A DNA stretch of 63,939 bases from IMG/VR virus record IMGVR_UViG_2061766007_000696; one strand, written 5' to 3'. The number at the start of each line of letters is the position of its first letter. Positions within the stretch are counted from its first letter, which is position 1. The position numbers were made by a program, and so were the translations under genes. The notes under the pieces are model-generated. The model saw nothing but the letters and a program-made list of their open reading frames with translations, was not told where the DNA came from and did not search any database. Origin of the DNA: an uncultured virus (IMG/VR IMGVR_UViG_2061766007_000696) (taxonomy: Duplodnaviria > Heunggongvirae > Uroviricota > Caudoviricetes). This document shows, piece after piece, positions 1-63,939 of this stretch.

Positions 1-447
1 TGATTGGGTACTTAATGCAGTACCGTTCTTATTCTTAAGTATAATATTTCCATTTGAAATTTCAAGTGAATTTGCGTAATTAGATTTAATATTGTTACCT
101 GACTCATCAGCTAAAGCTTTTGCAGCTGTACCAGCGACATATTCTTTATAACCAGCTGCCTCATCTAATTTTGTATCATCAACAACAACATACATAACAC
201 CCGTATCTAACTGTCTGACTGTATCACCATTCTGAACAGTAGCAGTAGTAAGAGCGTATCTTGCAGTCTGGTCTGCTACATCCACCATACGTTCCAAAGC
301 ACCAGACGGAAGGTTTGACAGACTAAGCACATCAGACAATTGTGCCTTTTTAGTAACGCCATTTGCGTCATTAACAATCACATCAACATTTGTAGGCACA
401 GTTGTAAGTTGATCTAATTGTTTTACCGTTTTTAATGTAATTGCCAT
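1..447 (-). CDS. Tail fibre/receptor-binding-type protein, N-terminal part (runs off window)
   Basis: Hand translation MAITLKTVKQLDQL...LPSGALERMVDVADQTARYALTTATVQNGDTVRQLDTGVMY..., RBS AAAGGAG upstream, position after BppU; not in ORF track because there is no stop in the window. Confidence 0.65.
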   Translation of the reverse strand, partial: MAITLKTVKQLDQLTTVPTNVDVIVNDANGVTKKAQLSDVLSLSNLPSGALERMVDVADQTARYALTTATVQNGDTVRQLDTGVMYVVVDDTKLDEAAGYKEYVAGTAAKALADESGNNIKSNYANSLEISNGNIILKNKNGTALSTQS

Positions 448-461
448 CGCAATCTCCTTTC

Positions 462-1661
462 TTAAAGCAATAAGAGAGTTCCACCATCTGCATCCTCAAG
501 AACTTTTAAGAGGTCTGCAAGATTTACAACCGTCCCATCCTGAAATGTATATGTAAGATGCGAAGCATCATGAGAACTCCAATCGGCAGCTTGTTCTGCC
601 CAATATTTTGCATTATTAGTCGCACTAGGTTCTGTAGCCCCAGTTGTCCATTCAGCCCATTTTCTTGCAAGCTCTACTGAATCCTCAGCATCAGATGCAC
701 TCTGAGTACAGCTACTCTCAAGTGTCATAACTCTACCTTCGATTGCAGCCGCTGCATCCTCACTTGCTTTTGCAGCGTCCTCAGAATCCTTAGCATTGTC
801 CTCCGAATTTTTAGCATTTGTTTCTGATACCTTAGCATTATCCTCCGAGGTTTTAGCATTGTCCTCAGATGTCTTTGCGTTATCTTCAGAACTCTTTGCT
901 GCAAGTTCTGAGGCTTTAGATGCTGTTTCTGAATCTTTTGCTGCATCCTCTGATGCTTTGGCATTTGTTTCTGAAGTTGCTGCATTATCAGCTGATACAC
1001 TTGCCGCATTTGCTTTTGCACCTGCGGTGTTTGCATAATTTGAAGCATTAGTTGCAGAAGTAGCAGAAGCAGTTGCAGAATTTGCAGATTCCGTAGCAGA
1101 GGCAGTTGATTCAAGAGCTTTATTAGTAGCTGTCTGAGCAGAATTACTAGCAGAAGTAGCAGAACTGTTTGCGGCGTTTGCTGCTGTATTACATTGCTGA
1201 ACATATGTAAGTAAATCATCATATGTCATTTCTGATTTACGTATAGCGTCAACTAATAATTGGAATTCATTTGATGAGATAACCTCATTAGCATCAAATG
1301 ATTCAGTAACTATGACACAAAATGGGAAACTCTTTAGCTGAGTGCTACTAGATATATCTACAATACCAATCTGTAAATTTACTCTGCCAGGTACAGCGGT
1401 CATTTGATAAGTAATCTCAAATGTGATTTTATTATTTGATATAGTACCCTCATTAACAATCTGAGTTCCGTCAGGTTTTTCACCCACTACAATTGCTTTA
1501 GTACCTGAGGGTATTGTATAGGGTAAGCCATTTGATACGAGAGTAACAGATACATATCTGGCACCATTTCCATCACCTTGTACAGCAGGAATAAACATAA
1601 AGTTATTATTAGAGGATAACTCTATAACATATTCATGTGTAATAGGAGTTATATTTCCCAT
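462..1661 (-). CDS. BppU-like baseplate upper protein with Ala/Ser-rich coiled-coil repeat stalk
   Basis: N-terminus ...VQGDGNGARYVSVTLVSNGLPYTIP...KPDGT...QMTAVPG resembles BppU_N; heptad repeats SEDNAKT; start MGNIT at 1661 with AAAGGAGG RBS. Confidence 0.75.
   Translation of the reverse strand: MGNITPITHEYVIELSSNNNFMFIPAVQGDGNGARYVSVTLVSNGLPYTIPSGTKAIVVGEKPDGTQIVNEGTISNNKITFEITYQMTAVPGRVNLQIGIVDISSSTQLKSFPFCVIVTESFDANEVISSNEFQLLVDAIRKSEMTYDDLLTYVQQCNTAANAANSSATSASNSAQTATNKALESTASATESANSATASATSATNASNYANTAGAKANAASVSADNAATSETNAKASEDAAKDSETASKASELAAKSSEDNAKTSEDNAKTSEDNAKVSETNAKNSEDNAKDSEDAAKASEDAAAAIEGRVMTLESSCTQSASDAEDSVELARKWAEWTTGATEPSATNNAKYWAEQAADWSSHDASHLTYTFQDGTVVNLADLLKVLEDADGGTLLLL
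760..985 (-). repeat. Degenerate 21-bp (7-aa SEDNAKT/SETNAKA) tandem repeat within the BppU-like gene
   Basis: About ten consecutive heptads visible in the translation. Confidence 0.85.
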
Positions 1662-1691
1662 ATTTCCTCCTTTCCGCAATTAAACAGACAT

Positions 1692-1883
1692 TTAATCGCA
1701 TTTTTCTTCTTCTTCAGGTTGCTCCATTTGTTCCCTGGTTGCCTCCTTCTGAAGTTGTTGCGTATAAAGAGATCCAACATCTCTTGTGATATCTTTTAAT
1801 ATAAAAAAGACTACCCCAACGTCCAATCCGCTTGACTGGATATCATTGAGAATAGTCTGCTTGAATTTTTCATATTTAAGCAT
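1692..1883 (-). CDS. Small hypothetical tail-region protein
   Basis: 63-aa ORF overlapping the stop of the upstream tail gene. Confidence 0.65.
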   Translation of the reverse strand: MLKYEKFKQTILNDIQSSGLDVGVVFFILKDITRDVGSLYTQQLQKEATREQMEQPEEEEKCD

Positions 1884-4800
1884 TCTTTATCCTTTCAATC
1901 TCATTTTCTAATTCATCTATTCGTTTATATAATTTTTGAATCATGTGAGTATTAAGACTTATAAACTCACCATATCTAATTCCATAACGGTAAGATTTGT
2001 TTCCGTCTTTATCTAATAAAGGTACTTCAATTTTATTTCCATGCATATCAAGAGTAGTAGTGGTATTTTCATCTATACAAAGTGCTGATAAATCCATGGT
2101 TGTTAAATTAAGTTCGGTCAAAGACTCTTCTATATCCTGAGCAATCATACCAATATGAATACGATCTCCATTGTTATACATATAATTAACTGGTTTTAAT
2201 TTAAAAAATAAATTTTCATAAACTTCATCTATTTTTTTAATATTATGTTTTTCATTTTTATCAGATGTATTTATAGTACCTTTTGCAGCAAATACCTGCG
2301 CCCAACGATGACTTCCACCACCACAGTTTACACCATCATCCGTTTTAGGATTAAACCCATACTCGCCAACATAACACTCACCAGCTGTACCAAAAATAGT
2401 AGAAGTATTAGTAGCATAGTTTGCATTATTAGCATTTTCCGCACTTGTTGCATAATTTGAATTAGTTGCATAACCTGCACTTCCAGTTATATTCATACTG
2501 AATGTATTTGAAGTGGTTGTAGTATACATATATTGATTTCCTAATCTAAGATAAGCAGTAGTACCACTATTTCCTAATGCAAAACCAGCAGTAGAAACTG
2601 CCATACCACCGCCACCACCAAGTAAAGTTCCACATTGAATTGTTCCACACCATAGATTACCAGCAGAATTTACACTAAAACCACTATATGTTTCCATACT
2701 ACCAGTTCCTACTCGAAGACCATCTATTCCAAAATGAATAGTAGAATCACTATTTTCTAATGAATCATTTTGAATTTTAATTTTACCAATATCTCCACCA
2801 TTAGCATAAATAGTTCCATTAAATATACCATTATTAGCATATATATCACCTTTTACAACAAGATTACCACCAGGAGTCCATGCAATATAATTTCCAGTAT
2901 CTTGACTTCCGGGATTTTCATCTGGTGTAGTTCTTGTCTTTCCACCACCAAAATTAAATCCACCATGATCTAAATCAATCCAGGAAACATCATTTCCAGC
3001 ACTAATAAAACCAGTTTTAATATGCCCACCGTTAATTACAGTATACTTTGTTGTATCTGTTCCAGCTAACCAAGATGCAAGAGCTTTTTGTGTTGTATAA
3101 TTTTGGTCAACCCATGAAGTAGCATTATTATAAGCAGCAGTTGCTTTACTATCAGCATATCCTTTAACATCTGTATCGCCTTGTTGTCTATCATCTATTT
3201 CTTTAAGAATACTATCATTAAGACCTTTATCTGATTGTATTCTAGCTTGTGCCTCTTGACTAACCGCAGCAGCTACTTCAGCATCTGTAGCATATCCACC
3301 TATAGTTAACCCATTCTCATTAAATTCCAACAATTTATTAGCACTTTTATCTCTTAATACAAAAGTACCATTGTCCAAATCAAAGTAAGTAATAGGATCA
3401 CGGTTATTATTACAGAAAGCAGAAGAGAAGAGTTCCCCACCACAAATCTGTGAACCACCAACATAACCGGCAATACAGAAATCAGCAAATACACCGAATT
3501 CCTCATCATTAGTTATTCCACCAGTTGATGTAATTCTCTTAACTTTACTTCGTCCCAAACTCATTCGTACATGTTTCCAACCATCATCAGTAAAGAGTAT
3601 TCTGCCACCACCCATGTAGATAGAATCATATATAAACTTCTGATTACCAAAAGTATCAAATTTTCCATAATCACCTGATGCAGTATCAATAAATATACCT
3701 GTATCAGTTATCTCAAACGTACACTGTGCAGGATTGTCTCTAAGATAAGCACCCTGACTGAGTAATCCTTCTTCAAGAGTAGTAGTAATTCTCGTAACTC
3801 TTGCAGCCCCAGATGACCATGTTGATGAACCGATTGCAACAGAGGTAGCTGCATCGGTAGCAGTATTCAAAGCATCCTGGATATCTGTATATAATCCTTC
3901 GCTTTTCTTTAAAACATCACTGAATGTCATGGTAAAATCAGTAGGATCATAGAAATTCATATGAATAGTCAGAAGAGATGCCTTGATATGATAATCATCT
4001 CTTACAGAAACAAATATTGTCTTTCCTGGTTCAAAATCATCAGATACAGTATCAAACTCAGGTATAGCAAACAAATTCGCCATAGTTGCAGTAAATTTCA
4101 ACTGCGGTGCAGAAATCTTTCTAAGCTCCTTTTCACCATAATCAAGAAAGCTCTGAAGCATTTCCTGACGTTCTTCCTCAGTCATTGTATCTGTCAGAAG
4201 ATAATTATCATTAGAAAGTTCCTCCTCTCTGATGAATGCACTTAGTTCTATTCTCGATGCCTCAGAGAGATTATTATCTAAAGCTATTTCCTGAACAACT
4301 TGTTCTTTATATTTTGCGTTATTATCTATTAAATCTTGAAGTCCATTAACATGGACAGTAATACTAGCCGTAGTTACCCATTTACTACCATTCCATGTAA
4401 CATTTGTACCAGCTGGATACCACACACCATCAAGGGTGAAATTGTTTGAAATAGAATAAGTATCACCTCTTGAAGGATTTCCTGGAAGTCTTTCATAATA
4501 ACACGAACCTAGACTTGTAAGAGGATAAGGATACGTATCATATCCTTGAATCTGTTTATCTAATTCAGCAATTCTTTTTTCAACCGCAAGCTGATTCAGA
4601 TAAGTTGGAAGATAATGTCCAAAATAATTATATGCATCTTGTTCATCTGAAGATTGCGTTTCATTATGAAGCTCAATAGTAGGATTATATTTTTCTTTAT
4701 TTTTAAAATCATCACCTAATATTCCCCAGTTATTCTGATTGATTACAGCCATATCCTGTTCGAAGCTCAAAGCCCAAGTGTCTCTCAATTCGCTATAACC

Positions 4801-7800
4801 ATATCCGCGCCAGTCATTTGTATTAAACCATGTAGAATTAGGAAACTTAGTAATAAGAGCTGTCTGTTCTGTTAAATCAGCCTCAAGATATTCCTCAAAT
4901 GCTGTGTTATCTGTAATCACAACAGAATTAGTAGCATCAATAATCTGCAAACAAGTATAATAAAGAGGATTGCCATATTCTTCATTGACCATTACTTTAG
5001 CATCAGCAATTGGTACTGAACCTGTATCTTTATATACAGAATTACAATGAACAAGAGCGTTATAAAAAGTTCTTGTGTTAGTGTTATCAAACCATCTGTA
5101 CACACCATTATCAGGATATGTAACTTTCGCATTAGCTTTTGCTGTTTCAAGAAGATTTTTCTGACCATTTAACTGAACCTCCCACGACTAAAGTCGCGGG
5201 GTTCCTGGGACTAGCAGACTATCGTCTACTTCATTACCAGGCTATCCCCGTAGTTCCTACGGTTCTTATATATATTCTTATACTGCTGTATTTAATATAT
5301 TTATTGCAGCGTTTATATCTCTGTCATGTTTTGTTCCACATTCAGGACATATCCATTTTCTTACGGATAAATCCTTTGTCATGGAATCTTTATAACCACA
5401 GATATGACAAGTCTGAGAAGATGCATAGTATTGGTCTACTTGCTTTATTTCTCGACCATACCATTTGGCTTTATACTTAAGCTCTCTCTCAAATTCATAC
5501 CAAGAAACATCTGATATCTGGTTACGCATTTTTGCTTTTAATTTATTTGTTCCTTCTGCATTAGATATCATCTGTTTGATGTTTAAATCTTCCATACAGA
5601 TAACATCATTTTCTTTGATTAGTTTTGTAGAAAGCTGTTGTAAAAAGTTTCTTCTCTGATTGGAAATCTTTTCATGCTGTCTTGCAACTTTGATTCTTGC
5701 TTTTTGCCAATTTCTTCCACCTCTTGTTTTTCGAGATAGTGAACGTTGGAGCTTTACAAGTTTCTTTTGAGACTTTGCAAGATATTTAGGATTTTCATAT
5801 TTATCTCCAATAGAAGTTATACAAAAATCTTTTATCCCAAGATCTATTCCAATCTGCTTGTCTGTTTTTGGTAAAGGCTTTACATCTACATCCGTACAAC
5901 AAATTGATACATAATATTTTCCACTTGACTCCTGCGAGATAGTAGCATTTAAAATACGTCCTTGCGGTATCTGTTTATCTCTAGTCTTAATCCAGCCAAG
6001 TTTTGGAAGTTTAATCTTCTTATCTAAAAACTCAATATTATTGTTGGTATAATTCGTCCTATAAGAAAATCTATGAGTTTTCTTTGACTTAAATTTTGGA
6101 TATCCAACAGACTTGTCTCTGAAAAAGTTCTGATAAGCAATATTCAAATCTTTCAAACAATTTTGTAAAGCACACTTATCAGGTTCTTTCAGCCATTCAA
6201 GTTCAGTTTTTAATTTAGTCAAGTTTTTACTGCACTCATTATAATTCATAGTGCGTGATTCTTTTTCATAGACTTCTTTACGTTTGGCAAGATAGTAGTT
6301 GTATACAAATCTTGTACATCCAAACGTCTTAGCTATCAGTATCTTTTGTTGTTTGTTCGGGTATATCCGATATTTATAAGCCTTTTCCATTTAACTTATC
6401 CTCTAAGTCGAGTATTCGTTCCATCATCTTAGGTATGTATTCAGGAGGAACAGAACCATTTCTTTCCCATTTCTGAATCGTTCTTACAGGAATCTCAAAG
6501 TATTCTCCGAACTTTGCTTGGGATAATCCCGTCTTTTGTCGTATCTCTTTGATGTTCATAATAAACTCCTTTACGGAATTTACTATACTCTATTAGAGCA
6601 GATATGTCAATAAAAATATATATAAGAATCGTAGTGATTCTTAGTCGTATTAGAGGTTGTCGTTCACATAGGTTCGCTAGTTCCTATGCATCCTTATCCA
6701 CTTTATTGTTTAGTGGTAGGTATCTGGCACTTTCGTACCAGCACAGACTATATCTTATCCATGCCATATTTCTACGGTTTAGGCGAAAACATTTCGGTAC
6801 GCTTGTACCTACGAACCTCACGAGTTCTAGTCGTTGAGGGCAAGACTATTCGTCTATTCCCTGCTGATTTGCGATTGCTAAAGTATTTAGGATTTAACCT
6901 TGTACCATCTAACAGATTTTTTCCGCTTTCGCCACTTTCACGCTCAGAGCTTTTCGCTCTCACGTTGTAGTTCTGTTAGCTTTACGCCACCTTATCGCTA
7001 AGTTTATATTCGATAAGACTTGTTCCAGCATATAAGTTTTCTTCGTTGGCGGATTTCCACCGCTCTACGTGCAAGTTTCCCTACACGCTGACTTTTTCGT
7101 AAACGTTCGCTTACTCATGACTAAAGTCACGAGTGTGCGCTCACGATTTAATCAACTGTTAACTGATGATAATATCTATCTATGTCTATTATCTCATAAG
7201 CATTATTATATGGTCTCAGCATTTCAGAATAAACATTATTAAAACTAATAATAGTTTGAGCAGTAGAACTTGAAATTATTTCTGTTGGTTCGGGATGTGC
7301 ATCATAAATCTGTCCTACATGATCTAATATATGTAAACGTTTTACAGCATCATTATAAACTTGGTCGTCTAATTGATACACTTCTTTTTGTCTACGTTCG
7401 TTTACTTTCTTTTTTTGTTCATATTGCCCAATATAATTATTTATTCTATTTTTTTCTCCTTTTACTATGCTATAAGTCATATTATAATTAAGCAGCTTTA
7501 CATCTTTACCATCATTAATAGGATTACGTTTATCAAAATATTCCCAATAACCATTTGTTTCATATAATATTTCATGAATTTCATGAATTTCAATAGCAGC
7601 ATTGACAGCTTTATCAATAGCATTTGCATTATCATCAGAAACAAAAGCTTGTCCTATTTTTAGATTATATTCATCTTTATATGAATGATCTTTGTTTTCT
7701 TCATATTGTCGGATTATTCTCTCTGCATAATTTTGTAATTGCATTGGAGATAATATTCGTTTACAAGTGATTACTCCTTTAACATTCGGATTTTCATATG

Positions 7801-9409
7801 CTACTATCGGAGTAAAATTCATTGCAATTGTTCCAGCCTCATTCGAATAAGTAGATGAATAAAGAGTAGCAATTCCGGGTTCTTGTGCACCCCAACCAGC
7901 TTTTTCTAATTCAGAAGCATCTATTATAGGTCTAAAAACCAAATCTACCTTTCCACCTTTTTCTAATTGGTGTAACCTTCTTCTGAGATTCAATCTATCC
8001 ATTTGTGTACTATCAGACGTATCTGGATTTATAAATTCAGTCTGTAAAGGATAAACATCCATTTTATGCATGTAAGAATAAGGTGGATTTCTAATAACAC
8101 TAACTGCAAAACCCTGATTGATTTTATTAACATTGGCAGTATATGTATTTATTTCCCCTATATTCGTAACACTCTTTAAAAAATAAACAGCATTCTTTTC
8201 ATCTTCTGTTGGAGAAGCAGGAAGACTTGTTCCAACACAAGCAACAGTGTAGCAATCAAATTTAATACTCCCAACTTCTTCATTATTGTCATTAAAAACA
8301 GGAAATTCTCCCCAACCAACTTTTCTGTCAGCATCATTTACAAAAGAAGAAGTAAGATTTTCTAAGTCATACAAATCAGATTTAGACTGTAAATACGCAT
8401 TAAGTCTGAGTTTATACAAGTCAATATATGACATCTTAGCTAATTCCTCATTTGTCAAATCCTCAGTATAAACTCTTGAACTTCTTTCAATCATTCCGAC
8501 ATTATAAACTTTATCATGCCATGTATTATATTCATCATAAAGTCGCTGACTCCAAAAATCCGTATTGTTATAATAGTCAAAATTATAAAGTCTATCATAA
8601 CCAAAATTTATTTCACGAATTTCTATATCATCTTTACCCTGAAGAACCACACATGTTTTTATATCATCGGTATCACTTGAAATATCTGTATTCTTAAGAA
8701 GATTATCATAAGAAACATAAATATCAGTAACATATTTATAATTTTCCTGGGCATAAACTCTGATTGCACATCTGCCTTTATTATCTAGCTTCAAAGTATC
8801 AAATTCGACATAACATTCAAATGCATCTTGCATGTCATTCATAATAAACGAATATACGTCTTTTCTGTCTATATTAAATGATCTGTGTGAACGGTCATCC
8901 TCCAAAAGAACAGGATCAACATAATCCACATACCAATCTGGACATTTTTCCAAAACATAGTCAAACAAGTCCATTCTGCCAGTCGTTTTCTGAGTGGCAT
9001 CTAAATAAATATGAATCTGAGTCTTGCCACTCTCATCATATTCTAATTCCTTACTGCCAGTCTCACCAGTATTTATCATGAAAGTTTCAAGATATTTCTG
9101 TCCTAAAAGTCCCTCATAACTTCTTGCTACAACTTCTTTATATTCATGTTCAGAACCCTCTGAATGAGTATCACAAGAATTTATGAAAAAGAATCCAATA
9201 TCAGGAACAAGAATATATTTCATCACATCAATATACGGATAAACAGGATTANNNNNNNNNNNNNTGAAATTTATTTCATCTAAATCACCAAAATTAAGGT
9301 CAACTGTTTTAGTTGTGCAAGGAATAATTCCAATTCTTTCTCTGTTAGCCTTACATAATAAGAAATCGGGTGCTTCTACATTCTGATAATAATCTCTTTT
9401 TACCTGCAT
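1876..9409 (-). CDS. Large tail (Tal/spike-like) protein with C-terminal peptidase S74 chaperone domain; exons 7151-9409 and 1876-5172
   Basis: Follows Dit; C-terminal GTINTSDKNEKHNI...LKPVNY...HIGMIAQDIE...YGIRYGEFI is S74-like; splicing gives in-frame ...QLTVD/LNGQKNLLETAKANAKVTYPDNGVYRWFD (~1,850 aa). Confidence 0.85.
5173..5290 (-). ncRNA. TnpB omega/reRNA scaffold 3' part (IS right end); predicted guide is the flanking exon sequence TTAAATGGTCAG...
   Basis: AACCGTAGGAACTACGGGGATAGCCTGG...CCAGGAACCCCGCGACTTTAGTCGTGGGAGGTTCAG directly after tnpB, typical IS605 right end. Confidence 0.75.
5278..6390 (-). CDS. tnpB: RNA-guided endonuclease TnpB (IS605/IS1341 type)
   Basis: KAYKYRIYP N-terminus, RuvC GIDLG / MEDL / DRDINAA, zinc finger CHICG..CPECG all intact. 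Confidence 0.97.
   Translation of the reverse strand: MEKAYKYRIYPNKQQKILIAKTFGCTRFVYNYYLAKRKEVYEKESRTMNYNECSKNLTKLKTELEWLKEPDKCALQNCLKDLNIAYQNFFRDKSVGYPKFKSKKTHRFSYRTNYTNNNIEFLDKKIKLPKLGWIKTRDKQIPQGRILNATISQESSGKYYVSICCTDVDVKPLPKTDKQIGIDLGIKDFCITSIGDKYENPKYLAKSQKKLVKLQRSLSRKTRGGRNWQKARIKVARQHEKISNQRRNFLQQLSTKLIKENDVICMEDLNIKQMISNAEGTNKLKAKMRNQISDVSWYEFERELKYKAKWYGREIKQVDQYYASSQTCHICGYKDSMTKDLSVRKWICPECGTKHDRDINAAINILNTAV
6374..6559 (-). CDS. Small XRE-type helix-turn-helix protein inside the IStron
   Basis: IKEIRQKTGLSQAKFGEYFEIPVRTIQKWERN; AAAGGAG RBS; overlaps tnpB start. Confidence 0.85.
   Translation of the reverse strand: MNIKEIRQKTGLSQAKFGEYFEIPVRTIQKWERNGSVPPEYIPKMMERILDLEDKLNGKGL
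6582..6610 (-). promoter_or_regulatory. Sigma-A promoter for HTH-tnpB with palindrome in spacer
   Basis: TTGACA-17 nt-TATAGT; CTCTAATAGAG palindrome at 6588-6598. Confidence 0.8.
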
Positions 9410-9428
9410 ACAAAACCACCCTTTCTTT

Positions 9429-10232
9429 TTAATCTATATTCNNNNNNNNNNNNNNNNNNNNNNNNNNNNNNNNNNNNNNNAATTCATTCATACCGCTTAA
9501 AAATCTTATCCATACAAGATTAAAATCATCTAATAATGCATTCTGATGTATAGCGGTAGATTCTATAATTTCTCTTTCCGAATTGATTGTAATTACCTCG
9601 TTATTAACAACATTGTTAATAATAGTAGTTCTATTATTTTCTGTTTTATTAACAATATTGAAATTACCATCTGCTTTCATGGTTATCTTAACTGTAGGTA
9701 GGAGATTAGCATAAATCTCATCAGAATGATTAAAAATCTGAAATGGTTCATAAGCATTTACAGTTTTATTAACATACTGAACAGGAGAGTAGCCAAACTG
9801 TGAATCACATTCCATAAACAATTTTATTCCCACAACCCTACCATTTATACGTACTAATGACGTATTTACGACTTTTGCTTTATACCATATATCCTCACCA
9901 ACATTATAAGTAATTACTTTCATCCATTTGTATCCGACATATCCAGTAACAAGTCTGAGTATTCCGCGTACTTCAAATTCACTTAGTTCTATATCACTTG
10001 AGTTATGACAATTGAGTTTTATTAACGTCGCTGTCGGTTTTAATTTTTCTGTATATGTATAATCTAAATAAACAGGGACGGGATTACGACCTATGAATTG
10101 TTCAGTAATAGTAATATTGTTGCCCATTTCCTCATCTTCGGGGCTACCGTCATAATCTGTTGATCCTAATGTCAGATTATAATCACTTGCTTTGAAATCG
10201 CCAATGATTAAATCACTTCCAAATATGTCCAT
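9429..10232 (-). CDS. Distal tail protein (Dit-like)
   Basis: Position between tape measure and large tail gene; C-terminal PTVKIT...INSEREII...DFNLVWIRFLSGMNE fits Dit family. Confidence 0.7.
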   Translation of the reverse strand: MDIFGSDLIIGDFKASDYNLTLGSTDYDGSPEDEEMGNNITITEQFIGRNPVPVYLDYTYTEKLKPTATLIKLNCHNSSDIELSEFEVRGILRLVTGYVGYKWMKVITYNVGEDIWYKAKVVNTSLVRINGRVVGIKLFMECDSQFGYSPVQYVNKTVNAYEPFQIFNHSDEIYANLLPTVKITMKADGNFNIVNKTENNRTTIINNVVNNEVITINSEREIIESTAIHQNALLDDFNLVWIRFLSGMNEXXXXXXXXXXXXXXNID

Positions 10233-10259
10233 TATCTCACCGTCCTTTCTTTTTAGATT

Positions 10260-10526
10260 TTATTCATCATCGATTCCGATATCCTCTATAGCCATTTCTT
10301 TATCATGTATTTTTTTAAGCTGTTTCATGGCTATTTTCATTTCACGCATTGTTTTTTCCATATCCATTTGCCATTTGGTGAGCTGATAAAAATCTTTTTC
10401 CATCTCGCCATACGCAGCTATAATTTCATCAAGATAGTCTAGCAGTGGTTTTTCACCACCATCCGTCAGACCATAATATTTCATTATATCCATTACAACA
10501 TCCGGGATTTTACGTATTTCTTTCAT
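10260..10526 (-). CDS. Hypothetical coiled-coil protein
   Basis: MKEIRKIPD start with AAAGGAG RBS. Confidence 0.6.
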   Translation of the reverse strand: MKEIRKIPDVVMDIMKYYGLTDGGEKPLLDYLDEIIAAYGEMEKDFYQLTKWQMDMEKTMREMKIAMKQLKKIHDKEMAIEDIGIDDE

Positions 10527-10545
10527 AAAAATTCTCCTTTTGTTC

Positions 10546-10586
10546 AAAAAGAGAAGAGTGCGGTTTGACCCACACTCTTCCCAAAA
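10546..10586 (-). terminator. Intrinsic terminator after tape measure gene
   Basis: GGGAAGAGTG...CACTCTTCTC followed by TTTTT on minus strand. Confidence 0.7.
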
Positions 10587-10587
10587 A

Positions 10588-13500
10588 TTACTTTTTAATT
10601 TTGGAATTCAATTCATTAAATGCTTTTGTAATAGCTTTTTGCGNNNNNNNNNNNNNNNNNNNNNNNNNNNNNNNNNNNNNNNNNNNNNNNNNNACATTTC
10701 CGATGCTCAAGGTTACATTGCCTACGTTATTAGTTTTAACTTTGTTAACTTTCATAACACTTCGCATGAATTCTTGAGGGTCTTGAGCCATCTTATAAAG
10801 ATTTTCGGTTTGTGCTTTAGTAAGAACAGTATCGCCAGCTTTAAGAGGTGTTAAGATTGCATTACGAGTAGGAGAGAGAATTGCTTCTTCACCATATTCC
10901 TGAGTCCAGGCAATTTCGTCCTTTTTAAGAGTGCGAACACCGCCTGCGTATTCAGAGAATTTCTTTTTTGCCTTCTCAATCTTTTTACCCCAACTTCTTA
11001 CAGCAGAAATGAGATTATCAATATCTTTTTGAGCAGACGCATTCTTTCCCTTCTTTTTCTTTTTCATATGATCTATCAATTGCTCTAAAGCTTCTAATGC
11101 TTCATTATATTTGCCTTGTTTATATAGGTTATTAATCTGATTCAGCGAATACTTCGTACCATTTGGATTGTTTTTATCATAGGCTTGTATCCAATTATCA
11201 CCAGTCTTAGTGGAAATAATATTCTTACTTTCAAGAACGGCAATCTTATTTTTAAGATCACCTTGTTCTGTTGCTAATTCAGTGAAATATTCTTCTTTTT
11301 CTTGAACTTTCTTTTGACGAGCTGTTTCTGCCTTTAGAGCAACATCATAGTCTTTAAGTTCTTGAATGATATTCTTGATATATTGACCAGCACCTGTTGT
11401 TCCAGTTTCTATTCCACTGATTATAGCTGAAGAAATAGTATCAGACATAGTGATGCCATACTCACCTAGCATACTTGTCATGCTACCAAAAGCATCATCC
11501 ATATGTCCATTTAATTCACCTACAGTTTCATTAAAGAGAGCTTCAGTATCTTTAAGCTTTTCTTCAAGACGTTTTATTTCCCTGTTTTTAGCTTCTTCGT
11601 ATGCTTCTGCCTGAGCATCTAATGCTTTTTGAGCTACATCCATGGAATGATTATACTGTTTATCTTCAAGCTTTTCTTTTGCTTCAGCTAATTGCTCTTC
11701 GAGTTCGCGCCTTTTAGCTATTGCTGATTGGCTATTATCGTTTTCAATGGCTGCAAGTTTTCTGGTTATTTTGTAGATATCCTTCTGACTTTCAGCTACA
11801 GATTTTTGATAATCATGAAGATCCTTTTGCGACTTTAAAGCCTCTTGTTGCTTCTTTATTAATTCTTGATATGCTTTAATCTGTTCTTCAATGATATCTA
11901 TTTCTTTTTCAATTCGTTCTTTTGCAAGGTCTACAATCGCATCTTTTGCACCCTTTGCTGCTTCGGCAGATTCATACATAGCCGAACGAATTTCCTGAAG
12001 ACGTTCTTGATATTCTGTTGAATTTTTATCATCCGCATATTTCTTATCAAGATTCTCTAACTCTTTCTTATATCTAGCTACTTCTTTAATATTGCCTTTA
12101 TAACTATATATCTGAGTAGCCATCATTCCATAANNNNNNNNNNTCATCAATAGCATCATCTTCATTAAATAAACTGTTAATACTTTGAAGTTCATCATCA
12201 TAAGATTTAGCTATTGCATGGCGCATCTCAAGTCTTTCAAATGTAGCATCTCTAGCATTTTTTTCAGCTTCAGCCATCTTTTCCATAGCTTCAAGTCTAG
12301 CTTGTTCAACTTCATATATTTCTTCTTGAAGTTTTAAGTCTTGCTCAGAATTCTTAATTATGTTTCCAGCAGCAATCATTTGCTGACGTTTTGCTTCCAT
12401 TCTGTCAGCCTTCTTGCCTTCTTTATAGGCTAACTTTTTATAATTCTTAGCTTGAGCTTTATACATTGTTGGGNNNNNNNNNNNNNNNNNNNNNNNNNNN
12501 NNNNNNGAGAAATCGAGGAAATGACGTACTTTTTGAGTAAATCTCTCAAATACCTCACCAAGATATTCAACTTTTTCAACCGCTAAATCACCTATCTTGG
12601 TCTGTATTTCCTCAACAGATATCTTTGCGTCATCAAGCTTATCTTTCCACTCGATTGCTTTATCAATTGCCTCGGACATTGCCTGGTCAGTAATGGTCTG
12701 AATACTATGTCCATTACCCTCAATACCATCGATTATACTCTTGTCAAGTCCTTCAATAGCTTTCTTGTATTCTTCACCATAAACCTTAACTTGTTCCTTT
12801 GCAGTCTCAAGTCGTTTCTTTTGTGTCTTGATTTCCTGGTTAAACCAATAGTTTGCACCATCAGATCTTGAATAATATGTCTTATCAGCATTAGCACGTT
12901 TTGCAGCATATAAATCAGCCTCTTTCTGAAGAACTTTCATTCTTCTTTCGAGCCAGTCATATACCTTTTCAAATTCTTGCTCTGCGCCCTCAGCCATTTC
13001 CCCACTAGCATCACCAGCTGCCTCGGTCAGTCCTGAGAAATCTACATTTGCAAATCCCTCACCGCCAAGAAGAGTCATAGCATTCTGAAGACCTTGATAG
13101 ATTACGTTGTATGCCTCAGCAATTGCACCTGTAGCACCACGCATCTGTTGTTCAAGAGCAGCCTGAATAGCAACAGCTTCAGTAGCTGCCATATTAGCTT
13201 CACCTGTGCAGACTGCAAGATAAGCCTCAGCTTGTGCCTCTGTTGTAATACTCTGCATTGTATTGAGAGCATTACGCATCATGGTTACACGCATCTCACT
13301 AAGTTTTGCCTTAGTCGCGTTTTCAAATGCTTGTTCATTTAGTGAGAGAGCACCATTCTCATTCTTGAGCATGTTGAGATAGCGGAAATCCATTTGCATG
13401 AGTTCTTGAGCTTGATCTACACTGATTTTGCCAGTCTTATTGTAGGAATCCATGATTTTCTTGAGCTTTTGATATGCATCGGTAAGATCACTTATTGCAT

Positions 13501-16500
13501 TTGTGGCATCATCAGCAGCATTTGCTGCGTCGTTCATTCCATCAGCGGCTTTGCCAGCACCACCACCTGCTTTAGCATTATCATCAGCATTTCTTCTAGC
13601 TTTTGAACCTTCGTCATCTAAAGCATCACCATAAGATTTTGCAGCAGCAGTAGCATCATTAAATGCTTTCTTTTGTTGTTCATATTTTTTAGCAGTAGCA
13701 ATATCTCCACTTTGATAAGCTTGTTCAATTAAATGATTTACCTCAGAATTGAACGAACTTGCATCTGTTCCGTTAAGTAAATGTCTTAACGCATAGATTT
13801 CTTCTTTAGCAATACCAATTTGCTCACATAGCTCAATAAGCCAACTATAATCACCAGTTATACTAAGACCATTAGCAAGACCCATTTCTAAAACATATTC
13901 AATAAGATCTTGATTTGTTAAGCCTAACTGTTCAGCTTCATCCATTAAATAATCAACAGTTTCACTATGCTTTTTATTACTCTCATCAGCTGTTATATTA
14001 TATTCATGCTGAGCTTCAAGTTCATCAGCTAAAGATTGAGTTACTTTTTGTTCAGCTTCAGCTCTCAAAATAGAACTATTTATATATTGTTGAGCTACTT
14101 GTTCAGACATTCCTGCTTCTTGAAGTTGTGTCTGAATCATTTCTCTATTAGCAGCATTTATTTCTTCAAGAGGTACTTTTGATTTTAANNNNNNNNNNNN
14201 NNNNNNNNNNNNNNNNCATCAACACTTGATGTTGAGCTAGTAAGAATATTTTCGAAATTATCAAAATCAAAACCTTCAATATCTTTAGCTAATTCTCTAA
14301 ATTGTTCTACCTCAGTAATATCAAGATGAACTTTGTTTTCTTTTTCTACCTGTTCTCGCCATTTATCGTAAGCATCAGTAACTTTCTTTAAATCACCTAT
14401 AGAAGAGGCAAACGATTGTTGATTAAATTTTACTTCTGTTTCAATTTCAACTTTTTCTTGTTGAGCTTTTTTGATTTTCTCTTTTAAATCATCAAAGGAT
14501 TTTGCACTATCAACGAATTGATATGCTATTTCTAATTCTTCTTGAGATAAAGAATCAATATGGTCTTTTCCAAATTTAGATGTTAATTGTTGATATGCCT
14601 CAGATTCAACTAATTTTTCTTCTTTTAGTTTATCAATTACATATTGAATTGATACACCATATTTATCAGCTAATGCAATTAATTCATTGTATATTTGAAG
14701 TCTTTCATCACCTTCATCATATAATGAAGCATCAAAATTGATTAAATCTTCATATGAAAGAACATCATAATTTGCATCCTTAAACAATTCTATTTTATTA
14801 CGTAAATCATCTTGAAGATTATCTGTATTAGCTTTGAATTTTAAATCAAATTCCCATTGAGATACCTCAACAGCCAAATCAGGATATATATTTTTTAAAT
14901 ATTGTCGAACTTCATCATTATCAATATTTTTTAATGCTTCTAAATATATATTTGCATATTTTTCTAAAGCAGAATTTTTTTCCTCATCAGATTTAAATCC
15001 ATTATTAAATGCTTCTTTATATTGTTTACCTGCTTGAGTAACCTCATCAACTAACTTAGAATAATTTCCATTTTTTGAAATTAATTCATTTTCTACATAA
15101 TTTTGCCAAAAACCACCTTTATCCTCAATTAATTGATTTGTCTGATTAGCTACATCTGAAAGATAATTTTTTAAATCATCACTTGCACCTAGTTGTTCAG
15201 CTGCTTTTTGAATTTTAAGTAAATCTTTATAAAAAGCATCCCATGTATCCCCATATAAAACTAGAGATTTTTTGTCTTTATCGTAGTTATCTGCAAATGA
15301 TGAAATATTAATATCATCATATTGTTTTACTATTTTCTCAAGTAATTCAACATCTTCTTTTAAAAAGGATGTATTACCTAAATCTAATTTATTGGTAGTG
15401 GCAGAAATCATTTTATCTACTGCTTGTTCATATGGATTTTTGTTATTATTCCATAATTTATCAAACATAAATCCTAGATTTTCTATCCAATTATCAGAAT
15501 GAGGATTTTGCATTTGATTTTTAGTTTCTGCCCATTTCTTAGCAGATAATTCATCTAAAGCTGAAATTTGACCATTTATCGCTTTTGTAATATTAAATAT
15601 GGCTTCTTCCTCAGTACNNNNNNNNNNNNNNNNNNNNNNNNNNNNNNNNNNNNNNNNNNNNNNNNNNNNTCTCTAGCAATTTTACTATCTTCATAAGATG
15701 TATTATTATCAGATAAAATAGTCTGTAACTCTTTTATTTTTTCTTTATAACTGTCTATATCAGTTTTTGTCTCTCGATATGAAGTATTTAATTTTTTAGT
15801 TTCCTCATTCAACATTTTTGAGGCATTTGCACATGTAGTAAATAAAGAAATTAATTCACTTATAGCCCAAGTTACTGCCATAGTTGTAGCAACACTAGCT
15901 ATGGTCAATCCAAGAGATTTTAATGATGTACTTAAAATACCAGTAGCACTATTAGCTTTCTGCATACTAGCAACTATTTCATTACCAGATTTTCCTAACT
16001 TAATTTGTTCTTGAACATATAATCTTGTTGAATCACTTAAATCATCCATTGATTCTGAAAGTAAATCAGCAACTTTGGATTCATCATTTAATATGTCGAA
16101 GAAATTTGATACTAAATCAATTTCACTCTTTTTAAATGCGCCGCCAATTTTCTTGCCTAAAATAGAGGTGGAGAAGTTACCAAAAGAATCAATGTCAAAA
16201 TTAATTCCACCGCCTTTGAGTCCCATAAATGCACCAGCGGCTGCTGACAATATTCCTGGCAAACCATCAGCTGTTTCGACTATTTTATCTAGTACTTGAA
16301 GAATACTATTAGCACCTTCAACTACATCTTTAATAAAACCACTCTTGAGAGCATCATAAGCCAATTCTTCAAGAGAGGCTTTTANNNNNNNNNNNNNNNN
16401 NNNNNNNNNNNNNNNNNNNNNNNNNNNCTGATGCATCTTCAGCTGTTTTATATGCTGCTTCAAGAGTGTCTATATTATTAAGTACTGCGTATAGAGCGTT

Positions 16501-19500
16501 TGCATTCCTTTTCCCAGCTAATGCCTCACCTAATGATCATTTATATTTTATAAGTTCGTAACACTTATATTTAATTAAGATATTTTTTTAATTANNNNNN
16601 NNNNNNNNNNNNNNNNNNNNNNNNNNNNNNNNNNNNNNNNNNNNNNNNNNNNNNNNNNNNNNNNNNNNNNNNNNNNNNNNNNNNNNNNNNNNNNNNNNNN
16701 NNNNNNNNNNNNNNNNNNNNNNNNNNNNNNNNNNNNNNNNNNNNNNNNNNNNNNNNNNNNNNNNNNNNNNNNNNNNNNNNNNNNNNNNNNNNNNNNNNNN
16801 NNNNNNNNNNNNNNNNNNNNNNNNNNNNNNNNNNNNNNNNNNNNNNNNNNNNNNNNNNNNNNNNNNNNNNNNNNNNNNNNNNNNNNNNNNNNNNNNNNNN
16901 NNNNNNNNNNNNNNNNNNNNNNNNNNNNNNNNNNNNNNNNNNNNNNNNNNNNNNNNNNNNNNNNNNNNNNNNNNNNNNNNNNNNNNNNNNNNNNNNNNNN
17001 NNNNNNNNNNNNNNNNAAATGTTGTTCACCATCATATTCAATACAAACATTATTATTGGGTAAGTAAAAATCAAAAGGAAGTTCTCGTTTATCTTTACAA
17101 TCTTTAAAACGATATTGAGAAATAAAAGGAATATTTAGACTATTAAGAAAAGTAGTTATTGCTTTTTCGCCTTTATAAAAATGTTCACAATTAGGACATT
17201 GTTTACTTTGAGATTGTATCATAGACTGTGAATGAGATTCCCAAATATGTCCACAATTTAAACATTGAAATTTTGCATTCNNNNNNNNNNTCTTTTAATT
17301 TTTCTTCTAAATACCAAATAGGATAATTATGTCCCGTACAATATACACAACCAACTTTACATCTTTTCATATTATATTTCTGCATAAATTGTATTCCTAA
17401 ATCTTTATGTTTTGGACATATAAAATAAATCCCAATTTTACCTTTTTGTCTTCCTGAATCAATATATTCAAACCCTTTTGATTCACATAATAATTTATCT
17501 TCATCCTTATTTAATTCAACTACATGTGCTTGTTCTGTACGTTCTCTGCCACAATAATAACATCCATGTCCTACATTAAATTTCGTAACTTTTATTTCCT
17601 GAACACCTTTATCTCGATGTTTAGAACAAATATATTTAATTTTTGTATTTACATTTTGATATTCACTTTCTTTCGAAATTACCTCATAACCTTTTGAATT
17701 AAATCTTTTTACTATATCATCAAATGTATATTTACCCATTTATTACCTCTTTTATATCTTAATTAAACCCATACTTTCATATGGGATTAGACTATTTCTT
17801 CACCTTTTCTAAAAAAAAACAGAAGAAGGGCATACTTTTTCCATTTAATTGATTTTCACAAACTCCTTAACTTGAGCCGTACTCCTATTGATCTAAGTAT
17901 TCGGGATTTTCACCTTGATTTGATAACTCAAATGAGTATTCTTAGATCCCTACATGGGGATAGTCGTTGAACGTTTACCCTCGACTAATATTTCTTAATC
18001 AGAACATAACGTTAGGGTACTTCGCTGCATGAACCACCAATTCTTACGTTGTAAAACCATCATATAGTGATTTCTCCTATATTGTGGTGTAAGACTCTAA
18101 GGTTTTACCTGCAATTAAATATGTTCTTTAATATATATTTCTATATATTCAGGCAATCTTATTTGCCTGCTCTATATCAGTGAGATTTTTCCACTCTTTA
18201 CCAATACCTAATACTATTTCATAAATATCTTTAAAAGTATTTTCATCCTTCATGATATCAAAGCCAGTCATACCTTTAACCATATCACGAAGTTTTGAAG
18301 TACTCTCTACTATAGTTTCTTCTTCTTCACCCATTTCAATGAGTTCACTCTTCGCACCGCGTATACGTGCGCTCATAGTTTTCCACAATGTACCTACTGA
18401 TGTGGGNNNNNNNNNNGCCGTAATTAACGCAATAGATTTTGACAAATCAGTGTTTGCAGCATTAAAAGAAGCTGCTGAACGTTGAAGTGCCTCACCTATA
18501 CCCGCAGTATCAATTGCAAAGTTATTTGCTCGTTCTGTTACTATAAAATCGCAGATTTTATTATGACTTAAATTTATTTTAAGCGGATAGTTCTTTCGAG
18601 CTATCTCTCACGTTTCATATAAATAGGATTATTGCGTGAGTCCAGACTGTATATTCACCCTATTAAATAGGGGAGTAACTTCAGAATAATTGTTACCAAT
18701 CACTCCACCGCAGTCGTTACGCATTCTGTAGTAAAATACTTTCGATAATTTTCAATAGATTGAGATTGAAATGGTATTATTAGATTTGAATTAAGTTTTA
18801 ACTGATTAGTATATGACCAATTAAATGAATGATAATTCAGTAATTGATAATGATTATTTAAAGAGTCAATAAACTTAATGATTAATTCAACACAACAATA
18901 ATTGTTTTTAGCAATTAAGTATTCTCTTGTAAATTTATATATTTCTTTACCACACTTAGCACAAGTAGTTCGAATTTTTATATGTTTTCCTTTAATATTA
19001 AGATAATAATACAATTTAATAATGTCATCTAAAGATTTACCTATACTTGTAGCAATATCATTTAANNNNNNNNNNNNNNNNNNNNNNNNNNNNNNNNNNN
19101 NNNNNNNNNNNNNNNNNTGACGATCTAACCACATATCAACATTACATTTTGAAACTACAAAATTTGACTTTACTCGTCTATAATTCATATGTGTTTTTGG
19201 AATCATTTTATTACACGATTCACAAAATAGTAATCCATTATAATTATCAAATATTTCTTTTTTCATATTTTTACCACAGTCTTTGCTCGGTCTTATGTGT
19301 CCTATCACTATTTTAACCGATATAGTTACTATCATCCAGTATAAACTGAAGCATTTACATTACTGTAAATGGAGGCAAACTTTACCTCATTATATTTATC
19401 TATTACAGCTTCAGCATCATCAGCTGCAATATGAAAACCTTGCAACGTTGAAATTAAATAAGAACTTGCGTCATCAGCTGTCATATTATCACCAACAGTC

Positions 19501-22500
19501 GTGAAGAGGGCAGTAACTCTAGCAAGTTCCTCTGCATCATCTACCGAATAGCCTAGCCTTGACCAATCGGCAGTTACGTTAATTACATGTTCAATAGTCT
19601 GACCGAGTTCTTGTGCAGTCTTTGCAGACTTTTCAAAACTCTGTGCCAACCTATCATTACTTGCGTCAGATACCTTACGCAATTCAGTTATAGCAGTATC
19701 AAGAGCAATAACCTCTTGGCTTGCTTGTCTAATATATCTTATCCAATCCTGGATACTAAAATACTGAGCAATAAACTGAGCATTAACACNNNNNNNNNNN
19801 NNNNNNNNNNNNNNNNNNNNNNNNNNNNNNNNNNNNNNNNNNNNNNNNNNNNNNNNNNNNNNNNNNNNNNNNNNNNNNNNNNNNNNNNNNNNNNNNNNNN
19901 NNNNNNNNNNNNNNNNNNNNNNNNNNNNNNNNNNNNNNNNNNNNNNNNNNNNNNNNNNNNNNNNNNNNNNNNNNNNNNNNNNNNNNNNNNNNNNNNNNNN
20001 NNNNNNNCTCTTAGATAATTTATTTAAAGATGTTTGGGCAGCTTTTTTATTTGATGATAATCCTTTATCCCCTAAAATATTACTAATCTGATCATCTAAT
20101 TCTTTTAATTTAGCACGACCTTCTTCAGTATCAATATCAATAGGGGTTTTATTTATTTCAATAATCTTTTTTCGTAATTCATCTAATTGGTCAGTATAAG
20201 AATGTGTAAATTTTTTGCTATTAAGCATATCATCTATTTTTAACAGCGTTTTATCATACGAACCTTTTTTCTGAGATATAAAATCATCACCAGCATTATT
20301 TAAAAATCTTGCTTTAGCAGCATCAAGTTTTTCCAAGCTTTCAGCAGAACCATTAGCCCATCTTGTATATTCCTGAACACCTCTTGTTGCCTCATCCCAA
20401 GCTTGTTTAAGACCGGCTAATTCTTGTTTCTCCTCAGGCTTTACTAATTCCCCAGAATCCTCTTTAGTTAATAATTCATAATATCTACTTGCTTTGGCAT
20501 ATAACTCATCATATGCTTTTGTGGCAGATTTATTATCTGTACTTGCAGCATCTATATGACTTTTTCGCCAATCTTCATGTGCTTTTTGTTGAGCAGCAGC
20601 TGCCTCTTGAACAGCTTTAGCTTTTTCTTTTTCTGCCTTTGCTGCATCCTCAGCTAGGTATTTATTACGAATTTCTTCCTCATTCAAAGCTCGAATAGCA
20701 GTAACAGTTGCTAACTGTTCACGATTTGTCTTATATTCTGGCTGTGCAGCCATATATTTCATAAGATCCTCATAAACAGCTAATTCTTGTTTCTTTAAAC
20801 CAAGAATTTCACGAAGAGGTGTAGCCTCAGATTCAGATGCTTGACTAATTTTTCTTTCTAAATCAAGAATAGCAGTATCATCACTTATAATTTCTTTGAG
20901 TAATTTGTCATAATTAACATCATAAGTATCGAATCTTTCTAATTCTTTTTCTTTTGTTTCAGGATTAGTCACCATTCTATAAGATGTCTTTTGATTCATA
21001 ACTTTATTCAAAGCTTTTGTATAAGCGTTATGCCCCTCAAAAGTTCCATCCTCTTTTCTTATCCATCCACCATTTTCAAAGAAATCAATCTTAGCCTGAT
21101 GAGCACCACCCATAATATCTAAACCATTTAAATCCGTAAAGCTATTTTGCATATTACGAATTTCCTCGGCTGTTAATCTTGCTTGATTTTGAGTAGCCTC
21201 TAATTCATTACATAAATTATGAATAGCATCAGCATACAATCTAGGTTTTGTATTTTCATCAAGAACCTCTAAGTCCTCAAAATACTGTCCGTTTGAGGTT
21301 TGCTTTAATTGTCTCATTGAGCCAATTAATTCTTCATTTTCATCCTCAAGACTTTGTTCAGCTTGTTTTGCACGATTTGCACTGATAACCATATCTTCAT
21401 ACATTTCTTGTCCAGATACAGTTATATTGTTCTTAGGGGGTTTTGGCGGTTGATTAGGTGGGGTAGGAGGATTCATAGAACCACCTAACGCAGTCCTAAC
21501 AAAACTATCCATCGGCGTTGTATGAGTATCTAATCTGAATGCTCTTTCAACAATATCAGCCATAGTAAGAGCCTCAGATTCAACCTCACGTATAGCTTGA
21601 ACAGCCTTTTCTGATTCTTGTGAAATTTTGTGCACACCCTCAGAAACAATATTAGTAGTACTTTTAGCTGTTTCTTTTAAACTATTTAAATATTCATCAA
21701 TATATGCTAATTTATTTTGATCAGCAATTCCATTTTCATCCATAACTGGAATTTTAAATGCATTTTTACCTGTTAACTCAGCTATATATTTATTAAGAAT
21801 ATTAAAAGCATCAATTGCATCTAAAGAACCTTTTTTATAATCCTCAAGTATTTTTATTACACCAACATCTGATGTATTTATTTTTTCATCTAATCCATAT
21901 TGTACAAGATTAACAAGCTTTTCGACAGGTGTAAGAGCATCAGCTGAATTATCACGTATTTTAATTAGTGCTTTAGCTATTTCCTCTGTATTTGAAATAT
22001 CAAATGTTTGTAATCTATCACTTAATCCATGTTTATCTAATACTTGAGATAGAACTGGACTTAATAATTCTTTCTGTTTTTCTGTCTTAAGCGAGGAAAA
22101 ATCCATACCGTTTATTTTTGATTTTTTAACAGCATTTAAGCCTTTNNNNNNNNNNNNNNNNNNNNNNNTTCACAAATTTTTTTGTCTAATCCAGAAAAAT
22201 CAACAAGTTTAAATACTTGTTCAGATAATAAACCAAAAGACTTAAGACCATTTTCATAAAATCCTGATTCTGATAAACCTAACAAATCATCCCATGAAAA
22301 ATAATTTGAACCTTTAGAAACATGATTATGTATTGAGGTAGTTATTCCCTCATCAAGAGTATCTAATAAACTTTTATATAAAGATTGTTCATTTATAGCA
22401 TCAGAGAACATTCCATTTATATAACCAGTTAATCCATTTTTACCAAACTGAACACCATTTTCTAATTTATTAGATAACATCTTAGAAAATAATTCTGATA

Positions 22501-25500
22501 ATGCTTGTGAAAGTTTTTCTGTCTCAGTTGTTGCCTCATGCATACCCTCAACAATAGTATTAGTCGTATTTTCACTAGTATTGGCAGTTTCACGATGTTC
22601 CTCTTGAATTTCGTTTTGAGCCTCGATATATTTTTGAGCTGCATTGTCCCAAACTTTATCATTAGCTCTCTTAACACGACTATCATCATAAACAGCCAAT
22701 TCACCATTTAATGCATTATAAGCGGAATCATATCCTAGAGAACCAAGAATATTACCAAAATCCACCCCACCTTTTCGTTGAATAGCATCAATTGATGGTT
22801 TTGCATTTAATTTTACTGCTTTAAGAGCATTACGAATTTCATTTTGTAACTCATCTGATAAATCAGCAAAAAATTGTTTCATTATCTGATTTATCTGTTC
22901 CTCAGTAAATCCCTCAACTATATCAAAAGTCTTTTGTAAATCTAAAGCCCATTCTGTTTGATATCTGCCAAAATCAGCTTTAGCAAAACTGTCATTTTTT
23001 GATGTACTAAAATAAGACGCTTTTCCAATTAAATCACCATGCTGACCGCGCATCATAGTGTCAAATGTATCAAAAGTATTATCAGAATTATGAAAAGCAG
23101 TAGTAAATGTTTTAGCTAATTCTCTTGCTTTTTGATCTGTTTCATCAAGTTCTGCTTGTAATTTATTTTGTTCAGATGTAGCCTCAGAAATAGAAGGAGT
23201 ACTAATTTCTCTCATAGATTCAGAGGCTTTTCCTGCGGCTTGAGGTATTTCAACACCAAGTTTTTCANNNNNNNNNNNNNNNNNNNNNNNNNNNNNNNNN
23301 NNTACAGAACCGTTTTGAATTCCACCGAATGAGGTTCCAGAAAAATCAGTTCCTTGATAACCTAATCCTTTTAAGAAAGTGGTTTTAATATCATCAGTAC
23401 CATATTTCTTCTTGAATCTATTCATTTTCATTGCATTTATAGTACCATCTGCCTTAATTCCAGATTCTTTAACAAGTTCAGCTGTTTCTTTTAAAAAACG
23501 ATTAAATTCATCAAAAGTTAATGCACTTTCTCCAAAAAGTTGCTGTATTTCTTTATATAATGTTTCTGGTGTTACATCTTGTAAATTATCATCAAAACCT
23601 TTAAATCCAACACCTATTTTATAACAGTATTGTTCTAATCTATGACTAAATTCATAGTATGCTTTAGCACCTTCCTCAACGTGTTGTTCATATAATTTTA
23701 ATTTTGAGGTATCAAAAGCATAAAACTTTTTCAAATCATCTGAAAAATCACCACGCTTAAATTCATTTGGATTATTTGTTACATAAGTTCCAGTTCCATC
23801 AGCCCAACCACGACCACCATTTCTTTTTCCTACATTCCAGGATTTTATTTCATCACCAAATTGATGAGAGGGTGATCCCATGCCTAAATTTCCCCAATGA
23901 TAAGCAATTCTTTGAATAGCATTGGCTGTTTCATTGGCAGTAGAAGTAATNNNNNNNNNNNNNNNNNNNNNNNNNNNNNNNNNNNNNNNNTCCTCTAATT
24001 CACTTTGAAGTTTATTTTCTGTTTGAATTGTTTCTTGAATAGCATCGGCTTCTTTATGATATGTTTCAATAAGATTACCACTAAGATCCATTAACTTAGC
24101 ACTTTGAATGCTAGACATATCACCTGTTAAAAGCGACATATTATCAGCAATTATACCATTTTCAGAATCCATTACATTTTTGATTATAATAGCCTGATAA
24201 CCTAATTCTTTAGCCATTTTAGCTAAATCATCTGTAGCAGTATAACCATATTTTTCTGAATTAGTTATTGCCTGGTCAAAATCCATTTTAGCTCTTTGAT
24301 ATTCCATGACAGCTTTTTTTGCGTCTTTAGAACCTTTAGAATACATTTCTCTAAGTTGTTGTCCTGAACCATCCCATTGCATATCCTCAATAAGACGTTT
24401 CTTTGCATTTGACATTTCAGAATAAAGAGCTAATATTTTTTTAGATTCTTCCTCAACACCCTCACCAAGATATAATACATGATTCCAATGTTCACCTTGA
24501 GCATCAACTGTCATTACTTTATTGAGATCTATTTGAATTTCATATATTTCACCAAGTTCATTAGCGTATTCTTTTGCTATCTCAAGATTAGAGGAAAACC
24601 AAGGGGTTTCTGAAACACTACCTTTCCCATAAATGCCTTTCTCACCTAAAGAACTACGACCTCTTAAATCCACACCTCTATAAAAAGTAGACGAAATTGC
24701 TGTTTCATTAATTTGTTTTCTAACTTGAAGGTTTTCTTTAAGCTGTTCTGTATTATTTTGAACATTTTGTGATTCTTGTCGAATTTCAGCTGAATTATTA
24801 TCCTCAGCTTTTAATTTATTAATCTGTTTTAATAAATCACGTTCTTTTGTTTGAAGAGAGGTAATTTCATTATAATATTCAAAAGGAATGCTTTCATTTT
24901 TAACTATTTTTGCATTTTTAGGAAAATCATTAATTTTTAAATATTGTTGTGCTTCTTTTTTTGTTTTGAAAGCACCTTTATTTCCATTATAATCAGTAAT
25001 TGTATTTCCATCAGGAAGAGTAGTTTCAATTACCCAACCACTTACATATTTCTTTTTTAGTTCAACAAGTTTACTTTGAGTTTCCTCTAGCTCTTGCTGT
25101 AATTTATCTAATTGCGAAATTGATCCAGATGTTGCTTCTGACGAAATAATAGGTTGTTCCGCTGTTTGCTGTAATTTCTTTAGCTCTTCTTTTAAATAAT
25201 CAACATGTTTAGTAGTACTATCAAAATGATCCTGTAACACTTTTAAAGCACTATCATATTCTGCTAAAGCAGCACGATTTGTATATGTAGATAGTTTTCC
25301 AGAACCTTTTGCCTGAGCTTGTTTATAAGCATCATTATATCTAACAATTGCTACAGCTCTATCAATATCATCTAAAGCATATCTATTCATAGCATCAGCA
25401 ACAGCATGATATGTATTCTTTAAATTTTCATTAGCAGAAGCTCTGCCACCAGTAACTAATTTTGAGGATAAGAATGAACTTGCTTGTTGCTCCTCAATTT

Positions 25501-27526
25501 CCCAAAGTTTAATATTTCTTTGAAGAGCAGCTGTCTGTTCCTCAATAGATTGAGTTGCTTTATCTGTTGCCTGAGATTGAGTTTCACCACTTTCTTTAGC
25601 AACTTGTATTCCTTCTGCAAGAGCATCATTTTGTTTTTCAATTTCAGATGTTTGTGGGGCAGTAGTACCTACTTGTTCATTTTCTTTTCGTGCATCAGTA
25701 TTCTCACGAAGCTTTGTAGTTTGTTCCTCAACTGCATCTGTTTCTTTTTCTGTATTATCTATATTATTAGTAAATCTTTGTTTACTATTTTCCTCTTTAG
25801 CATCAGTATTTGCTTTTACCTCAGAGGTTTCTTCCTCATAAGCTTTAGTTTCTTTATCTATATCAGACGTATCACCAGATGCTGTTTCTTTTTTATTTTC
25901 TTTCTTAGCATCAGTATTTTTTTCTATTTCAATAGTCTGTTCTTTAATAGGAATAGAATCAAAATAATCCTCAAGATTTATTCCTTTTGCACCCTCTACA
26001 TCACTAATTTTATTAAAAACTGCGCCTAATGCACTTTGAACATTTTTATTCTTATCTAATCCAACTGATTTAGCTAATTCGTTTAATTTTTCCATTTCAC
26101 GATTTGCATCAACTAAATCCTCAACAGACATACTTTCTTTAATAGCTTTTTTTAATTTTTTACAATCATCAAAAATAAAAGCTTGAACTTCTTTTCTTAA
26201 TTCTTTATATTCTGCATCTAAATCTGATGCTTGTTGTTGAACCTCTTTTGTTATATTTTTTGTATTTTTAATCTTATCTATTTCATTCGATGCTTGATNN
26301 NNNNNNNNNNNNNNNNATTAGAAGTACCAAACATCAAATTATTATTAACTAATTCATCAACTAAATGTGCATACTCAGTAGGCAATTTTTGTCCTATAGC
26401 ATGATAATATTTATATAACTGTGCAACTAATCCTACAAGTTTTTCAACATTTTTTAGTTGAGATGTAGATACCTCAGTTGTTCCAGGAATTAAAGTCTTA
26501 TTATAATCATTTTTAATATCATTTTTATTAGGTATATCACTTATTCTTTGCATTATTTTACTAGGTGGGGATTTTTTTTCCCATTCCTCAATCATTATTT
26601 TCTGAGCTTCCTCACCTAATTGTTTTAATAAACGCTTTTGAGAACTAGCTTGTAATTGGGGAATTAATTGCTTTTTAAATGATTGAACAATCATATCAAA
26701 ACTTTCAGTGCCAGCAAAATCCCCATATTTTTCATATGCCATTTCAACAGCTCTTTTATTTGCTCTATTTCTTATTTGTTTATATTCATTTATCCAATTT
26801 ACAATTGATGTTAATTCATTGTCAGAAATTTTATTTTTATAAGAATTCCTAACTTTACTCATGTGATATATATTATTTGTACTAGCTGTATTTAGGTATC
26901 TTTCCATAGTTTCAGCTAATTCATTATCAAGAGCACCGCTTAATTCTTTTATTTGTGATTCAGTTGATGAAATTAACTCTTTTATTTTTTGATTAGCTNN
27001 NNNNNNNNNNNNNNNNNNNNNNNNNNNNNNATTCAAATTCGCTTTTTTTATCATTAAAAGCTTTAATTTTAGATTCTATTTCATTTAAATTGACGTTTAC
27101 TTTAGATTTTTTACTAGCATTTTTTATTCCACTTTCAATAGAATCCTCGGCACTATCTTGAACTTTTTTGGTAAGACCAGAATTATCAACAGTAGTAGTT
27201 TTACCTAAATCAATATTTACTGTGGAACTATCATCTATAGCTTCTTGAGTTCCATCTTTAATAGCTTTTTTTACATTCTTTTTTACATTAGCTTTTAATT
27301 CATCTCTTTTTAAATCTAATGCTTCATCTAAATTAACAGGCGTAGTATTTATGCTTTTCATAGCATTTTTCATACCCTCAGAAACACCTTTACTAACACC
27401 CTCTTTTATTTTTTCTTCAGCAACATCTTCTGCATCATTTCCAATTTTAGATAAAATTTGATTTAATAAATTTTCGCCTTTACCTAAATCTAATGTAGGT
27501 GCTCCTCTTGAAATTTTCTCAGCCAT
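10588..27526 (-). CDS. Giant tape measure protein (~4,800 codons), 3 exons (19384-27526, 18165-18530, 10588-16537); ORF-track fragments mostly due to N gaps
   Basis: TP901-type core ALDTAITELRKVS...ADWSRLGYS...STLQGF...YNEV/ANNFAIDTAGIGEALQRSA...EQA/SLGEALAGKRNAN; long coiled coils; frame changes coincide with N gaps or the two introns. Confidence 0.85.
16538..18164 (-). ncRNA. Group I intron 2 of tape measure gene, homing endonuclease in P9 region
   Basis: Core motifs TAATTGCAGG, CATGCAGCG, TTCAACGACTATC, GAAGAAATAGTCT; ends ...AAATG; splice gives GAG CAG GC/A TCA TTA GGT; TTTAATTAAGA / TCTTAATTAAA stem encloses the ORF. Confidence 0.88.
16575..17739 (-). CDS. Intron-encoded endonuclease, zinc-ribbon repeats plus PD-(D/E)xK (Vsr/DUF559-like) domain
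   Basis: CxxH...GCxxC repeats, then ELPFDFYLP...IEYDGEQH; two ORF-track pieces joined across N gap; 3' part unsequenced. Confidence 0.75.
18531..19383 (-). ncRNA. Group I intron 1 of tape measure gene
   Basis: P1 GAGGT/AAAGTTT GCCTC with U.G at splice site; P7 GACTG/CAGTC; ends ...AACAGAACG; splice gives GAG GT/A GCA AAT AAC (EVANN). Confidence 0.9.
18700..19266 (-). CDS. Intron-encoded zinc-finger ORF, probably a degenerate homing endonuclease (P6 loop)
   Basis: CESC, CAKCGK...NNYCC motifs; no recognisable nuclease motif afterwards; ORF runs into intron core; contains a gap. Confidence 0.5.
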   Translation of the reverse strand: MKKEIFDNYNGLLFCESCNKMIPKTHMNYRRVKSNFVVSKCNVDMWLDRXXXXXXXXXXXXXXXXXXLNDIATSIGKSLDDIIKLYYYLNIKGKHIKIRTTCAKCGKEIYKFTREYLIAKNNYCCVELIIKFIDSLNNHYQLLNYHSFNWSYTNQLKLNSNLIIPFQSQSIENYRKYFTTECVTTAVE

Positions 27527-27529
27527 ATA

Positions 27530-28105
27530 TTATCTCCCCCCATATATAAATTCTACTTGTCTCAATATGGGTAAAAAGAGTTGTTCTAATGCAGTATCTA
27601 ATTCATCTTGCATTTTTTTCTCTATATTATCCATATATGTGTTATATAGTTCGAGAATGGCCTCTTTTGGACTTATTCCTTCCCCTTGAGCTGGTCCCAA
27701 CCATTTAGGATACCAGGGATAAGGTGTTCTCCACCATGGGGCTTTCCCATCATTAACAGTTATACCAGAACCACCGTGATAACCATACTCGAATGCAACG
27801 TTATAAACTATTTCATTACTTTGATGATGTTGATTTTTCATAAATTCCGGACCAAAATATATAGCCCATTCATTTTTATTTACAACTACTTTATATGCAT
27901 TTTTTAAGTCCCCTTGTCTTTCATAAAGATTAGGGCTATATCCTGCATAAAAGTCATCAACTGCTGTTTCTGCTATGTATTCAAAATATTCTTTTGTCTC
28001 TTTCGTATATTTTTCTATTATCATATTTGCAATTTTATACATTTCAGAATAAGCATTTATAACCATGTTTCTTAATTTTTTAATTGAATTTGCATTTGCC
28101 GCCAT
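27530..28105 (-). CDS. Tail-region hypothetical protein
   Basis: MAANAN start with GGAGG RBS; AVDDFYAGYSPNLYERQGDL motif; directly precedes tape measure gene. Confidence 0.65.
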   Translation of the reverse strand: MAANANSIKKLRNMVINAYSEMYKIANMIIEKYTKETKEYFEYIAETAVDDFYAGYSPNLYERQGDLKNAYKVVVNKNEWAIYFGPEFMKNQHHQSNEIVYNVAFEYGYHGGSGITVNDGKAPWWRTPYPWYPKWLGPAQGEGISPKEAILELYNTYMDNIEKKMQDELDTALEQLFLPILRQVEFIYGGR

Positions 28106-28128
28106 GACATACCTCCTTCCCTGCAGAA

Positions 28129-28166
28129 TAAAAAAACGACTCATAACCTTTGACAGTTATGAGTCG
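28129..28166 (-). terminator. Intrinsic terminator
   Basis: ACGACTCATAAC...GTTATGAGTCGT followed by T run. Confidence 0.75.
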
Positions 28167-28182
28167 TAAACAATAATCAATT

Positions 28183-28674
28183 TCATGAATTTTTCTTTTT
28201 TATTTGTTTCTCAATATAAGGATAAAATGTATCATATAATACATTTAAAGAATCGATTTTAGAGGATAAAAATCCAACTAAACAGTTTTCTTTATTATAA
28301 TAATCATTTTCCATCATTTCTAAAACTGTAGTCATAGTATTATACTCTTTACATAATTCTTTAAATAATACCTCAAAAACTCCATTAGAATCANNNNNNN
28401 NNNNNNNTCCACTGTCTATTTGTTCTAATTCAATATCAGTATATGCATCTACAATACTCATACAAAATAAAACATACCTCATTGGTGTATTAGGGCAGTA
28501 ATATTTCTTTTCAACAACATCTACAAAAGGTGTATAATCCGCACTTTCGATTATATTTTTACATATTGCCATTTTTTGTTCATAAGGAAGATATTTTGTA
28601 ATAATATGTTTTTTAATACATTCCTCCTTCATTCTTGTCTCACTATATTCAGTTATAAATTTACTAATAATCAT
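28183..28674 (-). CDS. Hypothetical protein, possible tail assembly chaperone
   Basis: 163-aa ORF upstream of tape measure; function from position only. Confidence 0.55.
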   Translation of the reverse strand: MIISKFITEYSETRMKEECIKKHIITKYLPYEQKMAICKNIIESADYTPFVDVVEKKYYCPNTPMRYVLFCMSIVDAYTDIELEQIDSGXXXXXDSNGVFEVLFKELCKEYNTMTTVLEMMENDYYNKENCLVGFLSSKIDSLNVLYDTFYPYIEKQIKKKNS

Positions 28675-28757
28675 TAAACTATCCCCATAAATAAAAAGTC
28701 AAGGAAAAGATGTAAAACAGATAAGACTGACTTATTCCCTTGACTTTATTGTTTTTT

Positions 28758-29099
28758 TTAGTTATTCATGATTTTGTCAATTGCCATTTGGATAGCTTGC
28801 CTTTCACTCTCTGATTGTGCTTGATCCATAGCTTTGTATAAATGATCGACAGAACTGCCATGACGACTATAACGACCACCATTTCTATAACTATTTCTAT
28901 TATCATAATCATAGTCATAGTTATACATTCTACGTTGCGAATAACCACTTTCACCATTCTCAATTTCCTCAAGGTCTTTGAGAATATCAACTAATTTATC
29001 TAAACTTTCTAACATAGACTTATCTAGCTCCCCTTTCTGTGTCATTTTCATAAGTTCACAATTAACCATTTCTCTAATACCATTAAATACGTCTGCCAT
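28758..29099 (-). CDS. Hypothetical protein (cassette gene 6)
   Basis: GGAGGTG RBS; LDKLVDILKDL helix, Y/R/G-rich middle. Confidence 0.75.
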   Translation of the reverse strand: MADVFNGIREMVNCELMKMTQKGELDKSMLESLDKLVDILKDLEEIENGESGYSQRRMYNYDYDYDNRNSYRNGGRYSRHGSSVDHLYKAMDQAQSESERQAIQMAIDKIMNN

Positions 29100-29111
29100 A
29101 TAAACACCTCC

Positions 29112-29585
29112 TTAATTTCTCATCATGACCATATCAGGACGAGAGAAGATGATATTTGCATTCTGTACTAAAATAGGTTGATCACTTATGTTTCTGACAG
29201 TTACTGTTTCACAACATCCTCTCCATATCTCGACATTTATAGCACGAGATACATTAAAGAATTCTTCAACAGCAGCAGGAGTAACAGTCATTGTACTTGA
29301 CGGAAGAGTAGAACCATCAATTGTAATAGCAAGTGAGATAGCACCAACTGTTCCACCAGTAGGTACAGCTATATTTGCTCCAAAGTCTACTAAATAATTA
29401 GCAGTATTAGAACGGTTACATCCACAACCACTATAATTATACGGAACATATCCGCTTAATAAAAAATTTCCAGACCCCTCTCTGTGGCGAACTAAACCTC
29501 TAGTGCATGGCACAGGAGTTTCTGTAAATACAATAGATTCGCCAGGATTAACGGTCTGAACAGAATTTGAACTATATTCAGCCAT
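29112..29585 (-). CDS. All-beta small protein, possibly C1q/BclA-like (cassette gene 5)
   Basis: AAAGGA RBS; beta-strand-rich, Cys-containing (YLVDFGANIAVP, ISLAITIDG, VTVRN). Confidence 0.65.
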   Translation of the reverse strand: MAEYSSNSVQTVNPGESIVFTETPVPCTRGLVRHREGSGNFLLSGYVPYNYSGCGCNRSNTANYLVDFGANIAVPTGGTVGAISLAITIDGSTLPSSTMTVTPAAVEEFFNVSRAINVEIWRGCCETVTVRNISDQPILVQNANIIFSRPDMVMMRN

Positions 29586-29611
29586 AATTTTATCCTTTCT
29601 CTATTTAATAT

Positions 29612-30334
29612 TTACATTCCACATCCACAACCGAAATTTTGTTGGCAACAATTTGGGTTTTGAACAATATATGCAGGCTTCGGAACCGGAGCAAGATATT
29701 GTTCAAGCGCAAAAGTCTGAGCGGCATTATCCGCAAGAATCTGAGCAGTCTGATTTCCTTGAGAAGCAGCAAGATTAGCAAGATTAAGCTGAGTACGAAG
29801 ATTCTGAATCTCCTCATTCTTAGAGTCTATCTTGTCTTGACACATTTGATCCAATATGCGTTGAGTATTGGCATTATTTTGAGCTGTAACATTCATAAGT
29901 GCTTCATTTAAAGCGGCACGATCGGCACAGTTTTCAGTAGCGACTGTGTATTTAAGGTCAGCAATATTAGTATTAGTATTGCAAAGACCTGTAGCCTGAT
30001 TAAGAGCAATAGCATTTAACTGATTTGTAAGATTAGCAGTCTGATTACATCTTGATACTTCTGCATTAGCAAATCCATTTGCTACAGTAGTATTAAGTCC
30101 ATTGATTCCACTCATAACAGCAGCTTGGTCAAAACCAGCTTGAACAGTGTCATTATAAACCATAGGTGCAACACCACCGTTACCGCCAAATCCATTATTC
30201 CAACCATTACCCATCAAAGCAAAGAGGAAAAGAACGATAATCCAAAATGAACCATCACCCCATCCACCAAAACCATTTCCATTTCCTGTTACAGCTGCAA
30301 TATCAGCAGCACTCATATCAGAACTTAAAGCCAT
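29612..30334 (-). CDS. Gly-rich membrane-anchored coiled-coil protein (cassette gene 4)
   Basis: GFGGWGDGSFWIIVLFLFALMGNGW transmembrane segment, coiled coil, Cys-rich CCQQNFGCGC end; AAGGAGG RBS. Confidence 0.8.
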   Translation of the reverse strand: MALSSDMSAADIAAVTGNGNGFGGWGDGSFWIIVLFLFALMGNGWNNGFGGNGGVAPMVYNDTVQAGFDQAAVMSGINGLNTTVANGFANAEVSRCNQTANLTNQLNAIALNQATGLCNTNTNIADLKYTVATENCADRAALNEALMNVTAQNNANTQRILDQMCQDKIDSKNEEIQNLRTQLNLANLAASQGNQTAQILADNAAQTFALEQYLAPVPKPAYIVQNPNCCQQNFGCGCGM

Positions 30335-30429
30335 AGTAAAATTCCTCCTTTTTTGTAAAAACTAGAAAATAATAAATAATAGTAATGCATTACATATAGA
30401 AGTCCTTTTAATCCTTAAGCTTTTCCTCT

Positions 30430-30654
30430 TTATCCAAAATAATTTTGCAATTGTTTTGCCATTTTTTGTAACTGATTAAATTGGGCTTGTGTCATTTGCC
30501 CAGAATTAAGTAATCCTTGTACTTGTTGTTGTGGATTACCTTGAAAAGTAGATTTAAACTGATTAAATTGTTGCATTAAATATTGGATATTTCCTAATTT
30601 CCCAGGAAGTGGGATAGGAGTATTACCACCAAGTAAATTATAAAGTTTGTTCAT
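30430..30654 (-). CDS. Gln-rich hypothetical protein (cassette gene 3)
   Basis: GNPQQQVQGLLNSGQMTQAQFNQL; coupled to upstream stop. Confidence 0.75.
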   Translation of the reverse strand: MNKLYNLLGGNTPIPLPGKLGNIQYLMQQFNQFKSTFQGNPQQQVQGLLNSGQMTQAQFNQLQKMAKQLQNYFG

Positions 30655-31106
30655 TACTTCCCACCACCTTTCTTTTCAGAAGATGGGGCAGTAGCAACCT
30701 CTAATAATTGATTTTCCAACTCTTTAATTTTGTCGTTTAAAGCTACTATTTGTTTTTCTAATTCCTCATATCCATAAGAATTAGTTGTTTGCTGTTCAAC
30801 AACAGCAATATCATTTTTCGGTGACTGTTGTGTTCTTTCTTTATAATCAAATATTCTTAAAGCATTTGGAACACCAGACGCATCAACAGTTTTGATGTAA
30901 AATACATCCTTCTCTGAATCCATCAACATCACCGATTTACCCATAGGAACAAAATATGCTTTTGCTCCCGCTTCACCTTGCACCCAAATAATCCCATTAT
31001 CCATAGAGTTATTTTGCACTGGAGGCATTTGTGCCTGAACTAGTTGCATGGGAGGGGCTTGATTTTGATAATAAGAATATCCTTGTGGAAATCCATTATT
31101 ATACAT
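30654..31106 (-). CDS. Hypothetical protein (cassette gene 2)
   Basis: AAAGGAGG RBS; IIWVQGEAGAKAY...LMDSE..VFYIKTVDASG. Confidence 0.8.
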   Translation of the reverse strand: MYNNGFPQGYSYYQNQAPPMQLVQAQMPPVQNNSMDNGIIWVQGEAGAKAYFVPMGKSVMLMDSEKDVFYIKTVDASGVPNALRIFDYKERTQQSPKNDIAVVEQQTTNSYGYEELEKQIVALNDKIKELENQLLEVATAPSSEKKGGGK

Positions 31107-31126
31107 AGGATACCTCCTTTATTTAA

Positions 31127-31508
31127 TTATATATTTGAAAACCAGTAATATACTGGAATTTCATCTCCACTATCCCAGGAATCATTAATAATAGTCGCCA
31201 TCTATGACAGCGACTACATGTTCCCCCGTGGCTAAAATATATTTTCCGTTTAGATGTTCAAAACAAAAATCTCTAATTGTATAACAATTAGGACACATAT
31301 TATCAATTATTTTTCGTTTAAAACCGATTGATGATAAATAAGAACCCCAAACAGAATTAGAAGAGGGCATGTCACACATACGCAAGCCCTCATTAGATAT
31401 CTTTTTATATGTTTCTTCCCAAGATTGATTTGTTATTTTAGATATTGCTCGAATTACACAATCACCAACACGTTTTCCTAAAGGATTTGGATTATAATAA
31501 ATAAACAT
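31127..31508 (-). CDS. Small papain-like (Cys-His-Asp) protein, frameshifted near 31185 (cassette gene 1)
   Basis: GDCVIRAI...HVVAVIDGDYY; expected continuation DSWDSGDEIPVYYW lies in another frame after an extra TAAT. Confidence 0.6.
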
Positions 31509-31762
31509 TAATCTACCTCATAATAATCCACTACATATACATCAATACTTGGAACATATTCATGATTTTCTGGAAAATTCCAAATCACATCACAAATAGT
31601 GTACCATTTATCACCCACACGTACACCATGATCCATCATTTCTTTAATGAGAATAATAGTTTTATCTATATTATCATCTCTGTATGTAGATATAATTTTA
31701 GGATTATCCAACCCACTATCATCTTCATTCGTCCATCTATATTCAACTAATCTGATTACCAT
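31508..31762 (-). CDS. Hypothetical protein
   Basis: 84-aa ORF coupled to neighbours. Confidence 0.55.
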   Translation of the reverse strand: MVIRLVEYRWTNEDDSGLDNPKIISTYRDDNIDKTIILIKEMMDHGVRVGDKWYTICDVIWNFPENHEYVPSIDVYVVDYYEVD

Positions 31763-32156
31763 TCCTAATTTTCTCCCTTACTATTTCCAAAGCTTTATTT
31801 ATACAATCATCTATAAATTGAATTAATTCGTCTTGATTAACAACCTGTAATAAAATAGGATAATCAATATAAAGTTGCTTAATAACCTCAGAACGTTTTA
31901 TATCACCCATTTTTATCCAAGCAGACCAATTAACTTCTGCATCAGAAACATAAGAAAGAATATTATTAGCAATGGCGATTTTTGCATTTTTAATGGCTTT
32001 ATTTAATTCCTCTTGCTTTTCTTCCTCAGTTTTATTTTTCCAATCAAAATAAAAAGTTCTAGCTTTTGATAAAATTACTAGAACAATAACAATGACCGTC
32101 ACAAGACTAGCCCAATTTTCATTAATCCATGAAAGTAAATTCATAATACCTTCCAT
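31743..32156 (-). CDS. Holin-like membrane protein
   Basis: N-terminal TM (WASLVTVIVIVLVILS), GDIKRSEV motif; AAGGAG RBS. Confidence 0.6.
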   Translation of the reverse strand: MEGIMNLLSWINENWASLVTVIVIVLVILSKARTFYFDWKNKTEEEKQEELNKAIKNAKIAIANNILSYVSDAEVNWSAWIKMGDIKRSEVIKQLYIDYPILLQVVNQDELIQFIDDCINKALEIVREKIRNGNQIS

Positions 32157-32170
32157 TTTTAATTCTCCTT

Positions 32171-32416
32171 TTACTCATTATATGTATTTTCATCAGGTTT
32201 TTCTTTTTTTAACTTTAAACGTTTAATCATTGCACATAAAAAAATCTCACCACCAAAACATGAAAAGAAAGCAGTAGTGAGAGTAGATGATTCTAAACCA
32301 CCAGTAAGAACAAAAGTTACTTTATCTACAATGGTATAGATAATCATTGCAACGATACAAAAAATAACATATTTATCTAACGTTGTTAGAGGTTTTCTTT
32401 TCTTTTTTTCTTTCAT
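32171..32416 (-). CDS. Two-TM holin-like protein
   Basis: Basic N-terminus, two hydrophobic helices, basic C-terminus. Confidence 0.6.
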   Translation of the reverse strand: MKEKKKRKPLTTLDKYVIFCIVAMIIYTIVDKVTFVLTGGLESSTLTTAFFSCFGGEIFLCAMIKRLKLKKEKPDENTYNE

Positions 32417-32431
32417 TCAAATAAACCCTCT

Positions 32432-32880
32432 TCATNNNNNNNNNNNNNNNNNNNNNNNNNNNNNNNNNNNNNNNNNNNNNTTTTTTATTGCCTCTTTTTT
32501 TAATTCATCACGTTTAATTTTTCCAGTTTTCAATCCAATAACTGCCCTCCAATTTGAGGGAATCAAATATTTAAAATCTTTATTTTTTAGTACAGCCCAC
32601 ATATNNNNNNNNNNNNNNNNNNNNNNNNNNNNNNNNNNNNNNNNNNNNNNNNNNNNNNNNNNNNNNNNNNNNNNNNNNNNNNAAAATAAGATTTGGATTA
32701 TAATAATCAAGAACATTATTTATACTTAAGCACATTTCTCTCATACGTTTATCCAAATCTTTTTCTCTGCTATAATCTAGTAATCTGTATTCAATTAGTT
32801 TTCCATCCTCTAGTAATGATATACCAGTTTTTTTCGTAGANNNNNNNNNNNNNNNNNNNNNNNNNNNNNNNNNNNNNNNN
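32432..32880 (-). CDS. RuvC-like Holliday junction resolvase (gapped)
   Basis: STKKTGISLLEDGKL...PSNWRAVIG...KRDELKKEAI across gaps; catalytic residues lie in N runs; start approximate. Confidence 0.65.
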
Positions 32881-33117
32881 NNNNNNNNNATTACACCAAG
32901 ATTCAAAAGCATCTTTGGTATCATCTTTATTAAAATAAAAAACAAGTATAGGTTCACCAGTTTTCCGATCTTGACTGACCTCGATATCTTGTAATTCAAC
33001 ACCTTGACTCATGAAATAAGCTACTTGTTTTGTATTTAAAATACGAATAACTGAAAATATGTCGTACACCTTACCTGTTATATTACTAGTAATATAATAA
33101 GGTTCTGCCATATTCAT
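32870..33117 (-). CDS. Hypothetical protein (DUF5659-like)
   Basis: RILNTKQVAYFMSQGV...ILVFYFNKDDTKDAFESW; stop lies in gap. Confidence 0.55.
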
Positions 33118-33189
33118 TTCTCCTTTTACTCAATTAAAAAAAAGGATAAGCAACTGTGAATTGACTTATCCCTAAATATATAATCAATT

Positions 33190-33511
33190 CATTAATTTTT
33201 CNNNNNNNNNNNNNNNCAGGATTTTCCTTTTTAGGTTGAACTGTTCTTTGTTTTTTTATTTGCTCCCAATTTTCTTTTAATTGTTCATTGAGAGGCATTT
33301 TATCAACATCAAGAGCTGAAAGCTTTTCATACGCTACATCAGCCGACATATGACCATTGACAAATTTTGAAAATACATCAAACGCTGTACGACATGCCTG
33401 AGAACAATATAAAGCTCTCCATGTTTCTTTAGCATTTGGCTCTTGGCAATTACTACCACAATAATGATATTTTTTGCCACAAATTATGCAAACTCTATCA
33501 CCTCTAGCCAT
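33190..33511 (-). CDS. Zinc-finger hypothetical protein
   Basis: CIICGKKYHYC..C...YCSQAC; AAAGGAGG RBS; 3' end approximate (gap). Confidence 0.7.
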
Positions 33512-33573
33512 TTTTGTTTTCCTCCTTTTAATATATTAAGGGTGGAAAAATCCACCCTTAAATATAAATCTTA

Positions 33574-34386
33574 TTAAGAACCAGATACTACTGTAGTAAC
33601 AGCATCTTCATCCGGGAAATAAATGTAGTACAAAATCTTATCTGCGGAGCAGTAAGAAACGTTAATATTACCAGTAAACTCTGTTTCAGTTGATTCTGCA
33701 TCAAGTGAGATAGTAACAGCAGGACTAGGCTGGAAGCTAGGAATTACAATATAAGCTGCTTTATATTTATCAGAACAAGGATCCATTACAGCAGCATAAA
33801 GTGTAAGAGCAATTGTATCCGGGAATTTATCTGCATAGTTAGCAATCTTTGCTCCACTCTCAACATCTCTTTCATACTTAACAAGATATTTCTGAGGAGC
33901 ACCATCAGCAGCACCGGGAACAGTAATTGTTCCAGCAGAAGAATCATATGCAAATGTCTTATCTACAACAGCAGTTGTTCCTTGTGCAAGAACTGCACCA
34001 TTAGCACCATTACCATAAAGTCCCATTACATGAATAGTACCATCTTTAGCATCAGATGCATCAACCGTTGCACCAGCAGCAACAACTGTAATTTTAGGCA
34101 TCTGAATTTTTGCAGTTGCACTAGCAAGTTCCATAGGAGTACCTGACTGAGCATTCATAAGAACAGGTGAAAGAAGAGCACTATTTGCAGTAAATGTTGC
34201 AGTCTTTGACTGATAAATGGAACGAATAATATTACCATTTTTATCGGTAATATCTGTAGGATCAGAACTTACTTCAATAGAAGCAGAGGTAAGCTGATCA
34301 AGAGTATAAAGCAGATTGTCATTGAAATCTTGAGCTACGCCAGATATGATTTCCTTGACACTAAAATTACCTAAATTAAATGCCAT
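33574..34386 (-). CDS. Major tail (tube) protein
   Basis: Strong RBS, followed by hairpin TAAGGGTGGA/TCCACCCTTA, acidic beta-rich composition and position in operon. Confidence 0.65.
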   Translation of the reverse strand: MAFNLGNFSVKEIISGVAQDFNDNLLYTLDQLTSASIEVSSDPTDITDKNGNIIRSIYQSKTATFTANSALLSPVLMNAQSGTPMELASATAKIQMPKITVVAAGATVDASDAKDGTIHVMGLYGNGANGAVLAQGTTAVVDKTFAYDSSAGTITVPGAADGAPQKYLVKYERDVESGAKIANYADKFPDTIALTLYAAVMDPCSDKYKAAYIVIPSFQPSPAVTISLDAESTETEFTGNINVSYCSADKILYYIYFPDEDAVTTVVSGS

Positions 34387-34399
34387 TTAATTTTCCTCC

Positions 34400-35158
34400 T
34401 TAAATATTTTTCATAAAATTNNNNNNNNNNNNNNNNNNNNNNNNAACAAAGCCCGAATACAAACCTTTCATGCAGGCTGTTGTCTGCTCATAAATTTGAA
34501 GTCGTTGTACAGAGTCATAAAACTCACATACACCGACTTCCCTAAGTTCATTTTTTTTATATTTAAATCCTGGATGATTAACACATGCACTAACCATAGA
34601 CTTTAAAGAGTGTTCCTCTTTTTGTCCTTTTTTTATTTTTTGTTGAAGATTGATGGTATCTTTTCGAATCCACCATTCCTTTAATAATTTATCATCTGTT
34701 AATTCCGTCTCAGGTTTCATATTAAACATTTTTTGAAGATATTGATGAATATATTCATACACCTCTTCATTTATTTCGAGATGATGTTCTACACTAGCAA
34801 GAACAACCTCTGAGGTTTTTTGATCCTCAATTTCCTTATTGTATAATTTAAAAGTAGACCAATCTAAATCACCAAAAAGCAATTTAGATACCTCATTATC
34901 TATTCCGTTGTATAGTGAACAAAAAAGCTGAAAATCGCTTAAATCGTTCCAATCAACACCAGCTTCCCATAAAAATAATCTATTGGCAGTGGGATTTGTA
35001 ATAAAGACATTAAGAGTGCTAAAAAATTTAGATTGTCCTACTTTAATAATGTCTCCAATAGAAGGTTCATATATAGTAATAGAACCAACAGCACTTTCAC
35101 AATCTATCACATAGGGTTCACCAAAATACATCTGGAGTTCATCAAATTCAATGTTCAA
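34400..35158 (-). CDS. Conserved morphogenesis-operon hypothetical protein
   Basis: 252-aa ORF with AAGGAG RBS and TTG start. Confidence 0.7.
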   Translation of the reverse strand: MNIEFDELQMYFGEPYVIDCESAVGSITIYEPSIGDIIKVGQSKFFSTLNVFITNPTANRLFLWEAGVDWNDLSDFQLFCSLYNGIDNEVSKLLFGDLDWSTFKLYNKEIEDQKTSEVVLASVEHHLEINEEVYEYIHQYLQKMFNMKPETELTDDKLLKEWWIRKDTINLQQKIKKGQKEEHSLKSMVSACVNHPGFKYKKNELREVGVCEFYDSVQRLQIYEQTTACMKGLYSGFVXXXXXXXXNFMKNI

Positions 35159-35717
35159 CTATAGGTAACTCCTTATTGATAATTTGCGGAACACCATTTT
35201 TAGTCTTAACGATATTACGGTCTGTTTCGCATTCAAAANNNNNNNNNNNNNNNNNNNNNNNTTATCCGTAATACTTGGCTTTGATTGTGAAATATGAATA
35301 CGACCACAAGATAATACTTTATAATCAAATGCATCTAATATTAATGCTGATAATAAATCATGTCTTGGAAGACTTGTTTCTTTATCAATGCAGTTTTTAG
35401 NNNNNNNNNNNNNNNNNNNNNNNNNNNNNNNNNNNNNNNNNTTAATTGGCTTTTCAGCATATCTATTTATTCTTTCAAAATTAGTTTCAAAACAAATAAA
35501 ATTTTGAACATCATGTTGAGTTGAATCAATCATAAAATAAGGTAGGATATTAACCCCAAAATAATCGTCAATTTCAGCATCCTCTTTTTCTAATTCTTTA
35601 TTATTTNNNNNNNNNNNNNNGAATTTCTTTTATTTCTTGTTTTAATTTTATATCATCACTATCAAGGGTATTTCGATAGGAGAGGAGTTTTTGTTTATCT
35701 TCTTTAGTCCATTCCAT
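35148..35717 (-). CDS. Head-tail/tail terminator-like protein (gapped)
   Basis: Hand reading MEWTKEDKQKLL...QNFICFE...RHDLLSALI...IINKELPIVEH across gaps. Confidence 0.55.
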
Positions 35718-35720
35718 AAC

Positions 35721-38700
35721 TTATACCCCCACTAATACAATATCTACACTGCCAGTTATTCCGTTATAAGAGGTATAGGAAACATGTAATGTTTCACCTA
35801 TATATTCATCACCACCAATGAATTTTATACGAAGCTGATTTTCCTCACACTCATCAATTGTAGAATCAATAAGAGTTGAAATATCAACATCATTAATAGA
35901 AAAGTCCCAAGTACCAGTATAGAAATCTATATATTCATCGTTTTTATAAAAAGTCACTGAAAATTTTTTATAATTACCACCAATTTTAATTTCTGGTTTT
36001 CCGGGATATGTAATTTCTAATCTGAATTTGGGAGTTTTTTCTTGATAATCTGATGGAATTAATCCATCAGCATAATAATCAGCATACATACCTTGAATAG
36101 AGGAGGGATCATTTTCATCTTCGTATTCAATATAATCTTTATGCTGATCAAATAAATCTTGTGCAAGAGTAGCAAGAATAACGCCATTTGAATTAATACG
36201 ATTTATCTTACTTATTTTCCATGCACGAGGTTCTGCACCATTAAGAACATCAACTTTATTATCTATAATCATTCGCTGATTATAATAAAGTTTTTCTGAC
36301 AAAGAGTTGGCTGGAACGAGGAACTTTTGCTGATCCTCGATGGAAGTTCAAATTTGTTACTCCTCAAAAAGAGGGGACAGGTCATTTCTGCCTATCTCTA
36401 CGGTTTCTTAATTCGATTATAGCCGTAGTTCAGACCATACCTTTCACTCAGAGAGTGAGATAGCATACTTTATATTGTTACCAATATAAATGTGGTCGTT
36501 GCGGGATTTATTTGAAAAATAAGAAATAACAGGATATAATATACTACGGACAGATACATATAGGTGAGGTGGTTGAGTCGCATCAGGATAGTGATATCCT
36601 GTTTATATAAAATCCCTCCATCTTAGGGAAATATACTAAGAAAGGAGGTGATAGAGTGACCCTAATAACATTTTTGTTTTCCATATTAGCAAGTTTAATT
36701 GCTAACTTTATTACATCTTATTTTTTAAGATTAATAGATAACAAAAATGACCACCAGTGCCATGGTGATCATTAGTGTATAATTATCTATGCTCTTATCA
36801 TCTCGGCTCAATCGCCTCGTATCTGTCTTTTATTTATTATATCATTTTTTCTTTATAAGTCAAATAATCTTACCCTCAGAATTGCCCATCTCTGGGGTTT
36901 CTCTGATTTGAGCTATCAGTTTACCTATATGTCACCATATAGGGAGACAATTTCTTATCTTATACAATTGTGTTACTTTATAAAGTCGTTAATTTTATAA
37001 AGAAAACTATATTGCACAATATAAATCTTCATAAATTTTATGTTTACGTTCNNNNNNNNNNNNNNNNNNNATAAATCCAATCTAAAAATCTTTTAACTTG
37101 TTTTCCACCTGCTATTTGTAAAGTTCTAGTTGATACATCTGTCTTATGATGACATAACATTATAGAACAATTTACGTCTAATTTTTCCTTCACAATTTCT
37201 GCTATCTTTTTACAAAAATTTTCAGTACTTACAAGTCTTGCTCGTTTTTCTCTAGGACTTTTACAAAGATTACCATCACCATCCATGTATCCTAATATAA
37301 ATGAATTANNNNNNNNNNNNGTTGGAAATTCTAATATTAAACTTTTATTTGGAAAAATACCATGAGATATCAAAGCATCATGAATATGAGTATTAGAAAT
37401 TGTTAAACAGTATTGATTACTCCAATTTGGATTCTTATCATGATATGGAATTAAAGTTAATTTATAATCACATTCTAAATCTTTTTTAAATTGTTCTAAT
37501 ATATAAACATCTTTTTCTTGTAAAGATATTTGAACTCGATTACTATTTTTACTTACTGTTCCATCGGCATATAACAATCCTAAATAATATGCTTTCCTAT
37601 GAGAATCAATGTTATCAAAATAATTTTCATTTATTATTTTTGTGCGTTTCTGTTCTGATTGAGTATAAATATGAATATTATTTTCTAACAATATTTTTTT
37701 TATTCTTTCAGATGTTATATGTAATTCCTCGCTTACTCGTTTTAAACTATGATATTTCTCATATAAAATAATAACTTCATTTTGATTTATATCTTTATTC
37801 ATACCTTATTTCCTCTAAAAATATGCATAAAAATAAAAGTCATAATTCTAAATGTTAGAGGCATTTAGAAAACGGTTTGCAACCCGCTGTCTGACTTTTA
37901 TTACTATTTACAATATGTTTTTTTCTTATGTTTTCACATAAGTTCTGACTATATCTTCACCCTTACAAAAGGGGTCGCCCATTTCGGCTACTTAGCCTAC
38001 ATAATAGTCGATGAACTTCATCCTATTCGGATTTTAGATGCTGATTATCCAATCTAATATTTTTTTAAACATTCACGCTTATGTTATTTCACCATTACGT
38101 TGTAGTATATTAGCTCTAAGGAACTTCCAGCAATTAAAGCGATTTTCTTATAACATTACTGCTATAAGGGACTATTTTACTAATCCGTCCAAACTCCACT
38201 CACTTTGTTATCCTAAAGGCTTTTTATCCTCTAGTTCTCATAGTCGCCTATGAGGTCAGCATATATCATCATCCGTTCTGGATGCCGGACACTCTTGGAG
38301 ATATTATATTTATTCAACCTCTATGCGTTACAATACTTATTAGCCAAGACTACACTATTATTCGAGAGTGCAAAGGTTTTTTAGTTCTATCCTCAAGAAC
38401 CAATATTTGTGCCTAGACCTTATTTATTGTCCGAGTCTAGTTAGACACGAATTCTTTGTCTTGCTATCTAATAAGTTATCACGGTATTATCTTAAGTAAG
38501 ACTTCACCGTTTTTGCCCAGTTTTCATCTATATATTCCTATATAGCGCAACCGTTTGATTGTAGGAATTTTGGGATCTTAAACAACCAGCCATTCTTATC
38601 TTTTTGCCATTCCATACCCAATCAAAAATCTTATCACAAGGTAATACTTCAAAAGTTGGAAACTGTGATACAAAATAATTTGCAGTACCAACAACTAACC

Positions 38701-39097
38701 AACGATTATAAATGCCTTTTTCATCTGGAATATCAATATATAATCCAACAGGAAAAATCGCATTATAACGATTTCCAAAATATTCCGAATAATAATCAAC
38801 ATTCATTTTTTGTGATGGTTTAAATTGAATATGATGAGTCACGACATCTTTATCAAAAGTTTGTGCAGAACTTCTTCGCCATTTTACGGTAATGGCCACC
38901 TTGTCAGGGTCTTTTTCAGGATGCAAGTCTTTAAGTCTCGTCTTACAATTATCATGCCAATAATCATAAAGATAACAAACACGAGTGTTTATATCCCCAT
39001 CAAAAGTAGCATCCATAATCATATCCGAATTATCTTTTCGAGCTTGTCCTAAAGTTTTAGAACCTAACATTTTTCTATAAGTATCAAGGGTTGGCAT
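35721..39097 (-). CDS. Head-tail joining-type virion protein split by three group I introns; exons 38558-39097, 38183-38200, 36957-36964, 35721-36348 (397 aa)
   Basis: Spliced reading ...LRSQNSYN/SGVWTD/YKI/TSIEDQQKFLVPANSLSEKLYYNQR; exon sum 1194 nt is in frame; function inferred from position. Confidence 0.85.
36512..36540 (+). promoter_or_regulatory. Sigma-A promoter of intron-nested toxin-like gene
   Basis: TTGAAA-17 nt-TATAAT. Confidence 0.75.
36656..36775 (+). CDS. Type I toxin-like membrane peptide, 39 aa, antisense inside intron
   Basis: AAAGGAGGTG RBS, GTG start, MTLITFLFSILASLIANFITSYFLRLIDNKNDHQCHGDH: one TM helix plus charged tail. Confidence 0.8.
   Translation: MTLITFLFSILASLIANFITSYFLRLIDNKNDHQCHGDH
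36742..36863 (-). ncRNA. Putative antisense antitoxin RNA (~90 nt) with its promoter
   Basis: TTGACT-16 nt-TATAAT (36863-36836); terminator ATGATCACC...GGTGGTCAT-TTTT overlapping the toxin 3' end. Confidence 0.65.
36965..38182 (-). ncRNA. Group I intron 2 of the head-tail gene (LAGLIDADG in P9 region)
   Basis: P1 GGAT/TAGTAAAATA GTCC; TAATTGCTGGAA, AATCAGCA, TTCATCGACTA, GAAGATATAGTCA; ends ...AACACAATTG. Confidence 0.9.
37007..37802 (-). CDS. LAGLIDADG homing endonuclease
   Basis: AYYLGLLYADG and FILGYMDGDG motifs; C-terminus ERKHKIYEDLYCAI after gap. Confidence 0.92.
38201..38557 (-). ncRNA. Group I intron 1 of the head-tail gene (no ORF, 357 nt)
   Basis: P1 CAAT/CAAACG GTTG; P4 ACGGT/ACCGT; variant P7 GCATA/TATGC; ends ...AACAAAGTG. 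Confidence 0.85.
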
Positions 39098-39451
39098 CAT
39101 CCACCTCCTTGATTTTTAAAACAGCGTTACCCGCATCAAGAATAAATTTTCTATACATACTCCAATTAAAATTAGGTTTTTTATATTCTATAAACGCCGC
39201 ATTAACCAAAGATATAACATCAACAAATTCTTGTGGATAACCCAACAAATCATTTAACCCACCAAAAGTATTTAATACATTTTGGAAAGTAGCTNNNNNN
39301 NNNNNNNNNNNNNNNNNNNNNNNNNNNNNNNNNNNNNNNNNNNNNNNNNNNNNNNNNCAACAATAAGAAGTAAAAAGAATATTTTTTTACGCATTTTTTC
39401 TTTAATCTCACTTACTTGTTTATTGGAGAATTCACCATATTTAAATTTCAT
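39084..39451 (-). CDS. Hypothetical morphogenesis protein (gapped; missed by ORF track)
   Basis: MKFKYGEFSNKQVSEIKEKMRKKIFFLLL...YRKFILDAGNAVLKIKEVDDANP; GGAGG RBS. Confidence 0.7.
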
Positions 39452-39896
39452 GATGTGATACCTCCCTCAAGATAAGAGTTTTCNNNNNNNNNNNNNNNNN
39501 NNNNNNNNNNNNNNNNNATTCTTTTAACTGAGATAAATGATTCGCTTGTGCAAACCATTTTTGTTCCGCGCCACCAAAAAATTGTGCAGTATTTAATACA
39601 CTTCTTACCTGCTTATGTATCCATTCATATATCATCCATTTTCCAAGCATATGAGTTACAAACTCTTTATCAGCAATTTCATCACCAATACGTTTCATTT
39701 CAAACGTCATAGTTTGTACATCATCTGCAAGTTCGACAGAAGAGAAGAGTCTTCTGACATATGTTTCTGAAAGAGCTTTATGTAGATATTCTTGCATCAA
39801 TTCAGTAGCATCAGTAATACTAAGATTAACCAAATCGTAATCTGTAATATCACCAAGAAAACTACTAAATATGTCATCATATTTCAAAGAGGTCAA
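39441..39896 (-). CDS. Head-tail adaptor-like protein
   Basis: YDDIFSSFLGDITDY...FAQANHLSQL; AAGGAGGTG RBS; 3' end approximate. Confidence 0.65.
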   Translation of the reverse strand: MTSLKYDDIFSSFLGDITDYDLVNLSITDATELMQEYLHKALSETYVRRLFSSVELADDVQTMTFEMKRIGDEIADKEFVTHMLGKWMIYEWIHKQVRSVLNTAQFFGGAEQKWFAQANHLSQLKEXXXXXXXXXXXXKTLILREVSHHEI

Positions 39897-39918
39897 TTTA
39901 TCACCTCCTTAAATATAT

Positions 39919-40488
39919 TTAACTTTCAAACATTTCACTGAGAAGATTGAAATCGGCATCAAATATTTTCGACAAACAACGAATTTTATTAACACTATCA
40001 ATCTCACCAGATGAAATCATACTTGAAGCTAAACCTCTTAATGTTTCAAACATTTCATGAGGTAATTTTTGTATCTCAAACTCCATTTTATCATTTNNNN
40101 NNNNNNNNNNNNTCTGTTGTATAAAGACTGTCATAAAACTTTTTAACTTGAGGAAACTGTTCAAGAAAATCCTCATCCTCAATAATGATTCTAGGTAAGA
40201 AAATATGATCAGAATGAATACGAATTAATTCTACTAAATCTCTGTATTCAATTTCACATTCCCCACCATATTCAACAAATCTATAATAATTAGAGGAACG
40301 ACATGTTATATTAAGTCCACCAGCTATAATANNNNNNNNNNNNNNNNNNNNNNNNNNNNNNNNNNNNNAATCTTTTTGGGAACTATAGGAGCACCAGGTT
40401 CATCTAATAAACCAACAGATTTCTCTTCAATAATTTCCTTTTCAACAGATTCTTTTGTATTTTTAGAAGTAGTTTTAGTTCTAGCCAT
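39919..40488 (-). CDS. Hypothetical protein after capsid gene (gapped)
   Basis: MARTKTTSK start with AAAGGA RBS; C-terminal GEIDSVNKIRCLSKIF. Confidence 0.65.
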
Positions 40489-40519
40489 TATTTAATTATC
40501 CTTTCATTCACATCAAAGA

Positions 40520-41638
40520 TTATTCAGTAGTAATTGTCCACTGACCAAACCAACGTCCAGGATGAACATCAATACCAAGTTCTCTCTGAATTTCATATTT
40601 CATGATGTCATCAATACGTCCATTAGCCTCACCACGTTCTGTGATTTCATCTATAAGAGTCTCACCGACATCAATCATATTAATCATCTTGTTGTCACCA
40701 GTTGCAAAGAAGAAGAGAACATTATCATTATACATATCTCTTGTAACATCATTACGAGCAAATCTTTGAGGAATTTCAACAAGCTGATAACGACCATAAT
40801 TGCCAAGTCTACCAGTATTAGCAACTGATTCCTTCTGAGAATCTGCAATCCAGTTAATTTGAATAAGATTTTCAAGCTGTTGAAGACCAACCATTGTTCC
40901 CATAATAATTACAGGTGAATTGTCATTAGCAACAGATACATTCTGGAGTGTTTTATTAAAAAGATTCCTATTTGTAGAATTAAGCTGACCAGATTGTACA
41001 AACTGTGAACGACCAGTTACAGGAAGTTTCTGATATGCTGTATAAAGAGCAGTAAAAATAAGATCCTGAACCATAACAACAAATGCCTTAGTAAGAGCAT
41101 CTGTAAGTTCTGTGAAATCCTCTTGTCCAAGGATGAAACGATCTATATCCGCACCCACAGCAGCACCGTAAAGATCAGTTTCAATCTGATAAGTTGAACC
41201 CTGAGGTAATCTCTGAAGACGAGTATCATGATGTCTCTTACCCATTCTTGAAATTGCAAGAATAGTTTCAAGAGGTTTAACTGTAAACAGATTTTCATCA
41301 CCATCTTTAAGATTCTTATAATTAACTAACTGTTCAAACCACTCATTTTCACGAAGACCAGTTGTTACAGTAAAGTCAGAAACCTCTTCTATAACATCAA
41401 AGAATTCACGAGCATGTGCCCTATAAGCTCTCTCACGATCTCTACGAGATGAATTTTTATCAATTCCAAAAATCTTTTGTGTCATTTCACGAAGTTTATC
41501 ATTAGCTTCGCGCTTTGTAACACCATCACTAAGTTCACCTTTATAAAGGTCAAACATCAGATTTTTAATCTCTTCATAATTTGTTCCCATCTCGGAAAAT
41601 ACATTATTTATATGATTAGAAAAAACTAATTTTGTCAT
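40520..41638 (-). CDS. Major capsid protein
   Basis: 372 aa, very strong RBS, follows protease/scaffold and decoration genes as in SPbeta yonD-yonC-yonB order. Confidence 0.8.
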   Translation of the reverse strand: MTKLVFSNHINNVFSEMGTNYEEIKNLMFDLYKGELSDGVTKREANDKLREMTQKIFGIDKNSSRRDRERAYRAHAREFFDVIEEVSDFTVTTGLRENEWFEQLVNYKNLKDGDENLFTVKPLETILAISRMGKRHHDTRLQRLPQGSTYQIETDLYGAAVGADIDRFILGQEDFTELTDALTKAFVVMVQDLIFTALYTAYQKLPVTGRSQFVQSGQLNSTNRNLFNKTLQNVSVANDNSPVIIMGTMVGLQQLENLIQINWIADSQKESVANTGRLGNYGRYQLVEIPQRFARNDVTRDMYNDNVLFFFATGDNKMINMIDVGETLIDEITERGEANGRIDDIMKYEIQRELGIDVHPGRWFGQWTITTE

Positions 41639-41664
41639 CTATTTTTACCTCCTTCCCTCAAAAA

Positions 41665-42150
41665 TTAACTAGCAATTACAAGCTTACCTGTAGCTGCTAC
41701 AGCAGAAACTGCTTTACCGATAGAAGTAGAAGTAGGCACAGTTGTAAATGCCTCCTTACTTACCTCAAAAATGTCATGCTTATGAAGACCATATGCTCTA
41801 ACTGTCTTTCCACTCTTGTTGTACCAATTGTGAAGATCAGTAAATCTTGAATCATATGTATTTGTAAAGATAGGTACTTCATATACAAGAACTGCATCAG
41901 CAGGTTCTGTTACCTCTACATAATAATTTCCATCAGCTGCCTGATCTCTAATAACACCTGCAAAAGTTGCAGGAGCATTTGCTTCTTGATACTCATCAAA
42001 AGCAATATAATTTCCAAGACCACGAATTACACCATTATCACGGTCAGCTGTAAGTCTAAGATTATAGATATGTTCCCCTGATAATCCGGCTAAAACTTTA
42101 CTAACGAAGCACACTGCATGTGTGTTCTCAATAGACATATTTATTGCCAT
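41665..42150 (-). CDS. Head decoration/structural protein (YonC position)
   Basis: 161 aa, AAAGGAG RBS, immediately upstream of capsid gene. Confidence 0.65.
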   Translation of the reverse strand: MAINMSIENTHAVCFVSKVLAGLSGEHIYNLRLTADRDNGVIRGLGNYIAFDEYQEANAPATFAGVIRDQAADGNYYVEVTEPADAVLVYEVPIFTNTYDSRFTDLHNWYNKSGKTVRAYGLHKHDIFEVSKEAFTTVPTSTSIGKAVSAVAATGKLVIAS

Positions 42151-42172
42151 ATTATTATTCTCCTTTCATAAA

Positions 42173-43618
42173 TTAAGCGGATACCAATTCCCAATGATAT
42201 CCGCATCTAAAATTATTTTGTTTAATTTTGTTTTCAGTTAAATGAATACCTAATTCATTTTTTACTGCACAAAAACTAGGATAAATAATTCCTGTTTCTA
42301 TACATTTAACAGATTTTCTTTTAGCACCATGATTAACTTCTTTTCGGTGCTTTATAATATCAAAATCAGTTAAATTTAATTCCGCTGATTGAATTAAATA
42401 TCTCTTAACTGTAGTATCTGAAATACCTAATTTCTCAGCTAATTTAGGAACATTGTTATTTCCCTTATTCCAAAGTTTTGCAACCTCAACTACTAAAGAA
42501 TTTGAAGCGTCNNNNNNNNNNNNNNNNNNNNNNNNNNNNNNNNNNNNNNNNNNNNNNNNNNNNNNNNAGAATATCTAGCGTCTAATACTATATAATTTAC
42601 ACCATTAGAAATTGCTAATTGTTCCTTTATTTTATCATTTTCAATTACATCAATAACTTTTCTAGTCCAACTGCAATTTTTATAATGTTGCATACCATGA
42701 ACTTNNNNNNNNNNNNNNNNNNNNNNNNNNNNNNNNNNNNNNNNNNNNNNNNNNNNNNNNNNNNNNNNNNNNNNNNNNNNNNNNNNNNNNNNNNNNNNNN
42801 NNNNNNNNNNNNNNNNNNNNNNNNNNNNNNNNNNNNNNNNNNNNNNNNNNNNNNNNNNNNNNNNNNNNNNNNNNNNNNNNNNNNNNNNNNNNNNNNNNNN
42901 NNNNNNNNNNNNNNNNNNNNNNNNNNNNNNNNNNNNNNNNNNNNNNNNNNNNNNNNNNNNNNNNNNNNNNNNNNNNNNNNNNNNNNNNNNNNNNNNNNNN
43001 NNNNNNNNNNNNNNNNNNNNNNNNNNNNNNNNNNNNNNNNNNNNNNNNNNNNNNNNNNNNNNNNNNNNNNNNNNNNNNNNNNNNNNNNNNNNNNNNNNNN
43101 NNATCTAATTTTGTATGTGTGTTAAACATATATAAATATCCATCATTAGGATTTTTTAAACATTTAGCTATTTCTGGATGAGTCGTCCATAAATCATTAA
43201 AACCTTTTAATACTTTTTGATTACTACAATAAATACAACCAGCACCTTGCGTAATATTATCTAAAGTTGGATGATATATATGATTTTTATTGCAAAGAAC
43301 ATCTAATGGGGTAGAACTATTTATATAAGAGGTAGATAATAATTTATAATCATTATGAAATTTATCTAGTCTTTTTTGTATTGTTTCTAAAGATATAGAA
43401 CATTTATGTTTTCCCTCTATAGGGCATCTATGTCCTGCATTAATAAAATCACTTGGATTAATATCCCACTCGTAAAATCCCTTTTCGCAAACACAATGAT
43501 TATGTTTTATTCGTATTTTTGTATGACAATCAATATATTTACCAATAACTGTATATTCATCACCAGTAGCATCATATACACGCTTTTCAAATTCTTCTTG
43601 AGTCAACTTTTTACTCAT
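42173..43618 (-). CDS. Free-standing homing endonuclease-like protein (zinc ribbons, PD-(D/E)xK-like, HTH, NUMOD1-like tail); gapped
   Basis: KKLTQEEFEKRV..., GCIYCSNQKVLKGFNDLWTTHPEIA, VHGMQHY...NDKIKEQLA, KSVKCIETGIIYPS; no intron core flanking it. Confidence 0.7.
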
Positions 43619-43746
43619 TTTTTCATACCCCCCCCACAACAAAAAAAAAGACCGCATATCGCGATTTTTTAATATCATAAGAGGTGGGGATAGGAGAGTA
43701 TTAACCGTCCTATATAACCCCTTATAGGATTATCCATCCTACCTTA

Positions 43747-45396
43747 TTATTTAATTATTCTTNNNNNNNNNNNNNNTTTAGATGAATTCTTTGTTTTTAT
43801 AGGAAGTGGCTTAAATCCATAAGCTCTTTTCTTTTCTTCTTGAGGTTTTTCTTCAAACTCAAGCTTACCAGCTTTAGCATACTGAAGAAGAGTATCATCT
43901 AATTTCTTAGCGAGTTCTTCTTTGCTAAGTGAAAAATAATTCTCCCTCTTTGAAATTTCAGCATACTCTTCAGTATTCTTTATCTTTGCATAATCTTCCG
44001 AATTAAGAAGTTCAATCTTTTCAGGTTCAGCTTCATACTGAGCAAGTTTTTCAGAAATAGAAGAGTAGTTAGATTTCATAGATTCAAGTTGAGTCTGTTC
44101 ATCTTTAGTAAGATAAGTTGCAAATACCTCAACTCTATCCCCTTGAAGACTAAACACATCTTTCTTTACTGAATACTTTTGCTTATAATTCTTTCCACTA
44201 AAGAATCCAAACATAAATACTTCTTTAGTCTCTTCATTAGCATCAATATCATACCATTCATTATCAGATTCACTATAAGTTTCATTAACTAATGTATAAA
44301 GAGCATTCAGTTTATCAACAAGACTACAACTAAATGTCTTTGTTTCACCATTAATTGTTACTGAAAAACTAGCAAAATTATCTGATGTTGAATCCGGTTC
44401 CGGTTCGGGTTCCGGTTCAGGCTCTGGTGTAGGCTCTGGCTCAGGTTCTAAATTATCCCCCTCGTTTCCAGTAGCAGAAGGTTCACCATTTTCATCAAAT
44501 GCTTCAGCAAATGCTTTCTCAAGTGCTTCGTCATCAAGACCCTCATATTCAAAAGTAATATCTTCTACAGACTTACCATATTTTTGTAAGAGTTCTTCAA
44601 ATTTGTTCATTTGATTGTTTTCCTCCTTTCCTTTGGAATTTTTATTATCTAAAGCCTCTTGTACAGAAGCCTGAATAAACTGTTTTAAATTCTCGTCAAG
44701 TTCAAATTTTGCAGAATTATTATTTAAACTGAAATCCGCTATATCAAGTCTTGCACCCTCCATTCCCTCACCTATAGGTTCTTTTGTTTCAGGATCAATT
44801 CCAAGACATGTAAGACCAGCAACCTCAACATCTGTTAAAAGAAGTTCCTTTTCTTTACTATCATAGGACATTTCATTAACAGCTAATTCTACAGATACCT
44901 TTGTTCCATTTTTTCTTTCTATAATATCAGCTGCCTCTGTATAATCTCTCGGAATAGCACATTTAGCATAAACATAATATCTATTATCATGTTTCTCATC
45001 TTTTTCTAAATATGGTTCATCTGCTGTAAAACAACCAATTTGTTTTTCAAAATAAACAATATTTCCATCCTCATCTATTTCAAAATCATGTGATGTAAAA
45101 TCAACATTACCATTTTCATCTGTTGTGAAATTAGCCAATATTGGTTTATATGCCATTGTTTTACAGGCTTTTTTTGCAGCATCATAAGTTAAATTAGATC
45201 CGTTCCTATTACGACCTGTGTGCATAACTGTAACATCCCCAAATAGAAGAGTAGTACTTTCCTCTGATTTTTTAAAAGTAGCTGGAACTTGAACAAATAA
45301 TTGATATCCAGAATTCTTAGAACTAAAAGAATATAATTTTTGATTTTCACAAAATTTGACGAGATCTTCTAAAGTAAGCATTTTCTTCTTTTTCAT
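43747..45396 (-). CDS. Prohead protease/scaffold fusion (YonD-like)
   Basis: MHTGRNRNGS...KPILA...SHDFE...KVSVEL...CLG...GMEGA protease-like half, acidic PEPE linker, coiled-coil C-terminus; start MKKKKML with GGAGG. Confidence 0.8.
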   Translation of the reverse strand: MKKKKMLTLEDLVKFCENQKLYSFSSKNSGYQLFVQVPATFKKSEESTTLLFGDVTVMHTGRNRNGSNLTYDAAKKACKTMAYKPILANFTTDENGNVDFTSHDFEIDEDGNIVYFEKQIGCFTADEPYLEKDEKHDNRYYVYAKCAIPRDYTEAADIIERKNGTKVSVELAVNEMSYDSKEKELLLTDVEVAGLTCLGIDPETKEPIGEGMEGARLDIADFSLNNNSAKFELDENLKQFIQASVQEALDNKNSKGKEENNQMNKFEELLQKYGKSVEDITFEYEGLDDEALEKAFAEAFDENGEPSATGNEGDNLEPEPEPTPEPEPEPEPEPDSTSDNFASFSVTINGETKTFSCSLVDKLNALYTLVNETYSESDNEWYDIDANEETKEVFMFGFFSGKNYKQKYSVKKDVFSLQGDRVEVFATYLTKDEQTQLESMKSNYSSISEKLAQYEAEPEKIELLNSEDYAKIKNTEEYAEISKRENYFSLSKEELAKKLDDTLLQYAKAGKLEFEEKPQEEKKRAYGFKPLPIKTKNSSKXXXXXRIIK

Positions 45397-45573
45397 CAAG
45401 ACCTCCAAAATAAAAAAGACTGGTAAAACCCAGTCAGAATTATTATAATGATGTATAAGGGTAAACATCCGTTATATGGCGAAAAAATAGGCGGTTGAGT
45501 CGCACCAGAGAAGTAATTCTCTGTTTTTATAAAATCCTTTCGAGGAAATATAATCGAAAGGAGGTGTTGCGAC

Positions 45574-45696
45574 TTGGAAGATTTTGTAATTAACTCATTA
45601 TTTCAGTTAATTCCTATGTTAATCATGTGGATAATAACTAGAATTGTAGATAAAAGCAAAAATGACCGCCACGCTGATGACAGTCATAATGCTTAA
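45574..45696 (+). CDS. Type I toxin-like membrane peptide, 40 aa (free-standing paralogue)
   Basis: GAAAGGAGGTG RBS, TTG start, MEDFVINSLFQLIPMLIMWIITRIVDKSKNDRHADDSHNA. Confidence 0.78.
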   Translation: MEDFVINSLFQLIPMLIMWIITRIVDKSKNDRHADDSHNA

Positions 45697-45776
45697 TTAG
45701 TCTTATAATAATCGGCTCAATCGCCTAGATGTTTACTCTTTCCATACAATATAACATGTTTTTACACATTTTGCAA
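45657..45776 (-). ncRNA. Putative antisense antitoxin RNA with promoter
   Basis: TTGCAA-17 nt-TATATT; terminator ATGACTGTCA...TGGCGGTCAT-TTTT. Confidence 0.6.
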
Positions 45777-46540
45777 ATATTTCATGCTTGTCCATCCTTC
45801 AAAATGACCAAAACCATTCTGAATCATATCTATATAAATAACAGAACCAAGTTTTAAATCTCCCATATCTATACTTGAAGCAGAGGATTCATTACGGATA
45901 TTTAGAGTATTAGCGGTAACTTTCTTAAATCCAGTAGTTGGGGATATAGGATTTTTTAAATCTTTTGAATCAATATAAGCAATATCAAGATCAACATTTC
46001 CCTGTATTCCAGGAACTTTTCCTTTACTAGAATATTGCCAAGCATCAGCATAACCTTTTGGATTTAAACCATCTACTATAGAACCATTATCATTTTTAGG
46101 ATATCTCGCAATCCAAAATGAAAATTGTTTTTTTAAATAAATACTATCCAAAACATTATAATACCAATCTTTATTACTATAAATTCCTACCTTATATCCA
46201 ACCTTACGAAATATATCAGCCTCAATTTCAACTATTCTTGTAATATTATTTTTACCAATATTACGTAATGTAGCTGATTCAAGATCAANNNNNNNNNNNN
46301 NNNNNNNNNNNNNNNNNNNNTCTTTAGCATCTTTTTCAGGATTTTCAATATTTTTAGAACCGAAAAAATCATAAACACCTAATTCAATATTATTAGCTTT
46401 ACAACCTTGATAATTTTTTTCAAAATATTCATCAGGTTTATGATTTGTTTCATACATAGCTTTTAAAATAGCAAAAGATTTACCTTCATCTTNNNNNNNN
46501 NNNNNNNNNNNNNNNNNNNNNNNNNNNNNNNNNNNNNNNN
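45762..46540 (-). CDS. GH25 muramidase endolysin with C-terminal SH3b-like domain (start in gap)
   Basis: FAILKA...GVYDF...DLE...GIYSN...FWIARY...WQYSSKGKVPGIQGNVDLD; VTANTLNIR...GW. Confidence 0.9.
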
Positions 46541-46559
46541 NNNNNNNNNNNNNNNNNNN

Positions 46560-46719
46560 NNNNNNNNNNNNNNNNNNNNNNNNNNNNNNNNNNTGTAAAA
46601 TTTGCCTTACCATCATTTATAAAAATAAAAAAACTACCTTGTCTAGGTAGTTCTGTAAAACCAAGAGAACGAAGTTGAATAGCAGTTTCTTCATCTTGTG
46701 TCTGTATAAAATTTTTCAT
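46560..46719 (-). CDS. Small hypothetical protein (end in gap)
   Basis: MKNFIQTQDEETAIQLRSLGFTEL...FIND. Confidence 0.55.
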
Positions 46720-48316
46720 TTATTTNNNNNNNNNNNNNNNNNNNNNNNNNNNNNNNNNNNNNNNNNNNNNNNNNNNNTACTTGTCCTTTTTCATCCCCAT
46801 TTGTTGTAGTATATGAGGATTGTAAAGGATATATCATAATATTTTGTAAACCAAGTGCCTCAGTTTCAAACTTAAGAGCTGACATTGTTTGCCTTTCAGA
46901 AAAACCTAAAAGAGTTCCATAAGCAAGTCTATAAGTAAATCCATATTGATTAGCTTCTAAAAGATTTTTTCTATAATCCTCTTTAGTATAAATAGTCACA
47001 GGAATATAGGTAACTCTAGCATTATTGCTTAATTCAAGAGATAACTGTAAATTAGTCCATGCCTCAACTTGTTCAAGAACACCACTTAAAGCATATGATG
47101 ATTCTGCACGTAAAGCATTTTTAATAAGCTCTGTATTATTAATTGCTTTATTTGCATTAATAAGAGCACCCATACCAGACATTCCACCAAGTATTTGCTG
47201 TTGCGAATTTTCAACACGATTTACATCTTCAGAAACATTATCCGAAAAATCAATAGTTTCAAGTTTATCACCAGGAATAACCGCACTAGAAACACCATCT
47301 GGAATAGCTGTATCAGCTGCAATCTTAAAATAATCTATTGCTAAATCTGGTGTAATTTCAAAATCATCTGCATTTTTAGCACTATTAAGAGTTTTAAGAG
47401 GTAAATAAATAAGCTTATAAAAGCTTACATCATCTGCTAGTGCTTGAGAATCTACTAAATCATTAAGATTAGCTAATTGACTTAGATAGGGCAGAAGAGG
47501 AGGAATAATGCTATCATAAGAATTAACTCTCTTTTTTATAACAAAACTATATTCAGCAGGTACATGAACATATTTTATTCCAGAACTTTCGTATTCCCGA
47601 TACATGGATATAAGAGGTTCGCCTAAAAATTCAATAATTTGTTGTCTTGTTTGACTTCTCCATTTTGTCATATCTAAAGCTTCCGAAAATACAAAACCAT
47701 TTGATGTTTCGTAAATGCCATCAATTACAGCCTCACTCGGATCAATAGGATAGAAAAAAGCCCCAAAATCATCTTTGAAATACAAATTAAACGAAACGTC
47801 ACACAACCACATATTAGTTAATGGGCCTTTTATATTATTTTGCAAACTAAGAATATCTAAATATTCTAAAGTGTCATTAAAAGATTTTAATGCTTTATTA
47901 GTATCTAGTCCTTTTACGAAATCATATTCAGGCTCAATTATTCTACAGTCAAAACAATACATACTTGCATATTTATCAATAATCTGAGCATATATAGGAG
48001 ATCTAAAATATAAATATTTACTCGCCATTATCAAATTTTGGGCATTAGAATAAATATTTCCTGTTAAATAACCACGTATAGTTTCTTTTGTAGTTGTAGT
48101 TAAATTTGGAGTAGCTACATTTTTAGATAAATCTCTAAGTGCTCTCATTACTTTATCTTCAGAAGCATTGGCAAAATTTTGTTTTTGCTTTTCTTCTTCA
48201 AGTTTATATTGTTCTCTAATAGCAGCAACACTCTGATTAGGTCTTCCGACCTCACCTTTTACTGTTGTAACTTTTTCTTTTGAAGCACTGGTAGTGCTCG
48301 TTTTAGTTCGTGCCAT
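46720..48316 (-). CDS. Portal protein (YonE-like)
   Basis: ~530 aa between terminase and protease; SKYLYFRSPIY, PLQSSYT C-terminal motif; start MARTKT with GAGGTG; end approximate. Confidence 0.75.
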
Positions 48317-48597
48317 ACGCAGCACCTCTCTTTCTTTATTTTGGGGCAATATAGTCTGCCCCTTGACTTCTCGTATAGTATTGGCTATGGTACTATACAC
48401 CCACGCACCTATTCTTGGAATACGTCCTCACACTTTCCTTGCCATCAGTAAATGTCTATATAATCGTCCTACTCATTTATTAGGCGCAACGACCTTTGCG
48501 CAGTTGTGTTATCTCCCAATTTAACGCTGGAGCGTAAGGTTGCTTGGATTACCACGTAACTATCCGTTTTTAAGGGTTTTCGGATTCTCCCAATATA

Positions 48598-49190
48598 TTA
48601 TGGTTTCCAATGATTTTTTACATTATCAGCAGCAATATCAGAATCCATTTGATGAGCTTCTTCATCTGAAATTACTGGAAAAGTCATAACATATTCATAA
48701 TTCTTTTTTGTCTGTCCATTACCACCTAATTGAACATAGGGTTCATATAAACTATCTAATATTGCTTTTTCTGATAATGTTATATACTTACGAGCTTTAA
48801 TAATATCTGTTATGTAAATCAATTCAAAATGAGTGAGTCCAAGTAATCCAGTAGAAAAAACATCTTGTCCTTGTGCAATTTTGTCCAAAGCATCAGCAAC
48901 TTTAGAATTTTCATTTCTTAATTGTTCTAATGATTTATATAATTTTTCAAAATTTTCTTGATAATCTTTAGAAATACTAGCAATAGCCTCTTTATGTATC
49001 TCAAAATGTTCGTTGCCAGCTTCTTCACGTTGTTTAATACTTTCCTGTAATTCCTTACGTAAACATTCTAATTTATCTTCTTTTGCTTCTTTTTCTTTTG
49101 TATCTTTTCTAGTAATAAAAAACTGAATAAGAAATTGTACAAAAGATAAAAATGCACCNNNNNNNNNNNNNNNNNNNNNNNNNNNNNNNN
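48598..49190 (-). CDS. Membrane-anchored coiled-coil protein, holin-like (start in gap)
   Basis: Frame extends upstream to GAFLSFVQFLIQFFITRKD; C-terminal LYEPYVQLGGNG. Confidence 0.6.
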
Positions 49191-49226
49191 NNNNNNNNNA
49201 AAAGCGGATAGAAAATCCGCATGATG

Positions 49227-51261
49227 CTATTTTTTAATTAGTTTTGATGGGCGAATTTGAGATGTAAGTTTATCAAGAAGAGTATTATGAGAAACTTTAG
49301 GACGAGTCATAATTAGTTTTCGTCGTTCCTCGGCTAACGCGAATCCCATAAGCGCGGCAGTATAGGCACGATCATCATGCATTTTATTAGCTTTTTCAGC
49401 TACTAATTCAAAAGAATCTTTACCAGATTCTCTTTTTTTACGAACCATATTAACAAGTTCCTCTTTTAAAGCATCAATGTTATTTAATGCTAACTCATCC
49501 TGCCAATCTNNNNNNNNNNACTGACTGAATCTTACTCAATTCTTCTTTTATAGTTTCTTCTAATATTTCTTTTGGAAGATTCTTTTTTTTATATTTATCT
49601 TCAATACGCTTACGTTCTTTTTTTAATAATTCCTCATCTATATCAAATACAGTTAAATATCCTTTATTATCATAAGAGGATGTAAAGCTGATTTTATCTA
49701 AATTAAGCATTTCGATTAAAGATTCATACATTATAGATTTATATGCTGTTGGGGTCATTAAATGCACCTTATCAATAGCATTAGGAAATTCTTTAACATA
49801 ATCCTCAGAAAAAACTTTATCAATTAGTCCTCTATGAGTTATACCAGCTTTATCTGTCCAATCAGGCATAAGATAATCAGCAATATTTACACCACCACCA
49901 CCTGAACCAGCATCAATCCAAATACCAACAATATTTCCATAATTATCAGCACCACCGTTATAATCAAGAATAAGTTGTTTTAAATATTCAATCTGTTCAG
50001 GGGTTCTCATGGGACTTTTTATTTTTCTCCCAACATCAATAAGGTTGACACCATTAACTATTCTTGCTTTTTTATCAATAGTTCCATCAGGTAATATTTC
50101 ATCATAAAATTCTGCTACGAGAATAAATGAATTATCTCTTTGTCTTGCTGGATCATAAAATAATCCAAATTTTTTATCACCTGTGTCATTATATAAAAGA
50201 GGTTTTCTTACTTCCTCATTCCTAGTAATAACACCACGTTTTACAATAGCATCACTACCAGCCTCAGTTGTAAAAATACAATAATATTCTCTTCGAGCTT
50301 TTTCGGGATTTGTTCTCATTTCAGATTCTACAGTTGAACGAGATAAAAGAGGAGTAATAAGTTCTCCTTTAAGAGTAGGTTTAAAAGCTAATTCACAATC
50401 AATATGAAGAACACAATAATCTGGATCGCCCATTAATTGCCTTTTAGCAAAATCTCTATATAATGCATAAAATTTTGTATCAGTACTACTTGCAGAACTA
50501 ATATAAAATTTTTGATTAGGAATTTCTGTAGCAAATGTTCTTTGTCTAATAGGGTCAATAGAATGGCCATTAGCATCTTTACCAGTTTTTAGACTTTTAT
50601 TTACAATTGCAAAAGCAGAATATACATTCATCATTTCTTCTGAAAGGAATCCACTTTCGTCAAAAATAACAGAACCACGAGCGCCGCGTTTGCGATCTAT
50701 ATTACTATTGAGCGTCTGACAGAAAGACCCATTATAAGTAGAAAATTTAAAGCCATTAGAACTATGGCTAAATCCATCACCAACAGCATTATTTATTACA
50801 ATTTCATCTTTAAACAATTTACCAGTAGAACCTGCAAATGTATCAATATTATCATTTGCAATTTTTTCTAAAGTCATAAAAGTTTGTTCTGCTTGTGAAC
50901 CACTTCCACTAGCAATATAAGCCCAATAATTACAAAATAAACTTTCTTTACTCATTAGTTCAATATCAATAACAGTACTTTTTCCCCAACCACGAGTTGC
51001 TACTATAAGTACATTTGGACAAATCCAAGAACGCTGAATAGCTAAAGTCTGAGAATCAAGAAGTTCAATATTATACATTAAATCAATCCATTTTAAAGGA
51101 TTACATTGAAAATATCGTTGCATTTCAGAAATAGCTAAAAGAGATTCTATTTTTTTATTAGACATAGGATAATTAATAGGTTTTACAAAAATACCATAAT
51201 CATGATAAAAATCTTTATCATATGGTAAATCCATATCATTCGGTAGAAGAATCTGACTCAT
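49227..51261 (-). CDS. Terminase large subunit (YonF-like)
   Basis: Walker A ATRGWGKST, Walker B VIFDESG, ISSA motif, nuclease YDPAR...IDAGSGGGG...HDDRAYT; two ORFs joined over 10-N gap. Confidence 0.92.
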
Positions 51262-52492
51262 TTTCGTCATTTTCCTCACTTTCAATATCACCAAATATAG
51301 AATATATATCTTTTAAATTTTCATATTCTACATCTGGTTTAATATCTTTTTCCTCAAGAAAATCTTTTAAATCAAGATTTTCGCGTAATAATATCCTATT
51401 AATTTCTTTATATTGATCTCTTTCTTTTCTAATTCTTTGATTATCTACACGCATTTCAGCTACCATATCTGACCATTCAGATTCATCAAGTGCAAGTTGT
51501 TTCATTATCGAGGCATCACTAATTTCTTGAACTTGTTGCATACCTCGACATGTTGCAATATCAAAACCATTTACTTGAGAATTTCTTAAATTTAAGTCTC
51601 TGATTCGTTTAATTTTACCAGTCCAGGTATTTTCACCTTTAATAGAATGTTTACTATTTTTTAGAGACAAACAACTTTCGGCTGCTAAATCTCTTATAGT
51701 ATGCATAATATCTGATTTACTAGATTGTAATGATTTGATAGTTGCAGAATTTTTTTCAAGTTTAGTTAAATCCCCCATTAAAGATGCAATAGTATCATCT
51801 ATTTTAGAGGCTTGTAAAAATCCTCTTGCAATACTAATAGCAGAGGAAGTACGAATCATATCTTCATTAGCCTCCTCACTTGAATCTAATAATGCAAGTA
51901 ATTGTGCATATAAAAAAGGCTGGTCAGATAATGACTCTCTTTCAAATGGATCATAATTTAATAATCTAATAACATCTGCTTTATTTTTTAAATAACTATC
52001 ATAACTATCTTGTCCCTGATGTGAATCAATAATATCTTGTTCCGTTAATTCATCATCATATATAATTTTTTCTTTATACATATCAGAATCCAAAAAAGTC
52101 ATACCAACATATTGAATCATTTGAATATTTTTTATATAACAAGCCCAAACACTATTTTGAGGTTTTCCAGTTACTAAANNNNNNNNNNNNGCATTCCAAA
52201 CAGTATTTAAAAAAGGTTTATCTAATAATTTTAATGCAGCTATTACACTATCTTTTGTAGGTTCATGATCCTCACCATTTTTATCTCTACGACATGCTAT
52301 TGATTTTGCACAATCTCTACAAATACGTGAAAAACTACTACCACCTAACATCGGATTAGTGTCATAATAAAATTTAGAATCTTGATCTTTTACTTTCCCA
52401 CACATTGCACATCTACAACCTGTATCAAGTATTTTATGTAATTGTTCATTTTCTTTTCTTGTTTCGGCTATTGGCTGCTTTTTTGCAGTCAT
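51236..52492 (-). CDS. Zinc-finger protein upstream of terminase (YonG position, possible small subunit)
   Basis: CAMCGK...ICRDC, LDKPF; overlaps TerL start; true start at or just upstream of 52492. Confidence 0.7.
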   Translation of the reverse strand: MTAKKQPIAETRKENEQLHKILDTGCRCAMCGKVKDQDSKFYYDTNPMLGGSSFSRICRDCAKSIACRRDKNGEDHEPTKDSVIAALKLLDKPFLNTVWNXXXXXLVTGKPQNSVWACYIKNIQMIQYVGMTFLDSDMYKEKIIYDDELTEQDIIDSHQGQDSYDSYLKNKADVIRLLNYDPFERESLSDQPFLYAQLLALLDSSEEANEDMIRTSSAISIARGFLQASKIDDTIASLMGDLTKLEKNSATIKSLQSSKSDIMHTIRDLAAESCLSLKNSKHSIKGENTWTGKIKRIRDLNLRNSQVNGFDIATCRGMQQVQEISDASIMKQLALDESEWSDMVAEMRVDNQRIRKERDQYKEINRILLRENLDLKDFLEEKDIKPDVEYENLKDIYSIFGDIESEENDENESDSSTE

Positions 52493-52544
52493 TTTTTTTN
52501 NNNNNNNNNNNNNNNNNNNNNNNNNNNNNNNNATCAAAAAATAA

Positions 52545-52620
52545 TAGCAGTTCAAGGAGTCGAACCTTGTATCACAAAGGGTATGAACCTTGTATGGTAA
52601 TTCCGTTCCACTCAACTGCG
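52545..52620 (-). tRNA. tRNA with CAT anticodon (Met/fMet/Ile2 unresolved), slightly irregular
   Basis: GCAGTT/AACTGC acceptor, AAGG-TTCATAC-CCTT anticodon arm, CAAGG-TTCGACT-CCTTG T arm; no encoded CCA. Confidence 0.75.
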
Positions 52621-52626
52621 ATATAA

Positions 52627-52707
52627 CGGGGAAGCTGTGATTTGAACACAGGCTATATTGACATGCGTTAACAGCGCACCGCTCTAACCGAACTGAGCTA
52701 CATCCCC
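52627..52707 (-). tRNA. tRNA-Asn(GTT) with enlarged variable region
   Basis: GGGGATG/CTTCCCC, GCTC-AGTTCGGTTA-GAGC, GTGCG-CTGTTAA-CGCAT, CTGTG-TTCAAAT-CACAG. Confidence 0.85.
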
Positions 52708-52908
52708 TCATTTTTTCCATATCCTCGAAATCTGCGAGTCTGTTGGAGGTACGCATTTAGGTCTATGGCTAATAGTTGCCCAAATTTCACTTAGTACCAC
52801 ATATAGAAAAAAGACTATTCTCTATTAATCTATAAAGTGCGCACTTTACAAACTAACATTTGTTATGCGTCCATAACATGAATGCGGAATAATAGACATT
52901 CATTTCAA

Positions 52909-52979
52909 AGCTTCTCACAGGACTCGAACCTGCAACCCTCTGATTACAATCAGATGCACAACCAATTGTGCTAAGAAGC
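52909..52979 (-). tRNA. tRNA-Thr(TGT)-like, anticodon loop one base short (possible pseudo-tRNA)
   Basis: GCAC-AATTGGTT-GTGC, TCTGA-TTGTAA-TCAGA, GCAGG-TTCGAGT-CCTGT. Confidence 0.7.
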
Positions 52980-53037
52980 ATATGCGTCCTTCGACGCATC
53001 CTCGTATATTTTATGTGGTTCGACGAGCATCCACTAA

Positions 53038-53085
53038 AAGCCTTGTGCGGATTCGAGCCGCATTACAAACCATCTCTGCAAGGCT
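53038..53085 (-). ncRNA. tRNA-like minihelix: acceptor stem + T arm only
   Basis: AGCCTTG-16 nt-TGCGG-CTCGAAT-CCGCA-CAAGGCT-T. Confidence 0.6.
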
Positions 53086-53277
53086 ATATTAGGCGCACGT
53101 TACGCCTAAAAATCTAAAACTCTATTCGTCAATAGAGGACTAGGGTTATCCCCTAAAATTTATGGAGTTATTCCCCTTATTACCTCCGACCCCTTATTAT
53201 GGGAGGGCACTGTTATTAAATTAGTAAAACATTGTCGTCACCTCTCGGCTCAAATATCACGTTACTATGCTTTCTTG

Positions 53278-54483
53278 TTAATTTAATATAATTTTATAAC
53301 TTTCAGTATGACCATATAATTCATCAAATCCATATATTTTAACCGCAGCTTTATTACCTTTGAATAAAGAATCAGAATATGGATCAGATCCACAAAAAGA
53401 TGGGCTTACTAATACTTCCGTATCTACAGTACAACATTCATTATTTGGGATTTCTTGTCCAGAATGTAAATGACCAAGAAGAAGATAATCAACTTGTCTT
53501 CCTAGCCAAGAATTAACATCTTTAAGAGCATTTTTATAATCTTTTATTTCATGTCCATGCATTGCTATAATATTATTAAATGGAATATCTATACATACAT
53601 ACTTTTCATTATCATTTGCTAAATGAATTTTTACACGATCATTATTAATAAGTAAATCTTGTATATAATGACTAATTATATATTCTAAATCTTCCGCACC
53701 TAGTTCATTAGCTTTTGCACCAAGAACTCTAACCTGTGTATGATTTGCATAAGGTATATGATAATATTCAACATTCACAAAAGCCGAAATTTCATTTAAA
53801 AATCTAGAAATAAGATGACTAATTTCTACTACGCATTTAACAATAGTAGTATCATTTATTTTTAAATCTGATAAACGTAATATATTTTGAATATCATCAC
53901 CTAAAGAAACAATGGTTAGTTCATTGATTTGATGCTTATTTACAAAATTTTCAATTTCCCCAACAAGAAATTCTAATCTTTGTTTACATATATCTCTTGA
54001 ATATTCATTGTTTTGAGAAATGAATTCCGCTCCATAATGAATATCAGCAATAGTTAATATATAATGCATTTCACTATTTTCATTAAATAATAATGGTTGG
54101 AATTCAGGCCACGGAAGAGCTTTAATACAATCACTTACTTGTTCATAAAACAAAGTTTGTCTAGCTTCTGCCCGATCTAATCTGTTACGTTCTGTATTAA
54201 GAGTTTGTAACTTTATTTTTTCTTTACGAATTTGTTCAAGTTTTAAATCAAGATTATCTAAAGGTTGTTTTTCTTTATAATATTCAGCAACTGCGTATCC
54301 TCCGAAAAGAGTTCCAGATGATTTCCTTAAAACATCTTTATTCCAGGGAAGATTATATTTTTCTTTTATTTCTTCCCATTCAATATCTTTTAATCCGTTT
54401 AACTTATCACAAATATCTGAAAGGCATTTACCATATTGTTCTCTTGTTAACCCAATTTTTTCTAGTTCTTTTTCAAGATTCAT
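53278..54483 (-). CDS. Calcineurin-like metallophosphoesterase (YonJ position)
   Basis: ADIHYG, LGDD, ANH, MHGH, GHLH motifs. Confidence 0.88.
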   Translation of the reverse strand: MNLEKELEKIGLTREQYGKCLSDICDKLNGLKDIEWEEIKEKYNLPWNKDVLRKSSGTLFGGYAVAEYYKEKQPLDNLDLKLEQIRKEKIKLQTLNTERNRLDRAEARQTLFYEQVSDCIKALPWPEFQPLLFNENSEMHYILTIADIHYGAEFISQNNEYSRDICKQRLEFLVGEIENFVNKHQINELTIVSLGDDIQNILRLSDLKINDTTIVKCVVEISHLISRFLNEISAFVNVEYYHIPYANHTQVRVLGAKANELGAEDLEYIISHYIQDLLINNDRVKIHLANDNEKYVCIDIPFNNIIAMHGHEIKDYKNALKDVNSWLGRQVDYLLLGHLHSGQEIPNNECCTVDTEVLVSPSFCGSDPYSDSLFKGNKAAVKIYGFDELYGHTESYKIILN

Positions 54484-54589
54484 ACCTTTTTCTCCTAAAA
54501 ATAGGGCAGTGCCTTAGCACTGCCCGACAAAAACTAACAATAGTTTTGGATAATTACTACATTGTCCGTATAGGATCAACATAATAATT

Positions 54590-54781
54590 TTATTCTACAT
54601 TTATATCCTCATCAGCTTTGAGAGAAGTTGTTATATCAAAAGCATTAGAACCGTAAACCTGGCTTAATATAGATACTATATCTATAGCCTCGCCAGTTTC
54701 CTCATCCATCAACATCCCCTCATTGATGACAACATTTTTAAACGTACCTTTAAGAGTACGAGATTTTTTAAATTGTGCCAT
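54590..54781 (-). CDS. Small acidic protein (YonK-like)
   Basis: 63 aa, position upstream of phosphoesterase. Confidence 0.55.
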   Translation of the reverse strand: MAQFKKSRTLKGTFKNVVINEGMLMDEETGEAIDIVSILSQVYGSNAFDITTSLKADEDINVE

Positions 54782-55404
54782 TATTGTATATCCTCAAAAC
54801 TTTCTATAATTTTATCTGCAATACCATATTCAACGATTTCATCACCTGTTACATACCAATCTTTAGTTTTATTTTTATTAAAAAGTTTTTCATCAATTTT
54901 AGTATGAGAAAGAATATAATCTTTCATTTTACCAATCTGCTTTTTATAAGATTTCTGAGCTTCTTCAATTTGTTCAGCTGTACCGCCAAATTGTGCTGAT
55001 CCGCTATGAATTAAAATTTGAGTCTTTTTAAAAGCATATCTGCGCTTACCAGCTAAGAAAATAAGTAAACCAGCAGACATAGAAACCCCAGCAGATATTG
55101 TAACAATAGGAATTCTTGACATTTCGCAAATATCAATAAATGCATTTGCAGTATCTAAATCACCACCATAAGAAAAAACATATAAATATATTGGCTTTAA
55201 TTCATTTTCAGGAATATCTTTTTCTTCCATATTCATTTGAATAATAATTTTTCCAATTTCAAGAATATGATAATAATCTCCCTCAAGTTCAAAATCAATC
55301 CAAAAACATCTATTTTTCCTAAGATGCCAATATGTTAATTCATCTGGGTCAGGAAGAGTAAGATCTTTTATTTCTTGTGGTATTACAAATGTACTAATAT
55401 CCAT
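54781..55404 (-). CDS. clpP: ClpP-like serine protease
   Basis: PIYLYVFSYGG, MSAG (Ser), LIHS (His), DWY (Asp), YGIADKII. Confidence 0.9.
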   Translation of the reverse strand: MDISTFVIPQEIKDLTLPDPDELTYWHLRKNRCFWIDFELEGDYYHILEIGKIIIQMNMEEKDIPENELKPIYLYVFSYGGDLDTANAFIDICEMSRIPIVTISAGVSMSAGLLIFLAGKRRYAFKKTQILIHSGSAQFGGTAEQIEEAQKSYKKQIGKMKDYILSHTKIDEKLFNKNKTKDWYVTGDEIVEYGIADKIIESFEDIQ

Positions 55405-55416
55405 ACATTTCTCCTT

Positions 55417-55620
55417 TTATTCTACGCTTTTGTCTATTGGTTCATGTTTTGTCGCAACTGCCATATCCTCTGTAAATTTATCATTTACCTCAAATACAAA
55501 AACAGTTCTATCTTTATTTCCTTTATATGGTTTAATATCAACCATTCTGTTTCCCATTTTAAGAAGCTTTCTTGCTACATAAGGTGTAAAAATTTCTTTG
55601 CATTTAATTTGTGTTTCCAT
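55417..55620 (-). CDS. Hypothetical protein (DUF5659-like)
   Basis: VARKLLKMGN..VDIKP..NKDRTVFVF; AAGGAG RBS. Confidence 0.65.
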   Translation of the reverse strand: METQIKCKEIFTPYVARKLLKMGNRMVDIKPYKGNKDRTVFVFEVNDKFTEDMAVATKHEPIDKSVE

Positions 55621-55635
55621 TTAATATTCTCCTTT

Positions 55636-56826
55636 TTAATCTAATAATCCAGCAAACATTTTTGATGTTTCACTTCTAACGTCCTCATCAAGATATATAC
55701 ATCCAAAATGAGAATTTCCTTTAAATTTATTACACATCTGTACTAATGCATTATTTTCATTTGCATGTATTACAGCTTGTTTATAATCACCACTTAAAAA
55801 TATTCTTGAATCTTGTCCTAATCTTGTTCCAACTAAACGCAATTCTTTTCCTGTTAAATCTTCTGCCTCATCAACAACCATAACAGTTGAATTATAAGTA
55901 GTACCTTTCATGTATAAAGGAATATTTGCATCAATTATGCCCTGTTGTTTTAAACTCGCAAGTTCAAAAGCCCCACCATCTAATTGTTGCTCTATAGGTA
56001 AAAAGAAAGCATCAGTTTTAGATTCAAAATCACCGGGCAAAAAGCCTATTTCTTTTCCTTCTCCCATAGGCGATCTTACTCCAAGTATTGTTGACTGATT
56101 ACCTTTTTCTTTAACGGCATAAAGTGCCATACGAGTACAAAGATAGCTTTTACCAGACCCCATGCCACCAAGAACTGCACAAATACTGATGTTTGGGTTA
56201 TTTAACATATCAAGAGCACAACGTTGCAAAGCATTCTTAGCCTTTATATATCTTGAGTTAGGAAGTTTAAGATTAACAAATTTTTCTCCATCAAACCTCA
56301 TTTCAGATTCATTATCAACATCTGTATTATAAATAAGCAGATATTCATTGGTAACAAACTTAGACATATATTCACAACTTGAGAGAGCTTCATTTATTTC
56401 AGCAGTATTTCCTTTAAGAAGCTTATAACCTTTATATATCTTTTCATATATATCATCTGGATTATATACTTTTAAGCCAAATATATTTTTAGCTACAAGT
56501 CTGCAAGCAATATCTTCAGTAACAAATTCAATTTCATCTATTTTACTTGCAGCACAAGCACATATTTTATTATCAGGTGTCGGTTCTAATCCAAAAGAGG
56601 ATAGAAGAGTAGCTATTTTTTGATCATAAATAATCACACTATACTTATCCTCATTTTTAGCTAATAATTTCAAAATTTTCCGGCACCTATTCTTAACGTC
56701 TTCGTCTTTATTTCGTGAAACCTTTATATCCTCAAGTTCATTTAAAGAAATAGAAGATATATAGAAATGTTCATCAAATAACTTGTCTTGTAGATTTAAC
56801 AAGCTATTCGTATCATAAAATTTCAT
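55636..56826 (-). CDS. phoH: PIN-domain PhoH-family ATPase (PhoH2-like)
   Basis: FYDTN..ELE..PDNKI..TED PIN; GGMGSGKS, IGFLPG, KGTT, DEAE, TRLG, SGDYKQ, DVRS. Confidence 0.92.
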   Translation of the reverse strand: MKFYDTNSLLNLQDKLFDEHFYISSISLNELEDIKVSRNKDEDVKNRCRKILKLLAKNEDKYSVIIYDQKIATLLSSFGLEPTPDNKICACAASKIDEIEFVTEDIACRLVAKNIFGLKVYNPDDIYEKIYKGYKLLKGNTAEINEALSSCEYMSKFVTNEYLLIYNTDVDNESEMRFDGEKFVNLKLPNSRYIKAKNALQRCALDMLNNPNISICAVLGGMGSGKSYLCTRMALYAVKEKGNQSTILGVRSPMGEGKEIGFLPGDFESKTDAFFLPIEQQLDGGAFELASLKQQGIIDANIPLYMKGTTYNSTVMVVDEAEDLTGKELRLVGTRLGQDSRIFLSGDYKQAVIHANENNALVQMCNKFKGNSHFGCIYLDEDVRSETSKMFAGLLD

Positions 56827-56829
56827 ATA

Positions 56830-57144
56830 TTATTCCTCGCTATAAATCTTTTCAGCAATCTCAGTTCCTTTAACATCTAAAGTATGAAAATATGGTTTAT
56901 ATTCAACCTTTACCGTTCCATCAGGTAAAGTCTTTTCAACTTTTCGACCTTTACATTCAGGATTTTTACAAGCTAGAATATTAGTTCCATTAATCCAAGT
57001 CATTGGCTGATGACAAACAATACATGAATGTCTTTTTTCAAATCTTTCACGAAGTTCATCATTATTTTGTTTTTTAGGTTTTTTAACTGGAAAAGGTAAT
57101 TCTGCAAATGAGAAATATCTTATTCCATTTTTTTCTTCACGCAT
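56830..57144 (-). CDS. Zinc-binding hypothetical protein
   Basis: CIVCHQPM...CKNPEC; start MREEK with AAAGGAG. Confidence 0.65.
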   Translation of the reverse strand: MREEKNGIRYFSFAELPFPVKKPKKQNNDELRERFEKRHSCIVCHQPMTWINGTNILACKNPECKGRKVEKTLPDGTVKVEYKPYFHTLDVKGTEIAEKIYSEE

Positions 57145-57257
57145 AATTTTGTCTCCTTTTAAATTATAGAAAATTAAATTTCCATTTTCTTTATCACTTG
57201 TGGACAATATAAAAACTCTTAAAATGCAGCATTTATCTGCACTTTAAGAGTTTAATT

Positions 57258-59795
57258 TTAACTAGGGGTACACGTTTTCTGTAAAAAACAGTTTAAAAAC
57301 ATTTCTTTATTAACGTTATAAAGAACATTCATTAACATCATTTTGTTTTTGCTCGTTTGAGAGGATAATCCTTTTTCATTTTGTTTTAATGACGGAGTTA
57401 TTAAAAATGCTCTATTTAATAACCAAGAAAATACGCCAATATATTTTTTTCCAAGATTTAATTCTCTTATATTTTCAACTAATTCAATAAAATCCTCTCT
57501 TAATAATAAAAATTCCTCATCCTCAGACATATTTGTTTTAAAAATATTAAGACTATATTTTTCAATCCATTCCTCAACTCGTTTACTGATACGTTTATCA
57601 ATTTCTAAATTATGTAAAATAAAAAATTCAGACATAGGAAGAGTAGTAGTAGATGGATTTATTTTTCCAGGTTTTAAACCATACAAATATCCCATAGGAC
57701 TATGAAGATTATAATTTATTTTTTCCTCTTTAAAACCTTTTCTAATAATTAACCAAAATGGTGGATATCCATTCTGTTCAATGTTTATTTCAGCTTTTAA
57801 TCTTTGAATTTCCTCTGTTATATCTACCTCAAATGTACGTTTAGCACTATCTATAGCAGCTTGAGCTAATACGGATAAAATACAAACAGCGTCATCATAT
57901 TTTTTGTCTGCAAAATTATAACTGTATGTTAAAGCTATTTGAGCTAAGTTTGAACTTTCACCTATTTCTCTCTGTCTTGAAGCAACATTATTATCTACTT
58001 TAGCAAAGCTTAATAAAGAACTATCATAAATATTTTTACCTGCGGGTATATTATTAACAATAGTGGGATACTGTTTATAACAATATTCTGCATGAGCTAC
58101 TATATCTTTTTGATTAGTTACATAAATACTATCAGAATCCATGTCGCTGCCATTGTTTCTATCCTCAAAATCCGTATGTATCATATTTACAGCAATAATC
58201 AACTTTCCAAATTTAAAATATCTCTGCATATAAGGATGATAATGATTATGTAAATATCCTAAATTATTACGTCCATTGAAAGGGGATCTAAATTCTGCAA
58301 GATATTCATTATCTTTAAATCTTTCAGAATAACATTGAATTACACCATCCTCATATTCAAATGTTGGATCATCCTCAGGATTAAGACCAACACTATGCAT
58401 TAACATTCCATAAGGATTACCAACAATAGTGAGATTATCAGCATTTTGAATTAACCGACCATTTTTTAGCTGAATAAGATAATCAGAAATAATATGTTTA
58501 CGACGCTCTCTAAAATAATCGCATCTTTCAAATTCATGATTTTGTTCCCAAAGAGCAACAAGTACATCAAACCCATTTACAAAATTTGCATTACGTTTTA
58601 AAAAATCTATAAAGATTTCTGTATCAGTTTTTAATTCATTAATATACATAATGCTTTTAGCCATAACTTTATGAATAGTTCTTTCATCTAAAGCATTAAC
58701 CATTTGATAAGACATACGTTGAACATCACCAAGTTTTGATTCATGTGCGGTTTTAACTATTCCCCACATACATTCATTTTGTTGAACAATATCTGCCCAA
58801 TAATCAAAATCAACGTTAAATTTCAACCATTTAAATGCATTATTTGTTGTAATTAACTTTATATTTTTAACAGGAATTTCTCGTCCCCACATATCCTTTA
58901 CAGTAGCTAATTCATAATCACAACCAAAATAATCTTTAAAGAAAAGTTGTATATTACTTGCAAAAGCAGCACATTTGGTAAAATGTTGACGAAGTAATAT
59001 ATATCCATTTGCCCAAGTAGGAAAAATACTTAGATCAATAAGAGCTTGCCCATCAAATAAAGTATTTTTTACCTCATATTCAGAATAATATTTTGTGTAA
59101 CATTGTTGAAATTCATTTGTTTCAATAGCTATTGCATTTGTTTTAAAAAATGAATCATAATCTTTTAAACATAATATTTCCTCTGGTTTTATTTGAATTT
59201 TTCCTACGATTGTAGACGTGACAAGAGAAGAATAAGCACCAATTTCGACAATAGGGGCATTCTGTTTTGGAAGTTTTAAACCCATATATAAAAATTCACG
59301 AGCTTTTTTATATAAACGACTAGCTATAAACATGCATGTTCCTTTTTTAGCTTTACCAGGAGTTCTATACAACATTTTATAATGTATTTTCTTTTTACCT
59401 TTATTATAATAAATATCTAAACCCTCTGTATAAAACTTTTCACGAATTTCCTCAGCAGAGATTTTATTAAATTTATTATAATTATTAAAAGCTTGTTCTT
59501 NNNNNNNNNNTATTTCATAATCTTGATCTTCATTTTCATAAATATCAAATTCAGTAAGACCTAAATGAACTAATTCCTCTGTAGCAGATCTTGTTCCATA
59601 TGCAAATTCAATACCAATAATATCTCGTGTACTTGAATTTTTATGAATATTTAATCCATTTTCTATAAGGAAATCTAAAAACAAACTATTTGTTAACATA
59701 GCAGGGGTACAATCATAATTATTACGAACCCCTAAAGAAACGGCATAAACAGAACCTGCTTGATAATTTAATATTTTATAACCAAATTCCCCCAT
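57258..59795 (-). CDS. YonO-like single-subunit (two-barrel) RNA polymerase
   Basis: FDGQALI, LLRQHFTKC, FRSPFN and NGSDMDSD (DxDxD) motifs; ~845 aa; upstream of SPbeta-like late operon. Confidence 0.85.
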   Translation of the reverse strand: MGEFGYKILNYQAGSVYAVSLGVRNNYDCTPAMLTNSLFLDFLIENGLNIHKNSSTRDIIGIEFAYGTRSATEELVHLGLTEFDIYENEDQDYEIXXXXEQAFNNYNKFNKISAEEIREKFYTEGLDIYYNKGKKKIHYKMLYRTPGKAKKGTCMFIASRLYKKAREFLYMGLKLPKQNAPIVEIGAYSSLVTSTIVGKIQIKPEEILCLKDYDSFFKTNAIAIETNEFQQCYTKYYSEYEVKNTLFDGQALIDLSIFPTWANGYILLRQHFTKCAAFASNIQLFFKDYFGCDYELATVKDMWGREIPVKNIKLITTNNAFKWLKFNVDFDYWADIVQQNECMWGIVKTAHESKLGDVQRMSYQMVNALDERTIHKVMAKSIMYINELKTDTEIFIDFLKRNANFVNGFDVLVALWEQNHEFERCDYFRERRKHIISDYLIQLKNGRLIQNADNLTIVGNPYGMLMHSVGLNPEDDPTFEYEDGVIQCYSERFKDNEYLAEFRSPFNGRNNLGYLHNHYHPYMQRYFKFGKLIIAVNMIHTDFEDRNNGSDMDSDSIYVTNQKDIVAHAEYCYKQYPTIVNNIPAGKNIYDSSLLSFAKVDNNVASRQREIGESSNLAQIALTYSYNFADKKYDDAVCILSVLAQAAIDSAKRTFEVDITEEIQRLKAEINIEQNGYPPFWLIIRKGFKEEKINYNLHSPMGYLYGLKPGKINPSTTTLPMSEFFILHNLEIDKRISKRVEEWIEKYSLNIFKTNMSEDEEFLLLREDFIELVENIRELNLGKKYIGVFSWLLNRAFLITPSLKQNEKGLSSQTSKNKMMLMNVLYNVNKEMFLNCFLQKTCTPS

Positions 59796-59811
59796 AAGTT
59801 CTCCTTTCAGA

Positions 59812-59851
59812 AAAAATAAAAAAAATCGAACACCCAACAAAGAGTGCTCGA
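59812..59851 (-). terminator. Intrinsic terminator just upstream of the RNAP gene
   Basis: TCGAGCACTC-TTTGTT-GGGTGTTCGA followed by long T run. Confidence 0.65.
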
Positions 59852-59885
59852 CTTTATTATATTATACATCTAATATTGTATATTA

Positions 59886-60717
59886 TCAAATGCTATTATA
59901 CATATTTTCCAATACACCACTCAACAATCCTTTTGTATTTGGATTCTTTTCATTCTCAACCCAATACAAAGTGTCTATTACAGTAGGATTTCTATGAATA
60001 ATCTCACCGTATTCTTTTCTATATTGATCAATACAAAGTCCATATTGAGAATCGAGTAATTTATATGCATTACTAAGAATGACATTTCTATCTTGTCTCG
60101 TTTTGTTATGAATGGTATCTACTAAACCATTAATTTCTGAATACCAATCAGCTGCTTTAACTCGTTCTTTAAACTCTGGCATTTCTATTGGTGTTTTTAA
60201 AGTTTTGCCAAGAAGTTTAATAAGCGAATCAATCTGTTCACTCTGTTTACGAATAATTCCAACATAAGCATTTCTATCTGCTGTAAGAACTTCTAAAAAT
60301 GGATTGCTATCTTTAATAGGTTCTACCTGCGGTTTTAATGTAATCATTTGTGGACGAGTTTCCGTTTTTGCTACAGCTGTCTGCCTAAAATTTTTATTTA
60401 TAAAAGATTCAGAACATTCTGCTCCCATCATTTTCTGATAACCGGATTTTGTGATAAATATCATCCCCATTGGATATCCACCTGTTCCTCTTAATGATGT
60501 AGGTAAATCCATAACTTTTTCATGAGATAATCTGAAGTAATCAATATCTGGTGTACATGTTTTAAATANNNNNNNNNNCTTCATGAGATAATCTGAAGTA
60601 ATCAATATCTGGTGTACATGTTTTAAATAGCAATTTACGAACGGTTTCTTTAGTAAAATGATGCTCCTTTCCAATCTCAACTGTTGTTACAACCTCAACA
60701 TTTTTGTACTTTTTCAT
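59886..60717 (-). CDS. ORF6N-like antirepressor/DNA-binding protein
   Basis: DYFRL...MIFITKSGYQKM; start MKKYKNV recovered after collapsing the duplicated contig overlap at 60519-60629. Confidence 0.55.
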
Positions 60718-60741
60718 GCTTTTTTACCCCTTATATTTTTT

Positions 60742-61605
60742 TTAGTATGGCATATATCTTTCTGCCAATTCATTATACAAATATTCAAATGCTTCTCTTA
60801 AATCATCATATCTTGAAATAACATTGAGTTTCCAAATACGGTCGCCTTTGTGACTTCTATGATAATCTCCAACATATTCGTAGAAATTAAAACCGCATCT
60901 AGGTTTGAGTTCTGCAATTAGTTTATTAACAAGTTCGTCATAAGATATATCCATATATTCTGCAAGAGTGTGTAGCTTCTCGCCCATTTCTGTAGCCCAG
61001 GGTGAATCCTGTCCGTCAGGAACTAAAATGCCTGATTCAAAAGTGGAAATAAGCCCCAAAGATTTTTGAGCAGTTTCAAGAGATTTTTTAGCTGTCTCAT
61101 TTACCTCAAAAATCTGTTTTGCCATATTTTCTTGATTAGTTTCAAATAAAGCCAATTGTCCTTTAAAAGATTCTAATAACTGATTTTGGATTCTGAAGCC
61201 ATTGTCAATATATTCTTTTAACTGCGCAAGTTTGGCGAGGGTATTATTTTCAATATGAGTATAATAATCCCGAACCTCAGCACCTCGTTCATTGTGAGCA
61301 AGAAGCGCAAAACGTTTTGCAAGTTCTCCTGAGATGAGATAATCCTGGGTAGGATGTGGCTGAACCCTAGTATCTGTACGTTCTTCCGTCGGAAGAACGA
61401 GAGTATTCAAGGGTTTGAAGTCTGTATATTCTTCGAAAACTGCATTTTTGCTGAGATTACGCTCAACCCATCTTGAATAATTTTGAGGAGAATATCCGAG
61501 AAATTCGTATAATTTCTTTACGGATACCCAACCATTTTCGTCCATTTCAAGGGCATTTTCTAAAGGTGTTCTTAATTTGTTTTGTGTTGATAGTTCATTT
61601 TGCAT
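60742..61605 (-). CDS. AntA/AntB-type antirepressor
   Basis: TPLENALEMDENGWVSVKKLYEFL...YSRW...QDYLIS.ELAK...AEVRDYY. Confidence 0.8.
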   Translation of the reverse strand: MQNELSTQNKLRTPLENALEMDENGWVSVKKLYEFLGYSPQNYSRWVERNLSKNAVFEEYTDFKPLNTLVLPTEERTDTRVQPHPTQDYLISGELAKRFALLAHNERGAEVRDYYTHIENNTLAKLAQLKEYIDNGFRIQNQLLESFKGQLALFETNQENMAKQIFEVNETAKKSLETAQKSLGLISTFESGILVPDGQDSPWATEMGEKLHTLAEYMDISYDELVNKLIAELKPRCGFNFYEYVGDYHRSHKGDRIWKLNVISRYDDLREAFEYLYNELAERYMPY

Positions 61606-61650
61606 ACTTTCCCTCCCATATAACACTAAAGTTTAGTAAATATAATACTA

Positions 61651-62463
61651 TTAGTATTTAATATTGTCAATTAAGGATAAATCCTTAATCTTATCAAGAT
61701 AAGCAGAATCTATCTTGGATTCAGCCTTACAATACTTATTATGTTCCATAACATACTTGCGAATTTCTGCAACCTCCTCACGAGAATAAGGCGAGGGATT
61801 CCCGGTAGCTACCTGCTTAGAAAGATAGTTGAATTTTGCCATGAGGGAACGATGTTTGTTTGTTTTATTATCTTGTTCAATATAACCGTGGCTTTTAGCC
61901 CACATATCTATAAATTCTTTATCTTCATATTTCCCAATTATATTTGGCAGATAGTTAAAATGATTAGATTTAAAAATATAAATAATGCCAAGATTCTCTA
62001 AGTTTGTAATATAATTAGAAATTGTTTTAGTAGTTGTATTTAGTATTTGGGCATAGTAATCATAAGTACAAGTACTGCCTCTATACATAATATTCTTGTT
62101 TGTAGTAACGAGAATAATACAATAAAGCCAGAACATATTAATATAATATGAATATTTGGAAGAAATTAGCGCAGATACTATATAATCAGAAACCATAATA
62201 AATGTATCTGGCTGTTTTGTTATTAACTGTGTTTTATATACTTTGTCTTCATATGAAATAATCTGATCAGGAAAAAGAGAGGATAATATTTTTGTGCTCT
62301 TTTTGATTTCCTTTATTTTACGAAGAGGATTACCATATAATTCTCCTGCAATATTATAACAAGTGATAANNNNNNNNNNAGAATACATTCCGTAATAGGT
62401 TAAAAGATCATTACCTATTATTGTAGGATTTAATATTAATGATTTAGGTATTAAAATAAACAT
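61651..62463 (-). CDS. Winged-HTH protein (replication initiator-like or regulator)
   Basis: TYDYYAQILNTTTKTISNYITNLENLGIIYI. Confidence 0.55.
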   Translation of the reverse strand: MFILIPKSLILNPTIIGNDLLTYYGMYSXXXXITCYNIAGELYGNPLRKIKEIKKSTKILSSLFPDQIISYEDKVYKTQLITKQPDTFIMVSDYIVSALISSKYSYYINMFWLYCIILVTTNKNIMYRGSTCTYDYYAQILNTTTKTISNYITNLENLGIIYIFKSNHFNYLPNIIGKYEDKEFIDMWAKSHGYIEQDNKTNKHRSLMAKFNYLSKQVATGNPSPYSREEVAEIRKYVMEHNKYCKAESKIDSAYLDKIKDLSLIDNIKY

Positions 62464-63759
62464 TGTTGTGACCCCCTCCCCCATTTTTTGATGCCAAATT
62501 GGACTATANNNNNNNNNNNNNNNNNNNNNNNNNNNNNNNNNNNNNNNNNNNNNNNNNNNNNNNNNNNNNNNNNNNNNNNNNNNNNNNNNNNNNNNNNNNN
62601 NNNNNNNNNNNNNNNNNNNNNNNNNNNNNNNNNNNNNNNNNNNNNNNNNNNNNNNNNNNNNNNNNNNNNNNNNNNNNNNNNNNNNNNNNNNNNNNNNNNN
62701 NNNNNNNNNNNNNNNNNNNNNNNNNNNNNNNNNNNNNNNNNNNNNNNNNNNNNNNNNNNNNNNNNNNNNNNNNNNNNNNNNNNNNNNNNNNNNNNNNNNN
62801 NNNNNNNNNNNNNNNNNNNNNNNNNNNNNNNNNNNNNNNNNNNNNNNNNNNNNNNNNNNNNNNNNNNNNNNNNNNNNNNNNNNNNNNNNNNNNNNNNNNN
62901 NNNNNNNNNNNNNNNNNNNNNNNNNNNNNNNNNNNNNNNNNNNNNNNNNNNNNNNNNNNNNNNNNNNNNNNNNNNNNNNNNNNNNNNNNNNNNNNNNNNN
63001 NNNNNNNNNNNNNNNNNNNNNNNNNNNNNNNNNNNNNNNNNNNNNNNNNNNNNNNNNNNNNNNNNNNNNNNNNNNNNNNNNNNNNNNNNNNNNNNNNNNN
63101 NNNNNNNNNNNNNNNNNNNNNNNNNNNNNNNNNNNNNNNNNNNNNNNNNNNNNNNNNNNNNNNNNNNNNNNNNNNNNNNNNNNNNNNNNNNNNNNNNNNN
63201 NNNNNNNNNNNNNNNNNNNNNNNNNNNNNNNNNNNNNNNNNNNNNNNNNNNNNNNNNNNNNNNNNNNNNNNNNNNNNNNNNNNNNNNNNNNNNNNNNNNN
63301 NNNNNNNNNNNNNNNNNNNNNNNNNNNNNNNNNNNNNNNNNNNNNNNNNNNNNNNNNNNNNNNNNNNNNNNNNNNTACCTATTTTTTATGGGGATTGAGC
63401 GAACTTAAAATCGAAATAAGGAATTAAAGGATAGAAATCAGGTTGAGGTATTTATAAGGGGATTGGGAGAAAAAAATAAATAAGAGGATTTAAAAAGAAA
63501 TGAGAGGAAAAAAGAAAAGAGGGTTGTAACTAAAAAACGATAAAAAATGAATATTTTATTGTAGTTTATGAATTAATAGGCTTAACCGGCGCGCCGCTTT
63601 TCCAGGTGATTAATTGCGAAATATACCCCCCATACCCTTAAATAGATATTTTATTGTATTATTTTATAAACAATACATAAGTATGCTAGTATATAGGTAC
63701 AACAAGTCAGTCACAAAACAACTTAATAAAAAGCAAACAAGCGTTTGCAAACATACGTT

Positions 63760-63817
63760 CGGTCAATAATTGACCGCGGTTACAATCAATTTTTCAAAGT
63801 CGGTCAATGATTGACCG
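63760..63817. promoter_or_regulatory. Two copies of a 17-bp palindromic operator CGGTCAA-N3-TTGACCG
   Basis: 63760-63776 and 63801-63817, the second abutting the AAGGAGG RBS. Confidence 0.8.
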
Positions 63818-63830
63818 CAAGGAGGTTATT

Positions 63831-63939
63831 ATGTTAACAAACAAATTATTTAAACTCACTAATGTTAAAGTTGAAGCTCTTGTTGAAAAGTACCACAAGC
63901 TCGATAATATCGAGTGTGACGCGCTTTTTGGTAAATGTG
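63831..63939 (+). CDS. First gene of divergent (probably early) unit, truncated by window
   Basis: AAGGAGG RBS, MLTNKLFKLTNVKVEALVEKYHKLDNIECDALFGKC. Confidence 0.65.
   Translation, partial: MLTNKLFKLTNVKVEALVEKYHKLDNIECDALFGKC

Follow-up and report, generated by a model that had tools for sequence, protein, structure and literature searches.

A type I toxin-antitoxin-like cassette nested in a group I intron of a rumen phage

Introduction

Group I introns of bacteria and phages carry homing endonucleases or IS605-type transposases (IStrons), or are coupled to riboswitches, and in the introns of T4 the ORFs are carried in P6-type loops. The signature of type I toxin loci is the pairing of the SD sequence and the start codon, together with closure of the 5' end of the mRNA onto its 3' end and an antisense RNA that overlaps the 3' part and has its own terminator. 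In Fst/par (RNA I-RNA II) of the Enterococcus plasmid pAD1 and in txpA/RatA and bsrG/SR4 of Bacillus, transcription is convergent, the leader hides the RBS, and the antisense RNA covers the 3' part of the mRNA.

IStrons, such as CdISt1, are group I introns fused to an IS605-type element, where splicing renders the insertion harmless (PMC3984707). An intron lacking an ORF can also have an insertion site in common with an endonuclease whose gene lies elsewhere, which is known as collaborative homing; toxin-antitoxin cargo is not mentioned in this 2014 review of bacterial group I introns (PMC3984707). The type I toxin-antitoxin modules of C. difficile prophages (CD0977.1-RCd11 and relatives) are formed by a convergent toxin mRNA and antisense RNA, encode a small hydrophobic peptide, and reside on temperate phages (PMC7699646).

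Here we analyze a stretch of DNA of 63,939 nucleotides from an uncultured virus (IMG/VR record IMGVR_UViG_2061766007_000696), further called the window. It comes from a rumen phage, and the interrupted gene considered below is a structural (virion-module) gene. An intron of this gene had been predicted to hold, in its P6 loop, a type I toxin-antitoxin-like module instead of a homing endonuclease. This observation holds, and the arrangement is more than chance. The original prediction knew of no described example of such nesting; our full-text literature searches likewise found no toxin-antitoxin cassette nested in a group I intron.

Results

The interrupted gene

The gene encodes a virion-module protein of ~398 amino acids and is split by three tandem introns within 26 coding bases (Table 1). 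With the three introns removed, the 398-aa frame aligns without gaps to seven intronless homologues; T is the last base of each 5' exon, and G that of each of the three introns. The PHROG match of exon 1 spans just positions 2-136 of the 244 positions of the profile, and homologues that are ~400 aa at full length match residues 1-183. Relatives of intron 1 are found at the identical site in three loci (L090, L105, L109), and intron 2 has numerous relatives at the same insertion site. The ORF of intron 2 is similar to LAGLIDADG_3 from Pfam (E 6.7e-11) and to the endonuclease family phrog_4645 (E 8.7e-48). In a metagenome contig that also contains intron 3 (L150), exon 3 is contiguous with exon 2.

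A group II intron in the 5' portion of the 2.2-kb gap was weighed and rejected because group I R and S elements and micro-exons are present. Comparison of two exon products with the phage collection by tblastn yielded no match, and megablast of the region 35600-39200 yielded two short matches only, both within intron 1. The gene is an intron hot-spot, and the original prediction had missed that intron 3 is the third of three introns in tandem.

Table 1. Features of the interrupted gene, intron 3 and its cargo (positions in the window)
Feature	Position	Strand	Description	Basis
Exon 1	38558..39100	-	residues 1-181; phrog_5251-like	ORF list, PHROG
Intron 1	38201..38557	-	357 nt, without ORF	splice model
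Exon 2	38183..38200	-	18 nt, codes for SGVWTD	frame scan, homologue alignment
Intron 2	36965..38182	-	1218 nt	
Intron 2, R-like element	about 38016-38002	-		
Intron 2, S element	37957-37947	-		exact S-element match
Intron 2, LAGLIDADG homing-endonuclease ORF	37044-37802	-		Pfam, PHROG
Exon 3	36957..36964	-	8-nt micro-exon; restores the frame and residues Y-K-(I) of homologues	
Intron 3	36349..36956	-	608 nt; 264 nt minus cargo	
Exon 4	35721..36348	-	residues 191-398	
IGS GTCT	36948-36945	-		hand model
P2	36943-36924	-		hand model
P3	36917-36912 / 36464-36459	-		hand model
P4	36906-36901 / 36881-36876	-		hand model
P5	36896-36885	-		hand model
P6	36875-36860 / 36515-36503	-		hand model
P7	36497-36493 / 36437-36433	-		hand model
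Extra hairpin	36490-36469	-		hand model
P8	36458-36444	-		hand model
P9	36429-36398	-		hand model
Last base of intron 3, G	36349	-		hand model
Cargo, type I toxin-antitoxin-like cassette	36516..36859	both	344 bp in P6 loop	inverted repeat, family alignment, blastn
Imperfect inverted repeat bounding the cargo	arms 36508-36557 / 36819-36867		repeats I1 and I2	
Promoter of peptide mRNA, TTGAAA-17-TATAAT	36512..36540	+	11/12 match	counterpart in every family row
Predicted peptide mRNA	36547..36838	+	~290 nt; ends predicted	fold, RNA-library contig
Start codon pairing partner	36578-36582	+		predicted helix
Leader stem-loop	36584-36601	+		
Anti-SD TCCCTCC	36613-36619	+	paired to SD	
SD/RBS AAAGGAGGTG	36641-36650	+	paired to anti-SD	
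39-aa peptide ORF, GTG start	36656..36775	+	hydrophobic helix, then polar charged tail	
Promoter of antisense RNA, TTGACT-16-TATAAT, TG ahead	36836..36863	-	11/12 match	
Predicted antisense RNA	36738..36829	-	~90 nt; ends predicted	
Antisense terminator-like hairpin, then T run	36773-36746	-		

Structure of intron 3

The predicted splice borders of intron 3 proved correct: T at 36957 ends the 5' exon, G at 36349 ends the intron, and the joined frame is open. Its description as a group I intron that itself lacks an endonuclease gene is supported as well. The P3-P9 model of the intron was built by hand, with the P elements following in the canonical order; comparative support is available for P7 and P9 only, since no close relatives of the intron 3 core were found that could provide it for P3, P4, P5 and P8.

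In particular, P7 covaries, being GACCA/TGGTC in the window, GACTA/TAGTC in an intron of Brochothrix phage A9 and in L146, and GACTG/CAGTC in L147, and the P9 stems differ among these four introns yet stay paired. The IGS can pair with AGAT of exon 3, a U-G pair included, and it is kept in L150, although five adjoining loop bases differ there. In a fold of the core minus the cargo (264 nt left), P4, P5 and P6 all form in the stretch from P4 to P6, and the cargo lies in the final loop. The predicted closing stem of P6 is present (GATTATTTGA at 36869-36860 and TCAAATAAATC at 36515-36505), and the fold supports the location of the cargo in a hairpin at the P6 position.

The proposed check with a group I covariance model gave a negative result: Rfam Intron_gpI (RF00028) matched none of introns 1-3, either at the gathering score or at E<=10, so that intron 3 was not picked up. 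Among the controls, the related introns of phage A9 scored 40.4 and 28.4 bits (the latter, from the ribonucleotide-reductase gene, with E 3.4e-4), below the gathering score of 50, while L146 had E 4.3 and L147 had no match. Given these low control scores, RF00028 is weak for such introns, and it cannot bridge the 344-nt insert. Rfam scans of the window and of the region 35500-39500 revealed no known antitoxin RNA; a match to frnS with E 0.52 was taken as chance, and scans of two other suspected intron regions gave nothing useful.

Alleles with and without intron 3

Intron 3 is a precisely bounded, optional intron. In the public DNA run X5, the joint 36342>36955 skips 612 bases and has four letters between its sides, and the net loss of 608 bases is exactly intron 3. 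Another joint of the same run, 36348>38559, contains 27 letters between its sides, which code, on the - strand, for residues of exon 2 and exon 3, and therefore represents a fully intronless allele. The record from run X3 fits an allele with intron 3 alone. Alleles bearing and lacking intron 3 occur together in one metagenome (X5), and thus loss and gain of the intron do happen. Several joints with short sides (~21 letters) were ascribed to other introns or organisms and left out.

Misassembly, which the original prediction had named as a danger, can be excluded, because contigs from three further public DNA runs, as well as a metagenome contig, share the junctions of the cassette inside the intron. 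The occurrences of intron 3 observed in this study (n=5) are those in the window, L150, X3, X5 and X8, and the cassette is present in 5/5 of these independent occurrences.

A search of related phages for the intron with and without the insert had been suggested; the intron with the insert was found, while the insert-free intron was not found in the scans. The joint 36515/36860, corresponding to the intron without cargo, is absent among the joints listed for four runs. The search of IMG/VR for cargo-free intron 3 with a 20-nt P5 pattern gave only a chance match in GC-rich coding sequence (L145), and the search with a pattern of the 3' domain retrieved A9 itself and two other introns (three loci), whose cores are unrelated. 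The metagenome scan for cargo-free intron 3 returned one contig, with the cargo present. Moreover, neither intron 3 nor the cassette is found in any of 21 interrupted homologue loci.

Anatomy of the cassette

All cassette elements named in the original prediction are in place (Table 1). Eight sites with 11/12 promoter matches exist in the whole 63.9-kb window, four on each strand, and two of them form the convergent pair, while promoter-like sites in the 2.5-kb region are not above the number expected from shuffled sequences (12 vs 14.2). The predicted mRNA (MFE -95.6 kcal/mol, z -7.9) has a 5'-3' closing helix, and the anti-SD/SD and start-codon helices are both predicted from the fold of the window mRNA and from the family alignment, with compensatory changes. 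According to this folding model, translation of the toxin mRNA is likely blocked. The complementarity between the predicted antisense RNA and the peptide mRNA extends over the final 13 codons and the 3' UTR of the latter.

With respect to the host gene, the terminator of the antisense RNA (hairpin and TTTTTG) has the sense orientation. An efficient terminator there should stop late transcription short of exon 4, a cost yet to be explained.

The peptide from the window matches the NCBIfam model CD_typeI_toxin with E 9.4e-5 and 22.7 bits, compared to the cut-off of 60 (residues 3-33 aligned), and phrog_738 with E 3e-4, while the control peptide from phiMMP01 scores 78.8 bits with the NCBIfam model and has E 1.2e-28 with phrog_738. 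No match to the window peptide was found in Pfam. An Atlas feature search pointed to an Fst cluster (0.87, 174 shared features), which may serve as a lead only.

Family of cassettes

By blastn, the cassette belongs to a family with 49 further loci; the layout is shared by 48/49 pattern matches from IMG/VR and by MT835469. In 49/49 family loci, an ORF of 33-42 aa is kept along with its GTG start and RBS, and dN/dS of the peptide is 0.09-0.33 among closer family members. Such substitution patterns indicate that the family peptide is under purifying selection.

The family alignment (A2, 20 distinct sequences) was analyzed by RNAalifold, which predicted the 5'-3' helix, the leader hairpin, the anti-SD/SD helix, and the start-codon helix. 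Compensatory changes are observed at 23 of 67 pairs, and in the leader hairpin three pairs have 3, 5 and 8 double changes. The extended -10 of the antisense promoter is retained at a conserved distance in 17/20 distinct family sequences, and the antisense hairpin with the CAAAAA/TTTTTG run in 20/20 rows. The original claim that the cassette is anatomically a complete type I toxin-antitoxin locus of the Firmicute type is backed by the conserved family, by this covariation, and by the RNA contig described below.

Most family peptides match no family model, or do so only with E>0.01; for NCBIfam Fst, family members have E 0.85-1.7. The RNA of the cassette matched no family in Rfam, and literature searches found no toxicity or antitoxin experiment for this cassette family.

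The family members are free-standing and belong to temperate gut phages and prophages, often residing beside a prophage integrase gene. In particular, a tyrosine integrase gene is convergent with the cassette in two of the loci (L008 and L016) and in a contig of the Coprococcus chromosome. This contig is the only true member among 34 matches from a scan of the genome collection with the family pattern; the other 33 were rejected as chance, since the features of the RBS and terminator are absent. With these loci, the type I-like cassettes of Lachnospiraceae-type prophages emerge as a family that had no name so far. No integrase was seen in the 64-kb window, and therefore a temperate lifestyle of this phage is suggested by an anti-repressor-like ORF only.

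RNA contig

One 281-nt contig from the metatranscriptome run X20 covers positions 36558-36838 with no differences and is confined to the cassette, while the exons and the remainder of intron 3 are not covered by any contig of this run. The contig is strandless and comes from one run of one study, and absence elsewhere does not imply silence. It could derive from DNA carry-over or from an identical cassette in another context.

Spread of the intron with its cassette

Between the window and L150, 16/159 positions are changed in the exon, all changes being synonymous, compared to 13/608 in the intron with the cassette and 4/344 in the cassette alone (Fisher p = 3e-5), and the two are identical throughout the ORF, 3' UTR and antisense promoter. 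The divergence of the intron with its cassette is thus ~2%, while that of the adjoining exon is 10%, which argues for recent mobility rather than mere retention. Judging from these comparisons, the intron and the cassette appear to spread together as one unit. The composite was found in bovine and other animal gut metagenomes from many studies.

Intron 2, with its LAGLIDADG endonuclease, ends 8 bases upstream of intron 3, and another LAGLIDADG intron adjoins intron 3 in L150. With such an intron 8 bases away, co-conversion or in-trans help of the endonuclease is available.

Discussion

Intron 3 is probably a real, recently mobile, endonuclease-less group I intron with an enlarged P6 hairpin, into which a whole, self-contained type I toxin-antitoxin-like cassette has been built; the family of this cassette is otherwise free-standing in temperate gut phages and prophages. 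In this cassette, host-type promoters would produce the + strand mRNA of ~290 nt, which would be kept untranslated by the 5'-3' closing helix and the pairing of the RBS and start codon. The convergent antisense RNA of ~90 nt would pair perfectly with the 3' end of the mRNA, while the 5' arm of the mRNA is predicted to pair with its own 3' end via G-U wobbles only, and hence the antisense RNA should win the competition for this end. By analogy with other 3'-overlapping Firmicute systems, the bound antisense RNA may block or destroy the mRNA, and, once the antisense RNA is exhausted, the putative toxin peptide would cause membrane damage.

In the intron RNA, the inverted-repeat ends of the cassette would fold into a long rod atop P6, so that the ribozyme core should stay undisturbed and the host gene should survive the insertion. 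The intron loop may be both a safe harbour and a vehicle for the cassette. As the family normally resides beside prophage integrases, the benefit more likely goes to the whole phage or lysogen, and the cassette most likely serves in maintenance or exclusion, as its integrase-adjacent relatives would. The intron itself most likely spreads via recombination of flanking exons or via an endonuclease acting in trans, e.g. that of the neighbouring LAGLIDADG intron.

It is unlikely that the cassette, instead of being an addiction-type system, is a gene for a small membrane peptide under cis-antisense regulation, encoding either a superinfection-exclusion or abortive-infection moron or a holin-like peptide for lysis timing. 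A single-helix peptide with weak similarity to type I toxins would suit such a function, and it would be in line with host-type promoters of its own and with the presence of the cassette in an RNA library without late genes. Lysis is also suggested by matches of family members to a holin PHROG and by an endolysin-like gene adjoining the cassette in one locus (L002), but these matches (E 0.056-0.13) are far from significant, and the usual neighbour is an integrase, not lysis genes. Moreover, a paired SD and start codon, 5'-3' closure of the mRNA, and a 3'-overlapping antisense RNA that has a terminator of its own are jointly what marks type I toxin loci.

Rather improbable, too, is that the cassette works for the intron, as the original prediction proposed. 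In such a case, loss of the intron would remove the short-lived antisense RNA, the stable toxin mRNA would persist and the cell would die, so that an intron without an endonuclease would be retained or driven, and the pre-mRNA or excised intron would be a second antitoxin in late transcription. Consistent with this, intron 3 contains no endonuclease ORF, has the cassette in each of its five observed occurrences (with no 36515/36860 joint among those listed), and is by construction antisense, in its own strand, to the entire toxin mRNA, and alleles with and without it coexist in X5. However, alleles lacking intron 3 persist in nature, and a conventional route of mobility is at hand, given the LAGLIDADG introns beside intron 3 both in the window and in L150. 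The low divergence of the intron with its cassette, compared to 10% in the exon, reflects active lateral movement, which addiction alone does not supply, and the family outside introns resides beside integrases, where the whole prophage would be stabilised. We similarly doubt that the intron has swapped a homing-endonuclease strategy for a toxin-antitoxin one, its loss being lethal to the lysogen and its RNA doubling as an antitoxin.

Finally, the imperfect inverted repeat around the insert and the abundance of promoter-like sites in AT-rich DNA (12 vs 14.2 expected in the region) could suggest an inert passenger or decaying relic, that is, a miniature inverted-repeat insertion with a chance ORF and promoters tolerated in a peripheral intron loop, but this is very improbable given the ORF, RBS and GTG intact in 49/49 loci, dN/dS well below 1 among closer members, compensatory changes in four helices, the unchanged ORF, 3' UTR and antisense promoter in L150, and the RNA-library contig.

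With the type I-like cassette in the P6 hairpin of a mobile intron as the preferred reading, two RNA systems of classic selfish or regulatory kind are nested, where the ribozyme would make the insertion harmless, and the promoter-bearing toxin and antisense unit would be expressed from the opposite strand. The composite is a concrete system for asking whether an intron can persist without an endonuclease, whether intron RNA can cross-talk with an antisense-regulated gene, and how a ribozyme tolerates a head-on promoter and an internal terminator. If the cassette did addict the phage to the intron, self-splicing introns would have a novel means of persisting and of riding between phages.

Compared to known systems, the cassette resembles the modules of C. 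difficile in its peptide helix, which matches both models of that group (NF047374, phrog_738) weakly, while its tail, unlike that of the C. difficile toxins, is not lysine-rich (PMC7699646). The C. difficile modules are intergenic, not intronic, and the word "intron" is absent from their description (PMC7699646). As in Fst/par, txpA/RatA and bsrG/SR4, the cassette is predicted to have convergent transcription, a leader hiding the RBS and an antisense RNA at the 3' part of the mRNA, but its long 5'-3' closing helix, the 3' arm of which is the antisense target, cannot be assigned to any of these three systems.

As for the intron, its 3' domain (from the P9 region to the final G) shares 88% identity, over 49 nt, with that of the ribonucleotide-reductase intron of Brochothrix phage A9, with covariation in P7 and P9. 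The A9 intron resides in another host gene, has a length of ~320 nt and no cargo, and its remainder could not be aligned by blastn. Like IStrons, intron 3 is a composite selfish element with cargo other than a homing endonuclease; the cargo of IStrons is a transposase at the 3' end of the intron, which gives mobility, while in intron 3 it is an opposite-strand, promoter-bearing unit of peptide and predicted antisense RNA in P6, giving no known mobility. Finally, as in endonuclease-bearing phage group I introns, the cargo is placed in a peripheral loop, and a LAGLIDADG intron lies 8 bases away, but the cargo itself, unlike theirs, is not a nuclease.

Host gene with three tandem introns

The match of the ORF at 39100..38528 (minus strand) to phrog_5251 is confined to the first half of the profile, and relatives of the ORF among 1.8 billion representative proteins searched are mostly about 400 aa long, matching it across residues 1-183. 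The second half of the gene is located 2.2 kb downstream, and a frame scan of this gap identified two short coding pieces, one encoding the conserved SGVWTD and the other, completed by the opening base of exon 4, encoding the next three conserved residues (exons 2 and 3 in the table). The four pieces joined form an open frame of 1197 nt, and its product is aligned without gaps to seven intronless homologues. Each 5' exon has T as its last base, and each intervening sequence closes with G, preceded by a tail of the GTAACA...TTG type common to all three. The host gene therefore contains three tandem introns inside 26 coding bases, and the gap-free alignment confirms the splice borders of intron 3 originally predicted.

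Coordinates of the host gene, the cassette and other features of the window
Feature	Position	Strand	Description
Exon 1	39100-38558	-	
Intron 1	38557-38201	-	357 nt, without ORF
Exon 2	38200-38183	-	18 nt
Intron 2	38182-36965	-	1218 nt, LAGLIDADG endonuclease ORF 37802-37044
Exon 3	36964-36957	-	8 nt
Intron 3	36956-36349	-	608 nt, borders identical to the original prediction
Exon 4	36348-35721	-	
Cassette arm	36869-36860		GATTATTTGA
Cassette	36516-36859		344 bp
Cassette arm	36515-36505		TCAAATAAATC
Predicted mRNA of the cassette	36547-36840	+	-95.6 kcal/mol, z = -7.9
Antisense terminator-like hairpin and T run	36773-36746	-	
Region of the IS605/TnpB-type transposase ORF and S element	5278-6756	-	phrog_506, E 1.6e-133
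Exact group I S-element match	6746-6756		AAGATATAGTC
Tape-measure-like pieces	15576-16463, 19332-22106	-	
HNH endonuclease ORF	16575-17222		
S-like element	17790-17800		
tRNA genes	52627-52707, 52909-52979	-	
Long ORF call	51236-52756		

Insertions at residues ~179-197 are present in 21 of the 80 IMG/VR loci encoding homologues, many of the interrupted ones holding relatives of introns 1 and 2, and this site is an intron hot-spot. The short exons 2 and 3 separate introns that are each independently present or absent in natural alleles (public DNA runs X5 and X3 and the metagenome contig L150). The target of the LAGLIDADG enzyme would probably be disrupted by neighbouring introns at distances of 8 and 18 bases from the intron-2 site, which suggests competition among introns for one hot-spot. 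A contig of DNA run X8 (38103-39150 of the window) shows that this gene has one more insertion site: another phage carries an intron with a core like the 5' part of intron 2 near 38741/38742, within exon 1 and some 180 bases farther upstream.

Group I features of intron 3

The Rfam group I model, the check suggested with the original prediction, yields no match to any of the three introns even at E<=10. As a control, two ribonucleotide-reductase introns of Brochothrix phage A9 score 40.4 and 28.4 bits, given the gathering score of 50, and of two further relatives one has E 4.3 and the other no score; the model is thus weak for this intron class. Intron 3 shows 88% identity to the second A9 intron over its final 49 nt. 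P7 is formed here by the S-like element AAGGTATGGTC and an R-like element with GACCA, and the other three of the four introns that have this 3' domain in common show GACTA/TAGTC or GACTG/CAGTC, so that P7 covaries; P9 stems of the four introns differ in sequence with pairing kept. The order in the hand model read from the sequence is canonical (guide GTCT, P2, P3, P4, P5, P6, P7, extra hairpin, P3', P8, P7', P9, final G), comparative support coming from P7 and P9 and the remaining helices from sequence and folding. The extra hairpin between P7 and P3' is taken by us to suggest subgroup IA.

Intron 3 without its cargo is 264 nt long, and in this cargo-less core the P3-P7 stretch is predicted to fold into P4-P5 and a terminal hairpin, the loop of which is the place of the cargo. 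By position this hairpin is P6, as had been proposed. No close relatives of the intron 3 core were found in the homologue loci, in IMG/VR pattern scans or in the metagenome scan.

Natural alleles and mobility

Contigs of four public runs were mapped to 35700-39150. One X5 contig jumps 36343-36954 with 4 other letters between, the net loss of 608 corresponding to intron 3, and keeps intron 2; a second contig of this run links 36348 with 38559 through 27 intervening letters, which encode the residues of exons 2 and 3 on the minus strand, and represents a fully intronless allele. Such alleles from nature corroborate the intron borders. An X3 contig joins exon 1 to 36948, and the number of letters at this joint is, by calculation, the number required for the end of exon 1, for exons 2 and 3 and for 8 bases at the start of the intron; this would fit an allele with intron 3 alone.

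The cassette lies inside intron 3 in contigs of X3 (36438-36911, 1 difference), X5 (36310-36846, 4 differences) and X8 (35700-36948, 97 differences), and likewise in L150. Misassembly, which according to the original prediction would refute it, is therefore excluded.

L150 is 96.1% identical to window 36964-36190, with zero indels. Exon 4 differs at 16 of 159 bases, and each difference is synonymous (none of 52 residues is altered); the intron with its cassette differs at 13 of 608, five of these differences being clustered in the P1 loop; 4 differences fall within the 344 bp of the cassette and none in its ORF, 3' UTR or antisense promoter. This uneven distribution (Fisher p = 3e-5) indicates that the two phages are old relatives having a young intron and cassette in common. 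In L150 another LAGLIDADG intron, located at site 1 or close to it, is the neighbour, exons 2 and 3 being contiguous, and in X3 intron 3 appears to be alone; since the neighbours vary in this way, intron 3 seems to move independently of any single one. Taken together, intron 3 is a group I intron that has exact borders, is optional and has spread recently. Its candidate routes of spread are an endonuclease acting in trans (collaborative homing, as described in PMC3984707), co-conversion with a neighbouring intron, and plain recombination in the highly conserved flanks.

The suggested search for the intron with and without its insert gave one side of the comparison: the cargo is present in 5 of 5 intron 3 cases seen, and the cassette is found in none of the 21 interrupted homologues.

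Phage and distribution

The window is AT-rich (32% G+C), and 47 of its 49 largest non-overlapping ORFs (>=100 aa) are on the minus strand. Virion and lysis genes (terminase, portal, prohead protease, tape measure, tail fibres, endolysin) are accompanied by several homing-endonuclease-like ORFs and an IS605/TnpB-type transposase; this gene content identifies the window as the structural arm of a large tailed phage with heavy colonisation by selfish elements. Region 36250-37040 was found, in whole or in part, in 20 public runs from 14 studies, labelled as bovine gut or gut metagenomes; in 13 of the 20, half or more of the sampled words are present, and 2 entries may be the source sample.

Just upstream of the TnpB-type ORF there is an exact group I S-element match, and the region, located between two tail genes, may be an IStron-like composite; an Rfam scan around this ORF gave zero intron matches and a weak Ref70 sRNA-like match (5148-5268, E 0.029). 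The HNH endonuclease ORF and an S-like element lie between two tape-measure-like pieces, and this region (15576-22106) is probably another intron-split gene; an Rfam scan of the suspected intron region gave zero matches. Two tRNA genes are inside or adjoining a long ORF call, which is probably wrong in part.

Structure and expression of the cassette

Every element listed in the original prediction, from the two promoters to the antisense terminator, is present in the 344 bp between the arms. Only eight sites in the entire window reach 11 of 12 matches to the sigma-70 consensus, and two of them are the convergent cassette pair. In the predicted mRNA the 5' and 3' ends are paired by a helix of ~25 bp, and a leader hairpin is also predicted, as are pairing of CCTCC with GGAGG of the ribosome-binding site and a helix between the GTG start region and 36578-36582. 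The second promoter would give a minus-strand RNA of ~90 nt with an 11-bp hairpin followed by a T run at its end, and this RNA would overlap the 3' UTR and the final 13 codons of the peptide mRNA. In the window, the mRNA 5' arm differs from the complement of the 3' arm by transitions giving G-U pairs. The antisense RNA is perfectly complementary, as opposed to the 5' arm with its G-U pairs, and so should displace the latter. At the sequence level, the P6-position cargo shows all the hallmarks of a type I toxin-antitoxin locus.

The metatranscriptome X20 is the sole RNA library among the 20 runs, and ten of its contigs were mapped. Nine are short pieces of intron 1 and 2 cores, 90-99% identical, probably from other organisms. 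The tenth, of 281 nt (36558-36838), has 0 differences to the window and no loose ends and falls between the two predicted transcription starts; neither the exons nor the remainder of intron 3 is represented by an X20 contig. An autonomous cassette transcript with late genes off would look like this contig, which is unstranded and comes from one run of one study, and it may also derive from DNA carry-over or from an identical cassette elsewhere.

Cassette family

A blastn match to an unannotated gut-phage record was followed by a pattern scan of IMG/VR. The entire layout is common to this record and 48 of the 49 scan matches, and all 49 family loci retain the ribosome-binding site and a 33-42 aa ORF starting with GTG, giving nine distinct peptides that align with the window peptide along the helix and the Y..R..D..KND[RH] tail. 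dN/dS is 0.09-0.33 among closer members and 0.42-0.70 in comparison with the window peptide, the latter being near saturation. RNAalifold predicts the same four helices for 20 distinct sequences, with compensatory changes in 23 of 67 pairs; leader hairpin pairs show 3, 5 and 8 double changes, and several are seen in the 5'-3' helix. An extended -10 box is present on the antisense strand in 17 of the 20 sequences, its spacing to the antisense T run being constant. Peptide and RNA structure are conserved at the family level.

The window peptide matches the C. difficile type I toxin models weakly, NF047374 with E 9.4e-5 and 22.7 bits, below the cut-off of 60, and phrog_738 with E 3e-4; family members mostly have no match at all, and a feature search places an Fst cluster at 0.87, a lead only. 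The type I architecture of the original prediction (promoters, folds, antisense terminator) holds, and the cassette appears to work like a type I toxin-antitoxin locus outside any curated family.

This so far unnamed family (peptide ...YLVRFFD.HKNDRH...; loci L008, L016 and L176) occurs in large human-gut phage contigs and a Coprococcus ammoniilyticus prophage, and in 48 of the 49 loci the K-N-D-R-H codons double as the stem of the antisense terminator. The other family members are outside introns, in intergenic positions; those in L008 and L016 are convergent with a tyrosine integrase, as is the one in the cultured C. ammoniilyticus chromosome, the only true member among 34 matches in the genome collection, and an endolysin-like gene adjoins one member. 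A place next to the integrase is where modules for prophage maintenance or exclusion are usually found.

Possible role of the cassette

In the proposed mechanism, the mRNA would be held closed and untranslated, and the antisense RNA would take the 3' arm, the mRNA then being blocked or destroyed; on decay of the antisense RNA the peptide would harm the membrane. In the intron RNA the inverted-repeat ends of the cassette are predicted to fold into a rod on P6, so the ribozyme would be left undisturbed.

We consider it rather probable that the cassette is a phage- or lysogen-level module, for which the intron loop serves as safe harbour and vehicle. The original prediction, in which the cassette retains intron 3 by addiction, is logically coherent for a lysogen, but ordinary mobility routes are at hand, making it unlikely. 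Nesting arguably has a cost, since the late transcript must read through the antisense hairpin and TTTTTG to reach exon 4 and the toxin promoter fires head-on into late transcription. The antisense terminator is on the sense strand of the host gene and, if efficient, would end the late transcript before exon 4.

In line with the original prediction, full-text literature searches (subscription-only papers being outside their scope) gave, among the papers listed, no toxin-antitoxin locus nested in a group I intron. A 2014 review of bacterial group I introns lists, in the passages covered, endonucleases, IStrons and a riboswitch as partners and has no words starting with "toxin". Both parts are known, and the combination appears to be new. 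PMC7699646 describes C. difficile prophages that are stabilised by type I modules in convergent arrangement.

Follow-up and report, generated by a model that had tools for sequence, protein, structure and literature searches.

An uncultured cattle-gut phage carries, in a 320-base gap between two of its genes, a module that is probably a type I toxin-antitoxin locus, the second of two diverged copies, with a peptide whose toxicity is predicted. The stretch of phage DNA analysed here (63,939 nt, hereafter the window) holds only two copies of the module, copy 1 at 36547-36830 and copy 2, the subject of this report, at 45456-45740, both on the + strand. In the mechanism that we favour, the + strand of copy 2 would give an mRNA of ~285 nt that encodes a 40-residue membrane peptide with a single helix, and pairing of the mRNA ends over 28 bp, together with local helices that involve the ribosome-binding region, would make for a stable message with little translation. 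From a convergent promoter immediately beyond the 3′ arm, an antisense RNA of ~87 nt would be made that ends inside the last toxin codons and matches the 3′ arm, 3′ UTR and ORF end with perfect complementarity, such that formation of the duplex would neutralise the message through cleavage or refolding. Possible roles for such a module include retention of the phage or of an intervening element, or an action on the host. A preliminary description of this DNA had proposed a toxin-antitoxin-like family with long-range mRNA closure, and that proposal is supported by a covarying closure, by predicted antisense genes and by kinship with Clostridioides difficile toxins.

Every sequence string quoted in the preliminary description was found where it had been placed, and the arm motifs are indeed common to both copies and pair 5′ to 3′ in the minimum-energy folds of both. 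The 5′ motif GGYGGTTGAGTCGCA has exactly two sites in the window, 36568 and 45490 (+), against an expectation of 0.03, and the 3′ motif CGGCTCAATCGCCT lies on the + strand at 36804 and 45713 (expected 0.11); a third, two-mismatch hit to CGGCTCAATCGCCT corresponds to the 5′ arm as seen from the - strand, and the two arms are therefore imperfect inverted repeats. In copy 2 the predicted toxin mRNA (45456..45740, + strand, 5′ UTR of ~118 nt, ends inferred from the folds) begins with a copy-specific outer strand (45457..45469) that pairs with 45728-45740, followed by an inner strand common to both copies (45488..45502) that pairs with 45713-45727; the 3′ strands of the two helices (45713..45740) also form the 5′ part of the antisense target. 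The fold of copy 1 (predicted mRNA 36547..36830, + strand, with a near-identical orthologue on a metagenome contig, L119) has the same plan, with outer closure 36548-57/36819-28 and inner closure 36566-80/36804-18, and the closure spans 25-28 bp across the two copies (28 bp in copy 2). Fold energies were -86.0 kcal/mol (z -6.48) for copy 2 (45455-45745) and -95.6 kcal/mol (z -8.24) for copy 1 (36545-36835), and 0 of 200 shuffles were as low in either case.

Using an in-register pairing of the closure and the GNRA hairpin of the leader that was made for this analysis, we found that 21 of 32 pairs are unchanged between copy 1 and copy 2, one is changed on one side, 10 are compensatory and none is broken. 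These counts come from a subfamily with only three available DNA sequences, one of which (L119) is nearly copy 1, so that the covariation amounts to one comparison and one natural variant pair. The compensatory pairs are spread over the outer closure (six), the inner closure (one) and the hairpin (three); the copy-specific outer complements thus covary as had been claimed for them, at six of their 10 in-register pairs, and the same claim for the hairpin also stands. Sliding the 3′ partners 1 to 3 positions out of register broke 22-28 pairs, and when the 3′ letters were re-dealt among the 11 changed pairs, all pairs were kept in 0 of 100000 deals. The structure also has a strand. The 15-bp inner helix includes two G-U pairs in copy 2 and three in copy 1 that form on the + strand only, four pairs of the closure and hairpin helices are broken when read on the - strand, and the minimum energy of the reverse complement is 9-11 kcal/mol weaker than that of the + strand. 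We conclude that closure and hairpin belong to a genuine RNA structure of the + strand.

Between the arms, the leader of copy 2 forms a hairpin of 7 bp (45506..45523, +) that is capped by a GNRA loop, GUAA, and precedes a U-run, a terminator-like arrangement in appearance whose counterpart in copy 1 lies at 36584-601 (+). The copy 2 hairpin varies naturally by the substitutions 45511 A>T and 45518 T>A, which compensate each other, and by replacement of the GUAA loop with GUGA. A conserved A/U-rich box, TTTWTATAAAATCC (45524..45537, +), sits between this hairpin and the anti-SD hairpin in the alignment, and can serve as T-tract for hairpins on both strands. The anti-SD/SD hairpin of copy 2 covers 45535..45564 (+), with the SD GGAGG at 45560-45564. 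The preliminary description held that the anti-SD was kept in both copies; this stands for copy 1, which has a clean CCUCC/GGAGG helix, but copy 2 has a displaced helix (UCCUUUCGA/UCGAAAGGA) that takes in only part of the SD. The predicted probability that the SD is unpaired is accordingly 0.05 in copy 1 and 0.34-0.39 in copy 2, where the start codon is itself paired. In these predictions the structure of the toxin mRNA would restrain translation in both copies, with partial sequestration of the SD in copy 2.

The putative toxin genes are otherwise laid out alike. Copy 2 has a candidate promoter at 45421..45449 (+) with a -10 box TATAAT (45444-45449) and a weak -35 box TGGTAA (45421-45426, 3/6), and it is missing from the promoter scan listing because of this weak -35; that of copy 1 (36512..36540, +) has TTGAAA, a 17-nt spacer and TATAAT, with 11/12 matches. 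In both copies 8 nt separate the -10 box from the first closure pair. The toxin ORF of copy 2 (45574..45696, +) encodes 40 aa from a TTG start, forming a single hydrophobic helix with a polar and charged tail behind it, and that of copy 1 (36656-36775, +) encodes 39 aa from a GTG start. ORF, SD and SD spacing are kept in both, with GGAGG 9 nt (copy 2, TTG) and 7 nt (copy 1, GTG) upstream of the start. Each peptide consists of a hydrophobic stretch of ~21 residues and then the charged tail. The KND(R/H) motif of the tail is conserved between the copies as had been described, the remainder being ~32% identical, and the tails DKSKNDRHADDSHNA and DNKNDHQCHGDH contain two and one Lys, respectively, and are of mixed charge. 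Conservation of the KND tail has a second explanation, since its codons also form the U-tract and the base of the stem of the antisense terminator. A terminator scan of the + strand found none downstream of either copy.

The antisense terminator belongs to a predicted antisense RNA gene on the - strand of each copy. In copy 2 a putative antitoxin promoter (45748..45776, -; TTGCAA, 17-nt spacer, TGn-TATATT) reaches into the final codons of the lysin gene and would direct an RNA of ~87 nt (45652..45741, -) with an open 5′ half, an 11-bp terminator (45687..45662) and a U-tract. Copy 2 has a second terminator (45418..45435, -) at which read-through products, or long antisense RNAs spanning the whole toxin gene, could stop; a longer antisense form might thus end near 45525 or near 45418. 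The corresponding gene of copy 1 (36740..36863, -) is predicted to comprise a promoter at 36863..36836 (TTGACT, 16-nt spacer, TG-TATAAT), an RNA at ~36829..36742 and a terminator at 36773..36746. The - strand promoters match at 11/12 positions with TG in copy 1 and 9/12 with TG in copy 2, and the predicted antisense start has an equivalent position in the two copies, 2-5 nt beyond the 3′ arm. On the - strand the terminator has 11 contiguous pairs and a T-run in both copies, whereas on the + strand it is interrupted by internal C-A mismatches, one in copy 1 and three in copy 2. Both antisense RNAs are predicted to keep their 5′ halves open with a hairpin at the end. The two targets share a core with a perfect run of 15 nt and an identical stretch beside the terminator; predicted antisense/mRNA duplexes reach -68 to -70 kcal/mol for non-cognate combinations versus -158 to -167 kcal/mol for cognate ones. 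The copy-specific ends may, as the preliminary description proposed, prevent cross-neutralisation, but these energies are also compatible with cross-talk. An antisense gene did not figure in the preliminary description.

Sequences from other samples give a view of how the module varies. In contig X5, 2157 nt of DNA from a separate study, four of the 25 listed differences fall within the 285-nt module, and two of these four are the compensatory pair in the hairpin; the arms have no variant among the differences listed. The same contig has 45751 A>G, which weakens the predicted antisense -10 box. Contigs from two RNA libraries cover 45471-45718 and 45519-45873, and give a weak hint of transcription across the module: they say nothing of strand or transcript ends and may include DNA. 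They are uncovered at 45384-45467, and one of them (X20) also at 45720-45782, holes in contigs that indicate no transcript ends. Loose ends of this comparison show that rumen virome and metagenome assemblies contain additional paralogues.

The genomic setting of the two copies differs. Copy 2 directly adjoins a GH25 endolysin-like gene (Pfam PF01183, E 2.5e-19; phrog_291), and its peptide gene lies on the strand opposite to the lysin and to nearly all other genes. Copy 1 is far from any lysis gene and sits in a phrog_5251-like gene that is interrupted by ~2.2 kb, which also carries a LAGLIDADG gene. The self-pairing ends might let copy 1 lie harmlessly in an intron loop, as the preliminary description suggested, but no intron model was matched at this split gene in Rfam searches at E up to 1. 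Endonucleases of the HNH and LAGLIDADG types and a TnpB-like transposase make this genome rich in selfish elements. In appearance the carrier is a large siphovirus with many structural genes. It is a Bacillota-type phage, with a rumen bacterium as host, and it is probably virulent; no lysogeny gene was found among the 41 ORFs scanned in the window.

Relatives of the peptides are few and remote. A profile built from the two peptides and run against 1.84 billion representatives retrieved one peptide of 39 aa (E 1.7e-6) and one of 37 aa (E 5.4e-6), both with the same ..NDR.. tail; a third match, of 896 aa, was to a 14-residue stretch of a repeat protein and was discarded as spurious. NF047374 ('CD_typeI_toxin') is the sole NCBIfam match of all four peptides (E 9.4e-5 to 0.034), at scores of 14.5-22.7 bits that lie far below the curated cut-off of 60 bits, with matches covering profile positions 1-31/35 of 51. 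All four also match phrog_738, and control toxins of C. difficile phages pass both NF047374 (78.8-97.5 bits) and phrog_738. An hhalign comparison of the peptide family with the C. difficile toxin family returned a probability of 93.8% (E 1.7e-7) over 32 columns. Short hydrophobic peptides can look alike through composition alone. The comparison with known type I toxin families that had been suggested gives a remote match to the C. difficile toxins of NF047374 that stays below the family cut-off. With tblastn, eight of 10 weak matches of the copy 1 peptide were to C. difficile phage records, and the two database homologues gave chance matches or none against phages. A word-indexed protein search found nothing with the copy 2 peptide and, with the four-peptide alignment, only the two homologues already known; the ESM Atlas yielded no usable match, and Pfam none to the peptides except DUF6249 (E 0.094).

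Neither copy had a blastn match among GenBank phages. In IMG/VR the two arm motifs were found in 17 and 101 stretches that we attribute to chance, blastn of these 118 loci leaving two alignments of 19-23 nt, and the patterns combining leader box with SD and arm with hairpin had 0 matches each. The two-arm pattern found one locus in metagenome contigs, the copy 1 orthologue on L119, and one match in 185,579 species genomes, which lies in a GC-rich Stellaceae MAG and was rejected as chance. Rfam at gathering score reported two tRNAs only in the window, and its E-value mode gave seven matches in 45350-45850, all far below gathering scores. Taken on its sequence, the module is a new, rare rumen-phage subfamily of known architecture and a distant relative of the C. 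difficile modules.

Several other explanations of the locus were weighed against a toxin-antitoxin module. AT-rich phage DNA folds readily, and the -10 boxes of convergent promoters can give spurious complementarity between flanks, so that an inverted repeat might have arisen by chance in AT-rich intergenic DNA. This is effectively refuted by the shuffles, none of which reached the fold energies, by motif expectations of 0.03-0.11, by the 10 compensatory pairs and the re-dealt letters, which never kept the changed pairs together, and by conservation of the arms in samples of other studies. A non-coding mobile or structural element of the MITE type, bounded by inverted repeats and carrying the small ORF incidentally, would account for two dispersed copies with imperfect terminal inverted repeats, for the position of copy 1 in an intervening sequence beside a homing endonuclease gene, and for the richness of this genome in selfish elements. 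We nevertheless regard it as very unlikely. The outermost ends differ between the copies yet stay complementary, and the mismatches of the arms become G-U pairs on one strand only, which is a signature of RNA pairing and not of transposase-binding ends. Inspection by eye found no direct target duplications at either copy. ORF, SD and spacing are retained, homologous peptides of the same length exist elsewhere, and promoters and terminators stand at matching places on both strands.

A different function for an antisense-regulated membrane peptide is a more serious alternative, albeit an improbable one. The peptide could act in a holin-like manner or in lysis timing, or in superinfection exclusion, with the RNA setting timing and dose. 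The immediate proximity of copy 2 to the endolysin-like gene speaks for this, as do weak matches of two database homologues to holin PHROGs (E 0.008-0.07) and the carrier itself, in which plasmid-style addiction is not an obvious role given its siphovirus-like character and the lack of a lysogeny gene in the window. In this respect, the available text of one report links a prophage hok/sok locus to phage release (PMC8621323). The orientation of the peptide gene, opposite to the lysin, and the distance of copy 1 from lysis genes argue against it, as does the fact that the sole curated family matched by all four peptides is a type I toxin model, and the complete layout fits validated toxin-antitoxin loci. 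Within the toxin-antitoxin explanation itself, the closure might be the arm of a switch instead of a passive lock. Complementarity to the 3′ arm makes the antisense RNA almost a copy of the 5′ arm, so that the antitoxin, once bound, would displace this 5′ arm. The freed arm could then clamp the start region through its conserved GUCGC(A), which would meet GUGAC in copy 1 and GCGAC just before UUG in copy 2. Control would be allosteric, with three states: a nascent mRNA that is clamped, a closed full-length mRNA that is competent, and an antitoxin-bound mRNA that is re-clamped and cleaved. Constrained folding with the 3′ arm blocked lowered the accessibility of the start codon in copy 1 (from 0.31 to 0.05) but not in copy 2 (0.22 to 0.19). 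We consider it rather unlikely that the closure acts in this way and that, jointly, copy 1, nested with a homing endonuclease in an intervening sequence, is an addiction module for a selfish intron and not for a prophage.

If the locus is a type I toxin-antitoxin module, as we favour, it would extend the C. difficile-phage type into uncultured rumen phages, with a shorter tail that is not rich in lysine. In the parts of the literature available for this comparison, the type is known only from phages, prophages and plasmids of C. difficile and from plasmids of Paeniclostridium sordellii. Closure and a predicted antisense terminator embedded in the ORF are conserved, covarying traits of the whole group and provide a structural signature by which unannotated modules can be sought in viromes. 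The overlap of peptide tail and predicted antisense terminator amounts to an evident dual constraint, which counsels caution against reading KND as purely a feature of the protein.

The closest likeness is to the C. difficile phage modules CD0956.2/RCd10 and CD2907.1/RCd9, whose N-terminal transmembrane segment resembles that of the window peptides; homologues of these modules occur in phiC2, phiMMP01/03/04, phiCD6356 and CDMH1. These modules and the window copies have in common convergent genes and an antisense start at the 3′ end of the toxin mRNA. In phiC2, as in the window, the - strand antisense terminator lies inside the ORF, in the codons of the charged tail, and the locus has a 5′-3′ closure (fold z -9.05); the closure is kept, with compensatory changes, in five C. 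difficile phage loci (phiC2 and four others). For CD2907.1/CD0956.2, PMC5961336 describes an mRNA of 298 nt and short and long antitoxins of 134 and 283 nt that overlap convergently with it, the RBS being sequestered. With a length of ~290-300 nt, an extended 5′ UTR and an RBS that is sequestered, the mRNAs of the C. difficile modules are to this extent like those of the window (PMC5961336). The modules are also phage-borne with several diverged copies per element, as here (PMC6563280). Unlike the C. difficile toxins, the window peptides are shorter (39-40 aa) and end at the antisense terminator. The C-terminal region of the former is described as lysine-rich and positively charged in two papers (PMC6563280, PMC7699646), whereas the window tails are rich in Asn, Asp, His and Arg and not in Lys. 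The GNRA hairpin and conserved A/U box of the window leaders are both lacking in phiC2-type loci. The rumen host, the large siphovirus carrier and the location of copy 1 within the intervening sequence of a split gene are further differences.

Among other type I systems, txpA/RatA and bsrG/SR4 of Bacillus subtilis are prophage-borne, and their antisense RNAs overlap the toxin mRNA at its 3′ end. According to PMC5961336, SR4 acts on decay as well as on translation, and RNase III acts on such duplexes. Searches of Pfam, NCBIfam and PHROG gave no match linking the window peptides to the txpA or bsrG families, and Pfam gave no Fst match. The hok/sok (enterobacterial plasmids and chromosomes) and aapA1/IsoA1 (Helicobacter pylori) systems resemble the window module in that the toxin mRNA is closed by a 5′-3′ interaction. 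In both, the closed full-length mRNA stays inactive until its 3′ end is trimmed, and the target of the antisense RNA lies in the 5′ part of the message. The window antisense RNA, in contrast, covers the 3′ arm itself, and these Gram-negative systems have no sequence relationship to the window module. The T1TAdb paper presents the 5′-3′ long-distance interaction as a general determinant of type I toxin mRNAs (PMC8594479). Finally, par (Fst RNA I/RNA II) resembles the window module in its small, hydrophobic toxin and its convergent antisense RNA. Its terminator is bidirectional, and its repeats, common to the translation start region of the toxin and the convergent RNA, are direct, whereas those of the window are inverted, and the antisense RNA of the window therefore resembles the 5′ arm of the mRNA instead of complementing it; the antisense terminator of the window is, moreover, one-directional and inside the ORF. 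A locus in a human-faecal phage (L121, MT835565.1) has a related peptide with par-like convergent promoters and a shared terminator, with two direct repeats that cover the start codon and no 5′-3′ closure (duplex z -0.7). One toxin scaffold would thus be combined with two antisense architectures, closure with 3′ overlap in the window and par-like direct repeats in L121, which may make this group a natural system for studying the exchange of antitoxin RNAs.

The predicted toxin module occurs twice on the + strand of the window, at 36547-36830 (copy 1) and, free-standing, at 45456-45740 (copy 2), and all strings quoted in the preliminary description are found in the sequence. The 5′ motif GGYGGTTGAGTCGCA occurs twice in 63.9 kb (36568 and 45490, both + strand; 0.03 expected) and the 3′ motif CGGCTCAATCGCCT lies at 36804 and 45713. 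The sole further near-match of CGGCTCAATCGCCT in the window is the 5′ arm on the opposite strand, and the arms are therefore imperfect inverted repeats. A search of the window for a third copy found none, leaving a total of two. Copy 2 (45455-45745) folds at -86.0 kcal/mol (z -6.48) and copy 1 (36545-36835) at -95.6 kcal/mol (z -8.24), with 0 of 200 shuffles equalling either, and the minimum-energy structure of each includes the closure, in which the 5′ arm of the mRNA pairs with its 3′ arm through a copy-specific outer helix and an inner helix common to both copies. Because MAFFT misaligns the outer arm near a linker of unequal length, we paired the copies in register manually. Across the outer closure, the inner closure and the 7-bp GNRA hairpin of the leader (32 pairs), 21 pairs are unchanged between copies, one has a one-sided change, 10 are compensatory and none is broken, which bears out the covariation proposed earlier for the arms and the hairpin. 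If the 3′ partners are moved by 1-3 positions, 22-28 pairs break, and when the changed 3′ letters were re-dealt 100000 times, no deal left all pairs intact. The closure helices are fully paired on the + strand only (four pairs are broken when they are read on the - strand), and folding of the reverse complement is weaker by 9-11 kcal/mol.

Promoter and terminator scans point to a second, convergent gene at each copy, one that the preliminary description does not mention. A - strand promoter lies directly outside the 3′ arm, with TTGACT, a 16-nt spacer and TG-TATAAT in copy 1 (11/12 consensus matches) and TTGCAA, a 17-nt spacer and TGn-TATATT in copy 2 (9/12), while a - strand terminator (11 pairs and a T-run) was scanned inside the final codons of the peptide ORF in both; together they predict an antisense RNA of ~87-88 nt. 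In its predicted fold, an unstructured 5′ half is complementary to the toxin 3′ arm and 3′ UTR, and the 3′ half is the terminator hairpin. The 11 pairs of this terminator are continuous on the - strand only, internal C-A mismatches appearing on the + strand (one in copy 1, three in copy 2). Since G-U pairs thus make the closure specific to the + strand and the terminator to the - strand, they provide direct strand evidence, at the level of sequence, that two convergent RNAs would be under selection at both copies. The K-N-D codons (AAAAATGAC) coincide with the U-tract and stem base of the antisense terminator, so that the kept peptide tail is doubly constrained. The scan also lists a second - strand terminator near copy 2, at 45435..45418.

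The toxin promoter of copy 1 is strong (36512-36540, +; 11/12 matches in the scan); in that of copy 2, absent from the scan list and read directly, the -10 (45444-45449, +) is perfect and the -35 weak. The first closure pair of each copy follows 8 nt after the end of the -10, and the predicted 5′ end of the mRNA is therefore the closure arm itself. The terminator scan found no + strand terminator downstream of either copy; the 3′ end could arise by termination at the closure helix, which a U-rich run follows, or by trimming back to the closure helix. A conserved A/U box (TTTWTATAAAATCC) sits between two hairpins (45506-45564 in copy 2, 36584-36648 in copy 1). In both copies it forms the T-run of the GNRA hairpin, terminator-like on the + strand, and on the - strand it is also a T-run for the complement of the anti-SD hairpin, whose + strand form pairs with the ribosome-binding GGAGG. 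This complement is scan-listed in copy 1 (36629..36613) and unlisted in copy 2 because its loop exceeds the scan's length limit. The box and its flanking hairpins may act as a leader attenuator and as the end point of a longer antisense RNA.

We consider it likely that the locus is a type I toxin-antitoxin pair working like the modules of C. difficile. The toxin mRNA would be stable, closed and weakly translated, and the short antisense RNA, by pairing with the 3′ part of that mRNA, would bring about its inactivation or decay. More speculatively, antitoxin binding might release the 5′ arm, which would then clamp the start codon; constrained folds support such a clamp in copy 1 but not in copy 2. 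It had been suggested that the copy-specific ends prevent cross-neutralisation. Predicted closure energies are -24 to -26 kcal/mol for non-cognate against -38 to -39 kcal/mol for cognate arms, and those of the antisense duplex -68 to -70 against -158 to -167 kcal/mol; a 15-nt perfect core is still common to both copies' antisense targets. According to passages of PMC6563280, most C. difficile antitoxins act on the cognate toxin only.

Among the sequencing runs listed, 20 of 21 contain part of the stretch; they come from 14 studies of bovine, goat or other gut metagenomes, and two of these runs may be the window's source. Four runs were compared as contigs. One DNA contig of 2157 nt, taken from a separate study (X5), covers 45300-45882 and shows 33 differences; among the 25 listed, four fall in the 285-nt module and 21 in 298 nt of flanks. 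Two of its changes, 45511 A>T and 45518 T>A, are a compensatory hairpin swap, and a contig from a further run (X3) has the same pair. The loop variant 45515 A>G retains the GNRA form, the ORF carries E2G, F10S and a single synonymous substitution, and among the differences listed none lies in either closure arm. Two RNA-library contigs cover the module (45471-45718, an entire 248-nt contig, and 45519-45873) and are deeper than flank contigs; such contigs carry no strand, ends or proof of transcription. RNA- and DNA-library contigs of other samples share either the 5′ arm plus hairpin or the SD region with the window, within 45468-45566, and then diverge, which indicates further module paralogues in cattle-gut samples.

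The window represents the structural region of a large phage that resembles a siphovirus, and includes terminase, portal (only 24-27% identical to Lactococcus and Bacillus phage portals), tape-measure pieces, tail fibres and a GH25 lysin-like gene. Selfish elements have settled in this region in large numbers, among them HNH and LAGLIDADG endonucleases and a TnpB-like transposase. The TnpB-like gene lies at 5278-6390, and HNH/homing endonuclease genes at 16575-17739 separate tape-measure-like pieces (-) at 10588-12201, 15576-16463 and 19332-22106 (region 10588-22106). Two tRNA genes (-; 52627-52707 and 52909-52979) lie between the terminase region and an exonuclease gene. Nearly all ORFs of at least 110 aa are on the - strand, so both toxin genes oppose the flow of transcription, and transcripts reading through from phage genes upstream would supply additional long antisense RNA. 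Copy 2 takes up the intergenic space from a phrog_3313 gene (start ~45396) to the lysin-like gene (stop 45762). Copy 1 and a LAGLIDADG gene (37044-37802) lie within ~2.2 kb that splits a phrog_5251-like gene (-) into 38528-39100 and 35721-36347 (profile positions 2-136 and 162-222; E 7.9e-4 for the downstream ORF). Rfam detected neither a group I nor a group II intron in the intervening stretch at E up to 1.

Module DNA gave no match in GenBank phages and chance matches only in IMG/VR and in 185,579 species genomes. The one relative by DNA is a near-identical copy 1 orthologue on a 1940-nt metagenome contig (L119), with hairpin loop GUAA in place of GUGA and a different LAGLIDADG gene downstream, the latter ORF read by eye. 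Comparison of L119:1-1230 with window 36945-37802 shows little change in copy 1 or its flanks and divergence after ~36945. The endonuclease gene has thus been exchanged while the toxin-antitoxin module was retained.

A two-sequence peptide profile found homologues of 39 aa (E 1.7e-6) and 37 aa (E 5.4e-6) among 1.84 billion representatives, both assembly-derived singletons; a third match, a repeat protein, was discarded as spurious. All four peptides match phrog_738 and have the same single NCBIfam match, NF047374 'CD_typeI_toxin', at 14.5-22.7 bits (E 9.4e-5 to 0.034), well below its cut-off of 60 bits, which C. difficile phage toxins pass as controls (78.8-97.5 bits; phrog_738 E ~1e-28). Profile-profile comparison of window-type peptides with C. 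difficile toxins gave a probability of 93.8% (E 1.7e-7, 32 columns), and the copy 1 peptide gave 10 weak tblastn matches, eight of them to C. difficile phage records. A 30-aa peptide related to the window's toxins (NF047374 E 4.3e-4; phrog_738 E 0.007) is encoded in a human faecal phage record (MT835565.1; positions 600-930 of its locus L121). Its locus is par/Fst-like: convergent near-perfect promoters (11/12, 12/12) enclose a 14-bp terminator, and a pair of direct repeats, 12 and 15 nt long, spans the start codon and recurs downstream within the convergent RNA. We found no 5′-3′ closure there, so one toxin scaffold occurs with different antisense designs.

The closest parallels are the C. 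difficile phage modules. The phiC2 locus has a long 5′-3′ closure (-104.8 kcal/mol, z -9.05) and a - strand terminator within its toxin ORF, and the RNAalifold consensus of five validated toxin loci (phiC2, phiMMP04, Hain-Saunders-2022a, phiCD6356 and phiCDKH02) has three closure helices that every locus keeps, compensatory changes among their pairs, and a paired start codon adjoining the closure. The accounts of CD2907.1/CD0956.2 in PMC5961336 and PMC6563280 give a 298-nt mRNA with an 83-nt 5′ UTR, convergent antitoxins of 134 and 283 nt overlapping the toxin mRNA, a sequestered RBS, a stable toxin mRNA and an unstable antitoxin. In main-text passages on the C. difficile toxin mRNAs we found no mention of closure, the structures being 'data not shown' (PMC5961336); passages of PMC8594479 count 5′-3′ long-distance interactions among the general determinants of type I toxin mRNAs. 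Unlike the C. difficile toxins, the window peptides have no lysine-rich tail, and for this reason and the missed cut-off we do not assign them to NF047374, of which the window toxin is probably a remote homologue. The feature is real and belongs to a known kind of system as a new and rare subfamily: the NF047374 family architecture is found in the window module despite the missed cut-off, and the mapping published for the C. difficile modules, as far as those accounts give it (PMC5961336; PMC6563280), fits the layout predicted for both copies.
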